Assembly (NCBI GenBank): GCA_902469965.1 | Contig: CABREP010000001.1 | Location: 26,807 to 90,806, forward strand | Direction: 5' to 3' | Length of the DNA stretch: 64,000 nucleotides | DNA from: an uncultured Lachnospiraceae bacterium | Lineage (GTDB): Bacteria > Bacillota > Clostridia > Lachnospirales > Lachnospiraceae | In this document: one piece after another, positions 1 to 64,000 of the stretch | Position numbering within the stretch: the stretch's first letter is position 1 | How the letters are laid out: each line of letters opens with the position of its first letter | Made by a program: the position numbers and the translations under genes | Notes under the pieces: model-generated | Databases searched by the model: none | What the model was told of the DNA's origin: nothing | Seen by the model: the letters and a program-made list of their open reading frames with translations, nothing else

Positions 1-714
1 CTCTTTGATCCGTGCCCGCATCTCTTTCTCGGACATCATCTTGCTGGTCCAGGTGACCGGATTGTTGGCGGGGCACAGCTCCCAGTACATGTTCATGTAG
101 GTGTCGGCTACGCCGCCGTAGTAACCGTGCTGATAATAGTCGTCGGTGTAGGACAGGGGCATGATACATACCAGATGGGGAGGCTGCAGAGCGGCGGCCA
201 GAGCCTGGATGATCCCGAAATAGGAATAACCCAGAAGAGCAACTTTTTCGGTAGACCACTGGCACTGGGTGCCTGCCCACTCGATGGTGTCGTAGACATC
301 TTCCTGCTCCTGGGGATTGTAGATGCCAAGGAACTCGCCTTCGCTCTCGCCGATTCCTCTGGGATCGGGGATGATAAAGGTGTAGCCTCTTTCTACAAAG
401 AAATCAATGTCGCCGGCTTCCAGAGAGTGGTCAAAGTAGTTGGATTCTCCCGGAAGGGCGCCGTGACGCATCATCTGCATATGTTTTCCGTAAGCGGACC
501 AGGCAATCAGAGAGGGAGCTTTGTCGATCTCTGCAGGGTGATAAACATCCGCATAGATTTTGCATCCGTCCCGGAGAATGATTTCCACATCCTCTTCTTT
601 TTTAACTGTGTAAACAGGTTTGGAGAGCTGATCCAGATTTTTGGTGTAACGGCGATCCCAATAAACAGGAACTTTATCAAGACCAGTTACTTCACAAAAT
701 TCAGTTGTCTTCAT
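1..714 (-). CDS. CocE/NonD (S15 X-Pro dipeptidyl-peptidase-like) family hydrolase. Only the N-terminal 238 codons are present; the 3' end lies beyond the window edge.
   Basis: This gene is absent from the ORF track because it is edge-truncated. Hand translation of the minus strand from ATG 714-712 (AGGAGGT RBS at 727-721) gives MKTTEFCEVTGLDKVPVYWDRRYTKNLDQL...LLGYSYFGIIQALAAALQPPHLVCIMP...YYQHGYYGG. It is collinear with the 8230-10050 product and roughly half identical to it by eye. A GYSYFG nucleophile-type motif is present. Confidence 0.85.
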   Translation of the reverse strand, partial: MKTTEFCEVTGLDKVPVYWDRRYTKNLDQLSKPVYTVKKEEDVEIILRDGCKIYADVYHPAEIDKAPSLIAWSAYGKHMQMMRHGALPGESNYFDHSLEAGDIDFFVERGYTFIIPDPRGIGESEGEFLGIYNPQEQEDVYDTIEWAGTQCQWSTEKVALLGYSYFGIIQALAAALQPPHLVCIMPLSYTDDYYQHGYYGGVADTYMNMYWELCPANNPVTWTSKMMSEKEMRARIKE

Positions 715-836
715 AAGTGTACCTCCTTTGCGTTCTTTGCGTCAACTTATGTGATAAGTATACAAAAAAAAGATATGGCTGTCTGTCTGATGTGTGACAT
801 ATGCTCATATCTTTTTTTGTGTTTGAATTTTGAAAG

Positions 837-1556
837 TTATCCTTCTATTTCACTGTTCAGAATAATATCGAGAAGTGCATCCAGATCAAGGATACAGAGA
901 CGCCCCCGTTCAGTGGAAATAATGCCCTGGCGGCGCCATTCTCCCAGAATTTTTGCAGCTGTCTGACGGGCCATGCCGGAAGAGGCAGCCAGAGCGGACT
1001 GGGTTACCCGGATATTCATACACTTTTGCCGGTTGTTGGTGGTCAGATTCACCAGGGTAAACGCCAGACGGCCGGAAGCGTCCAGATACATGGAATTTAC
1101 CATGTTTTGAGCGCTGTTGTTAAGACGCTCGATCAGCTCCAGGATAATGACCCGGCACACACTGGTGTTGCTCCAGATGGTGTCCAGGAACTGAGCGCGG
1201 CTGATCGCTACCAGACAGGTATCTTCCAGGGCGATTGCGGTGTTGGGGTAAGTCTTGCTGGAGAGAATACCCATTTCTCCAAAATATTCTCCGGCGCTGC
1301 GGATTTTAACCAGTACATCTACGCTGGCGCCGTAGTAGACCGATTCTACTACGTAGCCGGATTTGATCAGGTAGAGGTAGCTGGAGGAATCATCTTTCTG
1401 ATAAATAATACTGCCTTTTTTCTTAAGGCTCAGTTTGGCGCCTGAAGCAAGACGCTCCAGTTCTTCCGGTGGAAGTTTGCCGAACAGAGCTGTGGATTTG
1501 AGAAACTGGGTAATCTGGACCAGGTCAGAAGGCGTGGTTTTTCGGGCTGTGATCAT
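837..1556 (-). CDS. Crp/Fnr family transcriptional regulator (cNMP-binding domain plus C-terminal HTH)
   Basis: 239 aa. The N-terminal beta-roll pattern (FGKLPPEELERL...GEYFGEMGIL) and the C-terminal HTH (VTQSALAASSGMARQTAAKILGEWRRQGII) are present. Confidence 0.9.
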   Translation of the reverse strand: MITARKTTPSDLVQITQFLKSTALFGKLPPEELERLASGAKLSLKKKGSIIYQKDDSSSYLYLIKSGYVVESVYYGASVDVLVKIRSAGEYFGEMGILSSKTYPNTAIALEDTCLVAISRAQFLDTIWSNTSVCRVIILELIERLNNSAQNMVNSMYLDASGRLAFTLVNLTTNNRQKCMNIRVTQSALAASSGMARQTAAKILGEWRRQGIISTERGRLCILDLDALLDIILNSEIEG

Positions 1557-1770
1557 AATCTGTCTCCTTTCTGATGTAAATCATGTCCAAAGTTCCATAT
1601 CTATTTAAATATAGCAGGGAAATGGTAAAAGTACAACTGAAAAAAGAAAAAAGCAGGAAAATATATTGTACAAAATATATAGTATAAAATGGTATAATCC
1701 GGTAAGCGAAATCATAAATGACAAAGAAGAAAAGAAAATGAAAGAAAAAATATAAAAAATGCACAGAAAT

Positions 1771-1786
1771 TGTCACCTGGCTGACA
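1771..1786. promoter_or_regulatory. Candidate Crp/Fnr-type operator, TGTCA-N6-TGACA
   Basis: A perfect 5-6-5 palindrome TGTCACCTGGCTGACA lies in the AT-rich divergent intergenic region between the crp-like gene and the permease. It sits 64 nt upstream of the permease ATG. Confidence 0.4.
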
Positions 1787-1849
1787 CTGTATGAGGAGGA
1801 AATCGGATATAGTGGGGATAACAAATATCGAACGAGAGAGGTGTTGCGA

Positions 1850-3259
1850 ATGAAAAAACAAAAAATGGGTCTTATGTCATGTATCCTTATGGGAATCGGC
1901 AGTATTATCGGGGCGAGCGTTTTTGCCTCCACTCCGATCGCGATCAAGATCGTGGGAGGACACGGAATTGTAATCGGATTTATCCTGGCGGCGCTGGTTG
2001 TATTTGTCCGCAGTATTCCGGAAATGCTTCTCGGTTCCTCCCTGCCGGCGACAGGCGGTTCCTACATGTATCTGACCCGTCTGGTCCACCCGATCGCGGG
2101 AGCGATGGACGCGTTCAACGAGCTGATGGTAGGCGTTATGAAGATTGCCACCATGTCGCTGACCTTTTCCACGTATTTTAAGTACATCCTTCCCGAATGT
2201 CCGGAACAGGTATCGGCGGTTATCGCGATCGTTGTATTTACCATTATTTCCTGTTTCGGTCTGAAGACTTCCGCTATGGTACAGAATGTCTGTGTGGCAA
2301 TCCTGGTGGTAGCTCTGGGCTGCTTCATTTTCCTGGGCTGGGGAAATACGGCGATCAGCCTGGGCGCAGTGCTCTCTGACACGGTGCAGCTCTCCGCACT
2401 GTGGGCAGCCATGGGAATCCTGCATGGTTCTCTGATTGGAGCCAACGTGCTGGTGTACTCCGCAGAGGAGATTGAGGATCCGGGCAAATCCATCCCCATC
2501 GCTTACCTGGTATCCACTCTTTTTACGGCTATCGTGTACGCTCTGATCGGTTACGTTACCGTAGGCGTGGCAGAGCAGGATGGGTTCCAGGCGATCTTTG
2601 CCATCAATGATCTGGCTCAGGTGGCTGACAAGTATATGGGACCGGCAATGTTTATCTTCTTTATCGCGGGCGGTGCGCTTCTGGCAGTTGTCACCAGCAT
2701 CAACTCTGCGATGATGATGTTTGCCCGCATTAACTTTGCAGCAGCCAGAGATGGCCTGTTCCCCAGCGCAGTCAGCAAGCTGAACAAGCACGGTGCGCCG
2801 GTAGTGTCCCTGTGGTTTAACTCCATTCTGGCCATTATCTGTATCGTGGCCAACTTTAATCTGGAAGACGTGGTAAAGATTACTTCTATCCCGGGACTGT
2901 TCCTGACTCCGGTTACTTTCCTGGCGGTTTATACCATTAAGAACAAATATCCCAATGCCTATGCAAACCGGACGATCAAGACGCCGCACTGGCTGAACTG
3001 TCTGATGACCACGGTTGCCATCGTACTCTGTCTGGTTCTGGGCTGGTATGTGTTCGGAACGATGGAGATGCGCCACTATATCCTGATGGCGGTGTACTAT
3101 GCGGTTGCCCTGTTCTATACTATTTTCCGGTATTATCACCTGAAACAGAAAGGGGAGAGCCTGTTTGGAAATATGAGTCAGATCTATCAGCCCTGGGAGA
3201 AGCTGGAGGAAGAGTCTATCAAGGCGCTGGGAGATAAGGCGATCGTGAAAAAGAAATAA
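1850..3259 (+). CDS. APC superfamily amino acid permease
   Basis: The ORF 1841-3259 encodes a polytopic membrane protein (about 12 hydrophobic segments, MGIGSIIGASVF motif). ATG 1850 is preferred as the start because the GAGAGAGGTG RBS ends about 7 nt upstream. Confidence 0.9.
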   Translation: MKKQKMGLMSCILMGIGSIIGASVFASTPIAIKIVGGHGIVIGFILAALVVFVRSIPEMLLGSSLPATGGSYMYLTRLVHPIAGAMDAFNELMVGVMKIATMSLTFSTYFKYILPECPEQVSAVIAIVVFTIISCFGLKTSAMVQNVCVAILVVALGCFIFLGWGNTAISLGAVLSDTVQLSALWAAMGILHGSLIGANVLVYSAEEIEDPGKSIPIAYLVSTLFTAIVYALIGYVTVGVAEQDGFQAIFAINDLAQVADKYMGPAMFIFFIAGGALLAVVTSINSAMMMFARINFAAARDGLFPSAVSKLNKHGAPVVSLWFNSILAIICIVANFNLEDVVKITSIPGLFLTPVTFLAVYTIKNKYPNAYANRTIKTPHWLNCLMTTVAIVLCLVLGWYVFGTMEMRHYILMAVYYAVALFYTIFRYYHLKQKGESLFGNMSQIYQPWEKLEEESIKALGDKAIVKKK

Positions 3260-3286
3260 AAACAGATAAGAGAGAAGAACGTGACT

Positions 3287-3321
3287 GGAACCGGCGCAGA
3301 AGATGTGCCGGTTCCTTTTTG
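3287..3321 (+). terminator. Rho-independent terminator after the permease gene
   Basis: GGAACCGGC (3287-3295) pairs with GCCGGTTCC (3307-3315) and is followed by TTTTT. Confidence 0.75.
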
Positions 3322-3405
3322 GATTCCATTTTTTGAGAACAGGAAGATTGCAGTTTCCGGCGGAAAGGGATATAATTGTCAGAAGAGGAAAGGAGAAGTG
3401 TGCGT

Positions 3406-4431
3406 ATGAGATTAAAAACTATGCAAAAAACAGTAATTACCCTGTGTCTGGCCGCGCTTGCCGGACTGGCGGCTCCCGCGCCGGTTCACGGGGAAGAGCC
3501 TATCCAGATCACCGATCCTGATTTTCAGGTGGACGGGGAGGGAAGGCTGACTGCTTATACCGGATCGGAGACGCATGTGGTGATCCCGGATGGGGTGAAG
3601 ATCCTGGGGGGAGATCCCAACAAGAGTATTTTTGAGGATGCGCAGGAGCCGGTGCAGAGTGTGGTGATCCCGGATAGCGTGACGGAGATCAGCGAGGGAG
3701 CATTTGTAGACTGCAGGGATCTGCAGGAGGTGACGATGGGAAATGGAGTGACCCGGATCGGCGCTTTCGCATTTTTCGGCTGCTCGAATCTGAAGACGAT
3801 TTCCCTGCCGGAGGGACTAGAGGAGATCGCCCCGAAGGCTTTTTGCTTCTGCCAGAGCCTGGAGACGCTGGAACTGCCTTCCAGCCTGCGGACGATAGAG
3901 TTTGAGGCCTTTGGAAACTGTTCTCTTCTGAGAAATATCAGGATTCCCGATGGGGTCAGGACGATTCCCCAGGACACCTTTTTTCAGTGTTACAGCCTGG
4001 AGGAACTGTATATTCCCTCCAGCGTGACCAGGATTGGGACGGGAAGCACGATGAGGCCCGAGAGCGATGAGGATTCGGCCGGTCTGGAGGACAGCAAAAA
4101 TCTGACCATCTACGGTGCGGCGGGCAGTGCGGCGCAGGAGTATGCAGAGGAGAATCAGATTCCTTTTGTGGAGGATGCAAGTCTGCAGAGCACCCTCGCC
4201 CCGGAGCCGGAGGAAGAAGAACCGGAGAAGGAGACAAAGCCCGGGAAGGAAGAGGAGCAGAAGGAGGGAAAAGAGGAGGACGTGGAGGTGGAAGAAGGAA
4301 ATCAGGAAAAAGAAGAGGAACCTTCTGTCAGCCGGACGATGATCCTGGGACTGACTGTGGGAGCGGCTGTTCTCATGGTTATTCTGATCGCGGTGATGAT
4401 TCGGATCGCAGGGAACAGCCGCAGAAGATAA
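3406..4431 (+). CDS. BspA-type leucine-rich-repeat surface protein with signal peptide, acidic linker and C-terminal TM anchor
   Basis: It has repeated units of the form IP.SV..I...AF..C..L..I (at least 6 units), an N-terminal signal-like LCLAALAGLAAPAPVHG, an E/K-rich linker and a terminal hydrophobic helix followed by RRR. ATG 3406 follows an AGGAAAGGAGAAG RBS. Confidence 0.8.
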   Translation: MRLKTMQKTVITLCLAALAGLAAPAPVHGEEPIQITDPDFQVDGEGRLTAYTGSETHVVIPDGVKILGGDPNKSIFEDAQEPVQSVVIPDSVTEISEGAFVDCRDLQEVTMGNGVTRIGAFAFFGCSNLKTISLPEGLEEIAPKAFCFCQSLETLELPSSLRTIEFEAFGNCSLLRNIRIPDGVRTIPQDTFFQCYSLEELYIPSSVTRIGTGSTMRPESDEDSAGLEDSKNLTIYGAAGSAAQEYAEENQIPFVEDASLQSTLAPEPEEEEPEKETKPGKEEEQKEGKEEDVEVEEGNQEKEEEPSVSRTMILGLTVGAAVLMVILIAVMIRIAGNSRRR

Positions 4432-4464
4432 AAGAAAATACAAAGATGAAAACAGGTACGCAGA

Positions 4465-5397
4465 TCACAGCGTGAGCTTGAGGAATTCTTCCATGGCTCT
4501 TGTGATGTACCTGTTTTTTTTGTGGTAAAAATAGATTTCCCGGCGGGCTTCCTGTAGGGGAAGCTTATAGTAGCACATCTCCACATTCCGTGGGAGGGTT
4601 CGGATCAGGGTATCGCTGACGAAGGAGCAGCCCATGCCGAAGCAGGACAGATTGAAGGCAGTGATCTGCTGATCCAGTTTCAGCACCACCCGGGGCTGGA
4701 AATTCCAGAGCTGGCAGATCCGTTCGGCTCTCTGGCGGGTATCATTTCCGGAACGGAGGAATAAAAAGGGTTCCCGGGAAAAAAGAGAAAGAGGAACGCA
4801 GGGAACGGAATCCTCAAGAAAGCGGGAAGACAGGATGTCCTCCCGGGTCAGCAGGTAGGATTTTGCCGCTGTGTTGGAGGCGAAACAGGGCGGAACGGCC
4901 AGCAGGAGATGTTCGCTCTGATAGCGGTGGCATTGATAGACGTTTGGATCCAGCTGGGAATTGTCGATCACCAGATCCAGGATGCCGGCGAAAAGGCGTT
5001 TTTTCAGCTGGGCGGAGTCGGCTTCCTCCAGGCGGATGTTTACAGCGGGAAAGCGCTGAGTGAAACGGGTCAGAAGGGGGGGAAGGACAAAAGAGGTATA
5101 CAGGTTGCTGCCTCCGATGGCGATGTGCCCGGTCTTCAGTTCATTAAAATCGTTGAGGTAATTTTCAAATCCGGATTCAATGTCCATGATTTTTTCCATG
5201 GAGCGGATGTATTCTTTTCCGCACTCGGTGAGCTGGATCGGCGTGGTGCTCCGGTCGAAGAGCGGCGTGCCGATCCGGTTTTCAATCTTCTTGATGGTGG
5301 CGCTCAAAGAAGGCTGAGAGATGTAGAGATTCTGGGCAGCCCTGGAAAAACTGCGGGTTTTATAGACTTCGTATACGTATTCCATTCCCTGAAACAT
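4465..5397 (-). CDS. LysR family transcriptional regulator
   Basis: 310 aa. The N-terminal wHTH (FSRAAQNLYISQPSLSATIKKIENRIGTPLFDR) is followed by a substrate-binding domain. An AGGAGG RBS lies 5-6 nt upstream of ATG 5397. Confidence 0.9.
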   Translation of the reverse strand: MFQGMEYVYEVYKTRSFSRAAQNLYISQPSLSATIKKIENRIGTPLFDRSTTPIQLTECGKEYIRSMEKIMDIESGFENYLNDFNELKTGHIAIGGSNLYTSFVLPPLLTRFTQRFPAVNIRLEEADSAQLKKRLFAGILDLVIDNSQLDPNVYQCHRYQSEHLLLAVPPCFASNTAAKSYLLTREDILSSRFLEDSVPCVPLSLFSREPFLFLRSGNDTRQRAERICQLWNFQPRVVLKLDQQITAFNLSCFGMGCSFVSDTLIRTLPRNVEMCYYKLPLQEARREIYFYHKKNRYITRAMEEFLKLTL

Positions 5398-5408
5398 AGA
5401 GGCCTCCT

Positions 5409-5424
5409 ATAAATAAATATTTAT
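5409..5424. promoter_or_regulatory. Possible LysR-type T-N11-A palindrome (ATAAATA-aa-TATTTAT)
   Basis: A 7-2-7 palindrome lies in the divergent lysR/aminotransferase intergenic region. AT-rich context makes a chance occurrence plausible. Confidence 0.3.
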
Positions 5425-5538
5425 GATAAGTATACTGATATATATTTGAATTTATTATATCCTGACAATATAATAGTGGCAAGAAGAAAATAAAAGAAAG
5501 TTTTGGTGAACATTCACAAAACAAGGAGGAGGTGCGTT

Positions 5539-6825
5539 TTGAAAGAGATCACTGCGTATACCAGAGAAGAGTTAAAAGAGCTGGAGAAAAAGCTGGCCGA
5601 GGAGTATGCAGTCTGGAAGGAAAAGGGGCTGTCTTTGAATATGGCCCGGGGCAAACCGGCGGCTGCCCAGCTGGATCTGAGCAGCGAAATGCTGACCGGG
5701 GGACTGGATTCCTGGAAGACGGAGGATGGCCTGGATGCGAGAAATTACGGCGTTTTGGACGGTATCCCCGAGTGCAGACGGCTGTTTGGCGATCTTCTGG
5801 GGATTCCGGCGGATCAGATCATCATCGGCGGAAACTCCAGCCTGAACATGATGTACGATATGATGGCGCGGCTGTGCCTGTTTGGAACGCAGGGGGAGAA
5901 GCCGTGGAAGTTCTGGGAGTATGAGGGGAAAACGGTGAGATTTCTCTGTCCCTCCCCCGGATATGACCGTCATTTTGCGATCTGCGAGGCGCTGGGCATT
6001 GAGATGATCCCGGTGAGGCTGACGGAGGACGGCCCGGATATGGATGAGGTAGAAGGGCTGGCGGCTTCTGATGAGAGAATCAAGGGAATCTGGTGCGTTC
6101 CTCTGCATTCCAATCCCCAGGGTGTCTGCTACAGCAATCGAGTAGTAGAACGTCTGGCATTAATGAAAACGGCGGCGCCTGATTTCAGAATTTTCTGGGA
6201 TAATGCTTACGGGGTACATCATATTTATGAAGATGTTCCTCTGAAGGATATTCTGGAGGACTGCCGGGAAGCGGGAAATGAAAACAGAGTATATTACTTT
6301 TTCTCTACATCCAAGATTACCTTCCCAGGAGCGGGCGTGGCTCTTGTGGCTTCCGGATTGGGAAACATCGCGGAGATAAAAAGGGAGATGAGTGCGCAGA
6401 CCATTGGTCATGACAAGCTGAATCAGCTCCGCCATGTGCAGTATTTTAAAAATGCTGAGGGAGTGCGGGAACATATGCGGGCGCTGGCAGGAGAACTTCG
6501 TCCGAAATTTGATATTGTTCTGGAAAAACTGGAGGAACATCTGGATGGAACCGGGCTTATGACATGGAGCAGGCCGAAGGGAGGCTATTTTGTTTCTGTG
6601 GATACGCTTCCCGGATGTGCCGGCGAAACGGTTCGGCTGGCTCGGGAAGCCGGCGTTACTCTGACCGGGGCAGGAGCGACCTATCCCTATGGAAAAGATC
6701 CGAAGGACAGCAATATTCGTATTGCACCGTCTTTCCCCGTTCCTGAAGAACTGGAGCAGGCGATGGATCTGTTTTGCCTGTGCGTGAAGCTGGCAGGTGT
6801 ACGAAAACTCTTGAATGAAAAATAA
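5539..6825 (+). CDS. PLP-dependent aminotransferase, class I/II fold
   Basis: The product has an NMARGKP...NPQG...FFSTSKITFPGAGVA pattern, with a Lys in STSK as the putative PLP lysine. TTG 5539 is preferred over ATG 5503 because AAGGAGGAGG (5523-5532) lies 6 nt upstream. Confidence 0.85.
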   Translation: MKEITAYTREELKELEKKLAEEYAVWKEKGLSLNMARGKPAAAQLDLSSEMLTGGLDSWKTEDGLDARNYGVLDGIPECRRLFGDLLGIPADQIIIGGNSSLNMMYDMMARLCLFGTQGEKPWKFWEYEGKTVRFLCPSPGYDRHFAICEALGIEMIPVRLTEDGPDMDEVEGLAASDERIKGIWCVPLHSNPQGVCYSNRVVERLALMKTAAPDFRIFWDNAYGVHHIYEDVPLKDILEDCREAGNENRVYYFFSTSKITFPGAGVALVASGLGNIAEIKREMSAQTIGHDKLNQLRHVQYFKNAEGVREHMRALAGELRPKFDIVLEKLEEHLDGTGLMTWSRPKGGYFVSVDTLPGCAGETVRLAREAGVTLTGAGATYPYGKDPKDSNIRIAPSFPVPEELEQAMDLFCLCVKLAGVRKLLNEK

Positions 6826-6845
6826 AAAGAAAAGAGGAAAAAATC

Positions 6846-8108
6846 ATGGCAGAAAAGTATAATCCGTATGACAATGTGCTTAAAGTTGTAAAGCAGGCAG
6901 CGGAAATCCTGGGTTATGAGGAGAGCGACTATGAGGCGATCAAATACCCGGAGCGGGAGTTGAAGGTTTCCGTTCCCGTGCAGATGGACGATGGTACGGT
7001 AAAGGTATTTGAGGGATACCGGATTCAACATTCAACCTCCAGAGGACCGGCTAAGGGCGGAATCCGTTTCCATCCCAATGTAAATAACGATGAAGTAAAG
7101 GCGCTGGCAGCATGGATGACCTTTAAGTGTGCGGTTGTAGGAATTCCCTATGGTGGTGGTAAGGGAGGCGTAATCTGTGATCCTTCCCAACTTTCCGAGC
7201 GGGAAATGCGGGCGATTACCCGTCGTTTTACCGCCAGTATAGCTCCTCTGATTGGACCGGATCAGGATATTCCGGCTCCCGATGTGGGAACTAACGCACA
7301 GGTTATGGGCTGGATGATGGATACTTACAGTATGCTTAAAGGCCACTGTGTACCCGGCGTTGTAACGGGCAAACCCATTGAACTGGGCGGTGCTCTGGGC
7401 AGAAGTGAGGCTACCGGACGTGGTGTTATGCTTACGACGAAAAATATTCTTGCAAAAATGGGAATTCCGATGGAAGGAACAGATGTGGTGATTCAGGGAA
7501 TGGGTAATGTAGGAAGTATCAGCGCCAAACTGCTTCACCGGGAAGGTATGAAGGTTGTGGCAGTCAGCGATGTATCCGGCGGTATTTATAATCCGGACGG
7601 ATTGAATATTCCTGCAATTCTGGAGTATCTGTCAAAAGACAGAAAGAATCTGCTCAGCGGCTATGAGGAGCCGGGTATGAAGCGGATTGACAATGCGGAG
7701 ATTCTGACCATGAAGACAACTGTTCTGGTTCCGGCAGCGCTGGAGAATCAGATTAATGCGGATAATGCAGAGAAAATTCAGGCCAAGCTGATCGTAGAAG
7801 CAGCCAACGGTCCGACTACGGCAGAGGCAGATGAAATCCTGGAGCGTCGTGGAATTACGGTTGTTCCGGATATTTTGACCAATGCCGGCGGCGTTGTAGT
7901 ATCCTATTTTGAGTGGGTACAGAATATTCAGTCGGTCAGCTGGACAGAAGAACATGTAAATGAAGAGTTGAAAAAGATTATGGATAAAGCATTCTATGCC
8001 GTATGGGATATTACCCAGGAAAAACAGGTTACGATGCGGACTGGCGCTTATCTGATCGCAGTAAAGAGAGTTGTTGAGGCTAAAAAAGCAAGAGGGATCT
8101 GGCCGTAA
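6846..8108 (+). CDS. gdhA: NAD(P)-dependent glutamate dehydrogenase (Glu/Leu/Phe/Val dehydrogenase family)
   Basis: 420 aa with the signature KGGIRFHP...AAWMTFKCAVVGIPYGGGKGG and a Rossmann GMGNVG motif. Confidence 0.93.
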   Translation: MAEKYNPYDNVLKVVKQAAEILGYEESDYEAIKYPERELKVSVPVQMDDGTVKVFEGYRIQHSTSRGPAKGGIRFHPNVNNDEVKALAAWMTFKCAVVGIPYGGGKGGVICDPSQLSEREMRAITRRFTASIAPLIGPDQDIPAPDVGTNAQVMGWMMDTYSMLKGHCVPGVVTGKPIELGGALGRSEATGRGVMLTTKNILAKMGIPMEGTDVVIQGMGNVGSISAKLLHREGMKVVAVSDVSGGIYNPDGLNIPAILEYLSKDRKNLLSGYEEPGMKRIDNAEILTMKTTVLVPAALENQINADNAEKIQAKLIVEAANGPTTAEADEILERRGITVVPDILTNAGGVVVSYFEWVQNIQSVSWTEEHVNEELKKIMDKAFYAVWDITQEKQVTMRTGAYLIAVKRVVEAKKARGIWP

Positions 8109-8155
8109 ATAAGAATTTTGTTTTTCTTGTGCCGTCTCATTAAAAAAATGCAAAA

Positions 8156-8174
8156 TTGTCATGTTACATGACAA
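8156..8174. promoter_or_regulatory. Perfect 19-bp palindrome TTGTCATGT-T-ACATGACAA, a candidate operator
   Basis: It has 9-bp perfect arms around a single central nucleotide. It lies about 20 bp upstream of a TATAAT (8195-8200) and 56 nt upstream of the hydrolase ATG. Confidence 0.4.
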
Positions 8175-8229
8175 CATCGCCTTCTTTTTTTTAGTATAAT
8201 TAGCCTATAAACAAAAGGAGGTTCGCAAT

Positions 8230-10050
8230 ATGAAGAAACGTATTACAGAAGTTCTGGGTATTGACGTTCTTCCCAATTACTGGGACAAACGGTATGTGAA
8301 AAACCTGGATAAATTATCCAGACCCAAGTATGAAGTGGAGCTGCATTCCGACGTGTGGCTGACTTTAAGAGACGGCACAAGAATGTGCACCGATGTATAT
8401 CTGCCCAAGGGAGCAGGAAAGGTTCCGGCGCTGGTAAGCTGGTCTGCATACAGCAAGGAGATGCAGGGCTTAAAGCGCGGCGCGATTCCGCCCGAGTCTC
8501 TGGTTTTTGACCATTCCCTGGAAGCCGGTGACATCGATTATTTTGTAAGCAGAGGATATGCCTACATTATTCCCGATCCCCGTGGAATCGGCAAGAGCGA
8601 GGGAGAATGGTATGGTACATACAATCCTCAGGAACACCTGGACACCTATGATCTGATCGAATGGTGTGCAGAGCAGGATTGGTGTGATGAAAACGTAGGT
8701 ATGATTGGATACTCTTACTTTGGTATCTGTCAGATCCTGGCAGCGGCACAGCAGCCGCCTCATCTGAGATGTATCATGCCCTGTTCTTTCGTAGATGACT
8801 ATTATCAGCACGGATATTATGGCGGCGTTCCCACCACTTACATGACTATTTACTGGGAACTGTGTCCGTCCCATCATCCGGTGCCCTGGTCACTGAAGAT
8901 GTACGGCGAGGAGAAGGTTAAGGAAATGATGGCAGACCGCCTGAAGGATCCTGATATTGCCTGCAACTCCTATTTCCAGAAAATCCTGACCACCTGGCCG
9001 CCGTATTACCATACCTTCTATCTGGATTTCCTGCTGCATCCCCTTGACTGTGATTATTGGAAGCAGCGTTCTGCAAATCAGATGTATGAGAAGGTAAAAG
9101 TTCCGGTTTACCTGCACTGTGCCTGGTCCCCGCTAGGAAGATGGTCTGCGCCGATCTTCTCCGCTATGAATGATGACCGTCTCTCCTGCCCGAAACGTCT
9201 CGGCGTTCTGGAAGGTTACGACGGACTGGAACTGCCTTACCGGGCTCTGAATGAAGAGTGCCTGCGCTGGTACGATCACTGGCTGAAAGGTGTGGACACC
9301 GGTATCATGGATGAGCCTCCGTATAAATTCTCCGTATTGAACGGCGGAATGCGTTATGAGCACGAGTGGCCGCTGGCGAGAACCGACTGGAGAAAGATGT
9401 ATCTGCGCTCCTTCGGAAGACTGCGCTGGGATCAGGAGCCGGACAGCGATCTGCCGCCGGATGGATTTACCCATATGCCGCCCACCATTTCCACAACGAT
9501 CAACAATCTGGTTTACAAATCTTCCAGATTCCCCTGTGCACAGGAGATCACAGGACCGATCGAACTGCATCTGTGGGCTGCTATCGATACAGACGATGCC
9601 AACTTTGTATGTAACCTGTTTGATGTTCTGCCGGATGGAACCCGGATGCCGCTTCTGCGCTACGGTTCCCTGAGAGCTTCTCATCCCCTGGATAAGGAGA
9701 AATCCAAGATTGGCCGTCCGGTACATGACAACAGTGTTTCCATCCCGGTTGTACCCGGAGAAATCAATGAGTATGTGATTGAGATCAATCCTACTTCCAT
9801 GATTATCCCCGCCGGACACTGGCTGGAGCTGGAGATCACCAGCATGAATCCGGAAGCCAGATATCAGGAGTCCTGGACCGGAAAAGTGGGCAATATGAAT
9901 GTTGTTCCGAGAAATGTAACTACCAGCTATAAGATTTACAGAGATCATAATCATCCTTCCTATTTACTGCTTCCGACGATTCCCTATACACCGGCAGAGA
10001 ACTGGCTGCAGCCGTTCTCCAATACCGATGAGATTGAAGTAGAGGATTAA
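8230..10050 (+). CDS. CocE/NonD family hydrolase (S15 peptidase-like alpha/beta hydrolase with C-terminal beta-sandwich)
   Basis: 606 aa with DVYLP...SWSAY...IIPDPRGIGKSEG...GYSYFG motifs. It is a paralog of the edge gene at 1-714. Confidence 0.9.
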   Translation: MKKRITEVLGIDVLPNYWDKRYVKNLDKLSRPKYEVELHSDVWLTLRDGTRMCTDVYLPKGAGKVPALVSWSAYSKEMQGLKRGAIPPESLVFDHSLEAGDIDYFVSRGYAYIIPDPRGIGKSEGEWYGTYNPQEHLDTYDLIEWCAEQDWCDENVGMIGYSYFGICQILAAAQQPPHLRCIMPCSFVDDYYQHGYYGGVPTTYMTIYWELCPSHHPVPWSLKMYGEEKVKEMMADRLKDPDIACNSYFQKILTTWPPYYHTFYLDFLLHPLDCDYWKQRSANQMYEKVKVPVYLHCAWSPLGRWSAPIFSAMNDDRLSCPKRLGVLEGYDGLELPYRALNEECLRWYDHWLKGVDTGIMDEPPYKFSVLNGGMRYEHEWPLARTDWRKMYLRSFGRLRWDQEPDSDLPPDGFTHMPPTISTTINNLVYKSSRFPCAQEITGPIELHLWAAIDTDDANFVCNLFDVLPDGTRMPLLRYGSLRASHPLDKEKSKIGRPVHDNSVSIPVVPGEINEYVIEINPTSMIIPAGHWLELEITSMNPEARYQESWTGKVGNMNVVPRNVTTSYKIYRDHNHPSYLLLPTIPYTPAENWLQPFSNTDEIEVED

Positions 10051-10063
10051 GGACAGCGAAAAG

Positions 10064-10108
10064 AGCAGCCCTTTCGGCACGAAAAATGCCGGGAGGGCTG
10101 TTCTTTCT
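10064..10108 (+). terminator. Rho-independent terminator
   Basis: AGCAGCCCT...AGGGCTGTT forms a stem with an inner CGGCA/TGCCG pairing, followed by a T-rich CTTTCT. A TGGTATAAT extended -10 follows at 10131-10139. Confidence 0.65.
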
Positions 10109-10198
10109 GTCTGGACGCTTATCAGCCCGCGTGGTATAATAAAAAACAGTCGCACAGCGTGCGCGGAAGGATAAGAATAAGAAGGAGCAAAAAAGAAG

Positions 10199-11083
10199 AT
10201 GGGACTGTTTGATAGATTTAAGAAGAAAAATCAGGAGGAAGAGGCCGTACAGGAAAAGAACACGGCACAGGACACCGCAGAAGAGCAGGTGCGGGATCCG
10301 GAAGAGAAGATGCAGGATCCGGCCCGGACAGTGCGGGAACGGGTGGAGGCTCAGCTGAAATGTTTCGAGGAAAATAAAAATGTGGAGGAGGGGCTTAAGC
10401 TTCTCCGGGAGCTTCTGGGCGATGTGGTCTGCATGCCTGTTACCATGTCCATGACCCTGGATGCTCTGGACAGCCTGAATGCGGGGAAGGATTTTAATCT
10501 GGATCAGGCGATGGATGTGAAGCCGGATGTCATCGCGGTAAATGGAAAAGAGAGAGCACTCCCGGTTTTCACCTCCCGGGATCGGATCCCCATGGATTAT
10601 CTGCAGAAAAAGCAGCTGTCGGTTACGGAGCTGTCTTTCCGGCAGGCCTGCCAGATGCTGGTGGAGGGAAAGGATAAGTATGACTGCATGGCCTTAAATC
10701 CCCACACTACGAATATGCGGGTTCCCAGAGAAGTGGCGGAATCTCTGATCCGCCGGGCAGAGCGGCCGAAGGCGGAGAAACTGCAGATCGGAGTGCTTCA
10801 GAACGTGCCGGAGAACCTGGCGGAAGCGGTGAAAAAAGTGGGTCAGGCGCACCCGGAGATCCGCCGGATCTTCCTGCAGTTTATGATTCAGAACCAGAAG
10901 AAGATCTTTCTTCTGGTGGTGGATGGAGAGGCGGAAGCACTGAAACAGACGCTGGGGGGACTGGCGGAGGAATTTAAGCAGGCTTCCGGCGGCACGTCTG
11001 CCGGTGTGGCCACCTTTGCGGGACAGATGAAGGTGATTCTGGAGCAGCACGAGGTGAAACCGGTCTACACGAAGGAAGGGTAA
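10199..11083 (+). CDS. Hypothetical protein, SseB-like (low-complexity acidic N-terminus)
   Basis: 294 aa. The core pattern ...VCMPV...ALPVFTSRDRIP... resembles the SseB N-domain. This assignment comes from memory of the family and is not verified. Confidence 0.55.
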   Translation: MGLFDRFKKKNQEEEAVQEKNTAQDTAEEQVRDPEEKMQDPARTVRERVEAQLKCFEENKNVEEGLKLLRELLGDVVCMPVTMSMTLDALDSLNAGKDFNLDQAMDVKPDVIAVNGKERALPVFTSRDRIPMDYLQKKQLSVTELSFRQACQMLVEGKDKYDCMALNPHTTNMRVPREVAESLIRRAERPKAEKLQIGVLQNVPENLAEAVKKVGQAHPEIRRIFLQFMIQNQKKIFLLVVDGEAEALKQTLGGLAEEFKQASGGTSAGVATFAGQMKVILEQHEVKPVYTKEG

Positions 11084-11085
11084 GC

Positions 11086-11838
11086 ATGGAAGCATACACG
11101 ATTTTTGCAGAAGTTTATGATCTGTTCATGGATAATATCGATTATTCCGGATGGGCGGATTACATCATCCGTCTGCTGCGGGAGCATGGGGTGAAAGAAG
11201 GGCTGGTGCTGGATCTGGGATGCGGAACAGGAACGATGACAGAACTGCTGGCAAAAGACGGCTACGATATGATCGGGGCGGATAATTCTCCGGAAATGCT
11301 GGAAATTGCCAGGGAGAAGCAGGTAGAGGAAGGACTGGATATCCTTTACCTTTTGCAGGATATGCGTTCTTTTGAACTTTACGGCACGGTGGCGGCTGTG
11401 GTGAGCTGCTGCGATTCCCTGAATTATATTCTGGAGGAAGAGGAACTGCTGCAGGTGTTCCGCCTGGTCAATAATTATCTGGATCCGGGAGGGATTTTCC
11501 TTTTTGACCTGAATACGGAATACAAATACCGGGAGGTGATCGGGGAAGATACGATCGCGGAAAACCGGGAGGAAGCAAGCTTTATCTGGGAAAATTATTA
11601 CGAGGAGAGCAGCAGGATCAATGAGTATGCGCTGACGCTTTTTGTCCGGGAGGAAGACGGAAGATACGCGAAGCAGGAAGAATTTCATTATCAGAGAGCC
11701 TGGACGCTGGAAGAGATCCGGCATCTCCTTGATCTGGCCGGGCTTAAGCTTCTGGCGGTATACCGGGCGTTTACGGAGGAGGAGCCGGACGGGAAGACAG
11801 AGCGTCTGCAGTTTGTAGTACAGGAGGTACAGAAATAG
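11086..11838 (+). CDS. Class I SAM-dependent methyltransferase
   Basis: 250 aa with motif I VLDLGCGTGTMT and a post-I acidic residue (GADNSPEML). The start lies 3 nt after the upstream stop. Confidence 0.9.
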   Translation: MEAYTIFAEVYDLFMDNIDYSGWADYIIRLLREHGVKEGLVLDLGCGTGTMTELLAKDGYDMIGADNSPEMLEIAREKQVEEGLDILYLLQDMRSFELYGTVAAVVSCCDSLNYILEEEELLQVFRLVNNYLDPGGIFLFDLNTEYKYREVIGEDTIAENREEASFIWENYYEESSRINEYALTLFVREEDGRYAKQEEFHYQRAWTLEEIRHLLDLAGLKLLAVYRAFTEEEPDGKTERLQFVVQEVQK

Positions 11839-11840
11839 CG

Positions 11841-12494
11841 ATGGCGGAAAAAGAAAAGCAAAAAGAAGTAACGCTCCAGGATCTGCTGGTGCTGGCGGAG
11901 GGCGGCCAGAGCCGGATCCGGCACGCGGTGGGTGTGTATTATGAAAATGGTTTATATACAGAAGTGGATTATAAAGAGGCGGCAAAATGGTATGAGAAGG
12001 CGGCTGCCCAGGGAAACGGAGATTCACAGACCCGCCTGGGGCTTTTTTATGCCCAGGGACTGGGAGTGGAAAAAGACACCGGAAAGGCGGCCGGATATTT
12101 CCGGCAGGGAGCGGAAAATGGAAACAGCAATGCCCAGTACAACCTGGCGCGCTGCTATGAGACAGGAACCGGTGTAAAGGAAGACGCGGGCCAGGCTCTC
12201 TCCTGGTATCTGAAATCCGCAAAGCAGGGAGATCCAAGATCTATGTGCTGTGTGGGGAATTATTATATGCAGGGACTCTGTGTGGAACAGAATTATAAGA
12301 AGGCCTTTCAGTGGTTTGAGAAGGCGGCCGGGGAAGAGATTCCGGCGGCGCAGTATAATCTGGCCATCCTTTATCAGTATGGCTGCGGAGTGGAAAAGGA
12401 CGAAGAAAAGGCGGCGCTCTGGATGGCGAAGGCGGCCCAGCGGAATTTCCCCCTGGCTGTACAGGCGCTCTCCGGAGAAAAAAAGGAGCTGTAA
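11841..12494 (+). CDS. Sel1-like repeat (SLR/TPR) protein
   Basis: At least five units of the form A..WY.KAA.QG...AQ..LG..Y..G.GV.KD are present. Confidence 0.9.
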   Translation: MAEKEKQKEVTLQDLLVLAEGGQSRIRHAVGVYYENGLYTEVDYKEAAKWYEKAAAQGNGDSQTRLGLFYAQGLGVEKDTGKAAGYFRQGAENGNSNAQYNLARCYETGTGVKEDAGQALSWYLKSAKQGDPRSMCCVGNYYMQGLCVEQNYKKAFQWFEKAAGEEIPAAQYNLAILYQYGCGVEKDEEKAALWMAKAAQRNFPLAVQALSGEKKEL

Positions 12495-12530
12495 TTTCGG
12501 ACAGAAACGAAAAAATAAAAAAAAGGAAAG

Positions 12531-12600
12531 ATATAGCATTGACAACTTTCTTTGTCAATGCTATATTTGTTTTGACAAGAAAAATTGTCAAAATGACAAG
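12531..12600. promoter_or_regulatory. Operator array of TTGACAA-N6-TTGTCAA palindromes upstream of the XRE regulator
   Basis: A perfect 15-bp inverted repeat ATATAGCATTGACAA-cttct t-TTGTCAATGCTATAT lies at 12531-12566. A second TTGACAA-gaaaaa-TTGTCAA lies at 12572-12591. A third TGACAA half-site lies at 12595-12600. Confidence 0.5.
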
Positions 12601-12643
12601 GAAAGTTGAAAAAACGAAAATTTTAGGGGGGGGGTAGAACTGG

Positions 12644-12859
12644 TTGCCGCTGAACAATCGAGTAAAAGAGCACCGGGCCAGGCTGAATGTAAACCAGGGA
12701 GAGCTGGGAAAGTTAGCTGGCGTTTCCCGCCAGACGATCAGTCTGATTGAGCGGGGGGATTATTCCCCGTCGGTAACACTGGCACTGAAACTGGCCAGGA
12801 TATTTGAAGTGCCTGTGGAGGAGATTTTTACCTACACAGATGAGGAGGAAGATTCATGA
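12644..12859 (+). CDS. XRE-family HTH transcriptional regulator (about 70 aa)
   Basis: The TTG start follows a G-rich RBS. The HTH is NQGELGKLAGVSRQTISLIERGDYSPSVTLALKLARIF. Confidence 0.9.
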   Translation: MPLNNRVKEHRARLNVNQGELGKLAGVSRQTISLIERGDYSPSVTLALKLARIFEVPVEEIFTYTDEEEDS

Positions 12860-13623
12860 GCGCAAAGAACTGGAAATCATATCTGAAATTAATTGGCTGC
12901 ATGGCTCTGGGCGCCTGTATAGGAATGGGGATCAACCTGACGACCCAGTATGTGGGAAGAGAGAATCTGGCAGCTTTCACAGACCAGGCCGGGAACTGGC
13001 TGGATCAGGCTTATCCAGCAATCGGAGCGGCAGTTCTGATTCTGACGATTCTGGCCGAGGCCGGAGGCATGCTTTTTCTGAGAGGACTGATAAAAAAAGC
13101 AGATCAGGCTGCCGGGGATGAAGAAATCGAAGCAATGGAGAACCGGGTGGAAAAATGGCAGGAAGGCCTGATAACTTTTTCTGCGCTGAGTGTGGCCGTC
13201 TCCGTTATTATGATCGGTCTGTACAAAGAGGAATCTCTGGAAACGCTGAAGGGGATCGCCGCCTACTTCCTTTCTTTTCTGGTTTCGGTCATTTTTCAGA
13301 CGATTATCATTCACCAGATGCAGAAGCGGGATCCTCGTCTGAAGGGAGATCCCAACGGTTTTCATTTCCAGAAAGATTTTATTAACAGCTGTGATGAGGC
13401 GGAGCGGATGCAGCTTTACCGGAGCGGTTATAAGACGTATCTTTTTATGGCCGGAGCCATGCCGTTTTTTCTGACAGTGGCTCTTATGATTAAGTTAATC
13501 TGGGGAACGGACAGCACGGCGGTCCTGCTGCTGGGGATCCTGTGGCTGCTTCAGATTATCGCAGCGAGGATCTACAGCAGAAAAGAGAAAAAAAGAAATG
13601 GCAAGGAGAGGGAGAGAGTATGA
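12856..13623 (+). CDS. Polytopic membrane protein, DUF3169-like (typical partner of small XRE regulators)
   Basis: 255 aa with about 6 hydrophobic segments. A 4-nt overlap with the XRE gene suggests coupling. The family call is from memory. Confidence 0.6.
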   Translation: MSAKNWKSYLKLIGCMALGACIGMGINLTTQYVGRENLAAFTDQAGNWLDQAYPAIGAAVLILTILAEAGGMLFLRGLIKKADQAAGDEEIEAMENRVEKWQEGLITFSALSVAVSVIMIGLYKEESLETLKGIAAYFLSFLVSVIFQTIIIHQMQKRDPRLKGDPNGFHFQKDFINSCDEAERMQLYRSGYKTYLFMAGAMPFFLTVALMIKLIWGTDSTAVLLLGILWLLQIIAARIYSRKEKKRNGKERERV

Positions 13624-14537
13624 GACTTGAAGTAAGCGAACTGCGGAAAAATTTTGGGGAGAAAGAAGTGCTCCACGGCGTTTCCTTTTCCATAGAAAGC
13701 GGCCGGGCGCTGGGGCTTCTGGGCCGGAACGGAGCGGGCAAGACCACGACGATCCGGATCCTGATGGATGTTTTCCGTGCCAACAGCGGAACGATCACCA
13801 TGGATGGAGAGAAGTTTGTGCCGTCCCGTTATCAGATCGGCTATCTGCCGGAAGAGCGGGGCTTATATCCCAAGAAGCGGGTGGATGAACAGATTGTTTA
13901 TCTGGCGGGACTGCGGGGAATGAGCCAGAAGGAAGCAAAGAAGAATATGAAATACTGGCTGGAGCGCATGGGTGTGGCCCAGTATGAGACGAGAAAGCTG
14001 GAAACCCTGTCAAAGGGCAATCAGCAGAAGGTACAGCTGGCACAGACCCTGGTTTGCGATCCGGACATCATTATTCTGGATGAGCCTTTTTCGGGCCTGG
14101 ATCCTGTCAATTCCCAGATTTTGAAGGAAGTGGTGCAGGAACAGATTGACAAAGGAAAACTGGTGATTTTCTCCAGCCATCAGATGAGCTACGTGGAAGA
14201 GTTCTGCCAGGATATCGTGATCATCAACCACGGCGATGTGGTTCTGTCCGGGGATCTGGCAGAGATCAAGCGCCAGTATGGAAAGAACCGCCTGTTTCTG
14301 GCGGCGGCGAACCGGGATCCCAAAGAGCTGGCAGAACTGGTGGAGCGTGAGCTGGAGGATCTGGTTACTGTTTATCAGACAGGAAAAAGAGGAGTGGTGC
14401 TGCAGCTTCTGCCCGGAAAAGACAAGAAGATGGTCTTATCTGCCCTGGCAGAGATGGATTTTGATCTGGAGAGCTTTGGCAATTATGAGCCGTCTCTGAC
14501 GGATATTTTTGTGGAAAGAGCAGGTGATGAGGCGTGA
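13620..14537 (+). CDS. ABC transporter ATP-binding protein (ABC-2/NatA-like with C-terminal DUF4162-like domain)
   Basis: It has Walker A GRNGAGKTT, signature LSKGNQQK and Walker B IIILDEP. ATG 13620 overlaps the upstream stop (ATGA). Confidence 0.9.
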   Translation: MRLEVSELRKNFGEKEVLHGVSFSIESGRALGLLGRNGAGKTTTIRILMDVFRANSGTITMDGEKFVPSRYQIGYLPEERGLYPKKRVDEQIVYLAGLRGMSQKEAKKNMKYWLERMGVAQYETRKLETLSKGNQQKVQLAQTLVCDPDIIILDEPFSGLDPVNSQILKEVVQEQIDKGKLVIFSSHQMSYVEEFCQDIVIINHGDVVLSGDLAEIKRQYGKNRLFLAAANRDPKELAELVERELEDLVTVYQTGKRGVVLQLLPGKDKKMVLSALAEMDFDLESFGNYEPSLTDIFVERAGDEA

Positions 14538-15787
14538 AACAGTTTTTAAAGGTTTTAAGATTTGAGTTAAATAACTACACGAAGAATAAAGGATTTGTGA
14601 TGACAACGGTTCTTCTTGCTCTTCTGGCTGTGATTGGAATTGCAGCTCCCACGATCTATCAGAACATTACCGGAAAAGAGGAGGGAAAACAGGAAGAGGT
14701 ACAGGAGGCCGGAACAGAAGGGAAGATGGCACTGGCAGAACCTGGTGCGCTTGCCGGAACAGCCCGGGCGGTGGCGGAAAGGATGCCCCAGTATCAGTGG
14801 GAATTTATTGAGGCGGAGAAAGAAGAGGCGCTGGAACAGGTGAAGGATCTGGTGGAGAAGGGAGAAGCCGAGGGGGGCTTTGTCCTGGATCCGGATGGAA
14901 ACTATACCTATGTGGTGGAAAATCTCTCAATGCAGGATTCTGCCAGGGAAGAATTCCAGGCGGCTCTTCAGTCGGTCGGCGTAAACCGTTTTCTGGGAGA
15001 AAAGGGAGTGGACTTAAAAGAGTACGCTGCAGTGGCAGCCTGGGTGCCGGTGGGAGAAGATGTGATCCTGGGCAAAGACGGGATCAACAATTTTCTTTAC
15101 ACTTATGTGATGGTGTTCGTTCTGTATTTCCTGATCCTCTTCTATGGACAGATGATCGCTACGTCCATCACGACGGAGAAGAGCAACCGGGCCATTGAGA
15201 TCCTGGTGACCAGCGTGGACAGCACCAGCCTGATCTTTGGAAAAGTGCTGGCAGGAGCGATCGCCGGTCTGGTTCAGACGGCGGTGATTCTGGGCGGCGC
15301 CGTACTTTCCTACCGCTTCCTGGGAAGCGGATGGAACGGACAGCTGGATATGCTTTTTCATATTCCCGGTGAAGTGTGGGCCAGCTTCCTGGTATTCGGC
15401 CTTCTGGGGTATCTCTTATACGCCTTTGCCTTTGGAATGCTGGGAGCGCTGGTGTCAAAGACGGAGGACATCAGCAAGAGCGCTACGCCGCTTATGCTGG
15501 TATTCATCGCTGCATTTCTGATCACCATGTGGAGCCTCTCCAACGTGGACAGTGTGCTGATGCAGGTGGCTTCTTATGTGCCTTTTACTTCCTGCATGGC
15601 TATGCTGGCGCGGATCGCCATGGGCGGCGTGGGGATCGGCGGCATTCTCCTGTCAGGAGGAATCCTGGCGGCTTCCTGCCTGCTGATGGGCTGGCTTGCG
15701 GCGAAGGTATTCCGCTTTGGAACTCTGATGTACGGAAATCCTATCAAGCTGACCAGGGCGCTCCGTCAGATGAAAAATCAGGATTAA
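14534..15787 (+). CDS. ABC-2 type transporter permease (NatB-like)
   Basis: 417 aa with an N-terminal TM, a large extracytoplasmic loop and then 5 TM segments. The GTG start overlaps the ATPase stop. Confidence 0.85.
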   Translation: MKQFLKVLRFELNNYTKNKGFVMTTVLLALLAVIGIAAPTIYQNITGKEEGKQEEVQEAGTEGKMALAEPGALAGTARAVAERMPQYQWEFIEAEKEEALEQVKDLVEKGEAEGGFVLDPDGNYTYVVENLSMQDSAREEFQAALQSVGVNRFLGEKGVDLKEYAAVAAWVPVGEDVILGKDGINNFLYTYVMVFVLYFLILFYGQMIATSITTEKSNRAIEILVTSVDSTSLIFGKVLAGAIAGLVQTAVILGGAVLSYRFLGSGWNGQLDMLFHIPGEVWASFLVFGLLGYLLYAFAFGMLGALVSKTEDISKSATPLMLVFIAAFLITMWSLSNVDSVLMQVASYVPFTSCMAMLARIAMGGVGIGGILLSGGILAASCLLMGWLAAKVFRFGTLMYGNPIKLTRALRQMKNQD

Positions 15788-15855
15788 AAAAAGATCAGGT
15801 ATAAAGCCCCGCAGAAGGTGCATACTTATGAAAAAGACAGTTGGAGGGTGTACTT

Positions 15856-16290
15856 ATGTGGGGAATTCTGATCGCTTTGCTCTCCGGTGCGCTTATGAGC
15901 GTACAGGGAGTGTTTAATACAGAAGTGACAAAACAGACCAGCCTGTGGGTATCCACAGGCTGGGTTCAGTTATCCGCCTTTCTTGTATGTGTGGCGGCCT
16001 GGCTTTTCACCGGGCGGGAGCCGGTGGGAACGCTGCTGGAGGTGACGCCCAGATATACGCTGCTGGGAGGCGTGATTGGAGCCTTTATCACGGTGACGGT
16101 GATAAAAAGTATGGGAAGTCTGGGGCCGGCAAAGGCAGCCATGCTCATTGTGGTAGCACAGCTGGCGGTGGCTTACGTGATCGAGCTTTTCGGCATGTTC
16201 GGGATGGAAAAACAGCCGTTTTCTCTGAGAAAACTTCTGGGTATGGCGGTGGCCGTGGCGGGAATTATTATTTTCAAATGGGAAAAATAG
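15856..16290 (+). CDS. DMT superfamily transporter, YdcZ/DUF606-like
   Basis: About 144 aa with 4-5 TM segments. ATG 15856 follows a GGAGGG RBS. Confidence 0.75.
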   Translation: MWGILIALLSGALMSVQGVFNTEVTKQTSLWVSTGWVQLSAFLVCVAAWLFTGREPVGTLLEVTPRYTLLGGVIGAFITVTVIKSMGSLGPAKAAMLIVVAQLAVAYVIELFGMFGMEKQPFSLRKLLGMAVAVAGIIIFKWEK

Positions 16291-16420
16291 TTTTTCAGTG
16301 GTTTTTTACCGGACAGAGCCGGGAAATCCCTTGTAATTAAAGAAAAAATCCGATACAATAATTATAGCTGTGTACAAATTTCACCCAAAACCTGGCGGCG
16401 GTGCCGCAAAAGGAAGATGG

Positions 16421-17005
16421 ATGAGAGAAAAAAGAAAAGCAGGTTTTCTTCTGGCCTGTGTGCTGCTGATTCTGGCCGGGTGCGGAAAAGAAAAGCCCCG
16501 GCTTTTGCTGGAGGAGGAGACACAGGCGGAGGATCAGGAAGCAGAAGAGCGGGAGGAAGAAGGGGCGGAAGAGACAGAACCTGAAAAAGAGGAAGTTCTG
16601 GTCGTCTATGTCTGCGGGGCGGTAAATGCGCCCGGTGTCTATGAACTGGAACCGGGGGCACGGGTCTGCCGCGCGATCGAGGCGGCCGGCGGCCTGACCG
16701 GGGAGGCGGATCCTTCCAGGATCAATCAGGCGGCTCCCCTCTCCGACGGGGAGCAGATCACGGTTCCGGAAACAGGAGAGGAAGTGCCGGTGCCGGAGGG
16801 AAGTTCCGATTCCGGGAAGGTCAACATCAATACGGCGGGGAAGGAACAGCTGATGCAGCTTACCGGGATCGGTGAGACGAGGGCGGAGGCGATCCTTTCC
16901 TACCGGGAACAGCAGGGCCCTTTTCGCACCGTGGAAGATCTGATGAAGGTGGAAGGGATCAAGGAGAAGACCTGGGAGAAGATAAAAGAAGATATCACTG
17001 TGTAG
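16421..17005 (+). CDS. comEA: Competence protein ComEA (SLBB domain plus helix-hairpin-helix DNA-binding domain)
   Basis: It has VYVCGAVNAPGVYELEPGARV and INTAGKEQLMQLTGIGETRAEAILSYREQQGPF motifs. The preferred start MREKRKAGFLLACVLLILAGC gives a lipobox-like signal. Confidence 0.9.
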   Translation: MREKRKAGFLLACVLLILAGCGKEKPRLLLEEETQAEDQEAEEREEEGAEETEPEKEEVLVVYVCGAVNAPGVYELEPGARVCRAIEAAGGLTGEADPSRINQAAPLSDGEQITVPETGEEVPVPEGSSDSGKVNINTAGKEQLMQLTGIGETRAEAILSYREQQGPFRTVEDLMKVEGIKEKTWEKIKEDITV

Positions 17006-17020
17006 TAGGGAGAATAAGCT

Positions 17021-17710
17021 ATGGCAAAGAAGGTACTGGTTGTAGATGACGAGAAGCTGATCGTGAAGGGAATCCGGTTCAGCCTGGAGCAGGAAGGCAT
17101 GGAAGTGGACTGTGCGTATGACGGGGAGGAAGCCCTCAATATGGCGCGGGAAAAGGAATATGATATGGTGCTGCTGGATCTTATGCTGCCCAAGGTAAAC
17201 GGGCTGGAGGTCTGTCAGCAGATCCGGGAATTTTCTGATATGCCGATCATCATGCTGACAGCAAAGGGGGAAGATATGGATAAGATCCTGGGGCTGGAAT
17301 ACGGGGCGGATGATTATATTACGAAGCCCTTTAACATTCTGGAAGTGAAGGCCAGGATCAAGGCGATCATGCGCCGGACTGTCAGAAGCGAGTCCAAGGA
17401 AGAGAAGAGCAAGGTGGTTACCGTGGGCGATCTGCGTCTGGACTGTGACAGCAGGAGAGTTTTTATCGGAGAGCGGGAGATCAATCTGACGGCCAAGGAA
17501 TTTGATGTGCTGGAACTTCTGGTCTTTAATCCGAATAAAGTCTACAGCCGGGAAAACCTTCTGAACATTGTGTGGGGGTACGAATATCCCGGAGATGTAC
17601 GGACGGTTGACGTACATATCCGCCGTCTGAGAGAGAAGATCGAGAGTAATCCCAGCGAGCCCCGGTATGTGCATACGAAGTGGGGCGTAGGTTACTATTT
17701 TCAGGCTTAA
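17021..17710 (+). CDS. OmpR-family response regulator
   Basis: It has a REC domain (VLVVDDE...DMVLLDLMLP...LTAKG) and a winged-helix output domain (LTAKEFDVLELL...VDVHIRRLREKIE). Confidence 0.95.
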   Translation: MAKKVLVVDDEKLIVKGIRFSLEQEGMEVDCAYDGEEALNMAREKEYDMVLLDLMLPKVNGLEVCQQIREFSDMPIIMLTAKGEDMDKILGLEYGADDYITKPFNILEVKARIKAIMRRTVRSESKEEKSKVVTVGDLRLDCDSRRVFIGEREINLTAKEFDVLELLVFNPNKVYSRENLLNIVWGYEYPGDVRTVDVHIRRLREKIESNPSEPRYVHTKWGVGYYFQA

Positions 17711-17733
17711 GCCTTTGAAAGAGGGCTGCTCTC

Positions 17734-19158
17734 ATGATGGGAAAACGAAAAGAAAAATTTTTTAAGAGTCTGCGCTTCCGCATTATGGTGATCCTGGTGG
17801 TCATCGGAATCATTCCCAGTATCATTGTGGAAAATGGGATCGTAAACAGTTATGAGGACCGGGCGGTGAAGGTGCGGCAGGCGACAGTGAAGAATCAGTG
17901 CGATATTCTGAGCAATCAGCTGGTAAAGGAAGGCTATATGGAAAGCCCTGAGGCGGAGACGATCAACAGTGAGCTGACCATGCTGTCCAATCTCTACAGC
18001 GGCCGTGTCCTGATTATTAACCGGGATTTCCAGATCATAAAGGATACCTACGATCTGGATGAGGGGCGGATCATGATCTCGGAGGAGGTCGTCCGCTGTT
18101 TCCGGGGGGAAGAGATCAGCAGATACGATGATAAGAACCGCTTCATTGAGATGACAGTATCGATCCGTGATCTGGATACGAAGGAGATCCAGGGAGTTCT
18201 GCTGGTGAGCATTTCCGCGGATGAGATTACGGCCAGCATTGATATTCTGAAGCAGAAAGGGCTGGCCATGCTGGGAGGAATCACGGTGCTGGTGCTGATC
18301 TTCGGCTACATCCTGGCAGGGATCCTGGTGAAGCCCTTTGCCCGGGTGACAAGAGCCATCGAGGATCTGACAGACGGTTATCTGGATGAGGAGATCTCAG
18401 TTCCCGACTATACGGAGACGGAGCTGATTACAGACGCCTTCAATAAGATGCTGGGACGGGTGAAATCTCTGGATGCCTCCCGACAGGAGTTCGTCTCCAA
18501 TGTCTCCCATGAGCTGAAGACGCCTCTGACTTCCATGAAGGTGCTGGCGGATTCCCTGGTGGGGCAGGAAAATGTGCCGATTGAGCTGTATCAGGAGTTT
18601 ATGCAGGATATTACAGATGAGATCGACCGGGAGAACCGGATTATTAATGACCTGCTTTCTCTGGTAAAGCTGGACAAAAAGGCGGATCTCAACGCGGAGA
18701 TGGTGAGCATCAACGATCTTCTGGAACTGATCTTGAAGCGTCTGCGTCCCATTGCAGCAAAACGGAATATTGAACTGATCCTGGACAGCTTCCGCCCGGT
18801 GAAGGCGGAGATCGATGAGACCAAGCTTACCCTGGCAATCTCCAATCTTGTGGAGAATGGAATCAAATATAATAAAGACGGGGGATGGGTCCGCGTATCG
18901 CTGAATGCAGATCACAAATATTTCTATGTTACTGTGGCGGATTCCGGAAAAGGAATTCCGGAGGATTCTCTGGATCATATTTTTGAGCGTTTCTACCGGG
19001 TGGACAAGTCTCATTCCACAGAGATCGACGGAACGGGACTGGGGCTTGCGATTACCAGAAGTGCGATCCTGATGCATCATGGGGCGATCAAGGTTTACAG
19101 CAAAGAGGGAGAGGGCGCGACTTTTTCCGTGCGGATTCCCCTTGTGTGCAGCAATTAA
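17734..19158 (+). CDS. Sensor histidine kinase (2 TM, extracytoplasmic domain, HAMP, HisKA, HATPase_c)
   Basis: It has the H-box FVSNVSHELKTPLTS, the N-box NLVENGIKYN and the G-boxes DSGKGI and GTGLGLAI. Confidence 0.95.
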   Translation: MMGKRKEKFFKSLRFRIMVILVVIGIIPSIIVENGIVNSYEDRAVKVRQATVKNQCDILSNQLVKEGYMESPEAETINSELTMLSNLYSGRVLIINRDFQIIKDTYDLDEGRIMISEEVVRCFRGEEISRYDDKNRFIEMTVSIRDLDTKEIQGVLLVSISADEITASIDILKQKGLAMLGGITVLVLIFGYILAGILVKPFARVTRAIEDLTDGYLDEEISVPDYTETELITDAFNKMLGRVKSLDASRQEFVSNVSHELKTPLTSMKVLADSLVGQENVPIELYQEFMQDITDEIDRENRIINDLLSLVKLDKKADLNAEMVSINDLLELILKRLRPIAAKRNIELILDSFRPVKAEIDETKLTLAISNLVENGIKYNKDGGWVRVSLNADHKYFYVTVADSGKGIPEDSLDHIFERFYRVDKSHSTEIDGTGLGLAITRSAILMHHGAIKVYSKEGEGATFSVRIPLVCSN

Positions 19159-19169
19159 GGAGGCGTAAA

Positions 19170-20078
19170 ATGAAGAGAACAGGAAAAATACTTCTTCTGG
19201 GCCTTCTGGGAGTGATGGCGCTGTGGGGCTGCGAAAAGGAAGATCAGGAAGAGCGGTATCACAGATATTATCTGGATGGGGAACAGACGAAGGTGATGGC
19301 GGAGAGTTATGAGCCGGCAGCAGCGGATACGAAGGGGCTGGCGGCGGAATTTCTCGATACGCTGAGTGCCTCTCCGGAGGAGGGAGAGCCTCTCCTTCCG
19401 GATGGGGTTAAGGTAAACAATATGGAACTGGCAGATCAGGTGCTGAATCTGGATCTGAATGGAGCTTATCTGAAGATGGATCCTTCCCGGGAGATTCTGG
19501 CCCGGGCGGGGATCGTCAGAACTTTTACCCAGATTACGGACATCAGTGCAGTTACGATCACCGTAAATGGCGCGGTGCTGAAAAATGATGACGGTACTGC
19601 GGTGGGGCGGATGACCCAGGAGACTTTTGTGGAAAATTCAGGAAAGCAGATTAATGATTATAAGTATATTTCCATGGATCTGTATTTTTCTGATGAGACG
19701 GGAGAAAAACTGAAAAGAGAAAACCGCGCCCTCTATTACAGCAGCAATGTTCCGCTGGAGCGGGTGGTGGTGGAGCAGCTGATCAAAGGACCGCAGGAGT
19801 CGGGACTTCTGGCTACCATACCTCCGGAGACGAAGGTGCTGGGAGTGTCGGTGTCGGATCAGATCTGTTATGTGAATCTGGACGGAGCGTTTGAACAGGA
19901 TCTGGCGCAGGTACAGCCGGAGACAGTGGTGTATTCTATTGTAAATACGCTGACTACGGTTTGTGATGTGAAACAGGTGCAGATTTCTGTTAACGGGGAC
20001 ACGAAAGTGACGTTTCGCGATACGCTGGAACTGGATCAGTTTTTTGAAAAGAACCCGAAGCTGATGGAGGGATCTTAA
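19170..20078 (+). CDS. GerMN-domain lipoprotein (GerM-like, two GerMN repeats)
   Basis: The signal plus lipobox is LLGVMALWGC. Two GerMN-like halves are present (...VNNMELADQVLNLDLN... and ...VLGVSVSDQICYVNLD...QISVNG). Confidence 0.8.
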   Translation: MKRTGKILLLGLLGVMALWGCEKEDQEERYHRYYLDGEQTKVMAESYEPAAADTKGLAAEFLDTLSASPEEGEPLLPDGVKVNNMELADQVLNLDLNGAYLKMDPSREILARAGIVRTFTQITDISAVTITVNGAVLKNDDGTAVGRMTQETFVENSGKQINDYKYISMDLYFSDETGEKLKRENRALYYSSNVPLERVVVEQLIKGPQESGLLATIPPETKVLGVSVSDQICYVNLDGAFEQDLAQVQPETVVYSIVNTLTTVCDVKQVQISVNGDTKVTFRDTLELDQFFEKNPKLMEGS

Positions 20079-22316
20079 ATGAGGAAACGCCCGCTGTGTT
20101 TCCTGGCTCTGGTTCTGGCAGCAGTTCTCCTGTTTCTGGATAAAGGGGGGCTTTCCGGTAAGGGAAAGCCTCCGGATCATCCGGTGATACAGGAGCTGAT
20201 TGAAAAGGGAGAGCCGGTAGAAGTTTTCGGTGAGGCCGACCGCTGGGAGACTTATGAAACAGGCCAGTATCTATATCTGAAACATACAATTCTGCCATAT
20301 TCTGGCGAACAAATTCCATTACATGGTGTAAAAGTAAAAATAAGGGAAAGAAAAAAGTGGAAAACCGGCGAGCTGGTGCGCGTCCGGGGTGTATTAACGC
20401 TGCCTGAAAAAGGGAGAAATCCGGGGCAGTTTGACAGCCGCGCCTATCTGGCCTGCCGGGACATTTATTTTCAGGTGGAAAAAGGAAATGCAGAGAGTAC
20501 AGGAGGGGAAGCGGCTCCTCTGGGTTTTGCCCTGCAGCTGGTGCGGGAATATCTGGAGCGGGGACTTGACAGAGCAGCACCGGTGCGGGAAGCCGGAGTG
20601 CTGCGGGCTATGCTGCTGGGAGAGAAGAAAGAAGCGGGAGAAGAAATCCGCCTTCTGTATCAGATCAGCGCAATGAGTCATCTGCTGGCGGTGTCGGGAC
20701 TTCACGTGGCGCTTCTGTCCCGGGGGATTCAGAGAGTGCTGCGGCTGGCCGGGATGGGGATCTACGGATCGCTTCTGGTCTCGGCGGTTCTTCTGATCTT
20801 TTACGGAATGCTGGCCGGGGGAAGCGTCTCTGCGATCCGGGCGGTCATTTTGTTTTGTCTGTCCTGCGGGGCACGGCTTCTGGGAAGGACTTACGATGGA
20901 ATGACCGCTCTGGCAGCAGCCGCCAGCCTGCTTCTGATCTCCAATCCCCAGTGGCTGTATGACAGCGGATTTCAGCTTTCCTTTGGCGCCGTACTGGGTG
21001 TTACAGCGGTGCGAAGAGGACTTTTTGGGCCGGGTGAGGGAGGAAAAGGAAAGAAAAAAGGAGTGAAAAACAGGATCCGGGAGGGGGCAGAGGCAGGAGT
21101 GGCTGTCTGGCTTACCACACTGCCGCTGATGCTGTATTATTTTTATGAGATTTCCCTTTACGGGTTCCTGATTAATCTGTTTGTGATTCCCACGGCAGGA
21201 ATCGTGCTGGGGAGCGGACTGCTGGGCGGCATTTTGGGCGGGATACCTGTTCTGGACCCCATAGCCCGGGTAGCGGCTTTTCCGGCGGTTCTTCTCCTTC
21301 GCAGCTATGAGGGGATCAGCCGGGCGGCGGCGCAGCTTCCGGGGGCGGTGCTTATTCTGGGAAGGCCAAAGGGATGGGCAATCGCGCTGTATTACGCCTG
21401 TCTTCTGATGTTTTGTTTCAGAAAAAAGATGTTCGGAAGGATCAGGGGAGAGAAAAGAGTAAAATTTGCTCTGGGAGCGGCGTTTTTGGTATCTTTATTT
21501 TTGCTGGCCAGGCAGCCGCGGGAGGGGACGGAGATTACTATGCTGGATGTGGGTCAGGGGGATGCGCTGGCGATCGAGACAGAGCAGGGAGGATGTGTGA
21601 TGACAGACGGGGGAAGTACCTCAGAATATCAGGCGGGAAAATACAGGATCCTTCCTTATCTGAAATACCGGGGTGTCCGGGAAGTGGATCTGTGGATCCT
21701 TTCGCATCCGGATCTGGATCATTACAGCGGGTTTCTGGAAATTTTGCAGGCGTCTGCGAAAGGAGAAACGGCTCTGCGGGTGGAAACACTCCTGCTGCCC
21801 GCCTGGATGAGGGGAGGGCAGGTGGAAAGAGAGCTGATACAGGCGGCCCGGGCGGCAGGGACATCTGTTGTTTACGGGAAAGAGGGGGACAGGATCCGTC
21901 TGGGGGGAAGTGAACTGACGATCCTCCATCCGGACGGGGAGGATTACGGGGAAGATCCCAACGGAGGATCTCTGACCTTTCTTCTGGAAGCGGAGGGGAG
22001 AAAGGGGCTTTTTACGGGGGATCTGACGGGGGAACAGGAGAAAAAGCTGCTGGGCCGGGTGGGAGACTGCGATTTTCTGAAAGCAGCCCACCACGGATCT
22101 GCTTCCTCCACGGGAGAAGAGTTTCTCTCGGAAGTCAGACCGGAGCTGACCCTGGTTTCCAGCGGCGCAGATAATCCTTACGGTCATCCTTCGCCGGACT
22201 TTCTGCAGCGTGTCCGGGAGTCTGGGAGCCATACGCTGGGAACGCAGGAGCTGGGTGCAGTGAGGATCCGTCTTCAGAATGGGGCAATGGAAGTGGAAAT
22301 GGCAGGGGGACAGTGA
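20079..22316 (+). CDS. comEC: DNA internalization competence protein ComEC/Rec2 (competence domain plus metallo-beta-lactamase domain)
   Basis: 745 aa with a polytopic core carrying SHLLAVSGLHV and a C-terminal MBL domain (MLDVGQGDA...ILSHPDLDHYSG...AAHHGS). The ATG directly abuts the gerM-like stop. Confidence 0.95.
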   Translation: MRKRPLCFLALVLAAVLLFLDKGGLSGKGKPPDHPVIQELIEKGEPVEVFGEADRWETYETGQYLYLKHTILPYSGEQIPLHGVKVKIRERKKWKTGELVRVRGVLTLPEKGRNPGQFDSRAYLACRDIYFQVEKGNAESTGGEAAPLGFALQLVREYLERGLDRAAPVREAGVLRAMLLGEKKEAGEEIRLLYQISAMSHLLAVSGLHVALLSRGIQRVLRLAGMGIYGSLLVSAVLLIFYGMLAGGSVSAIRAVILFCLSCGARLLGRTYDGMTALAAAASLLLISNPQWLYDSGFQLSFGAVLGVTAVRRGLFGPGEGGKGKKKGVKNRIREGAEAGVAVWLTTLPLMLYYFYEISLYGFLINLFVIPTAGIVLGSGLLGGILGGIPVLDPIARVAAFPAVLLLRSYEGISRAAAQLPGAVLILGRPKGWAIALYYACLLMFCFRKKMFGRIRGEKRVKFALGAAFLVSLFLLARQPREGTEITMLDVGQGDALAIETEQGGCVMTDGGSTSEYQAGKYRILPYLKYRGVREVDLWILSHPDLDHYSGFLEILQASAKGETALRVETLLLPAWMRGGQVERELIQAARAAGTSVVYGKEGDRIRLGGSELTILHPDGEDYGEDPNGGSLTFLLEAEGRKGLFTGDLTGEQEKKLLGRVGDCDFLKAAHHGSASSTGEEFLSEVRPELTLVSSGADNPYGHPSPDFLQRVRESGSHTLGTQELGAVRIRLQNGAMEVEMAGGQ

Positions 22317-22418
22317 AAATTGAGGAAAGGGATTGAGGGGGAGAAAGAAATGGGATATAATAAAAAAATATGAGAAGTGAAAAGATGAGCGGCCTGGAAC
22401 CGGAAAAGAGGAGAGAGA

Positions 22419-23405
22419 ATGAAACGTGTGATCGAAGATATAAAGACGGGAGAATGGAAACAGATCTATCTTTTTACCGGCTCGGAGGATTACCTGAAGC
22501 TTCAGTATCGGGATAAGCTGATACAGGCACTGATGCCCGAAGGAGATACGATGAATCTTTCCAGATTTCAGGGAAAGGGACAGGATGTCCGGGAAATCAT
22601 AAGCCTGGGGGAGACGATGCCCTTTTTTGCCGAGCGCCGGATGATCGTGCTGGAGGATACCGGCTTTTTTAAAAACAGCTGCGGTGATCTGGCAGATTAT
22701 CTGGAGAGGATTCCGGAGTATCTCTATCTGCTCTTTGTGGAACAGGAGGCGGATAAGAGGGGAAAACTGTATAAGACAGTGAAAAAACTGGGAAGGATTG
22801 TGGAGTTTGGCGTTCAGGATGACCGGACACTGACCCGCTGGATCCTTGGAATGCTGAAGCGGGAAGGAAAAAAGATTACCCAGAAAGATATGGAACTTTT
22901 GCTGCTTCACACGGGGAATGACATGAGCAATATCGAGAGGGAGGTGGACAAACTTCTCTGTTATACCATGGGGCGTGAGATCATCACAGAGGAGGATATC
23001 CGGGCAGTCTGCACCGTGAGAACGACGAATAAGATTTTTGATATGGTTCGGGCGGTGACGGAACGCAATCAGAAAAAGGCGCTGGATCTTTACTATGATC
23101 TTCTGGCCCTGAAGGAACCGCCTATGAGGATCCTGTTTCTGATCGCCAGACAGTTCCGGCAGCTTTTGCAGGTGAAAGAACTGGCGGGAGAGGGGATGGA
23201 TCAGGCAGGGATTGCCGCGGCGCTGGGAATTCAGGGATTTGTGGTGCGCAATTGTCTTGGACTGGCCAGAAATTATACAAAAGAAATGTTAAAGCAGGCC
23301 GAGGAGGATTTCACCCAGGCGGAGGAAGACGTTAAGACCGGAAAACTGGGAGATGTGCTGAGCGTGGAGCTTCTGATTGTGAAATACAGCATGCAGAACG
23401 GATAA
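22419..23405 (+). CDS. holA: DNA polymerase III delta subunit
   Basis: 328 aa with an IYLFTGSEDYL N-terminus and the conserved position after comEC. Confidence 0.88.
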   Translation: MKRVIEDIKTGEWKQIYLFTGSEDYLKLQYRDKLIQALMPEGDTMNLSRFQGKGQDVREIISLGETMPFFAERRMIVLEDTGFFKNSCGDLADYLERIPEYLYLLFVEQEADKRGKLYKTVKKLGRIVEFGVQDDRTLTRWILGMLKREGKKITQKDMELLLLHTGNDMSNIEREVDKLLCYTMGREIITEEDIRAVCTVRTTNKIFDMVRAVTERNQKKALDLYYDLLALKEPPMRILFLIARQFRQLLQVKELAGEGMDQAGIAAALGIQGFVVRNCLGLARNYTKEMLKQAEEDFTQAEEDVKTGKLGDVLSVELLIVKYSMQNG

Positions 23406-23410
23406 GGCGA

Positions 23411-23456
23411 AAAAAACGATGGTTTTGAAAGTAAGATCAAAGCCATCGTTTTTCTT
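23411..23456. terminator. Bidirectional rho-independent terminator between the convergent holA and sigma-like genes
   Basis: A 15-bp stem AAACGATGGTTTTGA / TCAAAGCCATCGTTT (one G-U pair) is flanked by an A-tract on the 5' side and a T-tract on the 3' side. Confidence 0.75.
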
Positions 23457-23457
23457 T

Positions 23458-24204
23458 TCAGTTCTCTCCGGTTAATTTCAGAATATCCTGGATTTCCTCC
23501 GCATCCATATCGAGAAAGGCGGAGAGTTCTTCCACAGAATACTTGATTTCCTCATCTTCCGTCAGTTCGCGGACCCGGGCTTCTAAAGAGCGGACCCGTT
23601 CCACCAGATAATTGTCCTCCTGCTTCTGGCGGTTTTCTGAAGCCAGGAGAGAGGAAATGGATTCGGACACGGCGGTCCGGAGATATTCTTCCGGGTTTTC
23701 TGCGGGAAGATCCTTTTCCAGAGCCATCCAGAGCCCCAGGCTTCCTTCCTGGATCTTATCCTGCAGGGAAATGGACGAGGGGAAGGCACAGGACAGTTCC
23801 ACCACCAGAGGGAGATACGCTTCGGCCAGTTTCTGCCGGGCAGCGGCAGCGCCTTCCCGGGCATCCCGGAAAAGCTGCTCCTTTTCCCCGGGGGTGAGTG
23901 CAGGCCGGGAGGAGAAGAGTTCCTGGTATTCCTTCAGCGTCCGCTCATCTTCCGGTGAGAGGGCGGCAGGTTCGCCGGGAGTTTCTCCGGAAGACAGGGG
24001 AGGCAGAGAAGAAGGAGAGGGGGATGCGCCCATGACCCGAATCCCCTGAGAGCGCAGATAGTCAAAGACGAGATCCAGCTGATCCGCGCGTAAACCGTCC
24101 TCCTGAAAAAAGGATTCGATGACTTCGCGGTGAAGCTGTTTTTTGTTCTGACTGCCCAGAATGACGAGATCTTTTAGTTTCTGCTGGAAAATAGTCTGAT
24201 CCAT
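23458..24204 (-). CDS. Truncated group-1 sigma-factor-like protein (regions 1.1 to about 3.1 only; no region 4)
   Basis: 248 aa. By-eye collinearity with SigA/RpoD covers the N-terminal acidic 1.1-like module (ADQLDLVFDYLRSQGIRV), 2.1/2.2-like ARQKLAEAYLPLVVELS...LQDKIQEGSLGLWMALEK, and 3.0/3.1-like YSVEELSAFLDMDAEEIQDILKL. The protein then stops. Confidence 0.6.
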   Translation of the reverse strand: MDQTIFQQKLKDLVILGSQNKKQLHREVIESFFQEDGLRADQLDLVFDYLRSQGIRVMGASPSPSSLPPLSSGETPGEPAALSPEDERTLKEYQELFSSRPALTPGEKEQLFRDAREGAAAARQKLAEAYLPLVVELSCAFPSSISLQDKIQEGSLGLWMALEKDLPAENPEEYLRTAVSESISSLLASENRQKQEDNYLVERVRSLEARVRELTEDEEIKYSVEELSAFLDMDAEEIQDILKLTGEN

Positions 24205-24244
24205 GGCTGATCCTCCTTGTTGTGCAAAGCTGAAAATTTTTGAG

Positions 24245-24280
24245 ATAAAAAGAAACGACCGCTGACGGTACGGTCGTTTC
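24245..24280 (-). terminator. Rho-independent terminator of rpsT
   Basis: GAAACGACCG (24252-24261) pairs with CGGTCGTTTC (24271-24280). A T-tract follows on the minus strand (the complement of 24245-24251). Confidence 0.75.
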
Positions 24281-24300
24281 CAGATAAAAAATTGGATTTC

Positions 24301-24564
24301 TTATGCGATAGTGTTTACAGCCTTGGATAAGCGGGAAACTTTTCTGGCTGCAGTATTTTTATGATATACGCCTTTGGAAGCCGCCTTGTCGATGGTAGAG
24401 ATTGCTTCTACTAATGCGCTGCTTGCTGCCTCTTTATCTTTCAGAGCAACAGCTGCATCAACCTTTTTCACTGCGGTTTTCACTGCGGATTTGATGGATT
24501 TATTTCTTGCTGCCTTGGTTCTGTTTACCAGGATTCTTTTTTTAGCGGATTTAATGTTAGCCAA
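24301..24564 (-). CDS. rpsT: 30S ribosomal protein S20
   Basis: The product reads ANIKSAKKRILVNRTKAARNKS.... TTG start 24564 is preferred because GGAGGTGTACGAATTG gives the canonical (M)ANIKSAKKR N-terminus. The track ORF extends 5 codons further upstream. Confidence 0.95.
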   Translation of the reverse strand: MANIKSAKKRILVNRTKAARNKSIKSAVKTAVKKVDAAVALKDKEAASSALVEAISTIDKAASKGVYHKNTAARKVSRLSKAVNTIA

Positions 24565-24664
24565 TTCGTACACCTCCAAATGATTTTCTTCTTAATTCTT
24601 ATTCCAGTTGACTGCTCACACCAGATAAGACACGGAAAAAAATCCGGTGTAAACACACTTATTT

Positions 24665-24693
24665 ATGATAGGCGAAAAAGGGTGTTTTGTCAA
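24665..24693 (-). promoter_or_regulatory. Sigma-A type promoter of rpsT
   Basis: On the minus strand TTGACA (24693-24688) is separated by a 17-nt spacer from TATCAT (24670-24665). It lies about 100 nt upstream of the rpsT start. Confidence 0.6.
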
Positions 24694-24750
24694 TACATAT
24701 TTCCCGGGAAAATGCAAAAAATAGTAAAAAAGCAGGAAAAGGAGACTGGA

Positions 24751-25662
24751 ATGATCGGCAGCTGTAAAATACGGACAGATCTGGCCCTGGAGAGCCGGGA
24801 AAAATTTGAAAAAGATAATGTGGAAATTGAGGGGGTCGTGCTGAAGAGGCGAAAAGAAGACCCTGGCGACATCTGCACGACTCTGGTGGAGATTCAAACG
24901 GAGCACGGGGCCAGAGTGATGGAAAAGCCCTGCGGCAGGTATATCACGGTGGAGGCGCCGGACCTGGTGACGGCGGAAGAAAAAGTGCAGGAGAAGGCAG
25001 CCGAAATTCTGGCCGGGCACTTAAGGCGGATGCTGCCGAAAAGAAAGGGGGATCTGTCGGTTCTGGCTGTGGGGCTGGGGAACCGGGAGGTTACACCGGA
25101 TGCGCTGGGGCCTCTGGTGATCCAGAAACTCCAGATCACCCGGCATGTGGTGAAGGAATACGGGAACAGTGGATTGGAGGACGGTCCTTTCTGTATGGTC
25201 AGCAGCATTGCGCCCGGGGTTATGGCCCAGACGGGGATGGAGACGGTTGAGATCTTAAAGGGGATTGTCGGGGAGACGCAGCCGGATATCGTTCTGGCGG
25301 TAGATGCGCTGGCAGCCCGCAGTATCCGGAGGCTGAACTGCACGGTCCAGCTGACGGATACGGGCATCAGTCCTGGATCCGGCGTGATGAATTTCCGCTC
25401 CGGGATTTCCCGGGAAACTCTGGGGGTTCCGGTGATCGGAATCGGTGTTCCCACCGTAGTGGATGCGGCCAGCATTGTGCACGATGCAGTGTCTCAGCTG
25501 TTAGAGACACTGGAAGAGTCGGAGATAGAGGAATTTCTGGCGGAACTGATTACTCCGGGGCTGCAGAGAATGTTCGTGACGCCAAAAGATGTGGATGAAG
25601 CGCTTGAAATTTTAAGCGGAATTGTAGCGGAAGGGATCAATCTGGCACTGCGCCAGGTATAA
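24751..25662 (+). CDS. gpr: GPR endopeptidase (spore germination protease)
   Basis: It has IRTDLALESRE..., LAVGLGNREVTPDALGP and VDALAARS...LTDTGISPGSGV motifs. ATG 24751 follows an AAGGAG RBS. Confidence 0.92.
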   Translation: MIGSCKIRTDLALESREKFEKDNVEIEGVVLKRRKEDPGDICTTLVEIQTEHGARVMEKPCGRYITVEAPDLVTAEEKVQEKAAEILAGHLRRMLPKRKGDLSVLAVGLGNREVTPDALGPLVIQKLQITRHVVKEYGNSGLEDGPFCMVSSIAPGVMAQTGMETVEILKGIVGETQPDIVLAVDALAARSIRRLNCTVQLTDTGISPGSGVMNFRSGISRETLGVPVIGIGVPTVVDAASIVHDAVSQLLETLEESEIEEFLAELITPGLQRMFVTPKDVDEALEILSGIVAEGINLALRQV

Positions 25663-25701
25663 GACAACGGGGTGCCTCATATAGTTTTATGAGGTGATAG
25701 G

Positions 25702-26967
25702 ATGGGGAAGAGAAAGGTCGGGATCCTGCCGGCGGCGGGGGCAGCTTTCGGAGCGCTTCTGCTGGCGGGGGGAGTGATGCTGCTCGGGCAGGATCATTTT
25801 GCCCGGGGGAAGCTGCTGCTGGCAAATGCCTGGGAGCGGATTGAGGACAAGGCTCTCCAGGCGTATGTCCCCAGGATTTATTATGATCCGGAGCGGGAGG
25901 AAGGGTCATTCTGGGAGAGAGCCGGACGGCTGGTGGAGGATTCTCTTGCCTGCTGGAATTATATTCGGGCCGGGGAGGAGACGGTCTGCCTGGAGGATGA
26001 GTCTACCTGGGAAGCAATCGAGGAGGCGACACACAAGTCTATCGCAGAGCGCCTGAAGGAGAGCGGGGAGGCAGTTCCTGCGCCGGCACCGGAGGAGACG
26101 GACGCAGAAGACACAGAGGATACAGAAGACGCGGAAGACACAGAAGACGGTGAGAAGCCTCTGGAGGCGGCCTTTACCCTGCCGGAACAGCAGGCCGTGC
26201 TGTCCCTGGAAAAAATGCAGGATTTTGATTATCTTCTGAATAATTTTTTTGTTCTGGATCCCACAACTACGATCACCCGGGAGGAGCTGAATCTTGACAG
26301 TCTCCTGGGAAAAGATCTGACGATGAAACAGGATAATTCAGCACCTCAGATTCTGATCTACCACAGTCATTCGCAGGAAGGATTTGCAGATTCTGTAGAA
26401 GGAGATCCGTCCACTTCTGTGGTGGCAGTGGGAGATTATCTGGAACAGATCCTGACAGAAGAATACGGGTATCAGGTGATCCATATGCGGGATACTTTTG
26501 ATCTGGTAGACGGCGTATGGGACAGGAGCGCGGCCTACGATTATGCGCTGGAGAAGGTGGAACAGGTGCTGGCAGAAAATCCCTCCATCGAAGTAGTGAT
26601 CGATCTTCACCGGGATGGTGTGCGGGAGGATGTGCGCCTGGTGACAGAGGTGAACGGCAAGCCCACCGCCCGGATTATGTTCTTTAACGGCCTGTCTAAA
26701 AGCAGGACGAACGGGCCGATTGAGTATCTCTACAATCCGTATATCGCGGATAATCTGGCCTTCTCTTTCCGGCTGGAATATGAGGCGGCTCAATATTATC
26801 CTGACCTGACAAGATGCGTTTATCTGAAATGCTACCGCTATAACCTTCACGTACGTCCCAAGTCGCTGCTTCTGGAGGTGGGAGCGCAGACGAATACGCT
26901 GGAGGAGGCGAAAAATGCGATGGAACCCTTTGCGGTGATTTTAAATAAAGTACTAAAAGGGACATGA
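25702..26967 (+). CDS. spoIIP: Stage II sporulation protein P
   Basis: It has ILIYHSHSQEGF...VIDLHRDGV...RIMFFNG motifs, an N-terminal TM and an acidic low-complexity linker. Confidence 0.9.
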   Translation: MGKRKVGILPAAGAAFGALLLAGGVMLLGQDHFARGKLLLANAWERIEDKALQAYVPRIYYDPEREEGSFWERAGRLVEDSLACWNYIRAGEETVCLEDESTWEAIEEATHKSIAERLKESGEAVPAPAPEETDAEDTEDTEDAEDTEDGEKPLEAAFTLPEQQAVLSLEKMQDFDYLLNNFFVLDPTTTITREELNLDSLLGKDLTMKQDNSAPQILIYHSHSQEGFADSVEGDPSTSVVAVGDYLEQILTEEYGYQVIHMRDTFDLVDGVWDRSAAYDYALEKVEQVLAENPSIEVVIDLHRDGVREDVRLVTEVNGKPTARIMFFNGLSKSRTNGPIEYLYNPYIADNLAFSFRLEYEAAQYYPDLTRCVYLKCYRYNLHVRPKSLLLEVGAQTNTLEEAKNAMEPFAVILNKVLKGT

Positions 26968-27054
26968 CAAAAAGACAAAAATATGGTATCATTGCCCCGG
27001 ATAGTATACGGATTAAGAGAAGGCGGGAGTGATCCCGAACAGGAGGAAAGATAG

Positions 27055-28869
27055 ATGGCGGCAATGGATCAGAGCAAAATTCGTAATTTTTGCATTATTG
27101 CGCATATTGATCACGGAAAGTCTACCCTGGCTGACCGGATCATAGAGAAAACAGGACTTTTGACAGAGCGGGAAATGCAGTCTCAGGTGCTGGATAATAT
27201 GGATCTGGAGCGGGAGCGGGGAATTACCATAAAGGCACAGACCGTACGGATCGTCTATAAGGCAAAGGACGGGGAAGAATATATTTTCAATCTGATCGAT
27301 ACCCCGGGACATGTAGACTTTAATTATGAAGTTTCCCGGAGCCTGGCAGCCTGCGACGGGGCGATTCTGGTGGTAGATGCCGCCCAGGGCATTGAGGCGC
27401 AGACACTGGCCAATGTATATCTGGCACTGGATCATGATCTGGATGTGATGCCGGTGATCAATAAGATTGATCTGCCCAGCGCAGATCCGGAGCGGGTGAA
27501 AGCGGAGATTGAGGATGTAATCGGGATCGAGGCGGAGGATGCCCCCCTGATTTCAGCCAAAATGGGGCTGAATATCGACCAGGTGCTGGAGCAGATCGTG
27601 GAGAAAATACCGGCGCCCCAGGGAGATCCGGACGCGCCTCTTCAGGCGCTGATTTTTGACTCCCTGTACGATCCGTATAAAGGAGTGATCGTATTCTGCC
27701 GTATCAAGGAGGGACGCGTCTCCAGGGGAACGCCGATCAAAATGATGGCTACCGGGGCGTCTTTTGAGGCGGTGGAAGTGGGATACTTTGGAGCCGGGCA
27801 GTTCATTCCCTGCGAGGAACTCTCCGCCGGTATGGTAGGTTACATTACGGCCAGCATTAAAAATGTGCAGGATACCCGGGTGGGAGATACCGTGACAGAC
27901 AGCAGGAATCCCTGCAGGGAGCCGCTTCCGGGCTATAAAAAAGTAAATCCCATGGTATACTGCGGGCTTTATCCGGCGGATGGATCCAAGTATGGAGATC
28001 TTAGGGATGCGCTGGAGAAGCTGCAGTTAAATGATGCGTCTCTGTTCTATGAGCCGGAAACGTCCGTAGCGCTGGGATTTGGATTCCGCTGCGGTTTTCT
28101 GGGGCTTCTCCATCTGGAGATCATCCAGGAAAGACTGGAGAGAGAGTACAATCTGGATCTTATCACGACGGCGCCCAGCGTTATCTATAAAGTGCATAAG
28201 ACAGATGGAGAGGTAATCGATCTGACAAACCCCACCAACCTTCCGGATCCTTCAGAGATTGAATATATGGAAGAGCCCATGGTGGCAGCGGAAATTATGG
28301 TGACCACAGAATTTATCGGACCGATTATGGATCTGTGTCAGGAACGCCGGGGACAGTATCAGGGAATGGAATACATGGAAACAACCCGGGCGCTGTTAAA
28401 GTACCATCTTCCCCTGAATGAGATCATTTATGATTTCTTCGATGCTTTAAAATCCCGTTCCAGAGGTTATGCTTCTTTTGATTATGAACTTCTGGGTTAT
28501 GAGCGCAGCGAACTGGTGAAACTGGATATCCTGGTGAACAAGGAAGAGGTGGATGCCCTGTCCTTTATCGTGTTTGCGGGTTCGGCTTATGAGCGGGGCA
28601 GAAAGATGTGCGAGAAGCTGAAGGAAGAGATTCCGCGCCAGCTTTTTGAGATTCCCATTCAGGCAGCGGTGGGCAGTAAGATCATTGCCCGTGAGACGGT
28701 AAAAGCGCTGCGAAAAGATGTGCTGGCCAAATGTTACGGCGGTGATATTACGCGGAAGAAGAAACTTCTGGAGAAACAGAAGGAAGGAAAGAAGCGGATG
28801 CGCCAGGTGGGAAATGTGGAAATTCCACAGAAAGCATTTATGAGTGTGCTGAAACTGGATGACGATTAA
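27055..28869 (+). CDS. lepA: Translation elongation factor 4
   Basis: 604 aa with [28 protein letters not shown] and NKIDL GTPase motifs and a LepA C-terminal domain. Confidence 0.97.
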
Positions 28870-28879
28870 AGAATAGAGA

Positions 28880-28938
28880 AAAAAAGTGCCGCGGCAGAAT
28901 GTATCTTTGAAGATGCGTTCTGCCGCGGCACTTTTTTG
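28880..28938. terminator. Bidirectional terminator between convergent lepA and the L,D-transpeptidase gene
   Basis: GTGCCGCGGCAGAA (28886-28899) pairs with TTCTGCCGCGGCAC (28918-28931). It is flanked by A7 on the 5' side and T6 on the 3' side. Confidence 0.85.
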
Positions 28939-28964
28939 CGACTCCATTTTTGTACTCTGACTGT

Positions 28965-30470
28965 TTAGGATGGTTCTTCTTCCGGAACCAGCGTGTAAGG
29001 TTCGGTGTAGTACATAATGACAGGCGTTCCGGTCTCCAGCATTTCGTAAAGAGTGGCAGCTTCGCTGTCTCTCATGTTGATGCAGCCGTGAGAACCATTG
29101 TTGATGTAGGCTGTTTTGCTCCAGTCAGTCCGGACATGATTGGCCTCGGCATCATGAAGTCCGATTCCCAGTTCGGGAATGATCAGCATCCAGTAATCAC
29201 AGGGAGTTTCATACAGAACTTTTCCGGCGGAGTTGGTTCCCTTCATGATATGATCCAGTTCTTTATTAGCGATACGGAAAGAACCGGCCGGAGTGTAGCG
29301 CCAGGTTGTCATTCGCCCGGAAACAATGCTGTCGGTCTCGAAAGCAAGCTGTCCGTCTTTGTAGAACCAGAGATGCTGGGCGGTCAGGTTGATCTCCAGG
29401 TAAGTATCGCCGAGCCCGTGATTTTCTTTTCCCTTTTCCCGGTGCAGGTATTCCGGTTCTTTTGTGGCGACTTTGTGTTCCGCAATCAGCTGCTTCAGAA
29501 CTTCTGCTTCAGCCGCTTCATCCGTCTCATAGCCGTAAGTGTTATATTCGCTGACGGGAATTGTAATGGTTCCATTATTTGTTGAATCAAAAAGCCGTTC
29601 CTTTTTTACGTTATCCACCTTTTTCCCCATTTCCCGGAGGAAGGCTTTCAGGTGTTCATTAAAATAATCTTCATTTTTGGTGAAGGTTCCATCGTCGTTC
29701 TGTACCAGCCAGGTTTTCAGAAGTTCTGGGGTGACTTCCATTGTAGAACCGTCAGGCAGATTATAAGTGATGTGAGCGTTGGCCCACTCGTTGAGCTGCT
29801 TGGCCTGGGTGGAAAGAAGGGAATCTTCATCGGAACGGTACTGAGGCTGCTGATAAAGTCCCAGAGCATCCACGTCCACTTCTTCTTCCCGGTTTGAGAC
29901 GGCCTCCTTTACCGCATCAATAACGGCATCGGGAGCCAGTGTTGTTCCCTCTGAGTGAGGCGTCACTGTGTACTGATTATTTTCATAGGTTAAAGCGGCG
30001 TCTACCGGCGCTTCCATATTGGCTGTCTGCAATTCCGGAAGGGAGGACAGCAGTTCGGATAATTTTTCTTCATTATATACGGGGGAACCGGTGATTGTGT
30101 ACTCGTGAGATTTTCCCTGTTCAAAAATCCACATCAGAGGATTCTGCTGATCAAGAAGATCAGATACCGGACTGTCCAGCAGATAGCTGTACTGGAAATC
30201 AGCCCCGGAAATCGTTTCGGTCTTGTCATTTCGGAATTTCAGAGTCAGAGTGTATTCGCCATTGGCGCCGATCAGACTGTTTTCCGTTTCTTCCGGTGTC
30301 ATTCCTGAATAATCAATGTTGTTTATGATGGTGTGGGGATAAAAAGTTTTGCTGTACTTCATGGCCATGTAGGCATAAAATCCGACAAAGATCAGAAGCA
30401 GTACCAGAAAACTCAGCACCACACTGAGGATGATTAGTTTTTTCTTGCTCTTTTTTGTTTTGCTTTCCAT
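28965..30470 (-). CDS. L,D-transpeptidase (YkuD catalytic domain) with N-terminal TM anchor and YoaR/PG_binding_4-like repeats
   Basis: 501 aa. The C-terminal catalytic motif is GSHGCINMRDSEAATLYEML. It is a paralog of 30599-32284. Confidence 0.9.
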   Translation of the reverse strand: MESKTKKSKKKLIILSVVLSFLVLLLIFVGFYAYMAMKYSKTFYPHTIINNIDYSGMTPEETENSLIGANGEYTLTLKFRNDKTETISGADFQYSYLLDSPVSDLLDQQNPLMWIFEQGKSHEYTITGSPVYNEEKLSELLSSLPELQTANMEAPVDAALTYENNQYTVTPHSEGTTLAPDAVIDAVKEAVSNREEEVDVDALGLYQQPQYRSDEDSLLSTQAKQLNEWANAHITYNLPDGSTMEVTPELLKTWLVQNDDGTFTKNEDYFNEHLKAFLREMGKKVDNVKKERLFDSTNNGTITIPVSEYNTYGYETDEAAEAEVLKQLIAEHKVATKEPEYLHREKGKENHGLGDTYLEINLTAQHLWFYKDGQLAFETDSIVSGRMTTWRYTPAGSFRIANKELDHIMKGTNSAGKVLYETPCDYWMLIIPELGIGLHDAEANHVRTDWSKTAYINNGSHGCINMRDSEAATLYEMLETGTPVIMYYTEPYTLVPEEEPS

Positions 30471-30534
30471 TCATTAAGTCCTTCTTTTCTAAAAGTGTCG
30501 ATTCCTGTCAACACTTCTATTATAGGAGGTGAAC

Positions 30535-30571
30535 GGGAAATTGTAAATATGTCAGAGGCTTACAAATTATT
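30535..30571 (-). promoter_or_regulatory. Conserved upstream motif shared by both ldt paralogs (copy 1)
   Basis: The plus-strand sequence GGGAAATTGTAAATATGTCAGAGGCTTACAAATTATT aligns with 32345-32379. In gene orientation the core is CATATTTACA, 72-81 nt upstream of the start. Confidence 0.4.
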
Positions 30572-30598
30572 AAAGATTGCAAAATTTTTGTGAACCGG

Positions 30599-32284
30599 TT
30601 AAAGCCCCTCCGGCTCCGGAGTGGGAGGAGCCGGGGTTTCCGTTGGAGGAACCGGAGTGGGGGTCGGCGGTTCCGGAGTAGGAGTCGGGGGAACCGGAGT
30701 GGGAGTCGGCGTGCTGGGCGCCGGAGTAGAAGGAGTCTCGGCCGGAGGAGTGGGCGTAGAAGTTGCAGCCGGCGGCTTTGGATTCTGCGCATATTTTTCA
30801 GCCGGGGAGAGTTCTTTCCGGAGCGTGTAAGGTTCTGTATAGTAGACAATTACAGGAGTCCCCACTTCGACGGACTCATAGAGTGTTCTGGCATCGCCCA
30901 GGTGCATATTGATACAGCCGTGGGAGCCATTTGTAAGGTAGGCGGAAGTGCGCCAGTCAGAACGGCCGGTATCGTAATCGTGGAAACCAATCCCTACGCT
31001 GGGAATGAAGGGCATCCAATAAGTACATTTGGCGGTGTAAATTGGTTTGCCGGTAGCGGGATCAATCTCGCCCTTCATGGTATGCGGGCTCTTTTTGGAA
31101 GCCAGCGTATACCAGCCGGCCGGAGTGTAGCGCCAGGTTGTCATTGTTCCGGAGACAATGTTGGTATCAAAGGCGAGTTCTCCGTTTTTGTAATACCACA
31201 GATGCTGGCGGGTCAGGTTAAGTTCTACGTAAGTGCCGCCCACTCCGTGGTTTCCGGATCCGCCTCCTGTAGTCAGGTAAACAGGCTCGCGGGTGATAAC
31301 CTGATGTTCGGCAATCTGTGTTTTCAGAGCTTTCAGCTCTCCTTCCACATCCATCTGGTATCCGGTGTAGGTGCTCAGATCTCCGTAGGGAACGGAAATA
31401 GTTCCGTCCAGCGTGGTGTCAAAGAGATGTTCTTCGCCGGAAAAAGAGGTTTTGGCGTTCAGCTCTTCCACAAAAGAACGGAGATGTTCTTCAAAAACGG
31501 CCTCGTCTCTGGCGTAGCTGCCGTCTTCATTCTGGGTCAGCCAGCTTTTCAGAAGTTCCGGGGTCAGTTCGGCTGAAGAGCCGTCAGGGAGTGTGTAGGT
31601 AATATGAGCGTTGGCCAGTTCGTTCAGCTGTTCCGCCTGAGCAGCCAGTCCGGGATCGTCCGAGAGGAGAGCAGGTTTGGCATACAGATCTTTTTCTTCC
31701 AGATCAAGCCGGGGTTCTCCGCTTTTGACTGCGTCCTGTACCGCCGTCAGGACAGCGGCTGGATCCAGGGTTGTCCCTTCGCTGGCTTCTGCAACGGTGT
31801 AGCTCCCATCCTGGTAAACAACCTGGGCATCCGCGGGAGCGCTCATCGTTTCCTCCTGAAGCTGGGGGAAGGTAAGAAGCAGTTCTTTTAAGGCGTCTTC
31901 TTCGTAGGTGTATGTATTTTCCAGGGTATAGGTATGATCTTTTCCGGTTTCTGTGATCCAGAGCAGTGGATTCTGTTCGGAGAGGATGGACTGAACCGCC
32001 CCGTTGGGAACATAAGTGTAGTTAAAATCGCTGCCGGTGATGATCTGGGTTTCCCCGCCCCGGAAGTTAAGTTCCAGAGTGTAACGATCGATGGAGTCCT
32101 GGATGCGCTGCTCCACTTCGGAGGCCGTCATTTCCGAACAGTCCACACCGTTGATTACTGTGTTGGGGAAAAAGATTTCCCGGTACTTTCTGCCCATGGC
32201 CAGGTAGGCAGTGAAAATTGCCGCAAGGCACACAAGAGTGCCGAGTACAGAGGCCAGAATGATCATTTTTTTCTTTTTTTTCAT
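30599..32284 (-). CDS. L,D-transpeptidase (YkuD domain) paralog with a C-terminal Pro/Thr-rich tail
   Basis: 561 aa with the catalytic motif GSHGCINMHLGDARTLYESV and a C-terminal run of about 60 aa of the form PTPTPVPPTPTPEPPTPTP. Confidence 0.9.
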   Translation of the reverse strand: MKKKKKMIILASVLGTLVCLAAIFTAYLAMGRKYREIFFPNTVINGVDCSEMTASEVEQRIQDSIDRYTLELNFRGGETQIITGSDFNYTYVPNGAVQSILSEQNPLLWITETGKDHTYTLENTYTYEEDALKELLLTFPQLQEETMSAPADAQVVYQDGSYTVAEASEGTTLDPAAVLTAVQDAVKSGEPRLDLEEKDLYAKPALLSDDPGLAAQAEQLNELANAHITYTLPDGSSAELTPELLKSWLTQNEDGSYARDEAVFEEHLRSFVEELNAKTSFSGEEHLFDTTLDGTISVPYGDLSTYTGYQMDVEGELKALKTQIAEHQVITREPVYLTTGGGSGNHGVGGTYVELNLTRQHLWYYKNGELAFDTNIVSGTMTTWRYTPAGWYTLASKKSPHTMKGEIDPATGKPIYTAKCTYWMPFIPSVGIGFHDYDTGRSDWRTSAYLTNGSHGCINMHLGDARTLYESVEVGTPVIVYYTEPYTLRKELSPAEKYAQNPKPPAATSTPTPPAETPSTPAPSTPTPTPVPPTPTPEPPTPTPVPPTETPAPPTPEPEGL

Positions 32285-32344
32285 AATGGATTCCTTTACT
32301 GGGGATAACTATAGATTTGTCAGTTTTATTATGCCATCTGAGGA

Positions 32345-32379
32345 AGAAAATGTAAATATGGCAGGTCTTAAGAAATGTT
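32345..32379 (-). promoter_or_regulatory. Conserved upstream motif shared by both ldt paralogs (copy 2)
   Basis: The plus-strand sequence is AGAAAATGTAAATATGGCAGGTCTTAAGAAATGTT. The same CATATTTACA core lies 67-76 nt upstream of the start. Confidence 0.4.
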
Positions 32380-32469
32380 TACGCTTTTGAGGCAGTTCTG
32401 TGACAGATCCGTATACAAAGAGGGGAGGGTGTGATAAGATGAAGGGCGAAAGAAAGGGGAGAACGGGCG

Positions 32470-33594
32470 ATGGAGGAGAAAAAAATAGAGCTGTATCTTC
32501 ATATACCATTCTGCAGCCGGAAATGCGATTATTGCGATTTCCTTTCCGGTCCTGCGGATCAGAAGCGGCAGAGAGAATATGTAGAAGCGCTGAAGCGGGA
32601 AATTGCGGCTTCGGGAAAGAAGGAGGAAGTTTGTTCCGTATTTTTCGGAGGCGGAACACCGTCTCTGCTTCCGGCGGAGTGGATGGAGGAACTCATGGAA
32701 TCTCTTGCGGAACAGTTCCGTCTTGCAGAGGATGCGGAAATTTCCATGGAAGCCAATCCGGGAACGCTGACAGCAGAGAAACTTTCCGGATACAGAAAAG
32801 CCGGGATCAACAGGCTGAGTCTGGGCTGTCAGTCAGCCAGGAATGAAGAACTGAAATATCTTGGGAGAATTCATACGTATGAGATGTTTGAGGAGAGCTT
32901 TCAGATGGCCCGTGAGGCGGGATTTTCCAATCTGAATGTGGATCTGATGTCAGGACTTCCGGGGCAGAGCGGGAAGAGCTGGGAAGAAAGTCTGCGGAAG
33001 ATACTGAAATGGAATCCGGAGCATATCTCTGCATACAGCCTGATTGTGGAGGAGGGAACGCCCTTTGCCAGAAGAGAGCTTATACTTCCCACGGAAGAGG
33101 AAGAACGGAGGATGTATGAGGTGACGGGAACCCTTCTGGGGGAGGCCGGGTATGAACAGTATGAGATTTCCAATTATGCAAAACCCGGATTTGCATGCCG
33201 CCATAATATCGGTTACTGGATCCGAAGGCCATACCTGGGAATGGGACTGGGCGCGGCCTCTCTTTTTGGAGAAGTCAGGTATCAGAACACCTCTTCTATG
33301 GAAGCGTATCTGAGTAAAAGCGGGGAGCCGGAGAAAATCCGGGAAAATAAGGAAGAGCTTTCCCGGAAGGAACAGATGGAAGAATTTTGCTTTCTGGGGC
33401 TGCGCATGATGTGCGGGATAAGCCGGCGGGAGTTTGAGGAACAGTTTCAGAGAAGTATGGAAGAAGTGTATGGAGAGGTGATTGAAAAGCATAAAAAACT
33501 GGGGATGCTGGAGGAAGAAGAAGGCCGGGTACGTCTGACGCGGCGGGGGATCTCGGTCAGCAATGGAGTGATGGCCGATTTTTTGCTGGATTAG
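32470..33594 (+). CDS. hemW: Radical SAM heme chaperone HemW (HemN-like, oxygen-independent coproporphyrinogen oxidase family)
   Basis: It has the LYLHIPFCSRKCDYCDF CxxxCxxC motif and GGGTPS. Its position downstream of lepA is classical. Confidence 0.9.
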   Translation: MEEKKIELYLHIPFCSRKCDYCDFLSGPADQKRQREYVEALKREIAASGKKEEVCSVFFGGGTPSLLPAEWMEELMESLAEQFRLAEDAEISMEANPGTLTAEKLSGYRKAGINRLSLGCQSARNEELKYLGRIHTYEMFEESFQMAREAGFSNLNVDLMSGLPGQSGKSWEESLRKILKWNPEHISAYSLIVEEGTPFARRELILPTEEEERRMYEVTGTLLGEAGYEQYEISNYAKPGFACRHNIGYWIRRPYLGMGLGAASLFGEVRYQNTSSMEAYLSKSGEPEKIRENKEELSRKEQMEEFCFLGLRMMCGISRREFEEQFQRSMEEVYGEVIEKHKKLGMLEEEEGRVRLTRRGISVSNGVMADFLLD

Positions 33595-33602
33595 AATAAG
33601 AA

Positions 33603-33652
33603 AAACAGTATATAACAGTTGACAAAGTGATATACACTGTTATATACTGTTT
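33603..33652. promoter_or_regulatory. A 17-bp perfect inverted repeat bracketing the promoter of the GntR-ABC operon
   Basis: AAACAGTATATAACAGT (33603-33619) and ACTGTTATATACTGTTT (33636-33652) are perfect reverse complements. TTGACA at 33619-33624 and TATACT at 33643-33648 (18-nt spacer) lie within or between the arms. Confidence 0.6.
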
Positions 33653-33670
33653 GTGAACAGGAGGAAAGCT

Positions 33671-34042
33671 ATGAGGATTATTATCAATAATGCATCCCAA
33701 CAGCCCATTTATGAACAGATTGTAGATCAGGTGAAATCGCTGATCATAGATGGAGAACTGCAGGAACATCAGATTCTGCCTTCTGTTCGGGCTCTGTCAA
33801 AGGAACTGAAGATCAGTGCACTGACGGTAAAAAAAGCGTATGACAATCTGGAACAGGAAGGTTTCATTGTCACAGTCCATGGGAAAGGAAGCTTTGTCGC
33901 CAGCACAAATCAGGAACTTTTAATGGAAGAGCACCGCAAGGAGGTAGAAGCCGATTTAGAACTGGCCATTCTGAAGGGCAGACGCTGCGGAATGAGTGCG
34001 GAGGAGATCCGTGAGTTATTTGAGTTGATTTTGGAGGAATGA
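33671..34042 (+). CDS. GntR family transcriptional regulator, YtrA subfamily
   Basis: About 123 aa with PIYEQIVDQVKSLIIDGELQEHQILPSVRALSKELKISALTVKKAYDNLEQEGFI. ATG 33671 follows an AGGAGGAAAG RBS. Confidence 0.9.
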   Translation: MRIIINNASQQPIYEQIVDQVKSLIIDGELQEHQILPSVRALSKELKISALTVKKAYDNLEQEGFIVTVHGKGSFVASTNQELLMEEHRKEVEADLELAILKGRRCGMSAEEIRELFELILEE

Positions 34043-34896
34043 GTATGCTTTTGCAGATGAAAAACGTTCAAAAACAGTATCCGCAATTTAAGCTGAACTG
34101 CTCTCTCGAGGTCGCGCCGGGCCGGGTGATCGGTCTGGTGGGCCAGAATGGTGCAGGAAAAAGCACAGCATTTAAGGCAGTTCTGAATCTGATCCGGACG
34201 GACGGCGGAGAGGTTCTGCTTTTTGGAAAACCGGCAGACCAGCTGACCCGGGAGGAGAGGGCCGGGATCGGTGTGGTTATGGCGGAGAGCGGATTTTCAG
34301 GTAATCTGACGGTGAAAGAGGTGGCAAATGTGCTGGATGGCATGTATCCGGGAGTCTGTAAAAAGGAATTTCTGGAAAGATGCGGCAGTCTGGGGCTTCC
34401 TCTGGATAAGAGGATTCGGGAATTTTCCACAGGGATGAGAGCGAAGTTGAAAGTACTTGCGGCTCTTTGCCATAATCCCAGATTCCTTTTGCTGGATGAA
34501 CCCACGGCTGGGCTTGACGTGGTGGCACGAAAAGAGCTGCTGGAACTGCTTCGGGATTTTATGGATGACGAGAGCAGGGGAATTTTAATCAGTTCTCATA
34601 TCTCCACAGATCTGGAGGGGATCTGCGATGAGCTTTACATGATTCATCAGGGGCATATTGTCCTTCATCAGGATACGGATGTGCTCCTGGATTCTTACGG
34701 GGTGATCAAAGCGGATGAGAAACAGTATAGAAATCTGGATCCTGCCGCCCTGCTCCGCGTGCGAAGAGAGAGCTATGGGTACTGCTGTCTCACCGGTGAC
34801 CGGCAGTTTTATCTGGAAAATTATCCCGGTCTGGTGGTGGAGAGAGGAACGCTGGATGAGATTATCGATCTGATGATTCGGGGGGAGAAGCTATGA
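34039..34896 (+). CDS. ABC transporter ATP-binding protein
   Basis: It has Walker A GQNGAGKST, signature FSTGMRAK and Walker B FLLLDEP. The start overlaps the stop of the GntR gene. Confidence 0.9.
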   Translation: MSMLLQMKNVQKQYPQFKLNCSLEVAPGRVIGLVGQNGAGKSTAFKAVLNLIRTDGGEVLLFGKPADQLTREERAGIGVVMAESGFSGNLTVKEVANVLDGMYPGVCKKEFLERCGSLGLPLDKRIREFSTGMRAKLKVLAALCHNPRFLLLDEPTAGLDVVARKELLELLRDFMDDESRGILISSHISTDLEGICDELYMIHQGHIVLHQDTDVLLDSYGVIKADEKQYRNLDPAALLRVRRESYGYCCLTGDRQFYLENYPGLVVERGTLDEIIDLMIRGEKL

Positions 34897-35549
34897 GAGG
34901 ACTGCTGAGAAAAGACTTTTATTATATGAAGGACTACCGGAAGGTGATCCTGATCGTAGTGATTTTTTGCGGGGTGTTTATGGCTACAATGGGGGAGGCC
35001 AGCGTGGCTTTTGGAATGGGCTATGCAACGCTTCTGATGTCCATGGCGGTGCTTAACACCATGTCCTATGATGAGGAAAACCGGGGCATGAGTTTTCTTA
35101 TGGCGCTTCCGGTCAGCCGGACGGATTATGTGAAGGAAAAATATATTTTTGGCTTTCTTATGGGCTTTTGCGGGTGGATCCTGGGGGTTCTCTGGATGAT
35201 CGGAGGAAGCCTCTTCCATTCAGAAAACCCGTTTCAGCTGGAAAATCTGTGGATCAGCCTGGTGTTTCTGGGATTTTTATTTTTGAGTCAGGCAGTCATG
35301 ATACCGATCCAGCTGAAATTCGGAGCGGAAAAAGGCCGCATGATTGTAATCCTTGTGATGATGCTCCTGATTGTGGGAGGCGTGAAGATTGTGGATATCA
35401 TGATGGAAAGCGATATTCTGACGATGGAGAGAATTCAGCTGCTTCTAGAAAATGCTTTTCTTCCGGTGATTCTGGCGGCGGTTATCCTGGCTGTTTACGC
35501 GGCCTCTTTTCTGATCAGTGTTCATATTATGAAGAAAAAAGAATTCTGA
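34893..35549 (+). CDS. ABC-2 family membrane protein (permease partner)
   Basis: 218 aa with 6 hydrophobic segments. It overlaps the ATPase stop by 4 nt. Confidence 0.75.
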   Translation: MRGLLRKDFYYMKDYRKVILIVVIFCGVFMATMGEASVAFGMGYATLLMSMAVLNTMSYDEENRGMSFLMALPVSRTDYVKEKYIFGFLMGFCGWILGVLWMIGGSLFHSENPFQLENLWISLVFLGFLFLSQAVMIPIQLKFGAEKGRMIVILVMMLLIVGGVKIVDIMMESDILTMERIQLLLENAFLPVILAAVILAVYAASFLISVHIMKKKEF

Positions 35550-35587
35550 GAAAAGGACGGGCGGGAAAATATCATAGAAAACAAAAG

Positions 35588-35628
35588 ACAGGTGCGGATG
35601 ACATTTTAGAATCCGCACCTGTTTTTTT
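35588..35628. terminator. Bidirectional rho-independent terminator
   Basis: ACAGGTGCGGAT (35588-35599) pairs with ATCCGCACCTGT (35611-35622), followed by T7. An A-rich run lies on the 5' side. Confidence 0.85.
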
Positions 35629-35629
35629 G

Positions 35630-36007
35630 CTAATAGATGATATATCTCATTGTATACGTTTTCTGAGTTGACGATATGATAATACCTGTCATGATATTGG
35701 GCAGAAGTTTATTTCTTATTTTTACATGTTTCAATATCGATACAAGACGATCGTTTAAATCTTTTGATATTTCATTCTTTGATAAATCCAATGTGTCATA
35801 TACACCGTCTTTTTTATAATCCACACTGATTAATTCTATTTCAGGATTACTGTCGGGAGGAATCAGCTGTTTATTCCTAAAATATAGGAAAGATATTATT
35901 ACAACAGCAATTATTACGAAAAACCTGCTTATCTTTACCTGTATTATATCATATATTTGCAGGCATTGCCATTTCTTTCTGATTTTGAAAAGAACAAATG
36001 TTTGCAT
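35630..36007 (-). CDS. Hypothetical small membrane-anchored protein in a markedly AT-rich island
   Basis: A 125-codon ORF stays open in DNA far more AT-rich than its neighbours, where stop codons should be frequent. It has one hydrophobic helix (FFVIIAVVIISFLYF). No convincing RBS precedes ATG 36007, so the start is uncertain. Confidence 0.45.
   Translation of the reverse strand: MQTFVLFKIRKKWQCLQIYDIIQVKISRFFVIIAVVIISFLYFRNKQLIPPDSNPEIELISVDYKKDGVYDTLDLSKNEISKDLNDRLVSILKHVKIRNKLLPNIMTGIIISSTQKTYTMRYIIY
35992..36003. promoter_or_regulatory. LexA (Cheo/SOS) box candidate, GAAC-N4-GTTT
   Basis: aGAACAAATGTTTg matches the Firmicute consensus core GAACRNRYGTTY. It overlaps the -35 of the promoter upstream of uvrA. 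Confidence 0.6.
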
Positions 36008-36030
36008 GTGAGGGGAGTGCGTGGTATAAT
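36002..36030 (+). promoter_or_regulatory. Sigma-A promoter with extended -10 (TTGCAT-17-TGgTATAAT)
   Basis: The -35 is TTGCAT at 36002-36007. After a 17-nt spacer come TG at 36022-36023 and TATAAT at 36025-36030. Confidence 0.65.
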
Positions 36031-36099
36031 GATTGCACAGGGTGCAATCTAAGGCGGCAGGTGCCGCCTTCCCCCGCCAAAGGCGGGGGGATTATACCA
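36022..36099. other. A 78-nt perfect four-arm inverted-repeat module (closing 9-bp stem plus three 8-bp hairpins)
   Basis: The closing stem is TGGTATAAT/ATTATACCA. The hairpins are GATTGCAC-agg-GTGCAATC, AAGGCGGC-aggt-GCCGCCTT and CCCCCGCC-aaa-GGCGGGGG. All 33 pairs are Watson-Crick and only 2 junction nucleotides are unpaired. Its function is unknown. Confidence 0.6.
36023..36044 (+). repeat. Direct repeat copy 1 (GGTATAATGATTGCACAGGGTG)
   Basis: It is 21/22 identical to 36158-36179. Confidence 0.9.
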
Positions 36100-36157
36100 G
36101 AAGAGCCCCGGCTTGAAAAGTAAATGTCCGATGGGACGCTTCCTTTTCTGCGCGCGG

Positions 36158-36179
36158 GGTATAATGACTGCACAGGGTG
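36158..36179 (+). repeat. Direct repeat copy 2 (GGTATAATGACTGCACAGGGTG)
   Basis: It is 21/22 identical to 36023-36044 and lies 40 nt upstream of the uvrA ATG. It has no good -35 and no LexA box. Confidence 0.9.
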
Positions 36180-36218
36180 GTAAGCTATTAATTATCAGGA
36201 AGAAACAGAGGAAATAGA

Positions 36219-39047
36219 ATGGAAAAAGAAAAACAGTTTATTAAAATCCGGGGGGCAAGAGAAAATAATCTGAAGAACCTGAATGTGGATATTCCGAGAA
36301 ATGAGCTTGTGGTTCTGACGGGGCTTTCCGGATCAGGAAAAAGCTCGCTGGCTTTTGATACGATTTATGCGGAGGGACAGCGGCGCTATATGGAAAGTCT
36401 GTCTTCTTATGCCAGACAGTTTCTGGGACAAATGGAAAAACCGGATGTGGACTCGATAGAAGGCCTTTCTCCGGCAATTTCCATCGATCAGAAATCTACC
36501 AACAGAAATCCCAGATCGACGGTGGGAACTGTGACGGAGATTTACGATTATTTCCGTCTTCTTTACGCCCGGATCGGAATCCCCCACTGTCCGAAATGCG
36601 GCCGGGAGATTTCAAAGCAGTCGGTGGATCAGATGGTAGATCAGATTATGAGCCTTCCGGAACGGACGAAGGTTCAGCTTCTGGCTCCTGTAGTGCGGGG
36701 ACGGAAAGGGCGCCATGAGAAGCTGCTGGAGCAGGCAAGAAAAAGCGGTTATGTCCGGGTGATGATCGACGGCAGCCTGTATGAGCTTTCCGAGGAAATT
36801 CAGCTGGACAAAAATATCAAGCATAATATTGAAATCGTGGTGGATCGCCTCGTGATAAAAGACGGGATTCAGAAGCGGCTTACCGATTCTGTGGAGAGCG
36901 TGCTGAGCCTGTCGGAGGGGCTGTTGATTGTAGATACGATGGACGGGGGAACGCTGACTTTCAGTCAGAGTTTTTCCTGTCCGGACTGCGGGATCAGCAT
37001 TGATGAGATCGAACCGAGAAGCTTTTCCTTTAATAATCCTTTCGGAGCCTGCCCCTGCTGTGCAGGCCTGGGATATAAGATGGAGTTTGATGAAGATCTT
37101 ATGATTCCGGATAAGAGCAAGAGTATTGAAGAGGGAGCTATCGTGGTGATGGGCTGGCAGTCCTGCAGCACAAAAGGCAGCTTTACCCGGGCGATTCTGG
37201 ATGCGCTGGCGGAGGAATATCATTTTTCCCTGTCCGTTCCCTTTGAGGAATATCCCCGGGAGATTCAGAATATTCTGATCAACGGAACCGGCGGACATGA
37301 GGTAAAAGTTCACTATAAAGGGCAGCGGGGAGAAGGCATCTATGATGTGGCCTTTGAAGGGCTTGTCAGAAATGTGGAGCGGAAGTACCGGGAAACCGGG
37401 TCGGAGATTATCAAAGCAGAGTATGAGACCTTTATGCGGATCACACCCTGCCCGGAATGTAAAGGAAAAAGGCTGAAGCCGGAGTCTCTGGCGGTAACGG
37501 TGGGAGATCGGAATATTTATGAGGCGACCTCCATGTCTATTCTGAATCTGCAGGAATTCCTGCAAAATCTCCGCCTTACTGCGACACAGGAGGCGATCGG
37601 CCACCAGATTTTGAAGGAAATCCGTGCAAGAGTGGGCTTCCTGGTGGATGTGGGACTGGATTATCTGTCGTTATCCCGGGGAACGGCTTCGCTTTCAGGC
37701 GGTGAGGCACAGAGGATCCGCCTGGCAACGCAGATTGGATCTGGTCTGGTGGGAGTGGCTTATATTCTGGATGAGCCCAGCATTGGCCTGCATCAGAGGG
37801 ACAACGATAAGCTGCTGAAGACGCTGTGCCACTTAAGGGATCTGGGCAATTCCCTGATTGTCGTGGAACACGATGAGGATACTATGCGGGCGGCCGACTG
37901 TATCGTAGATATAGGACCGGGTGCGGGAGAGCATGGAGGCCGTCTGGTGGCGATGGGAACAGCGGAAGAGCTGATGAAAAATCCCGATTCTGTTACGGGG
38001 GCTTTCCTGAGCGGAAGAGAGAACATTCCCGTGCCGAAAGAGAGAAGAAAGCCCACGGGCAGACTGGTGATCAAGGGAGCGGCGGAAAATAATCTGAAAA
38101 ATATCGATGTGGAGATTCCTCTGGGAGTGGTAACCTGTGTGACCGGTGTTTCCGGGTCAGGAAAGAGTTCTCTGATCAATGAGATTCTGTACAAGAAGTT
38201 GGCGCGGGAGCTGAACCATGCAAGGACGATTCCGGGAAAACATAAAAAGATTCTGGGAATAGAGCAGCTGGACAAGGTTATTGATATTGATCAGTCTCCG
38301 ATCGGAAGAACACCCAGATCCAATCCGGCTACGTATACAGGAGTTTTTGACTTGATCCGGGATCTTTTTGCAGCGACGGCAGATGCAAAGGCCAGAGGAT
38401 ACAAAAAGGGAAGATTCAGTTTCAATATCAAGGGCGGACGCTGCGAAGCCTGTGCCGGAGATGGAATACTGAAGATTGAGATGCATTTTCTCCCGGATGT
38501 GTATGTACCCTGTGAGGTTTGTCAGGGAAAGCGGTATAATCGGGAGACCCTGGAAGTAAAATATAAGGGGAAGAGCATCTATGATGTGCTGAACATGCGG
38601 GTGGAAGAAGCGGTTGAGTTTTTTGCACCGGTTCCTTCTATAAAAAGAAAGATTGAGACGCTCAATGATGTGGGACTTTCGTATCTGAAACTGGGACAGC
38701 CTTCCACGGAGCTGTCCGGAGGAGAAGCCCAGAGGGTCAAGCTGGCGACAGAACTGAGCAGAAGAAGTACGGGAAAAACGATTTATATCCTGGATGAACC
38801 CACCACGGGACTTCATTTTGCGGATGTGAAGAAACTGGTGGAGATCCTGCACCGGCTTGCGGAGGGAGGCAATACGGTGGTGGTGATCGAGCACAATCTG
38901 GATGTGATCAAGACAGCGGATTATCTGATCGATCTGGGACCGGAAGGCGGAGACGGCGGAGGTACGCTGGTGGCCTGCGGCACACCGGAGGAGGTGGCGG
39001 AGAATCCCGCTTCCTATACCGGAAAATACGTGAAAAAATATCTTTAA
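36219..39047 (+). CDS. uvrA: Excinuclease ABC subunit A
   Basis: 942 aa with [14 protein letters not shown]..., two ABC modules ([12 protein letters not shown] and [10 protein letters not shown]) and zinc-finger CxxC pairs. Confidence 0.98.
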
Positions 39048-39115
39048 AACGGTTTCCAACTGCGCGCCAGGTGGTATATAATGGAACCCAGAAAGTAAGG
39101 GAAAGGGGAGTATAT

Positions 39116-40105
39116 ATGGCATCCACAGATATAGGAATTGATTTGGGAACAGCCAGCATTCTGGTTTATGTGAAGGGGAAGGGTGTTGTGCTGAAAGAGC
39201 CATCCGTGGTGGCATATGATAAGGACTCCGATAGGATCAAAGCAATCGGTGAAGAGGCACGGCAGATGATCGGAAGGACGCCGGGAAATATTATGGCGAT
39301 CCGTCCGCTGCGCAAAGGGGTAATTTCTGACTATACGATTACAGAGCGAATGCTGAAATATTTTATTCAGAAAGCTATGGGGCGCCGGGCTTTTCGCAAG
39401 CCCAGAATCAGCATCTGTGTCCCCAGCGGAGTGACAGAGGTGGAGAGAAAGGCAGTGGAGGAGGCCACTTACCAGGCGGGAGCCAGGGAAGTTTTCCTGA
39501 TCGAAGAGCCGATCGCGGCGGCGATCGGTTCCGGCATTGACATCACACGCCCCTGTGGGAGCATGGTTGTGGACATTGGCGGAGGAACTACGGATATTGC
39601 CATCATCTCTCTGGGGGGGACGGTGGTGTCCCAGTCCGTCCGGCTGGCAGGAAATGATTTTGACGAGGCGATCATCCGCTATGTGAGAAAAGCGCACAAT
39701 CTTTTTATCGGAGAGCAGACAGCCGAAGCGGTTAAGATCCGGCTGGGAAGTGTTTATCCCAGACCACAGACGGAGACTATGGAGATAAAGGGGAGAAATG
39801 TGATCACAGGGCTTCCCAAGACGGCAGTGCTTACTTCGGAAGAGATCCGCGAGGCGCTTAAGGATGTGATGGGTCAGATCCTGGAAGCGATCCACAGCGT
39901 TCTGGAAAAAACACCGCCGGAGCTGGCCGCTGATGTGGTGGAGAGAGGAATTGTTCTCACGGGAGGAGGAGCACTCCTGCGCGGACTGGAAGAGCTGATT
40001 GGAGAGCACACGGGAATCAATACGATGACGGCAGAGAACCCGGCGTGTGCTGTGGCTGTCGGTACCGGGGAATATGCGGATATGATGGCCAGGCTGGAGG
40101 GATAA
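39116..40105 (+). CDS. mreB: Rod shape-determining actin homolog MreB/Mbl
   Basis: It has DIGIDLGTASILVYVKGKG...EPIAAAIG...VDIGGGTTD motifs. ATG 39116 follows a GGAAAGGGGAG RBS. Confidence 0.9.
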   Translation: MASTDIGIDLGTASILVYVKGKGVVLKEPSVVAYDKDSDRIKAIGEEARQMIGRTPGNIMAIRPLRKGVISDYTITERMLKYFIQKAMGRRAFRKPRISICVPSGVTEVERKAVEEATYQAGAREVFLIEEPIAAAIGSGIDITRPCGSMVVDIGGGTTDIAIISLGGTVVSQSVRLAGNDFDEAIIRYVRKAHNLFIGEQTAEAVKIRLGSVYPRPQTETMEIKGRNVITGLPKTAVLTSEEIREALKDVMGQILEAIHSVLEKTPPELAADVVERGIVLTGGGALLRGLEELIGEHTGINTMTAENPACAVAVGTGEYADMMARLEG

Positions 40106-42346
40106 ATGCAGGAGCTACAGGAAGTTACGATAGAGGGATATGTGGATCATATCATATTCCGGAATGAGGAGAATGGCTATACCGTTCTTAATCTGATGTG
40201 CGACGGGGAAGAGATGACCTGCGTGGGGATGTTTCCTTATTTGTCGGAAGGGGAGATGATCCAGGCCAAAGGCGGCTATGTGGAACACGCCTCTTATGGA
40301 AAGCAGTTTAAAGTGTCTTCCTATGAGACGAAAGTTCCGGAAGACGCAGTTGCTATAGAACGTTATCTGGGAAGCGGCGCAGTGAAGGGAGTGGGCTCTG
40401 CCCTGGCGGCCAGGATTGTCCGGTGCTTTGGAGAAGACACTCTGCGCATTATGGAGGAAGAGCCGGAGCGCCTGGCTGAGATCAAGGGAATCAGTCCGAG
40501 GAAGGCGCAGGAGATTGCGGTGCAGGTAGAAGGAAAGGCAGAAATGCGGAACGCGATGATCTTTCTTCAGCAGTACGGAATCTCAGTTTCTCTCGGTATG
40601 AAGATCTATAACAGGTATGGCGCCAGAATGTACCGGATTCTTCAGGAGAATCCTTACCAGATGGCGGAAGATCTGGAAGGAGTGGGATTTAAGATTGCAG
40701 ACGAGATTGCGTCGAAGATCGGGATTCATACAGATTCAGATTATCGGATCCGAAGCGGTCTTTTCTATGTGCTGACGCAGGCGTCCGGGGAGGGGCATAT
40801 GTTCCTGCCTCAGCATGAGCTGCTCCGCCGGGCATCCGTCCTTCTGGGGGTGGAGCCGGAGCGCATGGAGAAGCATGTGATGGATCTAGCTATGGACGGA
40901 AAAGTGGTGGTCAAAGAACTTTTCCGGGGAGAAGAGCCGGTTCCAGTGGTATATGCGGGAAAGAACTATCAGCTGGAGATCAGTACAGCCCGCATGCTGA
41001 AGGATCTGGATCTGAAAAATGACGAGCCGGCAGAGAGGATCGAGAAACGCCTTTCCCAGGTGGAAGAGGGCAGCAGGCTCATTCTGGATGAGATGCAGAG
41101 GCAGGCGGTGATAGAGTCTGTGCGCAACGGAGTTCTGGTGCTGACGGGAGGACCCGGAACCGGAAAGACAACCACCATCAATGCCATGATCTCTTATTTT
41201 GAATCGGCAGGGCTGGAGATTCTGCTGGCCGCACCCACGGGACGGGCAGCCAAAAGAATGACGGAAGCTACCGGTTATGAGGCGAAAACGATACATAGGC
41301 TGCTGGAACTGTCAGGCGGTGTGGAAGATGAAGGCGGACCGGTTCACTTTGAGCGGAATCAGGAGAATCCTCTGGAAGCCGATGTGATCATTATCGATGA
41401 AATGTCTATGGTTGATATTTATCTGATGCATGCGCTGCTGCTGGCAGTCAGCGTAGGGACCCGTCTGGTTCTGGTAGGAGATGTGAATCAGCTGCCCAGC
41501 GTGGGACCGGGCAGTGTCCTGAAGGATATTATTAATTCCGGTGTTTTCTGTGTGGTGGAGCTGAATAAAATTTTCCGCCAGGCCACGGAGAGCGATATTG
41601 TGGTAAATGCTCATAAGATAAACAGAGGAGAACCGGTCAGTCTGGATAACAAGAGCATGGATTTTTTCTTCCTGAAACGGTATGATGCCACTATCATTAT
41701 CCGGGTGGTAATTGCCCTGATTCAGCAGAAGCTTCCCCGGTTTGTGGATGCAGGGCCGCTGGATATCCAGGTGATGACGCCTATGAGGAAGGGGCTTCTG
41801 GGCGTGGAGCGGTTAAATGAGATTTTGCAGCATTATCTGAATCCTCCGGCTAAAAATAAAAAAGAAAGAGAGACGGCCGGGGGAAAGTTCCGGGAAGGTG
41901 ATAAGGTCATGCAGATCCGGAATAACTATCAGCTGGAGTGGGAGATCTGTGACAAATATGATATTCCGGTAGAAAAGGGAGTGGGGGTCTTCAATGGAGA
42001 CATGGGAATCCTGCGGGAGATCAACACATTTTCCGAGACGGCCCGTGTGGAATTCGAGGACAGGCGCTTTGTGGAATATACTTTTAAGCAGCTGGAAGAG
42101 CTGGAACTGGCTTATGCGATCACGATCCACAAAGCACAGGGAAGCGAGTATCCGGCGGTGGTGATCCCTCTTCTTTCCGGGCCGCGCATGCTGATGAACC
42201 GGAATCTGATCTACACGGCGGTGACCAGGGCAAAGAAATGTGTTACCCTGGTGGGAGATGAGAAGGCTTTTTTTGATATGGTCAGCAATAAGACAGAGCA
42301 GAGCCGGTATACTACACTGAGGCAGAGACTTCAGGAACTTTCCTGA
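40106..42346 (+). CDS. recD2: SF1B ATP-dependent RecD-like DNA helicase (RecD2)
   Basis: 746 aa with an N-terminal IFRNEENGYTVL OB-like module, HhH repeats, Walker A GGPGTGKTT and a C-terminal AITIHKAQGSEY. The ATG abuts the mreB stop (TAAATG). Confidence 0.9.
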   Translation: MQELQEVTIEGYVDHIIFRNEENGYTVLNLMCDGEEMTCVGMFPYLSEGEMIQAKGGYVEHASYGKQFKVSSYETKVPEDAVAIERYLGSGAVKGVGSALAARIVRCFGEDTLRIMEEEPERLAEIKGISPRKAQEIAVQVEGKAEMRNAMIFLQQYGISVSLGMKIYNRYGARMYRILQENPYQMAEDLEGVGFKIADEIASKIGIHTDSDYRIRSGLFYVLTQASGEGHMFLPQHELLRRASVLLGVEPERMEKHVMDLAMDGKVVVKELFRGEEPVPVVYAGKNYQLEISTARMLKDLDLKNDEPAERIEKRLSQVEEGSRLILDEMQRQAVIESVRNGVLVLTGGPGTGKTTTINAMISYFESAGLEILLAAPTGRAAKRMTEATGYEAKTIHRLLELSGGVEDEGGPVHFERNQENPLEADVIIIDEMSMVDIYLMHALLLAVSVGTRLVLVGDVNQLPSVGPGSVLKDIINSGVFCVVELNKIFRQATESDIVVNAHKINRGEPVSLDNKSMDFFFLKRYDATIIIRVVIALIQQKLPRFVDAGPLDIQVMTPMRKGLLGVERLNEILQHYLNPPAKNKKERETAGGKFREGDKVMQIRNNYQLEWEICDKYDIPVEKGVGVFNGDMGILREINTFSETARVEFEDRRFVEYTFKQLEELELAYAITIHKAQGSEYPAVVIPLLSGPRMLMNRNLIYTAVTRAKKCVTLVGDEKAFFDMVSNKTEQSRYTTLRQRLQELS

Positions 42347-42385
42347 AAGAAGAGGTAAGATTTCATCGGGGAGAAAGGATGAAAT

Positions 42386-43126
42386 TTGGCAGAGAGAGCG
42401 GTAAAAAAATGGATAAAAGGGGCGGCGGCAGGCCTGACAGATCTTCTGTATCCTCCCAGATGTCCCCTGTGCGGCGATATTCTGACAGGGCGGCAGACTG
42501 CCTGCTCGGACTGCCTGAAAAAAGAACAGCCGATCCGGGAACCGCGCTGTAAAAAATGCGGGAAGGCTTTGCGGAAAGAAGAACAGGAGTACTGTGAAGA
42601 CTGCGAAAAGAGGAAGCATCTCTACACGGAAGGAAGAGGGATTTTTCCCTATCAGGGAGGAATGAAGAAGGCGCTTCTGGATCTGAAATATCAGGGAAAA
42701 CGGGAAAATGCCCTGTTTCTGGGGCGGGCTTTGGCGAATCTGGGCAGAAAGGATGTGCTCAGATGGAGGCCGGAGGTGGTCATTCCGGTGCCGGTGCACC
42801 GGAAAAGGAGAAAAGAGCGGGGGTATAATCAGGCGGAGCTTCTGGCCAGGATCTGTGCCGAAGCCTGGGGGATACCGATGGACAGTCAGGCGGTGGTCCG
42901 GACGCACAGGACAAAAGCGCAGAAAAACCTGGATCCGAAAGAACGGAGAAAAAATCTTGCCAGTGCTTTTGGAGCGGGAAAGAGCAGAAAGAATTATAAA
43001 AATATACTGATCATTGATGACATTTATACTACGGGAAGCACGCTGGACGGAGTTTCCCGGGTCCTCCTGAAACAGGGGGCGGAACACATCTATTTTCTTA
43101 CGGTTTGCATTGGAACCGGTATCTGA
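42386..43126 (+). CDS. comFC: ComF family protein (ComFC; zinc-finger plus phosphoribosyltransferase fold)
   Basis: It has CPLCG...CSDC...CKKCG...CEDC cysteine pairs and the PRT motif ILIIDDIYTTGST. The start is TTG. Confidence 0.85.
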   Translation: MAERAVKKWIKGAAAGLTDLLYPPRCPLCGDILTGRQTACSDCLKKEQPIREPRCKKCGKALRKEEQEYCEDCEKRKHLYTEGRGIFPYQGGMKKALLDLKYQGKRENALFLGRALANLGRKDVLRWRPEVVIPVPVHRKRRKERGYNQAELLARICAEAWGIPMDSQAVVRTHRTKAQKNLDPKERRKNLASAFGAGKSRKNYKNILIIDDIYTTGSTLDGVSRVLLKQGAEHIYFLTVCIGTGI

Positions 43127-43244
43127 GTCAGCACACAATCCCATCAATTGTTACAAAAATTCCTTTAATTACTTTTCAGACAGGGAGAACTATGGTACAA
43201 TAACTTATTATGAGTAGAAGAATGCCCTTTTAAAGGAGAGAAGT

Positions 43245-43694
43245 ATGGTAGATGAAAGAAAGGTCAGACTGATGACCAGACTGGCCCGCTACGAGCAGAG
43301 GGAAGGCAGAGAAGCGCTGCGGATTAATAAGTTTTACCGGAGTGATTATATCGGCCTGGCACTCCTGCGGAATTTTTTTATGACTACGATCGGCTACGGT
43401 CTTCTTGTGCTTCTGGTCGTGGGATATTATTCGGATTACCTGATGGATTACATTTACAAGATGGATCTGCAGGTTTTTGCGGTGGTGCTGGTTGCGGGTT
43501 ATGTGGTAGTTCTGGCAGCATATTCGGCAGTGACCTACGTGGTATACTCAATCCGGCATGCCAGAGCAAAAAAAAGTGTCAGATCCTACTATCTGAAACT
43601 GGGTGAACTGGAGAAAATGACCCGGGGAACCATAGAAAAGCAGAGAAAAACAGGGGAGAAGACGGAAGGAGAACGGTATGACGATGCTGGTTGA
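43245..43694 (+). CDS. Hypothetical membrane protein (2 TM)
   Basis: 149 aa with an AAAGGAGAGAAG RBS, a basic N-terminus, two hydrophobic helices and a charged tail. It overlaps the next ORF by 17 nt. Confidence 0.6.
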   Translation: MVDERKVRLMTRLARYEQREGREALRINKFYRSDYIGLALLRNFFMTTIGYGLLVLLVVGYYSDYLMDYIYKMDLQVFAVVLVAGYVVVLAAYSAVTYVVYSIRHARAKKSVRSYYLKLGELEKMTRGTIEKQRKTGEKTEGERYDDAG

Positions 43695-44736
43695 TTTGCG
43701 TGAAAAAATAAAAAGACTTTACGGGCAGTATGGAGTCTATGTTCAGATAGCGGCAAAGTTCCTGCTTGCGCTGGCGATTCTGCTGTTTATCGGCGCGGCA
43801 CTTCCTTTTAATGCAGTGCTGGGCAATATTTTTGTTCAGCTGATCCTGGCGCTGATCTGTTCGATCATACCGCTGCAGGGGATTGCGCTGGTAGGCTGTC
43901 TGGCAGTGGTGGGACAGTGTTTCTCCCTGAGTGCGGAAGTGGGCGTCCTAGCGGTGATTCTGCTGCTGGCAGTTCTGCTGCTGTATTTTCGGATCACACC
44001 GAAAGACAGTCTGGCGCTGGTTTTAACACCGCTTGCCTTTGGAATCGGAATACCGGCAGCGGTTCCGATGGGATTCGGGCTGGTGGGAGGAATTGGATCC
44101 TGTCTTTCTTCAGGCTGCGGAGTGATTTTCTATACCTTTATTCATGCGATCCAGACGCATCTGGAAGAACTGCAGAATCCGGAACTGGAGATGTTGAAGC
44201 GGTCCAAGATTATTCTGGATTCTATGATGAAAGAAGATAACCTGATCGTTCTGGTGATTTTGTTTGCTGCAGTTACAATTATTGTAAATGCAGTCCGCAG
44301 ACTGTCAGTGGATTACTCCTGGTATCTTGCCATTGGCACGGGCGCAGTGGCCTATCTGGCGATCAGCATTGCAGTCTCCATATTTTCGGGAAATTCGGGG
44401 AGCCTGCTTCCGGCGATCCTGGGAGTGGCCGGTGCGGTAGTGGTCAGCCTGATTCTCCAGTTTTTCCTTTTTCATGTGGATTACAGAAGGACGGAGTACC
44501 TGGAATATGAAGACGATGAGTACCATTATTATGTAAAGGCCGTTCCCAAGGTGGTGGCTGATCTGGCTGTGCGGCCGAAGAGAGCATCTGCAGAGCCGGA
44601 GGTGCAGGATACCGGGGCGGCCGCGGAGGACGGGAGCGGACTGGAAGAAGAACATGCTTCTCCGGTAGTAGCTCCGCCGGAAGTGGAAACGATCGATTTT
44701 GAATCAAAACTGGAAGAATCATTGAAAGATCTGTAA
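43678..44736 (+). CDS. Hypothetical polytopic membrane protein with acidic C-terminal tail
   Basis: 352 aa with about 8 hydrophobic segments and a C-terminal E/D-rich region of about 90 aa. I do not recognise a family. Confidence 0.65.
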   Translation: MTMLVDLREKIKRLYGQYGVYVQIAAKFLLALAILLFIGAALPFNAVLGNIFVQLILALICSIIPLQGIALVGCLAVVGQCFSLSAEVGVLAVILLLAVLLLYFRITPKDSLALVLTPLAFGIGIPAAVPMGFGLVGGIGSCLSSGCGVIFYTFIHAIQTHLEELQNPELEMLKRSKIILDSMMKEDNLIVLVILFAAVTIIVNAVRRLSVDYSWYLAIGTGAVAYLAISIAVSIFSGNSGSLLPAILGVAGAVVVSLILQFFLFHVDYRRTEYLEYEDDEYHYYVKAVPKVVADLAVRPKRASAEPEVQDTGAAAEDGSGLEEEHASPVVAPPEVETIDFESKLEESLKDL

Positions 44737-44768
44737 GCGTTCAGAACGTTCAGAAAGGAGGCAGTTAG

Positions 44769-45662
44769 ATGACGCAGATATTAAGGGATGCGTTACAGAA
44801 TATTTCCTGGCCCACGAATGTGGAGATCATGGACTTTGTCCAGATCCTTCTGATTGCCTTTTTTGTGTATCATCTGATGCTCTGGATCAAAAATACCCGG
44901 GCCTATACCCTGCTTAAGGGAATTGTTCTGGTAATTGTCTTTCTGCTGGTGGCCAGGATTTTTGAAATGCACACAATTCTCTGGATTTTCAAAAATCTGA
45001 GTATGGTAGCCGTTACCGGAATGATCGTTATCTTTCAGCCTGAGCTGCGCAAGGCGCTGGAGCAGCTGGGAGAGAAGAAGGTGATCTCCACCATTATTCC
45101 TTTTGACGGAGGAAAAGAAGGGGAAACTGTGATCAGCGACCATACTATAAATGAGCTGATCCGGGCGACCTACGATATGGCGGAAGTAAAGACGGGGGCG
45201 CTGATCGTGATCGAGAAAAATATTCTTCTCTCCGAGTACGAGAAGACAGGGATTATCCTGGATTCGGAGATCAGCAGTCAGCTGTTGATTAATATTTTTG
45301 AACACAACACGCCGCTCCATGACGGGGCTGTGATGATCCGGAATGACCGTCTGGTGGCGGCAACCTGCTATCTACCCCTGTCAGAGAATATGGATCTGAA
45401 CAAAAATCTGGGGACAAGGCACCGGGCCGGCGTGGGGATCAGCGAGGTGAGCGATGCCCTTACAATCGTAGTTTCTGAGGAAACAGGAAAAGTCTCCTAC
45501 ACACTGAAGGGGGCGATCCACACCAATGTCCCGCCCAGCGAGCTGAGGGAGCAGCTGCACAGCATTCAGAAGAAAATCGAGAAGTCAGAGAGCGGCAAAT
45601 TCAGGATATGGAAAGGGAAGGTGAAAGAGAATGAACAGACTCAAAAATCTTCTGACCAATAA
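44769..45662 (+). CDS. cdaA: Diadenylate cyclase CdaA (DacA)
   Basis: It has three N-terminal TM helices and a DAC domain with DGAVMI...GTRHRAGVGISEVSDALTIVVSEETG. Confidence 0.92.
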   Translation: MTQILRDALQNISWPTNVEIMDFVQILLIAFFVYHLMLWIKNTRAYTLLKGIVLVIVFLLVARIFEMHTILWIFKNLSMVAVTGMIVIFQPELRKALEQLGEKKVISTIIPFDGGKEGETVISDHTINELIRATYDMAEVKTGALIVIEKNILLSEYEKTGIILDSEISSQLLINIFEHNTPLHDGAVMIRNDRLVAATCYLPLSENMDLNKNLGTRHRAGVGISEVSDALTIVVSEETGKVSYTLKGAIHTNVPPSELREQLHSIQKKIEKSESGKFRIWKGKVKENEQTQKSSDQ

Positions 45663-46917
45663 CCTTGCCCTGAAGATCATTTCTGTTGTCATTGCCCTGA
45701 TGATCTGGCTGGTGGTGGTCAATGTGGACGACCCCATTGATTCTCAGACTTACCGGGCAATCCCGGTTCAGGTGAAAAACAGCGGTTACATCGAGAGCAT
45801 GAATAAAACGTACCGGATCGAAGATGAGGACAGTACAGTCTCGGTGATTTTGAAAGGCAAGCGGTCCGTGATCAAAAACCGTCAGAATGATATTACGGCG
45901 GCGGCGGACCTTACCCAGATCATAGATCTGGATTCGGATCCCGTTATGGTTCCGGTAACTGTGACCTGTCCCGGTGTGGAGGCAGAGGACATCACTGTAA
46001 TTCCGAGAAATATTCCGGTGATTATTGAGGATGCGGCAAGTATCGATCCTATGGTGTCCGTAAATGCCAGCAATATCAAGCCGGCCAATGGTTATGAAGT
46101 AGGAGAGATCAGCGTAAATCCGGAAAATATCGTGATTACAGGTCCAAAGACAATTATCCAGCAGATCGACCGCGTAGTGGCTGAGGTGGAAGTAAACGGG
46201 ATCAGCCAGGATACGACGGTTCAGGCCAAGCTTAAAATCGTGGATAAGAATAAAGAAGAACTGTCAGAAGCAAAAATGTCCTATCTGAAGTTCAGCAGCG
46301 GGTCGGCCAATGTAAATGTGGACATCCGGCTGTGGGAGGTAAGGGACGGCGTGAAGCTGAAGGCCGATTATAAGGGAAGCGTTCCTTCCGGCTATCAGGT
46401 CAGCGAGACGACTACCACTCCGGAAGAAATCTCAGTGGCAGGATCGCCGGAAGCCCTGGAAGCCCTGGCGGAGAATGGAAATGAGATTATCATTCCATCC
46501 GGGGATCTGGAGAGGAACGATGAGTTTGAGTGGACCCTGGATCTGTCCCAGTATCTGCCGGAAGGTCTTAAGCTGGCAACCGACGTTACAAACAGGATCC
46601 AGGTGAAAGCGGTGATCATTCCGCTGGGAAGCCGAAGCCTGAATCTGGAAGTGACGAGCATCACGGTGCAGAATCAGGATATTGATCTGGATGTGGCCTA
46701 TGATGAAAAGCAGGTGATCGTCAGTGTAAAGGCGGCTTCCGACATTTTGGATAAGCTTACCGTGGGCGATATTTCAGCGACCATAGACCTGAAGGATCTG
46801 GGCGCGGGGGACTATACCGTACCGGTATCAGTCACACTGCCGGATGGGTATGAGCTGGTAGAACCGGTGGAACTGAGCCTGCACCTGATGGAAAAAGAAA
46901 AAACAGGGGAAAGTTAA
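45631..46917 (+). CDS. cdaR: CdaA regulatory protein CdaR (YbbR-domain repeats)
   Basis: 428 aa with an N-terminal TM and repeated YbbR-like beta modules. It overlaps the cdaA 3' end, which is the classical arrangement. Confidence 0.85.
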   Translation: MNRLKNLLTNNLALKIISVVIALMIWLVVVNVDDPIDSQTYRAIPVQVKNSGYIESMNKTYRIEDEDSTVSVILKGKRSVIKNRQNDITAAADLTQIIDLDSDPVMVPVTVTCPGVEAEDITVIPRNIPVIIEDAASIDPMVSVNASNIKPANGYEVGEISVNPENIVITGPKTIIQQIDRVVAEVEVNGISQDTTVQAKLKIVDKNKEELSEAKMSYLKFSSGSANVNVDIRLWEVRDGVKLKADYKGSVPSGYQVSETTTTPEEISVAGSPEALEALAENGNEIIIPSGDLERNDEFEWTLDLSQYLPEGLKLATDVTNRIQVKAVIIPLGSRSLNLEVTSITVQNQDIDLDVAYDEKQVIVSVKAASDILDKLTVGDISATIDLKDLGAGDYTVPVSVTLPDGYELVEPVELSLHLMEKEKTGES

Positions 46918-46930
46918 GGGGGTATTGATT

Positions 46931-47194
46931 ATGATCAGTCAGAAAATAGTTATCACAAATCCGACAGGCCTGCATCTTCGCCCGGCGGGATACCTGTGCA
47001 ATCAGGCGATCAAATTTAAATCTCTGATCACATTCACGTTCGGAGATACAACTGCAAATGCGAAAAGTGTGCTCAGTGTGCTGGGCGCCTGTGTAAAATG
47101 CGGGGATGAGATCGAACTGGTCTGTGAGGGAGAAGATGAGGAAGAAGCGCTCCAGCATATGGTGGCTGCGATCGAGAGCGGCCTGGGAGAGTAG
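46931..47194 (+). CDS. HPr-family phosphocarrier protein
   Basis: It has NPTGLHLRPAG (His-15 context) and ANAKSVLSVLGA (Ser-46 context). ATG 46931 follows an AAGGGGGT RBS. Confidence 0.85.
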   Translation: MISQKIVITNPTGLHLRPAGYLCNQAIKFKSLITFTFGDTTANAKSVLSVLGACVKCGDEIELVCEGEDEEEALQHMVAAIESGLGE

Positions 47195-47253
47195 AAAAAA
47201 ATAAGAAAGAGGCAGTATCCCGGGAGGGATACTGCTGCTTGCGTTAAGAAAGG

Positions 47254-47832
47254 ATGAAAGTTATGGGAAAAATTACAGTAGAAACCTGCGAAATTGAAGG
47301 ATTAAAAGTGATCACACCGGCGGTGTTCGGGGATGAGAGAGGATATTTTATGGAGACTTATAATTATAACGATTATAAGGCTGCCGGTATTGATATGGAG
47401 TTTGTTCAGGATAATCAGTCCAGTTCCAGAAAAGGAGTGCTTCGCGGCCTTCATTTTCAGATCAATTATCCGCAGGATAAGCTGGTGCGCGTAGTGAGCG
47501 GAGAAGTTTTTGACGTGGCTGTGGATCTGCGTCCCGGTTCTGCTACTTTTGGAAAATGGTATGGTGTGCTGCTCTCAGCAGAAAATAAGAAACAGTTCTT
47601 TATCCCGAAGAATTTTGCCCATGGCTTTATTGTGCTGTCTGATTCAGCAGAATTTGCCTACAAATGTACAGATTTTTACCATCCCAACGATGAGGGCGGT
47701 CTGGCCTGGAATGATCCGGAGATCGGTGTAGAATGGCCGATGCCGGAGGGCATGACAAAAGAGGATCTGATCATTTCCGAGAAAGATCAGAAATGGTCAG
47801 GAATCGGAGCGTATAAAAAGGGACAGGAGTAA
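47254..47832 (+). CDS. rfbC: dTDP-4-dehydrorhamnose 3,5-epimerase
   Basis: It has FGDERGYFMETY...GVLRGLHFQ...QDKLVRVVSGEVFDVAVDLR...HGF motifs. The alternative start ATG 47263 has better RBS spacing. Confidence 0.92.
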   Translation: MKVMGKITVETCEIEGLKVITPAVFGDERGYFMETYNYNDYKAAGIDMEFVQDNQSSSRKGVLRGLHFQINYPQDKLVRVVSGEVFDVAVDLRPGSATFGKWYGVLLSAENKKQFFIPKNFAHGFIVLSDSAEFAYKCTDFYHPNDEGGLAWNDPEIGVEWPMPEGMTKEDLIISEKDQKWSGIGAYKKGQE

Positions 47833-47836
47833 TAGC

Positions 47837-49225
47837 ATGTCAAAGAAAAAACTGTGTGTGGGGCTGGGAGCTGTTCTCGTCTGGATTTTGCTGAATATCT
47901 GTATTTTTTCTTATCACGTTCCTGTGAATACACAGTGTCAGCTGAATATGAAGGTGGAGGGGGAACAGAAGAGTATTGTTCAGGTTTACTATCGTCTGAA
48001 TGGGGAATTTACAGAGACAAACAGCGCGGTGCAGAGCTATGAGGGCGGAGGAACAGAGCAGGAGCTGAGTTTTCCTGTCTCATCGGAGGCCGATGCCTTC
48101 CGGATAGACTTTGGAGATCAGCCGGGAGCCTCATATACAGTGAGTGATATCTGTTTTGCGGCGGAAGGCCAGAAGATGGAGAAATGGACGTGGGAACTGG
48201 AGAACCCGATAGAGAAGCTGCAGGTTTCCTATCAGGCTGACAGTGAAGAGGGAAGTTTTCTGGCAGAGACAGAAGGCACAGACCCTCATGTGATCTTTCA
48301 GGCGGAAGCGGGAGATCTGAGAGGTGTTATGGAAGAGGCGGCACAGAAGGAAAACTTCTGGAAAAACTGCATTCTCGGCTTGCTTTTGAACGGCGGAGCA
48401 GTTCTTGTGATTCTGTTTCGGAAGAAATTTTTTGAACTGCCCAGGGAGCTGTATCAGAACCGCAGACTGATCATGAACCTTTCTAAAAATGATTTTAAGA
48501 CGAAGTATGCGGGATCTTATCTGGGAATTGTCTGGGCGTTTATTCAGCCGATCGTTACGATATTAGTATATTGTTTCGTATTTACGGTAGGATTCCGGAG
48601 CGGTGATGTGGCCAATTATCCCTTTGTGCTGTATCTGATTTCCGGTATGGTGCCCTGGCTCTTTTTCCAGGATGCTTTAAATGGAGGCACCAATTCTCTG
48701 ATTGAATACAGTTATCTGGTGAAAAAGGTAGTATTTAAGATCAGTATTCTTCCTATTGTGAAGATTATATCGGCACTTTTTGTCCACCTGTTTTTTATTG
48801 CCTTTTCTCTGGTTGTATTTTCTCTGTACGGATATACGCCTACGATTTATACGGTTCAGATTTTGTATTATTCTGCCTGTACGTTCCTGTTTTCGCTGGC
48901 ACTGGTGTATGCAACCAGCGCTATTGTGATCTTTTTCAGGGATCTGACGCAGATTATCAATATTGTTTTGCAGGTGGGCGTCTGGATGACTCCGATTATG
49001 TGGGATCTGAATATGCTTTCCAATCATCCTCTGCTGATGAAATTGTTCAAGTTCAATCCTATGTATTATATCGTGAATGGATACAGAGATTCCATGCTGG
49101 CTCAGGTCTGGGCGATTGAGCGTTGGAAATGGGGATTATACTTCTGGGTTGTCACCGGCCTGCTGTTCCTTTTGGGTGCGGTGATCTTTAAAAAACTGAA
49201 AATACATTTTGCGGATGTATTGTAG
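47837..49225 (+). CDS. ABC-2 type polysaccharide export permease (Wzm/TagG-like) fused to an N-terminal extension of about 195 aa
   Basis: The C-terminal 260 aa or so is a typical 6-TM ABC-2 permease (DFKTKYAGSYLGIVWAFIQP...). The N-terminus has a TM, a beta-rich domain of about 150 aa and a second TM. Confidence 0.85.
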   Translation: MSKKKLCVGLGAVLVWILLNICIFSYHVPVNTQCQLNMKVEGEQKSIVQVYYRLNGEFTETNSAVQSYEGGGTEQELSFPVSSEADAFRIDFGDQPGASYTVSDICFAAEGQKMEKWTWELENPIEKLQVSYQADSEEGSFLAETEGTDPHVIFQAEAGDLRGVMEEAAQKENFWKNCILGLLLNGGAVLVILFRKKFFELPRELYQNRRLIMNLSKNDFKTKYAGSYLGIVWAFIQPIVTILVYCFVFTVGFRSGDVANYPFVLYLISGMVPWLFFQDALNGGTNSLIEYSYLVKKVVFKISILPIVKIISALFVHLFFIAFSLVVFSLYGYTPTIYTVQILYYSACTFLFSLALVYATSAIVIFFRDLTQIINIVLQVGVWMTPIMWDLNMLSNHPLLMKLFKFNPMYYIVNGYRDSMLAQVWAIERWKWGLYFWVVTGLLFLLGAVIFKKLKIHFADVL

Positions 49226-49235
49226 GAGAGAAAGA

Positions 49236-50528
49236 ATGTCAGAAATTGCAATTCAGGTTGAACACTTAAATAAAATGTATAAACTGTATGATAAGCCCAT
49301 GGACCGGCTGAAAGAGTCCCTGGGTCTGTCAAAACAGAAGAAGTATAAAGAACATTATGCACTGCGGGATGTGTCTTTGTCTGTAAAACGGGGAGAGACT
49401 GTGGGAATCATCGGAACGAATGGTTCAGGAAAATCCACGATCCTGAAGATCATCACAGGTGTATTAAATCCGACAGACGGAAAGGTGGAGGTAAACGGAA
49501 GAATTTCTGCCCTTCTGGAATTGGGCGCGGGCTTTAATATGGAATATTCCGGACTGGAGAATGTTTATCTGAACGGTACTATGATTGGATTTTCCAAAGA
49601 AGAGATTGATGAAAAACTGGAGGATATCCTGAATTTTGCAGATATTGGAGAGTTTATCCATCAGCCCGTGAAGACCTACTCCAGTGGAATGTTTGTCCGT
49701 CTGGCTTTTGCCGTAGCCATTAATATTGAACCGGAAATCCTCATCGTAGATGAGGCACTTTCCGTAGGAGATGTCTTCTTTCAGGCAAAATGCTATCGGA
49801 AATTTGAAGAATTCAAAAAAATGGGGAAAACCATTCTCTTTGTAAGCCACGATCTGGGCAGTATCAGCAAGTACTGTGACAGAGTTATCCTGCTTAATAA
49901 GGGTGTGAAACTGCGGGAAGGCAAGCCGAGAGAAATGATCGATCTCTATAAGAAAGTACTGGTGAATCAGTTTTCGGATGATGAAGAAGAGGAACAGGAA
50001 GAGGAATCCAAAGTAAAAGCACAGAGCCGGGAGCAGGGAGAAGGCAGCTGGAAAGATTATATGCTGATGAATCCGGAAGTTCAGAGTTATGGCGACGGGC
50101 GGGCGGAAATTATTGATTTTGGCGTCTTCGATGAAGAAGATGAGGTGACAAATACAATCTATAAAATGAAGAAATTTTCTATCCGGCTTCGGGTTCGTTT
50201 TCAGGAAGAGATTAAAAATCCGATTCTGGCCTTCAGTCTGAAGGACTTAAAAGGAACGGAACTGACGGGAACCAATACGGTGATTGAAAAGATTGATACC
50301 GGTACAGTGTCAAGCGGAGAGATTGTGGAGATCAGTTTTTCCCAGGTTATGCGGCTGCAGGGGGGGCAGTATCTGCTTCAGCTGGGCTGCACCGGCTTTG
50401 AAAACGGGGATAATTTTGTTGTATATCACCGGCTGTATGATGTGTGCTGCATTCAGGTGATCGGAGATAAAACCACAGTCGGATATTTTGATATGGATTC
50501 AAAGGTTCAATACACGAAAGGAAACTAG
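49236..50528 (+). CDS. Polysaccharide ABC exporter ATP-binding protein (Wzt/TagH-like) with a C-terminal Wzt_C-like carbohydrate-binding domain
   Basis: It has Walker A GTNGSGKST, signature YSSGM and Walker B ILIVDEALSVGD. An E-rich linker is followed by a beta-rich domain of about 160 aa (AEIIDFGVFDEEDE...ILAFSLKDLKGTELTGTNT...). Confidence 0.88.
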   Translation: MSEIAIQVEHLNKMYKLYDKPMDRLKESLGLSKQKKYKEHYALRDVSLSVKRGETVGIIGTNGSGKSTILKIITGVLNPTDGKVEVNGRISALLELGAGFNMEYSGLENVYLNGTMIGFSKEEIDEKLEDILNFADIGEFIHQPVKTYSSGMFVRLAFAVAINIEPEILIVDEALSVGDVFFQAKCYRKFEEFKKMGKTILFVSHDLGSISKYCDRVILLNKGVKLREGKPREMIDLYKKVLVNQFSDDEEEEQEEESKVKAQSREQGEGSWKDYMLMNPEVQSYGDGRAEIIDFGVFDEEDEVTNTIYKMKKFSIRLRVRFQEEIKNPILAFSLKDLKGTELTGTNTVIEKIDTGTVSSGEIVEISFSQVMRLQGGQYLLQLGCTGFENGDNFVVYHRLYDVCCIQVIGDKTTVGYFDMDSKVQYTKGN

Positions 50529-50530
50529 GG

Positions 50531-53410
50531 ATGAGCATAAAATTTTCTGTTTTGGTTCCTGTTTATAATGTAGAGAAGAAATGGCTGGAACTGGCAGTGG
50601 AATCAGTGAAACGGCAGACCTATCAGAACTGGGAATTGTGCCTGGTAGATGACTGTTCTACAGATCCGGAGGTAAGAAAAAATCTGGAGCAGTTAAGATC
50701 CGATAAGATTAGGGTAAAGTTTCTGGAAAAAAACGGAGGAATTTCGGCTGCGACCAATGAAGCTGCAAAGATGGCAGAGGGAGAGTATCTGGTCCTGATG
50801 GATAATGATGATGAACTTAATTGTCAGGCACTGGAAAAATTTGCCGCGGCGATTGAGCAGACGGGGGCAGAGATTCTGTACAGTGATCAGGATATTGTAG
50901 ATACAGAAGGCGGTCACAGGGAGCCTCTGTGCAAGCCGGACTGGTCTCAGGATCTGCTCCTCAGCCAGATGTATATTGGGCATCTGCTGGGATTTAAGAA
51001 AACACTTTTTGAAAAAGCGGGAGGTTTTCGTAGCGAGTATAACGGAAGCCAGGATTATGATCTGATGCTGCGTATGTCTGAACTGACAGATCATATTGTC
51101 CACGTTCCGGAAATTCTGTATTCCTGGAGAGCCATTCCAAGTTCCACGGCGGTCAATCCGGAATCCAAGCCCTACGCGCAGGTAGTGGGACTGAAAGCAA
51201 TTCAGGATCACCTGGATCGTGTTTATGGTTCCGGGGAGGCGAAAGCAGAGGAAACAGAAAATTACTTTGTTTATGATGTCAGATATCGGCTGGAGGAGCA
51301 GCCGTTGGTTTCTGTGATTATTCCCACGAAAGATCATGCAGATCTTCTTAAGGGAGCCATAGACAGTATTTTTGAAAAAACCGAGTATTCAAATTATGAG
51401 ATTCTGATTCTGGATAATAACTCAGAAGAAAAGGAGACCTTCGCATATTTTGAACAGGTTGTAAAGGAACATGAAAATGTCCGGGTAGAAAAGGCGGCAT
51501 TTCCTTTTAACTGGTCCAGACTGAACAATTTCGGGATGGAAAAGGCGAAAGGAGATATCTTCCTTTTCCTGAATAATGATGTTAAGGTAATTGCTCCGGA
51601 GTGGATGACCAGATTGGCTGAAAAAGCGGTGCGCAAAGGGATCGGTGTTGTGGGAGGCCTGCTGCTTTATGAGGACGGTACCATCCAGCATGCCGGTGTT
51701 GTAGCCGGAATGGGAGGATGGGGAGATCATGTGTTCAAAGGAATGCAGCCGGTTCACTATGGATCTCCGTTTGTGTCGCCTATGGTTACAAGAAATGTGA
51801 CAGCAGTGACGGGAGCCTGCATGGCAATTTCCAGAGAGACCATAGAGAAGATAGGAGTTTTTGACGAGAATTTCATTATCTGCGGAAGCGATGTGGAAAT
51901 TTGCGTCAGGGCAATACAGAAGGGTTATCGCAATGTATATGATCCTTATGTGAAATTGTATCATTTTGAGTCAAAAAGCCGGGATTCGTATATTCCTCCC
52001 GTTGATTTCGAGATGTCAGATAAGATGTATCAGGTTTACCGGGAAAAGGGAGACCCTTATTTTAACCGGCAGCTGGACAGTTACAGCTGTGTGCCCAGGA
52101 TGGCAGAAAAGGAAAGCAGGGATGTGGTGCAGGTGGAGAAAAAAGAAGGAATACTGGAAAAATTGAAGAGAAAATATCGACAGATGAGCCGGAATACAGA
52201 GCCTGTGACGCAGGAAAAGGAACAGCCGGTGGATACCCATATCGCGGAGATCAATCCGTATACGTTCCGTAAAGTGGAGTATCCAAGAAAGAGAATAAAT
52301 CTGCTGCTGCCTTCGATTAATCCGGAACATGTATTCGGAGGAATTTCTACGGCACTGAAATTCTTTGAGAAGCTGGCAGATGAACTGGGATATGACAGAA
52401 GAATCATACTGGTCGATGCGGTTCCTGGAGAAGAGACGAGAGCAAAATATCGGGATCACTATACCTTTGCAGAGTGGAATGAAGATTGTCAGGAGCAAAA
52501 TCAGATTGTACCCTATGCTTATCGCAGCCAGTGTACGCTTCCGGTGAGTGAGAAGGATTATTTTATGTTTACCGGATGGTGGACTGCTCACTGTACCCAG
52601 GAGGCTTATGAGGACTTCCAGGAAAAGACGGGAATCGCGCCCAATCCTTTTATTAATTTTATTCAGGATTATGAGCCGGGATTTTATGCCTGGTCTACCA
52701 GATTTTTGCTGGCAGATGCTACTTATAAAAATGAGTATCCCCAGATTGCAGTGTTTAACACCAGGCTTTTGCAGGAATACTTCCATAATAACGGATATCA
52801 GTTTGCCTGGGAATTCGCCTTTGATCCGGTCTTGAACGGTCAGTTGAAATCCTGCCTGGATCAGCTGGGAACCAGTATTCAGAAAAAGAAACAGATTCTG
52901 GTATATGGAAGACCGGGAACCGAACGGAATGCTTTCAAACTGATTGTAGCGGCGCTGCGCAGGTGGGTAGAACAGCAGCAGGATATTGAGGAGTGGACGA
53001 TTCTCTCTGCGGGTGAACAGCATGCAAAAGTAGATCTGGGCAGAGGAAAATATCTGCAGTCGGTGGGCAAGCTTACGCTGCAGGAGTATGCAAAGACACT
53101 GGAGGAGTCCTATGCAGGGATTTCGCTGATGGCCTCCCCTCATCCCAGCTATCCGCCGCTTGAAATGTCTGTGTTTGGAGTGAAAGTAATTACAAATACG
53201 TTCGCAAATAAAGACCTGAAAGATTTTAACAGTAATATTGTATCGCTTAACAATATCAGTCCCAGCCATATTGCAAAAGAACTGAAGAAAATCTGCGATA
53301 ATTATCGCATGATCGTTCCTCATGAGATGACGAACCAGGAGTACTGCGATAATGAAAATGTCTTTGATTTTATAAAAGAAATCAAACAGATTTTAAATAA
53401 AGATGCCTAA
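50531..53410 (+). CDS. Three-module glycosyltransferase: GT2, GT2 and a C-terminal WsaF-like (GT4-fold rhamnosyltransferase-like) domain
   Basis: 959 aa. Module 1 is FSVLVPVYNVEK...MDNDD. Module 2 is VSVIIPTKDH...LNNDV...QHAG. The C-terminal INLLLPSINPEHVFGGISTALKFF...SLMASPHPSYPPLEMSVFG resembles the WsaF family. That call is from memory. Confidence 0.85.
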   Translation: MSIKFSVLVPVYNVEKKWLELAVESVKRQTYQNWELCLVDDCSTDPEVRKNLEQLRSDKIRVKFLEKNGGISAATNEAAKMAEGEYLVLMDNDDELNCQALEKFAAAIEQTGAEILYSDQDIVDTEGGHREPLCKPDWSQDLLLSQMYIGHLLGFKKTLFEKAGGFRSEYNGSQDYDLMLRMSELTDHIVHVPEILYSWRAIPSSTAVNPESKPYAQVVGLKAIQDHLDRVYGSGEAKAEETENYFVYDVRYRLEEQPLVSVIIPTKDHADLLKGAIDSIFEKTEYSNYEILILDNNSEEKETFAYFEQVVKEHENVRVEKAAFPFNWSRLNNFGMEKAKGDIFLFLNNDVKVIAPEWMTRLAEKAVRKGIGVVGGLLLYEDGTIQHAGVVAGMGGWGDHVFKGMQPVHYGSPFVSPMVTRNVTAVTGACMAISRETIEKIGVFDENFIICGSDVEICVRAIQKGYRNVYDPYVKLYHFESKSRDSYIPPVDFEMSDKMYQVYREKGDPYFNRQLDSYSCVPRMAEKESRDVVQVEKKEGILEKLKRKYRQMSRNTEPVTQEKEQPVDTHIAEINPYTFRKVEYPRKRINLLLPSINPEHVFGGISTALKFFEKLADELGYDRRIILVDAVPGEETRAKYRDHYTFAEWNEDCQEQNQIVPYAYRSQCTLPVSEKDYFMFTGWWTAHCTQEAYEDFQEKTGIAPNPFINFIQDYEPGFYAWSTRFLLADATYKNEYPQIAVFNTRLLQEYFHNNGYQFAWEFAFDPVLNGQLKSCLDQLGTSIQKKKQILVYGRPGTERNAFKLIVAALRRWVEQQQDIEEWTILSAGEQHAKVDLGRGKYLQSVGKLTLQEYAKTLEESYAGISLMASPHPSYPPLEMSVFGVKVITNTFANKDLKDFNSNIVSLNNISPSHIAKELKKICDNYRMIVPHEMTNQEYCDNENVFDFIKEIKQILNKDA

Positions 53411-53419
53411 GGGGGAAGC

Positions 53420-54328
53420 ATGGAAAATCAAATTGGAAAAGTAAAGCTGAATTATCAGTTTTACCAGGGATCAGACCAGTACAGTGACGGTGCGATCGAA
53501 GATGAGCTTCTGGAAATGGTAAAAAATGAAACAGACGTGGAAAAAATTCTGCGAACGGATAATCGCTGGCCGGTTTTGTATCATCTGTCTCCAGTGCGGC
53601 AGAATATTGTAGAGTGGTATCCTTTTGAGAAGGAAGCTTCTGTGCTGGAAGTAGGTGCAGGCTGCGGAGCTATTTCAGGGGCACTCTGCCGGAGCGTGAG
53701 GAGAGTTGTGTCCGTGGAACTTTCCAGAAGGCGGTCTCTGATTAATGCGTACCGCAACCGGGAATGTGAAAACCTGGAGATTGTGGTGGGGAATTTTAAT
53801 CAGATTCAGCTGAATGAGAAATTTGATTACATTACCCTGATAGGGGTTCTTGAATATGCCAGATGTTATACGGAAAGCGAAAATCCTTTCTTGAGCTTTG
53901 TGGAAAATCTGAAAAAACTTCTGAAGCCGGGTGGAAAACTTCTGGTTGCCATTGAGAATAAGTTTGGTCTGAAATACTGGGCTGGAGCCAGGGAGGATCA
54001 TACAGGGGTTTTCTTTGACGGGCTGGAGGGATATCACGCGACAGCCAGCGAAGTTCGGACTTTTTCAAGGAAAGAGCTGGATCGGGTTTTCCGGGAAGCG
54101 GGTTTTTCGGAGACAGAGTTTTATTATCCTTTCCCGGATTACAAATTTCCAGTACAGATATTTTCAGATGAGTATCTTCCCAAAGAGGAGGATCTGGCCT
54201 GCAGCAAGGCGTCCTATGATGCCAGCCGGTATTATCTCTTTAATGAGACATCGGTTTATCATGAACTGATCAATGCGGAAGAATTTCCGTTTTTTGCCAA
54301 TTCCTTTTTTGTGGAAGCGAAGGTGTGA
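53420..54328 (+). CDS. Class I SAM-dependent methyltransferase (polysaccharide-locus type)
   Basis: 302 aa with motif I VLEVGAGCGAISGAL, then a D/E-containing post-I stretch (VSVELS) and IGVLEYA. Confidence 0.85.
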   Translation: MENQIGKVKLNYQFYQGSDQYSDGAIEDELLEMVKNETDVEKILRTDNRWPVLYHLSPVRQNIVEWYPFEKEASVLEVGAGCGAISGALCRSVRRVVSVELSRRRSLINAYRNRECENLEIVVGNFNQIQLNEKFDYITLIGVLEYARCYTESENPFLSFVENLKKLLKPGGKLLVAIENKFGLKYWAGAREDHTGVFFDGLEGYHATASEVRTFSRKELDRVFREAGFSETEFYYPFPDYKFPVQIFSDEYLPKEEDLACSKASYDASRYYLFNETSVYHELINAEEFPFFANSFFVEAKV

Positions 54329-54337
54329 GGTGTCCCA

Positions 54338-55729
54338 GTGAAAAAGCTATATTCAAAATTTACAAAAGAAAGAGGAAAAGCTTTTCAGATCGAGACAGCG
54401 ATCTGGGAGAAGGAGGACGGAGAGCGGGAAGTGACAAAACGCCCGCTGTCTGCGGCATCCCGGGGTCATGTGGCAAAAATGTATGAAAATTTCCGCTGGT
54501 TTGAGGAGAGCGGATTTCTTCTTCCCTGCCGTCGGAAAGATGATATGGTTATATTTCCTTTTATTACAGGGAAAAGTTATTACAATTCTCTGATGGAAGC
54601 AATCAGTCGAAAAGACAGGGGGGCTTTTCTTGAAGTTCTGCAAAAATACAAAGCTTTGATGGACAGTCTGTATCCGGAGAGAAGCCCTATGAAAAAAGAT
54701 CCGGAATTTGAGCGTATTTTTGGACTGGCAGATCCGTTTTTGGGGATGGAGGCGGTTGCCAGACTGAATATCGACCTGACGTTTGACAACATTCTGGTTC
54801 AGGGGGAGAAGGTCCAGATTATCGATTACGAATGGATCTTTGATTTCCCGATTCCGATCAAGTATCCGATGTACCGGGCTTTGTATGCCCTGTGCCTCAA
54901 GAACAGAAATCAGTTTATTGATTTTATCCGGGAAGAAGAAATTTATGGAACGATGGGCATTTCCCAGGAAGAATGTGAGCTGTTTTTCCGTATGAACGAA
55001 GCTTTTATGTGGTATGTGGAGGGCGGTTCTGAATCCTATACCAAGATGCTTCAGGCTTACGAGAAACCGGCGCTCAGTCTTGAAATGTCCAAAATGCCTC
55101 AGAACTTCTTCGCCCAGATTTTCTGGGAGACAGGAAGCGGATACTCGGAAGAAGCCTGTGAAAATTATGTAATTTCAGCTACACAAAAAGAAGTTTTTCT
55201 GGAAAAAGATCTGGCTGACTATTCCGGGATCCGGGAGGTGCGGATCGATCCTCTGAATGTTTCTGTCCTGATTGAGAATTTTCAGGTTACAGTGGAAACA
55301 CAGGGACAGGGCATGCGGAAGATTGGACTGGAGGAGATGAGAACGAACCGGAAATGGTTTGTGGGAAGCAATCTGCTGTTTGAATCGGAAGATCCCCAGA
55401 TCCTGATTGCAGTTCCGGAAGGAGAGATCTGGAAAAAGATCCGGGTGGAATACAGAATCTGCCGGAAAGAGATCGAGCGGCTGCGTCCTTATAAAGAAGT
55501 GCTGGACAGCGAATATGCGGAGAGGCAGAAGAGGATGCAGGAAAGGCTGCAGAGTGAACTGGAAGAACAGAACAATCTTTTGAAAGAAAGTATGGATAAG
55601 CTGGAACATCAGGAAAATCTGCTGCGTCTTTACCGGGATAAGCTGCAGTATATTGAAAGTTCTAAAATTTACAGAGGCCTGCTGAAAAATAAAGTGGATA
55701 AGCAGGAACTGTGGGAAGAATTAAAATAA
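54338..55729 (+). CDS. Kinase-like fold protein with a central beta-rich domain and a C-terminal coiled coil (WbdD-like terminator/ruler candidate)
   Basis: 463 aa with a GTG start after a GAGGTG RBS. NIDLTFDN fits the [HN]xDxxxxN Brenner-type motif and IIDYEW fits the IDxE motif of the APH/choline-kinase fold. The last 75 aa or so are heptad-like and charged (ERQKRMQERLQSELEEQNNLLKESMDKLEHQENLLRLYRDKLQ). Confidence 0.55.
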   Translation: MKKLYSKFTKERGKAFQIETAIWEKEDGEREVTKRPLSAASRGHVAKMYENFRWFEESGFLLPCRRKDDMVIFPFITGKSYYNSLMEAISRKDRGAFLEVLQKYKALMDSLYPERSPMKKDPEFERIFGLADPFLGMEAVARLNIDLTFDNILVQGEKVQIIDYEWIFDFPIPIKYPMYRALYALCLKNRNQFIDFIREEEIYGTMGISQEECELFFRMNEAFMWYVEGGSESYTKMLQAYEKPALSLEMSKMPQNFFAQIFWETGSGYSEEACENYVISATQKEVFLEKDLADYSGIREVRIDPLNVSVLIENFQVTVETQGQGMRKIGLEEMRTNRKWFVGSNLLFESEDPQILIAVPEGEIWKKIRVEYRICRKEIERLRPYKEVLDSEYAERQKRMQERLQSELEEQNNLLKESMDKLEHQENLLRLYRDKLQYIESSKIYRGLLKNKVDKQELWEELK

Positions 55730-55754
55730 GGAACAGGCAGATGGAGGCGGAAGG

Positions 55755-57566
55755 ATGGCCGGAAAAATGAAAACAATTATAAAGAAGCTTCGCCCCGGCT
55801 ATGTGGGCAGGGGGATCCGCTATTTGAAGAAGAATGGCGGAAAAGCTTTCTTTGTGCGGGTATTCACCAATGATACGGCAGTAATACCGTATGAAAAATG
55901 GTTCCGTCTGCATCGGGTCAGGAAAAAGGAACTGGAGCAGCAGCGCAGGGAGAGGTCAGACGGGCTGAAGTTTTCTATTCTTGTTCCGGTCTACCAGACT
56001 CCGGAGAAATTTCTGCGGGAGATGCTGCATTCTGTTCAGGAACAGAGTTACCGGAACTGGGAACTGTGTATTGCAAACGGGAGTCCTGAAAATGCAGGTG
56101 TGCGGGAGATTCTGGAGGAATATCAGAAAAAAGATGGACGGATAAGAGTCAGAAATCTGGAAGAAAACAGGGGAATTGCGGGGAATACCAATGCAGCTCT
56201 TGAAATGGCTTCCGGGGATTTTGCAGCTCTTTTGGATCATGATGATCTTCTGGAACCGGATGCACTCTATGAGATGGCGGCGCTTTTGAAAAAAAATCCG
56301 GACATGGATGCGGTTTATACAGATGAAGATAAGGTGAACGGTCAGGGAACTTCTTTTTTTCAGCCTCATTTTAAGCCGGATTTTAATCCGGATCTGCTGC
56401 GCTCTAACAATTATATCTGCCATTTCTTTGCGGTTCGCACAGATCTGGCAAGACGGACCGGAGGATTCCGAAGGGAGTATGAGGGGGCGCAGGATTACGA
56501 TTACATTTTTCGGTGTACGGAGCAGTCTTCCCGGATCGGTCATGTGCCCCGGATCCTGTATCACTGGAGAACGCACAGCCAGTCTACGGCGGAAAATCCG
56601 GAAAGCAAGCAGTATGCTTTTGAGGCGGGAGCCCGGGCAATAGAATCCCATCTGAAACGTCAGGGGGTGAAGGCTTCTGTGAACATGCGGGAGAATCCGG
56701 GTTTTTACCGGGTCTCTTATGACGTGCAGGGAAGTCCGCTGGTGTCAGTGCTGATTCCCAATAAGGATCAGAAGGAGAAACTTCAGGTCTGTGTGGAATC
56801 CATCCTTGCGAAGACTGCCTATGAGAATTATGAGATTCTGATTATTGAGAACAACAGTGTGACTCCGGAGATCTTTGCCTATTATAAAGAGCTGGAAAAG
56901 AATCCAAGAATTCAGATTCTGCGGTGGGAGAGGGCATTTAATTATTCTGCGATTAACAATTATGGGGCAGAGAAGGCCAGGGGAGAGTATCTTCTTTTGC
57001 TGAATAATGATGTGGAGATCCTGCAGGAAGGCTGGATGAAGGAACTGGTGGGAAACTGTCAGAGAGAAGAAGTGGGAGCAGTTGGTGTAAAACTGTATTA
57101 TCCCGACGGAACGATCCAACATGCCGGGACAATCGTGGGACTGGGCGGCGTAGCGGGGCATGCTTTTGCAGGATTTTCGGAAGAGCAGGGAAGTTATATG
57201 CACCGGGCTGCGATACAGATGGATTATAGCGCCGTTACAGCAGCCTGCATGATGGTAAGAAAAGAGGTCTTTTTTCAGGCAGGAGGTCTGGAGGAAAAAC
57301 TGGAGGTTGCCTTTAATGACGTAGATTTCTGTCTTAAGCTCCGAAAACTGGGTTATCTGATCGTCTATGATCCGGATGTGAAGCTGTACCATTATGAGTC
57401 TGCGACCAGAGGCGAGGAAGATAATCCGGAGAAGAAGGCCAGATTTCAGAGAGAAATAGATTATATGAAACAGCAGTGGCAGGAAATTCTGGAGATAGGG
57501 GATCCCTGTTATAATCCAAATCTGACACTGCTTGCGGGAGATTATTCCCAGCGATGGGGAGGTTAA
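55755..57566 (+). CDS. Dual-domain family 2 glycosyltransferase
   Basis: 603 aa. GT2 module 1 is FSILVPVYQTP...LDHDD. GT2 module 2 is VSVLIPNKDQ...LNNDVE...QHAG. Confidence 0.9.
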   Translation: MAGKMKTIIKKLRPGYVGRGIRYLKKNGGKAFFVRVFTNDTAVIPYEKWFRLHRVRKKELEQQRRERSDGLKFSILVPVYQTPEKFLREMLHSVQEQSYRNWELCIANGSPENAGVREILEEYQKKDGRIRVRNLEENRGIAGNTNAALEMASGDFAALLDHDDLLEPDALYEMAALLKKNPDMDAVYTDEDKVNGQGTSFFQPHFKPDFNPDLLRSNNYICHFFAVRTDLARRTGGFRREYEGAQDYDYIFRCTEQSSRIGHVPRILYHWRTHSQSTAENPESKQYAFEAGARAIESHLKRQGVKASVNMRENPGFYRVSYDVQGSPLVSVLIPNKDQKEKLQVCVESILAKTAYENYEILIIENNSVTPEIFAYYKELEKNPRIQILRWERAFNYSAINNYGAEKARGEYLLLLNNDVEILQEGWMKELVGNCQREEVGAVGVKLYYPDGTIQHAGTIVGLGGVAGHAFAGFSEEQGSYMHRAAIQMDYSAVTAACMMVRKEVFFQAGGLEEKLEVAFNDVDFCLKLRKLGYLIVYDPDVKLYHYESATRGEEDNPEKKARFQREIDYMKQQWQEILEIGDPCYNPNLTLLAGDYSQRWGG

Positions 57567-57570
57567 AGCT

Positions 57571-59340
57571 ATGAAAAAACTGTCCTCTTATCAGGTGAAA
57601 CGGGGGCTTCAGTATTTCCGGAAGCACGGGGTGAAGCAGTTTGTCCGCCGCTTCGGGGAAAAGACAGGAATTGTGGAGACTGCATATCCGGGCTGGTTTG
57701 AAAAGCACAGAACTTCGGAGCGGGAATTGGCAGAACAGCGGGAGAAGTGTTTTCGCGATCCGCTTCTTTTCAGCTTCGTGGTTCCTGCCTATAATACGCC
57801 GGAACGTTATCTGAGAGAGCTGATCAATTCGCTTCTGGCGCAGACGTATGCCGGCTGGGAACTCTGTCTGGCAGATGGAAGTCCGGATGGAGATGTGGTC
57901 TGCGGCGTGGTGAAAGAGTATGCGGACGCGAGGATCCACTACCGTCATCTGGAGGAAAATTATGGGATTTCCGGTAATACAAATGCGGCGCTGGAGATGG
58001 CAGCGGGGGATTTCATTGTACTGGCGGATCACGATGACCTTCTGGAGCCGGACGCCCTGTTCCGAATGATGGAAGTGCTGGAGCAGGATCCGGGAACCGA
58101 TGTGATCTATACAGATGAGGGGAAGATCACCATGGATGGGAGCCGGATTTTTGATCCCCATTTTAAGTCGGACTTTAACTGGTGGCTGCTGCGCAGCAAC
58201 AATTATATCTGTCATATTTTTGCGGTGCGCGCATCCATAGGAAAACGGGTGGGCGGATTCTGCAGGGAATATGACGGCGCTCAGGACTATGATTATATCC
58301 TGAAATGCTGCGAGAAGGCGGAGAAGATTGTCCATATTCCCCGGATCCTGTATCACTGGAGGGCACATCCGGGTTCTACTGCGGGAGATCCGGCCAGTAA
58401 AAGTTATGCCTACGAGGCGGGCTGCAGAGCGCTGAACGATCATTATCAGAGAGCCGGAATCCGGGCGCGGGCAGAGTATACCGGTCTTCCGGGCAGATAC
58501 CGCACCCGTTTTGAACTGAAGGAGACACCGGAAATCTGCGTACTGCTTACGTATACCGGAAAGGAACAGGAACTGCTTTCCAGTGTGAAGGCACTTCGGG
58601 AAGGAACCGGCTATCCCTGCTGGAACTTGTGGATTCTGGCCGGAAACCGACAGAAGATTTCTCCGGAGACACTGGAAAAGCTGGGAGAAGTCACTTTCTT
58701 TCAGAGGGAATGTCATTCTCTGCCGGAACTGTGGAACCGGGCAGCAGAAGAATGTGGCGGAAGTTACCTCCTCTTTTTAAATGGGGCGTACCGGCCGGTG
58801 CACTGCGACTGGATTCGGGAACTTCTGGGTCAGTGTGTACAGAAGAATGTGGGGGCGGCGGGAGCAAAGCTGCTCTACAGCGACCGGAAGATCTGTCAGG
58901 CCGGTGTCTGCGTGGGGATGTATGCAGTGGCGGGAAATGAAGCGGAAGGCGCAAAGTACCTGGATGAAGGCTGCAATGCCTGGAATATTTCCAACCGAAA
59001 TGTCAGTGCGGTGACAGATGTGGTGATCACACCGAGAGAAGTCTGGGAGGCGCTGGGCGGAGTAAAGACGGAATACAAAAGTTATCTGGCTATGACGGAT
59101 TACTGTCTGCGGGCCGGACAGCTGGGATATGGGATCGTGTATACGCCCTGGGCTGAACTGAAGAGTGTGCAGAAATTCCGAAAAGACAGACAGCGCTGGG
59201 AGAAGCGGGAAGGAGAACTGTTCCGGAAAGAGTGGACAGAGTTCCTGGATCGGGGAGATCCGTTTTATTCGCCGAATCTGTCGCTGGACGGACCGGATTT
59301 TCGTTATTCCGGTTCTGATGAAAAATACGGGGAAAGATAA
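57571..59340 (+). CDS. Dual-domain GT2 paralog whose second module lacks the DxD-type motif
   Basis: Module 1 is intact (FSFVVPAYNTP...ADHDD). Module 2 reads LLFLNGAYRP where paralogs have LNNDVE, and the QHAG equivalent reads CQAG. ATG 57571 follows a GGGGAGG RBS. Confidence 0.85.
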   Translation: MKKLSSYQVKRGLQYFRKHGVKQFVRRFGEKTGIVETAYPGWFEKHRTSERELAEQREKCFRDPLLFSFVVPAYNTPERYLRELINSLLAQTYAGWELCLADGSPDGDVVCGVVKEYADARIHYRHLEENYGISGNTNAALEMAAGDFIVLADHDDLLEPDALFRMMEVLEQDPGTDVIYTDEGKITMDGSRIFDPHFKSDFNWWLLRSNNYICHIFAVRASIGKRVGGFCREYDGAQDYDYILKCCEKAEKIVHIPRILYHWRAHPGSTAGDPASKSYAYEAGCRALNDHYQRAGIRARAEYTGLPGRYRTRFELKETPEICVLLTYTGKEQELLSSVKALREGTGYPCWNLWILAGNRQKISPETLEKLGEVTFFQRECHSLPELWNRAAEECGGSYLLFLNGAYRPVHCDWIRELLGQCVQKNVGAAGAKLLYSDRKICQAGVCVGMYAVAGNEAEGAKYLDEGCNAWNISNRNVSAVTDVVITPREVWEALGGVKTEYKSYLAMTDYCLRAGQLGYGIVYTPWAELKSVQKFRKDRQRWEKREGELFRKEWTEFLDRGDPFYSPNLSLDGPDFRYSGSDEKYGER

Positions 59341-59353
59341 AGGAAACAGTAGT

Positions 59354-60313
59354 ATGAAAAAAGCGGCGGTGATAATTCCCAATTACAATGGGGCCGGATA
59401 TCTGGGACCCTGCCTGGACAGCCTTATGAGGCAGAGTGAGAAGTCTTTTTCTGTGATCGTGGTGGACAATGGTTCCACGGACGGGAGCAGGGAACTGATA
59501 CGGGAAAAATATCCCTGGGCAGAGCTTCTCTGTCTGGAGGAAAATACGGGATTCTGCGGGGCGGTAAACCGGGGAATCCAGGCGGCAGAAGAACCGTATG
59601 TAATACTGCTGAACAATGATACGGAAGCAGAGCCTGATTTTATCAGGGAACTGCTGGAAGGGATCGGGCGCCATCGGAGAGCTTTTGCATGCGGGGCGAA
59701 GATGCTGCAGGCACACAGCCCGGAGCTTTTGGATGACGCCGGAGATTTTTACAGTGCCCTTGGCTGGGCGGCGGCCCGGGGCAAGGGGAAGCCGGAAGCA
59801 GAGTACAGCCGGGAAGAGAAGATTTTTTCGGCCTGTGCGGGGGCGGCTATCTACCGCAGGAAGGTGCTTCTCGGCCTCGGGCTCTTTGATGAAGAACATT
59901 TTGCCTATCTGGAGGATCTGGATATTTGCTATCGGGCCAGACTGTACGGTTATGAGAACTGGTATCTCCCGAAAGCCCGGGTGCGTCATGTGGGGAGCGG
60001 AACCAGCGGATCCCGCTATAATCTGTTCAAGGTGCGATACTCTTCCAGGAATAACATTTACCTGATCTGGAAAAATATGCCCCTGTTTCAGATCCTGTTG
60101 AATCTGCCGTTTCTTCTGGCAGGGTTTGGCGCCAAATTCCTTTTTTTCGCGGGAAAAGGATTCGGAAAGGAGTATCTGGCCGGCATCCGAAATGGTTTTC
60201 AGCTGTGTCGGAAATCCGAAAAAAAGACGAAATTTACCTGGAAACGGCTTCTGGTATACAGCAGGATTCAGCTGGAACTGTGGAAGAATCTGTGCTGCAC
60301 GCTTCGCCGCTGA
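59354..60313 (+). CDS. Family 2 glycosyltransferase (single domain)
   Basis: About 319 aa with AAVIIPNYNGAGYL...VVDNGSTDGS...LLNNDTE motifs. ATG 59354 was chosen on domain completeness. Confidence 0.85.
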   Translation: MKKAAVIIPNYNGAGYLGPCLDSLMRQSEKSFSVIVVDNGSTDGSRELIREKYPWAELLCLEENTGFCGAVNRGIQAAEEPYVILLNNDTEAEPDFIRELLEGIGRHRRAFACGAKMLQAHSPELLDDAGDFYSALGWAAARGKGKPEAEYSREEKIFSACAGAAIYRRKVLLGLGLFDEEHFAYLEDLDICYRARLYGYENWYLPKARVRHVGSGTSGSRYNLFKVRYSSRNNIYLIWKNMPLFQILLNLPFLLAGFGAKFLFFAGKGFGKEYLAGIRNGFQLCRKSEKKTKFTWKRLLVYSRIQLELWKNLCCTLRR

Positions 60314-60359
60314 CGGTCCGCTTAAGATTTGCTTAAAGAAATCGTCAGCAAACAAAAGG

Positions 60360-60388
60360 TTGCCTAATGGCAATACTTATTGTATAGT
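60360..60388 (+). promoter_or_regulatory. Possible internal sigma-A promoter (TTGCCT-17-TATAGT)
   Basis: It lies in the only sizeable intergenic gap of the locus (60314-60408), upstream of the priming transferase gene. Confidence 0.4.
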
Positions 60389-60408
60389 AAAGAATGGAAA
60401 GGACTTAG

Positions 60409-61821
60409 GTGACGAGCGTGATAAAGGATAATCAGAAGTACTTTAACCGTCTGCACGTGGTTCTGGATGCGGCAGTGATCGCCTTTTCCTACTGGCTGAG
60501 CTGGGTGATCAAGTTCAGCGGTATTTTTGTAAAAAATTCAGTGCGGACTTTAAGCTTTGAGCAGTATATGCTGGCATTGATTTTTATCATTCCGGGGTAT
60601 CTGATCTTATATTCAGCCTGCAGTCTTTACACGCCAAAGCGGGTGCAGGGCAGAAGGCTGGAATTTGCAAATATTGCAAAGGCGAATGCCATAGGCGTTC
60701 TTCTGGTGATCGTGGCTCTTTACATTTTTAAGGAGCTGGATTATTCCCGGAGCATGCTGGTGATCTTCTTCGGCATTAATACGGTTCTCTGTGAATGTCT
60801 TCGGATGGGGATCCGCCTGATCCTCAGAGATATGAGAAAACGAGGGCTGAATCAGAAACATATCCTGCTGGTCGGCTACAGCCGGGCGGCAGAGGAATAT
60901 ATTGACAGAATCCTGGCGAATCCTCAGTGGGGTTACACGGTGAGAGGGATTCTGGACGATTCCGTGGAAGCCGGGACGGTTTACCGGGGGATTAAGGTAT
61001 TAGGCTGTGTGGACAATCTGATGGTGATCCTTCCGGAGAACAAGCTGGATGAGATCGTGATAACACTGGGGCTTCATCAGTACGCGAGACTGGAAGAAAT
61101 TGTGGCCCTCTGCGAGAAATCCGGAGGGCATACCAAATTTATCCCGGATTATACAAACATCATTCCAACGAAACCTTACACAGAAGATCTTCTGGGACTT
61201 CCTGTTATCAATATCCGTTACGTTCCTCTGACCAATACGTTTTCAGCTGCGGTGAAGCGGGCGATGGATATTTTTGGAGCCATTGTGGCAATTATTCTGT
61301 TTTCTCCGGTCATGCTGATTTTTGCGGTTCTGATCAAGGCAACTTCAAAGGGGCCTCTGATTTATAAACAGACCCGGGTGGGGCTTCACAATAAGCCTTT
61401 TGAGATGTACAAATTCCGTTCTATGGAGGTGCAGCCGGAGGCGGAGGAGCGAAAGGCCTGGACTGTAAAGAACGATCCGAGAGTGACCAGTGTGGGAAAA
61501 TTTATGCGGAAAACAAGTATTGATGAGCTTCCGCAGCTTTTTAATATTTTAAAGGGTGATATGAGCCTGGTGGGACCAAGACCCGAGCGGCCTTTCTTTG
61601 TGGAAAAATTCCGGGAAGAGATTCCGAGATATATGGTGAAGCATCAGGTGCGTCCGGGACTGACCGGATGGGCACAGATCCACGGATACCGGGGCGATAC
61701 TTCGATCAGGAAGCGCATCGAGTATGATCTCTATTATATTGAGAACTGGACCGTAGGCCTGGATATCAAGATTTTGTTTCTTACCTTTTTTAAAGGGTTT
61801 GTAAATAAAAATGCATATTAG
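60409..61821 (+). CDS. Polyprenyl-phosphate hexose-1-phosphate transferase (WbaP/EpsL-type initiating sugar transferase)
   Basis: 470 aa with 4-5 N-terminal TM segments and the C-terminal bacterial sugar transferase motif PLIYKQTRVG...FEMYKFRSM...DELPQLFNILKGDMSLVGPRP. Confidence 0.9.
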   Translation: MTSVIKDNQKYFNRLHVVLDAAVIAFSYWLSWVIKFSGIFVKNSVRTLSFEQYMLALIFIIPGYLILYSACSLYTPKRVQGRRLEFANIAKANAIGVLLVIVALYIFKELDYSRSMLVIFFGINTVLCECLRMGIRLILRDMRKRGLNQKHILLVGYSRAAEEYIDRILANPQWGYTVRGILDDSVEAGTVYRGIKVLGCVDNLMVILPENKLDEIVITLGLHQYARLEEIVALCEKSGGHTKFIPDYTNIIPTKPYTEDLLGLPVINIRYVPLTNTFSAAVKRAMDIFGAIVAIILFSPVMLIFAVLIKATSKGPLIYKQTRVGLHNKPFEMYKFRSMEVQPEAEERKAWTVKNDPRVTSVGKFMRKTSIDELPQLFNILKGDMSLVGPRPERPFFVEKFREEIPRYMVKHQVRPGLTGWAQIHGYRGDTSIRKRIEYDLYYIENWTVGLDIKILFLTFFKGFVNKNAY

Positions 61822-61838
61822 TACGTAAGGGGAAAAAA

Positions 61839-62987
61839 ATGAGCAAAGAACAGAAAAAAATGAATAAACTGCAGAGGAAGCGCAGAAGAAGAAGGATCTT
61901 TTTTGGCCTTGAAGTAGTGGTTTTGCTGGTACTGATCGGCTGCCTGTTCGTTTACGCCAAACTGAATGACGCCCTGGGAAAGATTGATATTACGCCTACG
62001 GACGATTCCAAGATTCAGACAAATGATGATCTGCAGCTGAGCAAAGAAGTGCTGACCGGATATCATAATATCCTGCTGGTCGGTGTGGATCACAGATCCG
62101 GAGAAGATGATACCGGTTCTCTGGATGCCTGCAACAGCGACACCATGATCCTGGCAAGTATTAACAATGACACGAAAGAGATTCGCCTTGTTTCTCTTTT
62201 CCGCGATACGCTCTTGAATGTGGGAAACAGGGAGTATGACAAGGCAAACTCGGCTTACTGGAATGGGCCGGAGGCACTTTTGTCTATGTTTAATCAGAAT
62301 CTGGATCTGAATATCCATGATTATGTGGCTGTGGATTTCCAGGCGGTAGCGGATACGGTAGATCTTCTGGGAGGAATTGACCTGGAACTGACAGCGGAGG
62401 AAATTACTCATCTGAATAACTACTGTAAAGATATGGTGGTGCTCCACGATCAGGTGGAAGGCAAAGAGTTTGATCCTCTGCCGGAGCAGGATGGCACGTA
62501 TCATCTGGATGGACTGCAGGCTTTGGGTTACTGCCGGATCCGTTATACCAGCGGAAGTGATTACCGCCGGACCCTCCGTCAGAGAACCGTAATTATGAAA
62601 GTTGCAGAAAAAGCAAAAACAGCAGGCGTAGGCCCGCTGATGAATGTGGTGGATGAAGTATTCCCGCTGGTGAAGACAAATATCAGCAAGGATACGATCC
62701 TGAAACTGGGAATGTCCATGCTGGACTATGAGATTGTGGATCAGACCGGGTTCCCCTTCGATCATCTTGAGGGAGATGTGAAAGTACCTCAGAGAAAAAA
62801 TGCACTGGATGTTATTGTTCCTGTGACTCTGGAAACCAATGTAATCAAACTGCATGAGTATCTGTTCCCGGATCAGGAATATATACCGTCCAAAGAATTA
62901 AAGGAGTACAGTTCAGATCTGACATATCTGTCCGGATTTGGGGAGGATGATATTCCCAAGCGGTCGGCAGACTGGGATGTAAGATAA
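61839..62987 (+). CDS. LytR-CpsA-Psr (LCP) family glycopolymer-to-peptidoglycan ligase
   Basis: It has an N-terminal TM and NILLVGVDHR...SDTMILASIN...VSLFRDT...INSAY-like motifs. Confidence 0.9.
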   Translation: MSKEQKKMNKLQRKRRRRRIFFGLEVVVLLVLIGCLFVYAKLNDALGKIDITPTDDSKIQTNDDLQLSKEVLTGYHNILLVGVDHRSGEDDTGSLDACNSDTMILASINNDTKEIRLVSLFRDTLLNVGNREYDKANSAYWNGPEALLSMFNQNLDLNIHDYVAVDFQAVADTVDLLGGIDLELTAEEITHLNNYCKDMVVLHDQVEGKEFDPLPEQDGTYHLDGLQALGYCRIRYTSGSDYRRTLRQRTVIMKVAEKAKTAGVGPLMNVVDEVFPLVKTNISKDTILKLGMSMLDYEIVDQTGFPFDHLEGDVKVPQRKNALDVIVPVTLETNVIKLHEYLFPDQEYIPSKELKEYSSDLTYLSGFGEDDIPKRSADWDVR

Positions 62988-62994
62988 AAAAAGC

Positions 62995-63040
62995 AAGGCT
63001 GCTGGGCAGCGGGGCAAGGCCCCTGCCGGCAGCCTTTTTT
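62995..63040 (+). terminator. Rho-independent terminator
   Basis: AAGGCTGC (62995-63002) pairs with GCAGCCTT (63029-63036) and has a GC-rich interior. T6 follows. Confidence 0.7.
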
Positions 63041-63054
63041 CAAAGGAGAGAGCG

Positions 63055-63972
63055 ATGAAAACGACAGATGTGATTATTCCCTGTTATAAACCGGGAAAAC
63101 AGATTGAAAAGCTGCTTTCCCGGCTTTCCCGTCAGAGCTGTCCGCCGGATCATATTTTGGTGATGAACACGGAGGAAGCATACTGGGACAGGGAGCTGGA
63201 GAAAAAATATGAAAATCTGCAGGTGTATCATCTGACCCGGGAGGAGTTTGACCATGGAGCAACCAGGGACCGGGGAGCCCGGATGTCTCAGGCGGATGTT
63301 CTTATCTTTATGACCCAGGATGCACTTCCGGCCGACAGGGATCTTCTGCGGAATCTGGTGAGAAGTCTTGATCAGGACGGGGTTGCTGTGTCCTACGCAC
63401 GGCAGCTTCCGGCGGAAGACTGCCGCCTGATCGAGCGGTATGCAAGAAGCTTCAATTATCCTCCGGAGAGCCGGGTGAAATGGGAGAGCGATCTTCCCGA
63501 GATGGGGATCAAGACGTATTTCTGTTCCAACGTGTGTGCCGCATATAAACGGGAAATTTATCTGAAGCTGGGTGGTTTTTCCTGTCCCACAGTTTTTAAT
63601 GAAGATATGCTTTATGCGGCAAAAGCAATGAAAGCCGGATATGGGGTAGCATACGCCGCAGATGCCCGGGTGATCCATTCTCACAATTACACAGGGATTC
63701 AGCAGCTGAAGCGTAATTTTGATCTGGGCGTTTCGCAGGCAGAAAACAGGGAGATTTTTGCAGGAATCCCTTCGGAGGGGGAGGGATTCCGTCTGGTGAA
63801 AAAAACAGCGGCGCATCTGATAAGAAAAGGGAAACCCTGGCAGATCTTTCTGCTGGCCTGGCAGAGCGGCTGCAAATATGCAGGGTATCTTCTGGGGAAA
63901 AATCACCGGCGTCTTCCGCGGAAACTTATCCTGAAGCTGACCGGAAGCCCGGGCTACTGGAAGAAAAAGTAA
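63055..63972 (+). CDS. Family 2 glycosyltransferase
   Basis: 305 aa with DVIIPCYKPGKQ...FDHGATRDRGA...FMTQDALP motifs. Confidence 0.85.
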   Translation: MKTTDVIIPCYKPGKQIEKLLSRLSRQSCPPDHILVMNTEEAYWDRELEKKYENLQVYHLTREEFDHGATRDRGARMSQADVLIFMTQDALPADRDLLRNLVRSLDQDGVAVSYARQLPAEDCRLIERYARSFNYPPESRVKWESDLPEMGIKTYFCSNVCAAYKREIYLKLGGFSCPTVFNEDMLYAAKAMKAGYGVAYAADARVIHSHNYTGIQQLKRNFDLGVSQAENREIFAGIPSEGEGFRLVKKTAAHLIRKGKPWQIFLLAWQSGCKYAGYLLGKNHRRLPRKLILKLTGSPGYWKKK

Positions 63973-64000
63973 GAAAATCAATTCATCTTTTTTTAAAAGA

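Follow-up and report, generated by a model that had tools for sequence, protein, structure and literature searches.

A palindrome-rich tandem repeat in the 5' leader of uvrA, behind a predicted SOS promoter, in a species of Lachnospiraceae

The window, that is, the whole 64-kb stretch of Lachnospiraceae DNA that was analysed, carries uvrA on its plus strand, with genes for a GntR regulator, an ABC transporter, MreB and a RecD2-like helicase as neighbours. The gene and the predicted SOS promoter that precedes it, P1, comprise the following elements:

35992-36003, plus strand: LexA (SOS) box GAACAAATGTTT, predicted from the sequence, overlapping the -35.
36002-36007, plus strand: -35 hexamer TTGCAT of P1, with a 17-nt spacer to TATAAT; kept in sister lineages.
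36219-39047, plus strand: uvrA coding sequence, 942 aa, with the Pfam domains UvrA_inter and UvrA_DNA-bind; relatives at 91% are named excinuclease ABC subunit UvrA.

The box at 35992-36003 is the only GAAC-N4-GTTY site in the window, and the same box, with TTGCA or TTGAA after it, precedes uvrA at at least nine other Lachnospiraceae loci (the layout of box plus promoter is found at L011, L012, L013, L016, L048, L067, L111, L115 and L119). In two sister lineages the box takes the variant form AAAC. Overlap of the box with the core promoter and conservation at orthologues are what is expected of a LexA-regulated (SOS) promoter of Firmicutes, and on sequence grounds the element is predicted to be one. 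The start of P1 is placed at about 36035-36039 from the usual distance of 6–8 nt after a -10. On the minus strand, what had been taken for an AT-rich orphan ORF (35630-36007) is what is left of a gene for 150 aa, which other strains have in intact form; the window's copy lacks stretches of 115 bp and 64 bp, and a Pfam search with the intact protein gave no family. Some longer matches to UvrA (P0026, P0028, P0036 and P0038) were considered as upstream fusions and rejected, being different UvrA proteins.

Directly 3' of this promoter, which is conserved across Lachnospiraceae, lies a module of 78 nt (36022-36099) that a sequence-only reading had described as a perfect four-arm structure. Every coordinate and pairing given for it proved correct when the sequence was read again, and its parts are:

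36022-36030, plus strand: 5' arm of the closing stem, which is also the extended -10 TGGTATAAT of P1 (sequence, fold and promoter scan); pairs with 36091-36099.
36031-36049, no strand assigned: hairpin 1, GATTGCAC-AGG-GTGCAATC, whose 5' arm holds the expected P1 start (sequence, fold and hairpin scan).
36050-36090, no strand assigned: 41-nt insert made of a T, hairpin 2, hairpin 3 and a G, which splits the inverted promoter copy.
36051-36070, within the 41-nt insert: hairpin 2, AAGGCGGC-AGGT-GCCGCCTT.
36071-36089, within the 41-nt insert: hairpin 3, CCCCCGCC-AAA-GGCGGGGG.
36091-36099, minus strand: 3' arm of the closing stem, ATTATACCA, which on the minus strand reads as an extended -10 TGGTATAAT (sequence and promoter scan).

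The four-way junction is perfect on either strand, with 33 Watson-Crick pairs and two unpaired bases (T36050 and G36090). Fold prediction returns exactly the structure that had been drawn, and none of 200 shuffled controls folds as well as the module, which reaches -50.9 kcal/mol (z -8.3) as plus-strand RNA, -51.2 kcal/mol (z -8.8) as minus-strand RNA and -35.6 (z -8.2) as DNA. A script run over the window found 16 perfect hairpins of at least 8 bp with loops of 3–6, some of them nested, compared with a shuffle mean of 3.1, and the adjacent hairpins of the module account for three of the 16. The structure had not been recognised as any named RNA family, and a permissive Rfam scan of both strands of 35500-36700 bears this out with chance-level matches only; the best overlapping match, TLS-PK3, scores 19.8 bits (E 0.15) against a threshold of 80, membership being defined as a covariance-model score at or above the gathering threshold of the family. 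A tRNA or tmRNA is rejected, as ARAGORN calls no gene in the whole window and the loops have just 3–4 nt. An intrinsic terminator is rejected too: the scan calls none of hairpins 1–3 on either strand, its sole call being a weak 5-bp stem (36125-36138) followed by a T-rich run, inside the long hairpin 4 listed below.

The module is the first part of a longer repeat. A duplication of 22 bp had been reported here; it is real, and longer than that, with 24 of 26 nt identical at a spacing of 135. The features that belong to it are:

36019-36044, plus strand: direct repeat copy 1 (GCGTGGTATAATGATTGCACAGGGTG).
36022-36156, plus strand: one full repeat unit of 135 nt, recognised from tandem units among conspecific contigs.
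36105-36160, plus strand: 'hairpin 4', long and imperfect, which occupies the remainder of the unit in the minimum-energy fold of the predicted leader.
36154-36179, plus strand: direct repeat copy 2 (GCGGGGTATAATGACTGCACAGGGTG), the opening of the next, truncated unit.

Copy 2 indeed has no LexA box and no -35, as had been observed, but it does not lack pairing partners, which in RNA are the 3' arms of hairpin 1 (36042-36049) and of the closing stem (36091-36098). In L110, the strain that diverges most, copy 2 has TGGTATAAT.

The allele of the window consists of one full unit followed by the initial 26 nt of a second, an arrangement shared by 15 of the 22 conspecific contigs (the window included, and one of them a 589-kb NCBI contig); two full units of 134–135 nt plus 26 nt are present in seven (L100-L104, L120 and L122), and zero-unit alleles in none of the 22, counts that are approximate because short-read assemblies can collapse 135-bp repeats. 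Alleles with one G fewer in a G-run have a unit of 134 nt, and a coding reading of the unit is rejected because its length shifts between 134 and 135 nt with this indel. The identical UvrA protein allele P0008 is found with either copy number, units are chimeric between strains, two contigs end inside the repeat, and L110 carries a further tandem duplication, of 141 bp, at the same site of the uvrA leader. An assembly artefact is rejected, given that over 20 independent assemblies contain the module, among them two two-unit contigs named 'polypolish', and so is an inverton, the order of the hairpins being the same in 22 of 22 conspecific contigs with no recombinase nearby. Head-to-tail copies and copy-number polymorphism within a species, by which a tandem repeat (VNTR or minisatellite) is recognised, are both observed. 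The resemblance to bacterial intergenic VNTRs extends to the head-to-tail units of about 135 nt, the strain-variable copy number, the chimeric units and the assembly breaks; unlike them, the uvrA unit holds the gene's own promoter core with an inverted copy of it and a perfect four-way junction, and it is present at only one or two copies and lost in 0 of 22 contigs.

The two sister lineages, whose UvrA is 91% identical, keep the LexA box, the -35, the 17-nt spacer and TGGTATAAT and lack the unit, and their leaders are shorter and unrelated to it, in agreement with the earlier proposal that the interval from the SOS promoter to uvrA gained about 135 bp. Since the 5' closing arm is identical in both of these module-less lineages, it is an ancestral promoter element. 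Among named relatives, Candidatus Egerieimonas intestinavium is the nearest (91% UvrA identity). Relatives further away also retain the box and the promoter, each with a leader of its own, and in a genome-contig search with UvrA the relatives among the matches listed have at most 84% identity and loci that share the conserved LexA-box promoter. No second copy of the module was found in the window by a pattern search with three mismatches, by BLAST with the filler segments or with a covariance model, which likewise found no analogue at 89 loci of other Lachnospiraceae and nothing beyond the module over 771 kb. An exact 25-mer from hairpins 2 and 3 has one match in metagenome contigs, which is the same uvrA locus; there was no match to the module in viral contigs, nor in plasmids and phages by distant blastn. 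Within the sequences covered by these searches, it is largely shown that the uvrA 5' leader holds a single-locus, species-restricted minisatellite.

These searches also bear on the idea, raised by the sequence-only reading, that the module is a small non-autonomous element bounded by inverted repeats of 9 bp; such a mobile element would be of the MITE, REP or PATE type and would have inserted in the uvrA leader. The repeats TGGTATAAT/ATTATACCA exist, and interiors rich in hairpins are typical of elements of this kind; however, the left one is the ancestral -10, which sister lineages without the element have in identical form and register, there is no target-site duplication around 36022-36099 (GTGCG on one side and GAAGAG on the other have nothing in common), the direct repeat of 26 nt encloses 109 nt rather than the module and far exceeds known target duplications, and the window, the 89 related loci, metagenome contigs, plasmids and phages yielded no other copy. 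These results do not support the idea, and such an origin is highly improbable. Correia/ERIC-type elements are about 80–150 bp long and have promoter-like terminal inverted repeats, tens to hundreds of dispersed copies and target duplications. The uvrA unit is similar to them in its size, TATAAT-bearing terminal repeats, location in a 5' leader and hairpin-forming transcript, and differs in its single locus, its lack of a target duplication and a left arm that is the resident promoter. REP/BIME or IS200/IS605 palindromes, for their part, have many copies, one imperfect palindrome and a Y1 transposase, whereas the uvrA module has three hairpins that differ from one another and are perfect.

The composition of the unit suggests an origin at the locus itself. 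Positions 36042-36049 and 36091-36099, taken together, are the exact reverse complement of 36022-36038 (17/17); the closing stem and hairpin 1 consist of the 17-nt -10/+1 segment of the promoter and its reverse complement, the latter split by the 41-nt pair of GC hairpins. The unit reads, in order, the SOS -10/+1 segment TGGTATAATGATTGCAC, its reverse complement GTGCAATC...ATTATACCA and the long imperfect hairpin, and the two GC-rich perfect hairpins that interrupt the reverse-complement copy are unrelated to the segment. An exact reverse-complement copy adjoining its source, as observed here, is the mark of template switching, which is documented as producing, in a single step, perfect stems as well as paired changes (PMC8794818). 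Fold-back or template-switch copying at the promoter would have given inverted and direct copies of one segment, and the copy number would later have changed as the direct repeats recombined unequally or slipped. As in known template-switch (quasipalindrome) mutations (PMC8794818), the 17/17 reverse complement adjoins its source across a 3-nt loop, the stems are all Watson-Crick and a paired replacement of C-G by T-A is seen; unlike in those, the inverted copy is broken by 41 nt with two more perfect palindromes, and the 26-nt direct repeat and a 54-nt segment go beyond one switch. BLAST in the window found no source for the 41-nt and 54-nt filler segments, which a simple fold-back model does not explain, and the event is not reconstructable because the sister-lineage leaders cannot be aligned past the -10.

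Once formed, the unit could have persisted without any benefit. In such a case it would be neutral mutational debris, a product of template switching and slippage with no effect on uvrA expression, whose perfect palindromes correct themselves through intrastrand template switching, a process that makes and repairs stems without selection (PMC8794818). The confinement of the unit to one locus in one species is consistent with this, as are the drift of copy number between one and two even within one UvrA protein allele and the 141-bp duplication in L110, which suggests a slippage-prone spot. The terminal repeat arm and hairpin 4 are decaying as well: the b arm of the terminal repeat copy gathers mismatches (GACTGCAC, GACTGAAC, AATTACAC), and the apical stem of hairpin 4 is not conserved in L110. 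On the other hand, recombination between the 26-nt repeats should delete units as readily as it adds them, yet the 22 contigs include seven expansions and no zero-unit allele; furthermore, L110 differs from the window at 15.1% of uvrA fourfold sites and at only 2 of 66 stem positions (3%; binomial P 0.002), a figure to be read beside a difference of about 8% in the rest of the leader, over which the stems are not significantly better conserved. Self-correction alone also predicts that paired changes accumulate, and one is seen. Neutral debris is a doubtful reading, if one of real weight.

The variation among strains falls more in the loops than in the stems. In L110, 3 of 10 loop positions differ, and among all alleles 5 of 12 loop or junction positions are variable compared with 6 of 66 in the stems (Fisher P 0.01). 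The polymorphisms of the 41-nt insert fall in the loops and the innermost pair, which in hairpin 3 is C-G, C.A or T-A depending on the strain; hairpin 1 can have one or two mismatches in internal units. The covariation check found only one pair changed on both sides, and shuffles match its covariation score in 25 of 500 trials. Arms that are kept around variable centres are the same outcome for RNA pairing, for maintenance of a DNA palindrome and for half-site protein binding, and the pattern cannot separate the three.

What the unit could do as RNA depends on where transcription starts. The four-arm RNA that had been proposed for the SOS promoter cannot be made as drawn: its 5' closing arm is the -10 itself. 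Because the expected start lies inside hairpin 1, P1 RNA would be limited to a circularly permuted module. LexA-controlled P1 would stay as the uvrA promoter, its transcript would begin within hairpin 1, hairpins 2 and 3 would be intact about 15 nt or less from the 5' end, and the 3' arms would pair with repeat copy 2 to give a circularly permuted four-way junction, with hairpin 4 as a cap and the ribosome-binding site free. The predicted leader fold (-70.5 kcal/mol, z -3.2) does have its junction closed by repeat copy 2 and leaves AGAGGA (36207-36212), the ribosome-binding site of uvrA, unpaired. The mismatches in the b arm and in the apex of hairpin 4 indicate that the permuted RNA junction is not strictly maintained. 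The ermC and aprE leaders are 5'-terminal stem-loop mRNA stabilisers of Firmicutes. The uvrA leader shares with them very stable GC hairpins about 15 nt or less from the predicted 5' end and a free ribosome-binding site; it differs in that its structure, a predicted fold only, is far larger than a stabiliser requires, and repeated. On this basis it is tentatively proposed, as the best of the readings but one that falls somewhat short of probable, that the unit is a self-templated, single-locus minisatellite kept by selection as a structured uvrA 5' leader. It would serve to protect or insulate the 5' end of the mRNA, and the minus-strand TGGTATAAT and the LexA-free second -10 would be by-products of its palindromic, repeated build.

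Those two elements could instead be the function. An antisense promoter, TTTTCA-17-TGGTATAAT, would fire leftward from about 36084 and collide with or occlude LexA-controlled P1, a second -10 (36157-36165) would give damage-independent basal transcription, or both, and copy number would tune uvrA output. The element concerned is:

36114-36119, minus strand: -35-like TTTTCA, 17 nt from the minus-strand TGGTATAAT, a candidate antisense promoter from the consensus scan.

The minus-strand site scores 10/12 with the TG extension, equal to P1, and is present in every unit; the -10 of the terminal copy is invariant in all alleles, with the full TGGTATAAT in L110, as neighbouring bases decay. Against this, the antisense spacing is not conserved, because a 3-nt deletion in L110 leaves a spacer of 14 nt between -35 and -10, a 4/6 hexamer at the right distance is expected by chance about once in ten (a rough estimate), and no terminator-like site for the antisense RNA is called in 35400-36400. 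The second -10, moreover, is without a -35 and, in most strains, without the T of the TG motif. A switch at the promoter level is unlikely.

The palindromes may also act as DNA, in which case the unwound or single strand would fold into the four-way junction and sequester the -10, and the structure would slow P1 in a supercoiling-sensitive way, make replication pause at the site or serve as a platform for proteins that bind junctions or palindromes. Both strands are equally perfect and only Watson-Crick pairs occur in the window, which is the signature expected of a DNA palindrome and not of an RNA; the closing stem contains the -10, and tandem duplications recur at the site. Cruciform extrusion of a 78-bp compound palindrome with 8–9-bp arms from duplex DNA is, however, kinetically unfavourable, three distinct palindromes would require three binding specificities, and no relevant regulator or junction-binding gene adjoins the locus. 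Horwitz and Loeb reportedly obtained in 1988 a synthetic cruciform-regulated promoter, an engineered simple palindrome. The uvrA promoter is like it in having the -10 within an inverted repeat, so that extrusion would hide it, and unlike it in that three hairpins lie between arms that are separated by 60 bp, extrusion being hypothetical. A role of this kind is very unlikely. Some of these elements could, finally, act together in a selected self-templated cassette, in which a junction in RNA and/or unwound DNA, the antisense promoter facing LexA-controlled P1 and the LexA-free -10 beside the ribosome-binding site combine, copy number (one or two, depending on the strain) tunes the amount of UvrA both ahead of the SOS response and in its course, and the locus behaves as a contingency-type DNA-repair locus of a gut commensal; this is unlikely.

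If the proposed reading, a self-templated minisatellite kept as a structured leader, is true, the uvrA leader would be an example from a natural population of a long, perfect, multi-stem structure that arose almost at once from its own promoter via template switching and was then multiplied through repeat recombination. Its intermediates still segregate among strains, as C-G, C.A and T-A pairs and as one or two units, which bears on the old question of how perfect RNA and DNA stems originate. Should the unit have no effect, it would be a harmless oddity, and would caution against reading an RNA gene into striking thermodynamic z-scores. If it alters uvrA expression, copy number would be a simple route to differences between strains of one gut species in their capacity for nucleotide excision repair.

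The open reading frame at 36219-39047 is uvrA: its product has the UvrA_inter and UvrA_DNA-bind domains, relatives 91% identical to it are named excinuclease ABC subunit UvrA, and among the matches listed Candidatus Egerieimonas intestinavium is the closest relative that has a name, followed by Blautia species. Upstream lies GAACAAATGTTT (35992-36003), the sole GAAC-N4-GTTY site within the 64-kb window. A box of this kind, followed by TTGCA or TTGAA and by a -10 about 17 nt on, precedes uvrA in many other Lachnospiraceae and in two sister lineages, so the uvrA promoter (P1) is its putative ancestral SOS promoter. Among the retrieved loci L007-L086, many Lachnospiraceae have uvrA directly behind uvrB with no LexA box between them; in others, as in the window, uvrA stands alone behind a LexA-box promoter of its own. 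Directly after an ABC-transporter permease gene comes a strong hairpin of 17 bp with a T-run behind it (35583-35627); uncalled by a simple terminator scan, it looks like the terminator of the permease operon, dividing that operon from the uvrA region. Elsewhere in the window, the intergenic stretch 12530-12600 has two adjoining operator-like palindromes on TTGACAA/TTGTCAA, ATAGCATTGACAA-CTTTCT-TTGTCAATGCTAT and then TTTGACAA-GAAAAA-TTGTCAAA, followed by ATGACAA.

Reading of 35700-36500 gives a 78-nt module (36022-36099) with these elements:

P1, plus strand: uvrA promoter, TTGCAT, 17-nt spacer, TGGTATAAT
36022-36030 with 36091-36099: closing stem, TGGTATAAT paired with ATTATACCA
36031-36049: hairpin 1, perfect, 8 bp, between the closing-stem arms
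36051-36070: hairpin 2, perfect, 8 bp, likewise
36071-36089: hairpin 3, perfect, 8 bp, likewise

Only T36050 and G36090 are left unpaired between these stems, and the sequence-only reading had described the module correctly, down to every coordinate and pairing. The ViennaRNA minimum-energy structure is exactly this four-way junction on both strands (RNA, -50.9 kcal/mol, z -8.3 for the plus strand and -51.2 kcal/mol, z -8.8 for the minus strand; DNA, -35.6 kcal/mol, z -8.2), and in the comparison with shuffled controls proposed earlier, 0 of 200 shuffles were as stable. A script counted 16 perfect hairpins of at least 8 bp with 3-6-nt loops in the window, some nested inside others, against a shuffle mean of 3.1; the adjacent hairpins of the module account for three of them. 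The module is a genuine, statistically extreme feature. Its strand symmetry is the sole observation pointing to a four-way junction or cruciform at the DNA level, which would be a very unlikely explanation.

The module belongs to a larger unit whose length is the spacing, 135 nt, of two 26-nt direct repeats (36019-36044 and 36154-36179; 24/26 identical). The segment TGGTATAATGATTGCAC (36022-36038) covers the -10 of P1 along with its earliest transcribed bases, and its reverse complement, GTGCAATC followed by ATTATACCA, exactly matches 36042-49 plus 36091-99; closing stem and hairpin 1 thus make up a single perfect palindrome of 17 bp (loop AGG), whose 3' arm is split by an insert of 41 nt consisting of T, hairpin 2, hairpin 3 and G. 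The other 54 nt of the unit, joined by the beginning of the following repeat copy, are predicted to fold into an imperfect long hairpin (hairpin 4, 36105-36160). No source for the 41-nt and 54-nt segments was found elsewhere in the window. The unit is not coding, a reading ruled out by its length of 134 or 135 nt, which varies through a G-run indel.

The 135 bp form a repeat unit whose number of copies varies across 22 contigs, the window's included, that encode identical or 99%-identical UvrA. One full unit and the 26-nt start of the next are found in the window, L001-L006, L098, L099, L105-L108 and L123 (a 589-kb NCBI contig), with 226-227 nt from LexA box to ATG, while L100-L104, L120 and L122 have two full units plus 26 nt and 360-362 nt; 'polypolish' in the contig names of L120 and L122 suggests polished long-read assemblies. 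One UvrA protein allele, P0008, occurs with both states, from strain to strain the units are mosaics drawn from one small set of variants, and the repeat is interrupted by the contig end in two contigs. The zero-unit state, the expected product of recombination between the 26-nt repeats, appears in 0/22 contigs. The most divergent conspecific strain, L110 (GCA_029782595.1), likewise carries one full unit; its interval is lengthened to 368 nt by a tandem duplication of its own, 141 bp long (~860-1003), that runs from mid-hairpin 4 through the second -10 and the ribosome-binding site to the first ~22 codons of uvrA. This duplication, with AAATGC microhomology at its junction, could be genuine or an artefact of assembly, and suggests that the site is slippage-prone.

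Across 11 distinct module variants, 5/12 loop or junction positions vary against 6/66 stem positions (Fisher P 0.01). When the window is compared with L110, 2/66 stem positions differ (binomial P 0.002 relative to the fourfold rate of 15%; 0.006 with the -10 arm left out), as do 3/10 loop positions, but the whole leader differs by just ~8%, so conservation of the stems does not clearly exceed that of the sequence around them. In hairpin 3 the innermost pair (C-G, C.A and T-A forms) is the only one altered on both sides; 25 of 500 shuffles equal the covariation score. An RNA stem, a self-correcting DNA palindrome and a dimer-binding operator would all account equally well for arms that are conserved around a centre that varies. 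Decay is seen in the apical stem of hairpin 4 and the hairpin-1 arm of the terminal repeat, and hairpin 1 of internal units can have 1-2 mismatches. A reading of the repeat as neutral debris, which is rather unlikely, accords with its single locus and with the decay of some arms, and less well with the lack of a zero-unit allele and with how little the stems diverge.

The -10 of P1 doubles as the 5' closing arm, and the expected start (~36035-39, placed by the usual 6-8-nt distance) falls within the 5' arm of hairpin 1, so the P1 transcript would be unable to form the module as drawn. The predicted transcript (36037-36240; -70.5 kcal/mol, z -3.2) keeps hairpins 2 and 3 intact and pairs GUGCAAUC with GACUGCAC of the second direct repeat, giving a circularly permuted junction with hairpin 4 as cap and the ribosome-binding site unpaired. 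Where a strain has two units, the second one is predicted to be transcribed whole and to be able to form the complete junction. A promoter-level switch would rely on a candidate antisense promoter, TTTTCA, a 17-nt spacer and TGGTATAAT on the minus strand, which matches the consensus as well as P1 does, and on the invariant -10 of the terminal copy, with a complete TGGTATAAT in L110; the antisense spacer, however, is cut to 14 nt in L110 and the second -10 has no -35. Such a switch is improbable.

The minus-strand ORF divergent from uvrA (35630-36007, 125 codons), first read as an orphan, is a decayed copy of a gene for a 150-aa protein; the gene is intact in other strains (L002, 2211-2663, for example), and 115 bp and 64 bp of it are missing from the window. 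The protein has an N-terminal membrane anchor, matched no Pfam family and exists in some other strains as a 104-aa version. In the sister lineages (L087-L094) a padR-family regulator operon takes its place, so the neighbourhood upstream of uvrA has been reshuffled; mreB and a recD2-like gene downstream are retained.

The sister lineages, whose UvrA is 91% identical and whose fourfold sites differ by ~50%, retain the box, -35, spacer length and TGGTATAAT, and their leaders after the -10 (~85 and ~155 nt) are unrelated to the unit; more distant relatives have leader hairpins of their own, each different. At the fourfold sites of uvrA, L110 and the window are 15.1% different; absent from the sister lineages and present in L110, the unit arose after the former split off and before the latter did. 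In one sister lineage (L093-L096), the first 60 nt past the -10 have their own imperfect inverted repeats beginning at the -10 (GGTAT...GCA vs TGCGCATACC; GGCGGCTG vs CAGCCGC), a hint that the stretch just past the uvrA promoter may repeatedly gain inverted copies.

A covariance model of the module found the window copy only in 771 kb (window plus 89 loci of other species), the exact hairpin 2-3 25-mer had one match in a metagenome collection, at this same uvrA locus, and viral contigs, plasmids and phages gave no match. Rfam and ARAGORN gave none either, in keeping with the earlier remark that no named RNA family was recognised. The small mobile element once proposed is highly improbable: its left 'terminal repeat' is the resident promoter, target duplication is absent and these searches returned no further copy. 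The feature is neither a known RNA family nor demonstrably a mobile element.

A self-templated origin together with a selected, structured 5' leader is preferred tentatively, at just short of an even chance. At the promoter, a template switch that folded back and then returned upstream would have made an inverted and a direct copy of one segment in a single event; such switches are known to make perfect stems and paired substitutions (PMC8794818). The direct repeats would then have allowed unequal recombination or slippage that altered the copy number, and the unit would have been selectively retained as a stable structured 5' leader. The uvrA-leader repeat is a variant of both intergenic minisatellites and template-switch palindromes. 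Known from one locus of one uncultured species, it is a repeat restricted to that species and variable in copy number, with part of its sequence taken from the uvrA promoter itself and with a putative function as a leader.

Follow-up and report, generated by a model that had tools for sequence, protein, structure and literature searches.

The glycopolymer locus in the stretch of DNA analysed here (64,000 nt, hereafter the window) raises the question of what two adjoining genes, ORF A and ORF B, do in an ABC-transporter-dependent pathway of a Gram-positive host. The first-pass annotation had read the pair, a 302-aa class I SAM methyltransferase followed 9 nt later by a 463-aa kinase-like protein, as a split chain terminator of the WbdD kind, and the open reading frames and predicted folds agree with that layout. 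We consider it likely that ORF A and ORF B are a two-polypeptide version of the N-terminal methyltransferase-kinase chain terminator of Klebsiella pneumoniae ORF6-O7. This reading is based on the predicted folds, the conserved catalytic residues, the homology to a characterised terminator, natural fusions and synteny.

The locus opens with rmlC, immediately 3' of cdaA/cdaR (the genes 5' of it encode CdaA, with its DAC domain, and a YbbR-domain protein), and its features are collected in Table 1. The parts that had been listed for it before (Wzm, a CBM-bearing Wzt, multi-module glycosyltransferases, the methyltransferase, the kinase-like protein and an LCP enzyme) were all found to be present. 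Together, rmlC and the WsaF-like modules indicate a rhamnan-type polymer resembling the O7 antigen. The three-module glycosyltransferase is the probable polymerase, and its position matches in the related loci L001 and L002. When PDB entries were ranked for the C-terminal domain of Wzt, 2R5O, which we take to be the Wzt CBM of E. coli O9a, came out best (E 2.1e-6), ahead of 8DKY and 6O14. The third downstream GT2 gene was called mechanically and overlaps the preceding gene by 175 nt, so its real start is probably further 3'. The GTG start of ORF B agrees with the N-termini of its homologues (MKKIYSKFTKER), and the Shine-Dalgarno-like element overlapping the ORF A stop suggests that the two genes may be translationally coupled.

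Table 1. Features of the glycopolymer locus, in window coordinates.
Feature	Position	Strand	Evidence or remark
rmlC (dTDP-4-dehydrorhamnose 3,5-epimerase)	47254..47832	+	PF00908 E 2e-73; TIGR01221 E 3.5e-76, above cut-off
Wzm ABC-2 permease, 462 aa	47837..49225	+	PF01061 on residues 212-420
Wzt ATPase with C-terminal carbohydrate-binding domain Wzt_C (residues 292-429)	49209..50528	+	PF00005 E 4e-24; PF14524 E 1.1e-39
Three-module glycosyltransferase, GT2-GT2-WsaF-like rhamnosyltransferase, 959 aa	50531..53410	+	PF00535 x2; PF21374 WsaF_N E 2e-64; PF22772 WsaF_C E 4e-52
ORF A, putative terminator methyltransferase, 302 aa, ATG start	53420..54328	+	class I methyltransferase Pfam matches
SD-like GAGGTG	54327..54332	+	read from sequence; overlaps ORF A stop, 5 nt before ORF B GTG
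ORF B, 463 aa, GTG start	54338..55729	+	9-nt gap after ORF A
ORF B residues 1-245, protein-kinase-like (APH/Mph-like) alpha/beta domain	54338..55072	+	AF2 pLDDT >90; Foldseek
ORF B catalytic residues	K34 54437-54439; D146 54773-54775; N151 54788-54790; D163 54824-54826	+	invariant in homologues
ORF B residues 252-378, 11-strand beta-sandwich	55091..55471	+	stand-alone AF2 pLDDT 94.5, pTM 0.87
ORF B residues 379-441, 63-residue continuous helix	55472..55660	+	AF2 secondary structure
ORF B residues 437-463, conserved C-terminal motif YIExTKxYxxLLxxKVD	55646..55726	+	alignment conservation
GT2 glycosyltransferase, two modules, 603 aa	55755..57566	+	PF00535 x2, E 4e-50
GT2 glycosyltransferase, 602 aa	57532..59340	+	PF00535 E 1e-26
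Third downstream GT2 glycosyltransferase	59165..60313	+	PF00535 E 6e-28
WcaJ-type polyprenyl-phosphate hexose-1-phosphate transferase (initiating PGT)	60409..61821	+	TIGR03023 E 5e-150, above cut-off; PF02397 E 9e-74
LCP-family glycopolymer transferase, candidate ligase to peptidoglycan	61839..62987	+	PF03816 E 1.3e-31; TIGR00350 E 2e-26, above cut-off

A recent study described the ORF6^O7-N terminator of K. pneumoniae O7 (Kelly et al., J Biol Chem 2024, PMC11231755). Its domains follow the order methyltransferase, cryptic APH-like kinase, Ig-like 'CBM', coiled coil and optional GT modules. The in vitro product was 3-O-(methyl-phosphate)-Rha, formed on the terminal rhamnose, and kinase activity was lost in the D441A mutant. 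The authors set it apart from WbdD, stating that the enzyme pairs of O3 and O7 are dissimilar both in sequence and in predicted structure (PMC11231755).

Several class I methyltransferase Pfam models matched ORF A (about E 1e-10), which contains VLEVGAGCGAISG and has an intact SAM motif (E77-V-G79-A-G81-C-G83) corresponding to EIGAGCG (G91/G93) of ORF6-O7. ORF A was 40% identical to the O7-type protein P0254 over its full length (302 columns, E 2e-60), 37-42% identical to the transcribed ORF6-O7 orthologues, that of K. pneumoniae O7 included, and, compared with the N-terminal half of P0098, a natural fusion, 57% identical. When ORF A and ORF B were concatenated, they aligned colinearly with ORF6-O7 orthologues across the junction. 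The first-pass annotation had proposed to check where the methyltransferase clusters; ORF A groups with a proven terminal-cap methyltransferase, and not with the sugar-nucleotide or internal-residue types.

ORF B matched no Pfam or NCBIfam family (E <= 0.01), and its fold was assessed from an AlphaFold2 (AF2) model (mean pLDDT 91.2). Foldseek related the N-terminal domain with probability 1.0 to APH(3')-Ia, to macrolide phosphotransferases including Mph(E), and to RioK1 (E 2e-6 to 1e-4); identity to the APH/Mph structures was 11-15% and the TM-score about 0.5, and PDB searches with the ORF B sequence (E <= 10) and its family profile gave no match to these antibiotic kinases. The kinase signature noticed earlier, consisting of EVTKRP (K34), NIDLTFDN (D146, N151) and IIDYEW (D163-W166), is borne out by the modelled fold. 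Moreover, K34, D146, N151, D163, Y164, E165 and W166 were invariant among 39 homologues (25-67% identical), which shows that the motifs are not due to chance.

A comparison of profiles connected this domain to the O7 type. The ORF B profile, with the methyltransferase left out, matched that of the O7 type across the full length of the kinase domain (hhalign 92.9%, E 3.6e-7, 198 columns), with IDLTFDN placed on FDAxPQN and IIDYEW on LIDxEW, so that D146 fell on the catalytic D441 of ORF6-O7 and N151 on N446. K34 aligned to a Y/H of the O7 type, and the invariant K345 of the O7 type to I18 of ORF B. The match ended at residue 232, before the beta-sandwich. HMM-to-sequence searches of the kinase gave no significant match in the transcribed O7 rows, a template that was OCR-noisy and truncated, and the profile-profile comparison of clean sequences is the test of kinase homology to rely on. 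On these sequence comparisons, the nearest known relative of ORF A/ORF B is the ORF6-O7 terminator rather than WbdD.

The likeness to WbdD as a family, which had been proposed for the pair, did not hold. WbdD chains were absent from PDB searches with ORF A (E <= 1), ORF B (E <= 10), the ORF B family profile and the O7-type profile, and also from the best 50 Foldseek matches listed for ORF B. Membership of the WbdD family was therefore rejected, there being no detectable sequence relationship in either domain (PDB 4AZS and related entries), and so was a WbdD-type single polypeptide, given two ORFs and a helix of just 63 residues. What remains alike is the outline: WbdD (E. coli O9a / K. pneumoniae O3; PMC3482155) also has an N-terminal methyltransferase, a kinase after it and then a helical region, and its methyl-phosphate cap stops chain growth and is recognised by the CBM of Wzt. 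Unlike ORF A/ORF B, WbdD is a single chain without a beta-sandwich and acts on a mannan and not a rhamnan. It has a long trimeric coiled coil, a C-terminal amphipathic membrane helix and a WbdA-recruitment region.

The central beta-rich domain expected for ORF B appeared in the full-length AF2 model as an all-beta domain at about 255-377, with R302-x-D304-P305, N337 and D352-P353-Q354 invariant. Foldseek gave no PDB match for it at E <= 1e-3. The N-terminal insert of the window's own Wzm is homologous to it (hhalign 93.4%, E 2.5e-7, 106 columns); this insert lies in an extension of about 200 aa preceding the ABC-2 core, for which hydropathy gave a TM helix (residues 4-31), a soluble beta domain (about 27-175) and then another TM helix (174-196). 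We regard the beta-sandwich as a candidate glycan-binding module.

The region that follows had been annotated as a coiled coil of about 75 aa. The long helix, followed in the AF2 model by two short ones (443-455 and 458-462), agrees with that view in part, but it shows only modest heptad periodicity (p about 0.03), with 50% of the a/d positions hydrophobic versus 24% of the others. It is a candidate coiled-coil spacer or ruler, and the length of this region differs widely among homologues. The coiled coil of WbdD is much longer; with this difference and the weak heptad signal, a role as ruler is uncertain. At the C-terminal end, the conserved motif has an amphipathic, basic character with a net charge of +3 to +4, L449 is nearly invariant, and the strict motif occurred in 15 stand-alone relatives versus none of the 19 GT-fused forms. 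From its sequence, it is a candidate docking or membrane-association element.

Synteny and architecture were counted in 82 related loci. The kinase stood alone in 53, was fused to GT modules in 14, to the methyltransferase in 10, and to both in five; 15 of the 82 loci thus encode a natural methyltransferase-kinase fusion, in which the kinase directly follows the methyltransferase, and 19 a GT-fused terminator. The split, two-polypeptide arrangement was counted in 63 of the 82. Wherever methyltransferase and GT modules share a protein, the kinase domain lies in between, and in the GT-fused relatives a heptad-periodic spacer (p <= 0.007) separates the kinase from the GT modules. The methyltransferase was fused to or adjoined the kinase gene in 78/79 loci, and a CBM-bearing Wzt (Wzt_C) was encoded upstream in 72/74, answering the question of co-occurrence that had been raised for it. 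One subgroup of relatives has a degenerate methyltransferase and an intact kinase. Clustered at 50% identity, the ORF B family comes to about 4,000 clusters, and Pfam has no model for it.

Taken side by side, the window's pair and ORF6-O7 share, in the same order, a class I methyltransferase, an APH-like kinase of about 225-245 aa, a beta domain, a helical or coiled-coil region and optional GTs, with the E-x-G-A-G-C-G SAM motif, D-x4-N and (I/L)ID-x-EW in register. Both go with a CBM-bearing Wzt and a rhamnose-containing polymer, which in the window is predicted, and stand-alone and GT-fused forms occur within the same family; the beta-sandwich is alike by position only, sitting where the Ig-like 'CBM' sits. 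The differences are that the window has two polypeptides, a Gram-positive Lachnospiraceae-type host, and a PGT and LCP ligase instead of WecA and WaaL. Furthermore, the kinship of the kinases is distant and detected profile-to-profile only, the invariant lysine is on another strand (K34 versus K345), the ORF B subfamily has its conserved C-terminal YIExTKxYxxLL motif, Wzm bears an additional copy of the beta-sandwich, and the polymerase modules are of the WsaF/GT2 type and reside on separate proteins.

We infer the cap chemistry, the acceptor position, the association of ORF A with ORF B, the ruler function, the recognition by the CBM and the ligation by LCP as follows. The WcaJ-type PGT would prime undecaprenyl-phosphate, on which the GT2/WsaF-type glycosyltransferases would assemble a rhamnose-containing polymer in the cytoplasm. 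ORF B, using ATP and K34, D146, N151 and D163, would phosphorylate a hydroxyl on the non-reducing terminal sugar, and ORF A would then use SAM to methylate the terminal phosphate, blocking elongation. The beta-sandwich would probably bind the polymer, and the long helix and C-terminal motif would probably oligomerise and dock the terminator on the polymerase or the membrane, setting a distance that may influence chain length. The C-terminal domain of Wzt would read the methyl-phosphate cap, so that Wzm/Wzt would export capped chains only, and the LCP enzyme would probably join the exported polymer to peptidoglycan. The cap could also be phosphate alone, O-methyl alone, or one on another sugar or position.

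The polymer may have a different destination: it is possible, though less likely than not, that the same terminator serves a protein-linked (S-layer-type), lipid-anchored or capsule-like polymer that is not attached by LCP. Only 8/82 related loci carried an LCP gene within 10 kb, so LCP wall attachment is not general for the ORF B family; the precedents WsaF and WsaE are enzymes of S-layer glycans; and the window stops at 64000, with genes further downstream outside its view. Against this, the PGT and LCP genes of the window follow directly on the same strand, consecutive and 17 nt apart, and the scanned parts of the window yielded neither an O-oligosaccharyltransferase nor an O-antigen-ligase-type gene.

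WsaE, of the S-layer glycan of Geobacillus stearothermophilus NRS 2004/3a, also bears on the chemistry. It consists of a methyltransferase and two rhamnosyltransferase domains and makes a 2-O-methyl cap, a kinase not being described (PMC2943079). It resembles the present system in its Gram-positive ABC-transporter-dependent rhamnan pathway, its methyltransferase terminator beside wzm/wzt, its partner WsaF, and the covalent union of terminator and polymerising GT modules, as in the GT-fused loci. It differs in that its glycan is transferred to S-layer protein via an oligosaccharyltransferase and not by LCP, and its description sets the WsaE type apart from the window, where the methyltransferase has an ORF of its own and a kinase comes after it. 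With this Gram-positive precedent, the WsaF-like modules of the locus and a lysine position unlike that of the O7 type, ORF A might O-methylate the terminal rhamnose directly, as do the methyltransferase domain of WsaE and O8-type WbdD, with ORF B a pseudokinase scaffold or ruler that positions it. We find this unlikely: the invariance of four catalytic residues across 25-67% identity is unexpected for a pseudokinase, the closest methyltransferase to ORF A has been shown to methylate phosphate, the kinase partner is near-obligatory, and the subgroup with a degenerate methyltransferase suggests that the kinase is the indispensable activity.

Still less probable is a decoration of internal residues, in which phosphate, methyl-phosphate, or separate phosphate and O-methyl groups would be placed on the repeat unit instead of ending the chain. 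Sequence alone does not fix the acceptor position, and the beta-sandwich could bind internal polymer, but the characterised homologue modifies terminal Rha, the fused forms carry a helical spacer between terminator and GTs, which is a hallmark of terminators, and the co-occurring Wzt is of a kind of which every characterised member recognises a terminal cap (PMC11231755). That ORF B is an APH/Mph-type antibiotic or metabolite kinase placed in a glycan locus by chance, as its top Foldseek matches to aminoglycoside and macrolide phosphotransferases might suggest, is scarcely credible, since the likeness (APH(3')-Ia 4FEW/4EJ7, Mph(E) 7W1A and AmiN 6SUL) is at the level of fold, APH enzymes are without its beta-sandwich and long helix, its substrate class (a polymer terminus) would differ, its pairing with a methyltransferase is obligatory, its synteny and covalent fusions to methyltransferase and glycosyltransferases are conserved, and membership of the APH family (PF01636) was rejected on the glycan-assembly context and the lack of any Pfam APH, NCBIfam resistance-family (E <= 0.01) or sequence-level PDB match.

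The first-pass annotation knew of no such system characterised in Clostridia. Its novelty is smaller than was assumed, as this type of module, with its cryptic kinase and beta 'CBM', was characterised in 2024 (PMC11231755). What does appear to be undescribed is the Gram-positive setting, split and LCP-linked; the orthologues named in that paper are proteobacterial and cyanobacterial only, and to date the methyl-phosphate cap has been characterised on no polymers other than Gram-negative O antigens.

The preferred reading, a two-polypeptide terminator of the ORF6-O7 type, suggests that, in many gut Firmicutes, rhamnose polymers receive a methyl-phosphate cap ahead of export. As a tentative extension, abundant Lachnospiraceae of the gut and other Firmicutes (Blautia, Roseburia, Murimonas, Fusicatenibacter, Lacrimispora and others) may make methyl-phosphate-capped, rhamnose-rich polymers that are LCP-ligated to the wall where the locus encodes LCP. 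Two traits would then be elaborations specific to Gram-positives: a split terminator whose kinase-ruler docks by its C-terminal peptide, and one glycan-binding beta-sandwich module on both faces of the membrane, in the cytoplasmic terminator and in an extracytoplasmic Wzm insert that could keep the emerging chain in place for the LCP enzyme. If true, the terminal methyl-phosphate epitope and cap-and-export quality control would reach from enterobacterial O antigens to surface polysaccharides of dominant human-gut Firmicutes, and a testable, 31P-NMR-visible cap would be expected on commensal surface glycans of immunological interest. Thousands of 'hypothetical proteins' and adjoining 'class I SAM-dependent methyltransferase' genes would gain an annotation. 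The split, fused and GT-fused terminators would provide a natural series for the coupling of polymerisation, termination and chain length, and the beta-sandwich common to terminator and Wzm would offer a lead on glycan hand-over in Gram-positive bacteria.

ORF A, which encodes the methyltransferase (MTase), and the adjoining ORF B lie exactly where the first-pass annotation had placed them, and the neighbouring genes that it claimed were all recovered by Pfam and NCBIfam searches of the window. The 9-nt gap between the two ORFs includes, as read from the sequence, an SD-like GAGGTG. Along with ORF A and ORF B the locus comprises rmlC, the ABC exporter genes for Wzm and Wzt, the latter with a carbohydrate-binding Wzt_C domain (PF14524, E 1e-39), a 959-aa GT2-GT2-WsaF protein, three more GT2 proteins, a WcaJ-type phosphoglycosyltransferase (PGT) and an LCP protein. 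The first gene of the locus is rmlC, immediately 3' of cdaA/cdaR, and the remaining window is housekeeping. Coordinates are collected in the table.

Coordinates of the features discussed (window positions unless a related locus is named)
Feature	Sequence	Position	Remarks
BspA-type leucine-rich-repeat protein	window	3376-4431	unrelated to the locus
Second stand-alone class I methyltransferase	window	11086-11838	unrelated to the locus
Sel1-repeat protein	window	11841-12494	unrelated to the locus
rmlC	window	47254-47832	
Wzm N-terminal extension	window	47837-48430	Wzm residues 1-198
ORF A	window	53420-54328	302 aa, ATG start
ORF A/ORF B junction	window	54326-54340	TGA plus three codons
ORF B	window	54338-55729	463 aa, GTG start
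ORF B I18	window	54389-54391	
ORF B K34	window	54437-54439	
ORF B alpha/beta N-lobe, helical C-lobe	ORF B	residues 1-245	AlphaFold2
ORF B all-beta domain	ORF B	residues 255-377	AlphaFold2
ORF B continuous 63-residue helix, then two short helices	ORF B	residues 379-441	AlphaFold2
GT2 ORF	window	57532-59340	
GT2 ORF	window	59165-60313	real start probably further downstream
Kinase-GT or MTase-kinase-GT polypeptide	L048	9923-13102	
MTase-kinase-GT fusion, degenerate MTase	L069	9209-13111	~1300 aa
MTase-kinase-GT fusion, degenerate MTase	L070	9194-13102	~1300 aa
MTase-kinase-GT fusion, degenerate MTase	L075	9173-13096	~1300 aa
MTase-kinase-GT fusion, degenerate MTase	L079	9200-13105	~1300 aa
Extended Wzm	L002	3385-4773	
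Extended Wzm	L026	6343-7740	
Extended Wzm	L040	6339-7760	
Extended Wzm	L076	6255-7676	

Three further observations concern the window as a whole. Its only dTDP-rhamnose gene in the locus is rmlC; no rmlA, rmlB or rmlD was seen in the window, and the remaining genes of the pathway must therefore be elsewhere in the genome (in the related locus L001, rmlA and a dehydratase/epimerase gene lie 5' of rmlC). As called mechanically, two of the GT2 ORFs, with TTG and GTG starts, share 175 nt. The three unrelated genes listed in the table are found in the first 13 kb, amid housekeeping genes.

ORF A and ORF B share a reading frame, with just a TGA and three codons (GVP) between them. Stop-codon read-through, or a recent split of a single gene, was considered and rejected, since the two genes share a frame in only 12 of the 63 split loci, a number below that expected by chance; the in-frame arrangement is therefore a coincidence.

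Several class I SAM-methyltransferase models in Pfam match ORF A (~E 1e-10). ORF B had zero matches in Pfam and NCBIfam, and no kinase was found when it was compared with PDB sequences, either as a single sequence or as a 39-member profile HMM. Its kinase fold came to light only via structure prediction and Foldseek, the check that the first-pass annotation had proposed. The AlphaFold2 model built from the 39-homologue alignment (mean pLDDT 91.2) matched aminoglycoside 3'-phosphotransferases, macrolide 2'-phosphotransferases and a Rio kinase in the PDB with probability 1.0 and E-values of 2e-6 to 1e-4, at 11-15% identity and a TM-score of ~0.5 normalised by target length. The motif residues flagged earlier are real, since K34, D146, N151 and D163-Y164-E165-W166 are invariant among the 39 homologues (25-67% identity), and K7, R12, T20, H44, G78 and R180 are likewise invariant. 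The kinase fold is therefore genuine, of the small-molecule-kinase (APH-like) type and with its catalytic set intact.

The first-pass annotation described the pair as WbdD-like, after the MTase-kinase terminator of E. coli O9a, but homology places it in another family. WbdD was not found in PDB sequence searches with ORF A (E <= 1), ORF B (E <= 10) or the ORF B family profile, nor was it among the best 50 Foldseek matches listed for ORF B, and it was dropped as the family of these proteins. A profile of proteins of the Klebsiella pneumoniae O7 type did not find WbdD in the PDB either; the best PDB neighbours of this profile, 7WZG and 8RDL, are those of ORF A.

The O7 chain terminator itself, ORF6-O7, has, in this order, an N-terminal methyltransferase, an APH-like kinase, an Ig-like 'CBM', a coiled coil and two rhamnosyl-GT2 modules, and it attaches methyl-phosphate to the terminal rhamnose at O3 (Kelly et al. 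2024, PMC11231755). According to the same authors the O7 and O3 (WbdD) enzyme pairs are unlike in sequence and predicted structure, the orthologues given are from alpha- and gamma-proteobacteria and cyanobacteria only, and GT modules are present in some orthologues and missing from others (PMC11231755). ORF A and ORF B together follow this order for the methyltransferase and the kinase, and a beta-sandwich and a long helix stand where ORF6-O7 has its 'CBM' and coiled coil.

Two homology tests bear on this likeness. The first used five rows of SI Figure 9 of PMC11231755, transcribed from OCR text and covering residues ~1-450. ORF A aligned with all five at 37-42% identity over ~235 residues (E 1e-34 to 1e-52), and concatenated ORF A and ORF B aligned colinearly with the Pseudomonas orthologue through the junction. 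A profile-profile comparison was needed for the kinase because hmmsearch of the transcribed rows with the Firmicute kinase HMM was not significant; a profile of 83 related-locus kinase domains matched the O7 kinase N-lobe in these rows (hhalign 83%, E 9e-6), with D146 on D441, the essential kinase residue of ORF6-O7, and N151 on N446. The best 120 matches listed in a homologue search with ORF A were close Firmicute MTases only, none of them proteobacterial.

Because of the OCR noise in these rows, the second test used a clean O7-type set from the protein database, collected with the transcribed K. pneumoniae sequence as query. The query did not retrieve the Klebsiella O7 protein itself (best match 54% identity), and it yielded thousands of O7-type proteins of 540-770 aa, with ~50% identity over all 442 query residues, from sources that include Pseudomonas syringae, Nitrosospira, Methylococcales and Leptospira. 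These proteins are annotated as methyltransferases only, some as 'ubiquinone biosynthesis methylase'. In their alignment D447, N452, D465, E467 and W468 are invariant, within 'FFDAxPQNIII...LIDxEW'. One of them, P0254, shares 40% identity with ORF A over the full length of ORF A (E 2e-60), and an MTase-free ORF B alignment matched the O7-type profile over 198 columns spanning the whole kinase domain, with every motif in register (hhalign 92.9%, E 3.6e-7). On these comparisons we assign ORF A and ORF B to the ORF6-O7-N terminator lineage, as a split member, and not to the WbdD family.

The two groups differ in the placement of their invariant lysine. K34, on the third strand ('V.K') of ORF B, stands opposite Y/H in O7-type proteins, whereas the O7-type lysine ('CKET', K345 of P0254) stands opposite I18, on the preceding strand. 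It is possible that the ATP-binding lysine has moved from one strand to another between the two lineages.

Residues 252-378 of ORF B, modelled alone, form an 11-strand beta-sandwich (pLDDT 94.5) in the position of the Ig-like 'CBM' of ORF6-O7, with R302, D304, P305, N337 and D352-P353-Q354 invariant. Comparison with PDB structures gave no neighbour at E <= 1e-3, and the label 'CBM' is therefore a positional and functional guess for this domain. Of the heptad-like coiled coil of ~75 aa proposed in the first-pass annotation, the long helix was recovered by AlphaFold2, but its heptad signal is modest (spectral power at a 3.5-3.6 residue period, p ~0.03), the a/d positions of the best register being 50% hydrophobic versus 24% elsewhere. 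The post-kinase region varies from 61 to 264 residues among stand-alone forms. The ORF B subfamily ends in a conserved, basic and amphipathic motif, YIExTKxYxxLLxxKVD, which is shared by 15 stand-alone relatives and by 0 of 19 forms fused to glycosyltransferases (GTs), and is also missing from many distant stand-alone forms. On this distribution the motif might be a docking peptide that takes the place of a covalent link to the polymerase, a suggestion we make tentatively.

A homologous domain was found in the exporter. The Wzm of the window has an N-terminal extension of ~200 aa, consisting of a TM helix, a soluble domain of ~150 aa and a second TM helix; the hydrophobic segments span residues 4-31 and 174-196, and by the positive-inside rule the insert is probably extracytoplasmic. 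It matches the ORF B beta-sandwich over 106 columns (hhalign 93.4%, E 2.5e-7), with QVYY..EFTE, RIDF and TDPHVI in Wzm paired with QIF..GYSEE, RIDP and EDPQI in ORF B. Extended Wzm proteins occur in a minority of related loci only. A beta module common to terminator and permease would fit a polymer-binding role.

The ORF B family is large: an exhaustive HMMER search gave 3,968 clusters (50% identity) at E <= 1e-3, of which 1,724 reach E <= 1e-30. No model in Pfam or NCBIfam covers the family, whose members are labelled 'hypothetical protein'. Related loci were sampled with a 12-sequence alignment as query and one genome per species, giving 266 relatives; all counts refer to 82 loci (80 fetched from these relatives and two from contig look-ups), whose ORFs were scored against the window's own proteins. 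The kinase stands alone, with or without the beta domain and helix, in 53 loci, and is found as kinase-GT in 14, MTase-kinase in 10 and MTase-kinase-GT in 5. An MTase is fused to the kinase or lies immediately upstream in 78 of the 79 loci with enough upstream sequence; in the natural fusion P0098 the kinase directly follows a domain that shares 57% identity with ORF A across 297 residues. The co-occurrence with a CBM-bearing Wzt that the first-pass annotation anticipated was borne out: 72 of 74 loci have such a gene on the same strand, upstream of the kinase. GT-fused forms, single polypeptides of 1,050-1,880 aa in L048, L075 and 17 other loci, carry GT2 and GT1-type (Glyco_trans_1_4) modules after a clearly heptad-periodic spacer of ~80 residues. 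This spacer-then-GT layout is that of ORF6-O7, and the polypeptides are a Gram-positive counterpart of the all-in-one design of ORF6-O7 and WbbB. The carriers are mostly Lachnospiraceae (Blautia, Roseburia, Murimonas, Fusicatenibacter, Lacrimispora, Lactonifactor), and also include Eubacterium barkeri, Tepidibacter, Metasolibacillus, one Erysipelotrichaceae isolate and a small number of MAGs from Gram-negatives. Carriers available in culture are Blautia producta DSM 2950 (L003), Murimonas intestini DSM 26524 (L006), Anaerobium acetethylicum GluBS11 (L007), Roseburia inulinivorans DSM 16841 (L015) and Eubacterium barkeri VPI 5359 (L018).

The chain termination and export coupling proposed in the first-pass annotation are supported by homology to a biochemically characterised terminator (ORF6-O7-N), gene fusions and synteny, alongside the folds and the conserved catalytic residues. 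In the mechanism with the best support, a polymer that contains rhamnose would be extended on undecaprenyl phosphate by the GT2/WsaF enzymes, the ORF B kinase would phosphorylate the non-reducing terminal sugar and ORF A would methylate the phosphate, so that the presumed cap, a methyl-phosphate on the terminal sugar, halts elongation. The natural fusions and the coupling-type gene junction suggest that ORF A and ORF B may form a complex. ORF B could serve as a ruler. The cap would be read by the Wzt CBM, with putative specificity for it (the closest solved relative of this CBM is 2R5O, which we take to be the E. coli O9a CBM), and the capped chain exported by Wzm/Wzt. In the window's organism the LCP enzyme would then probably attach the chain to peptidoglycan. 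A destination other than an LCP-linked wall polysaccharide is quite possible, and only 8 of the 82 loci have an LCP gene within 10 kb. Such a destination does not affect the assignment of ORF A and ORF B as a terminator. Of the other locus genes, rmlC was found in 43 of the 82, WsaF-like modules in 26 and a PGT in 23.

A first alternative is an O-methyl cap like that made by WsaE of the Geobacillus S-layer glycan, with ORF B as a pseudokinase. Two findings speak against it: the catalytic residues of ORF B are invariant, and a subgroup of fusions keeps the kinase while its MTase motif is degenerate. In this subgroup (L069, L070, L075 and L079, from Lachnoclostridium, Enterocloster, Hungatella and Lacrimispora) the SAM loop reads, for example, LQVGSDFGALTG where LEVGAGCGAISG is expected, the LIGVLEY and EDH motifs are missing and there is no Pfam MTase match. 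The MTase-like domain is probably inactive, and these systems may therefore cap with phosphate alone. Internal decoration of the polymer is also disfavoured as an alternative to terminal capping, given that a CBM-bearing Wzt is a near-obligatory partner and that the characterised homologue acts on the terminal residue. An antibiotic kinase is excluded by the genomic context and the fusions.

The degree of novelty implied in the first-pass annotation was too high, as this type of terminator module was already described in 2024 for a Gram-negative O antigen. The literature searched gave no account of a terminator in Gram-positives that caps with methyl-phosphate. What is new is the wide occurrence of this terminator type in Gram-positive gut Clostridia and the predominance of the split architecture, together with the C-terminal motif specific to the ORF B subfamily, a lysine placement unlike that of the O7 type, the presence in Wzm of a second beta-sandwich copy, and the linkage of the terminator with genes for a PGT and an LCP ligase.
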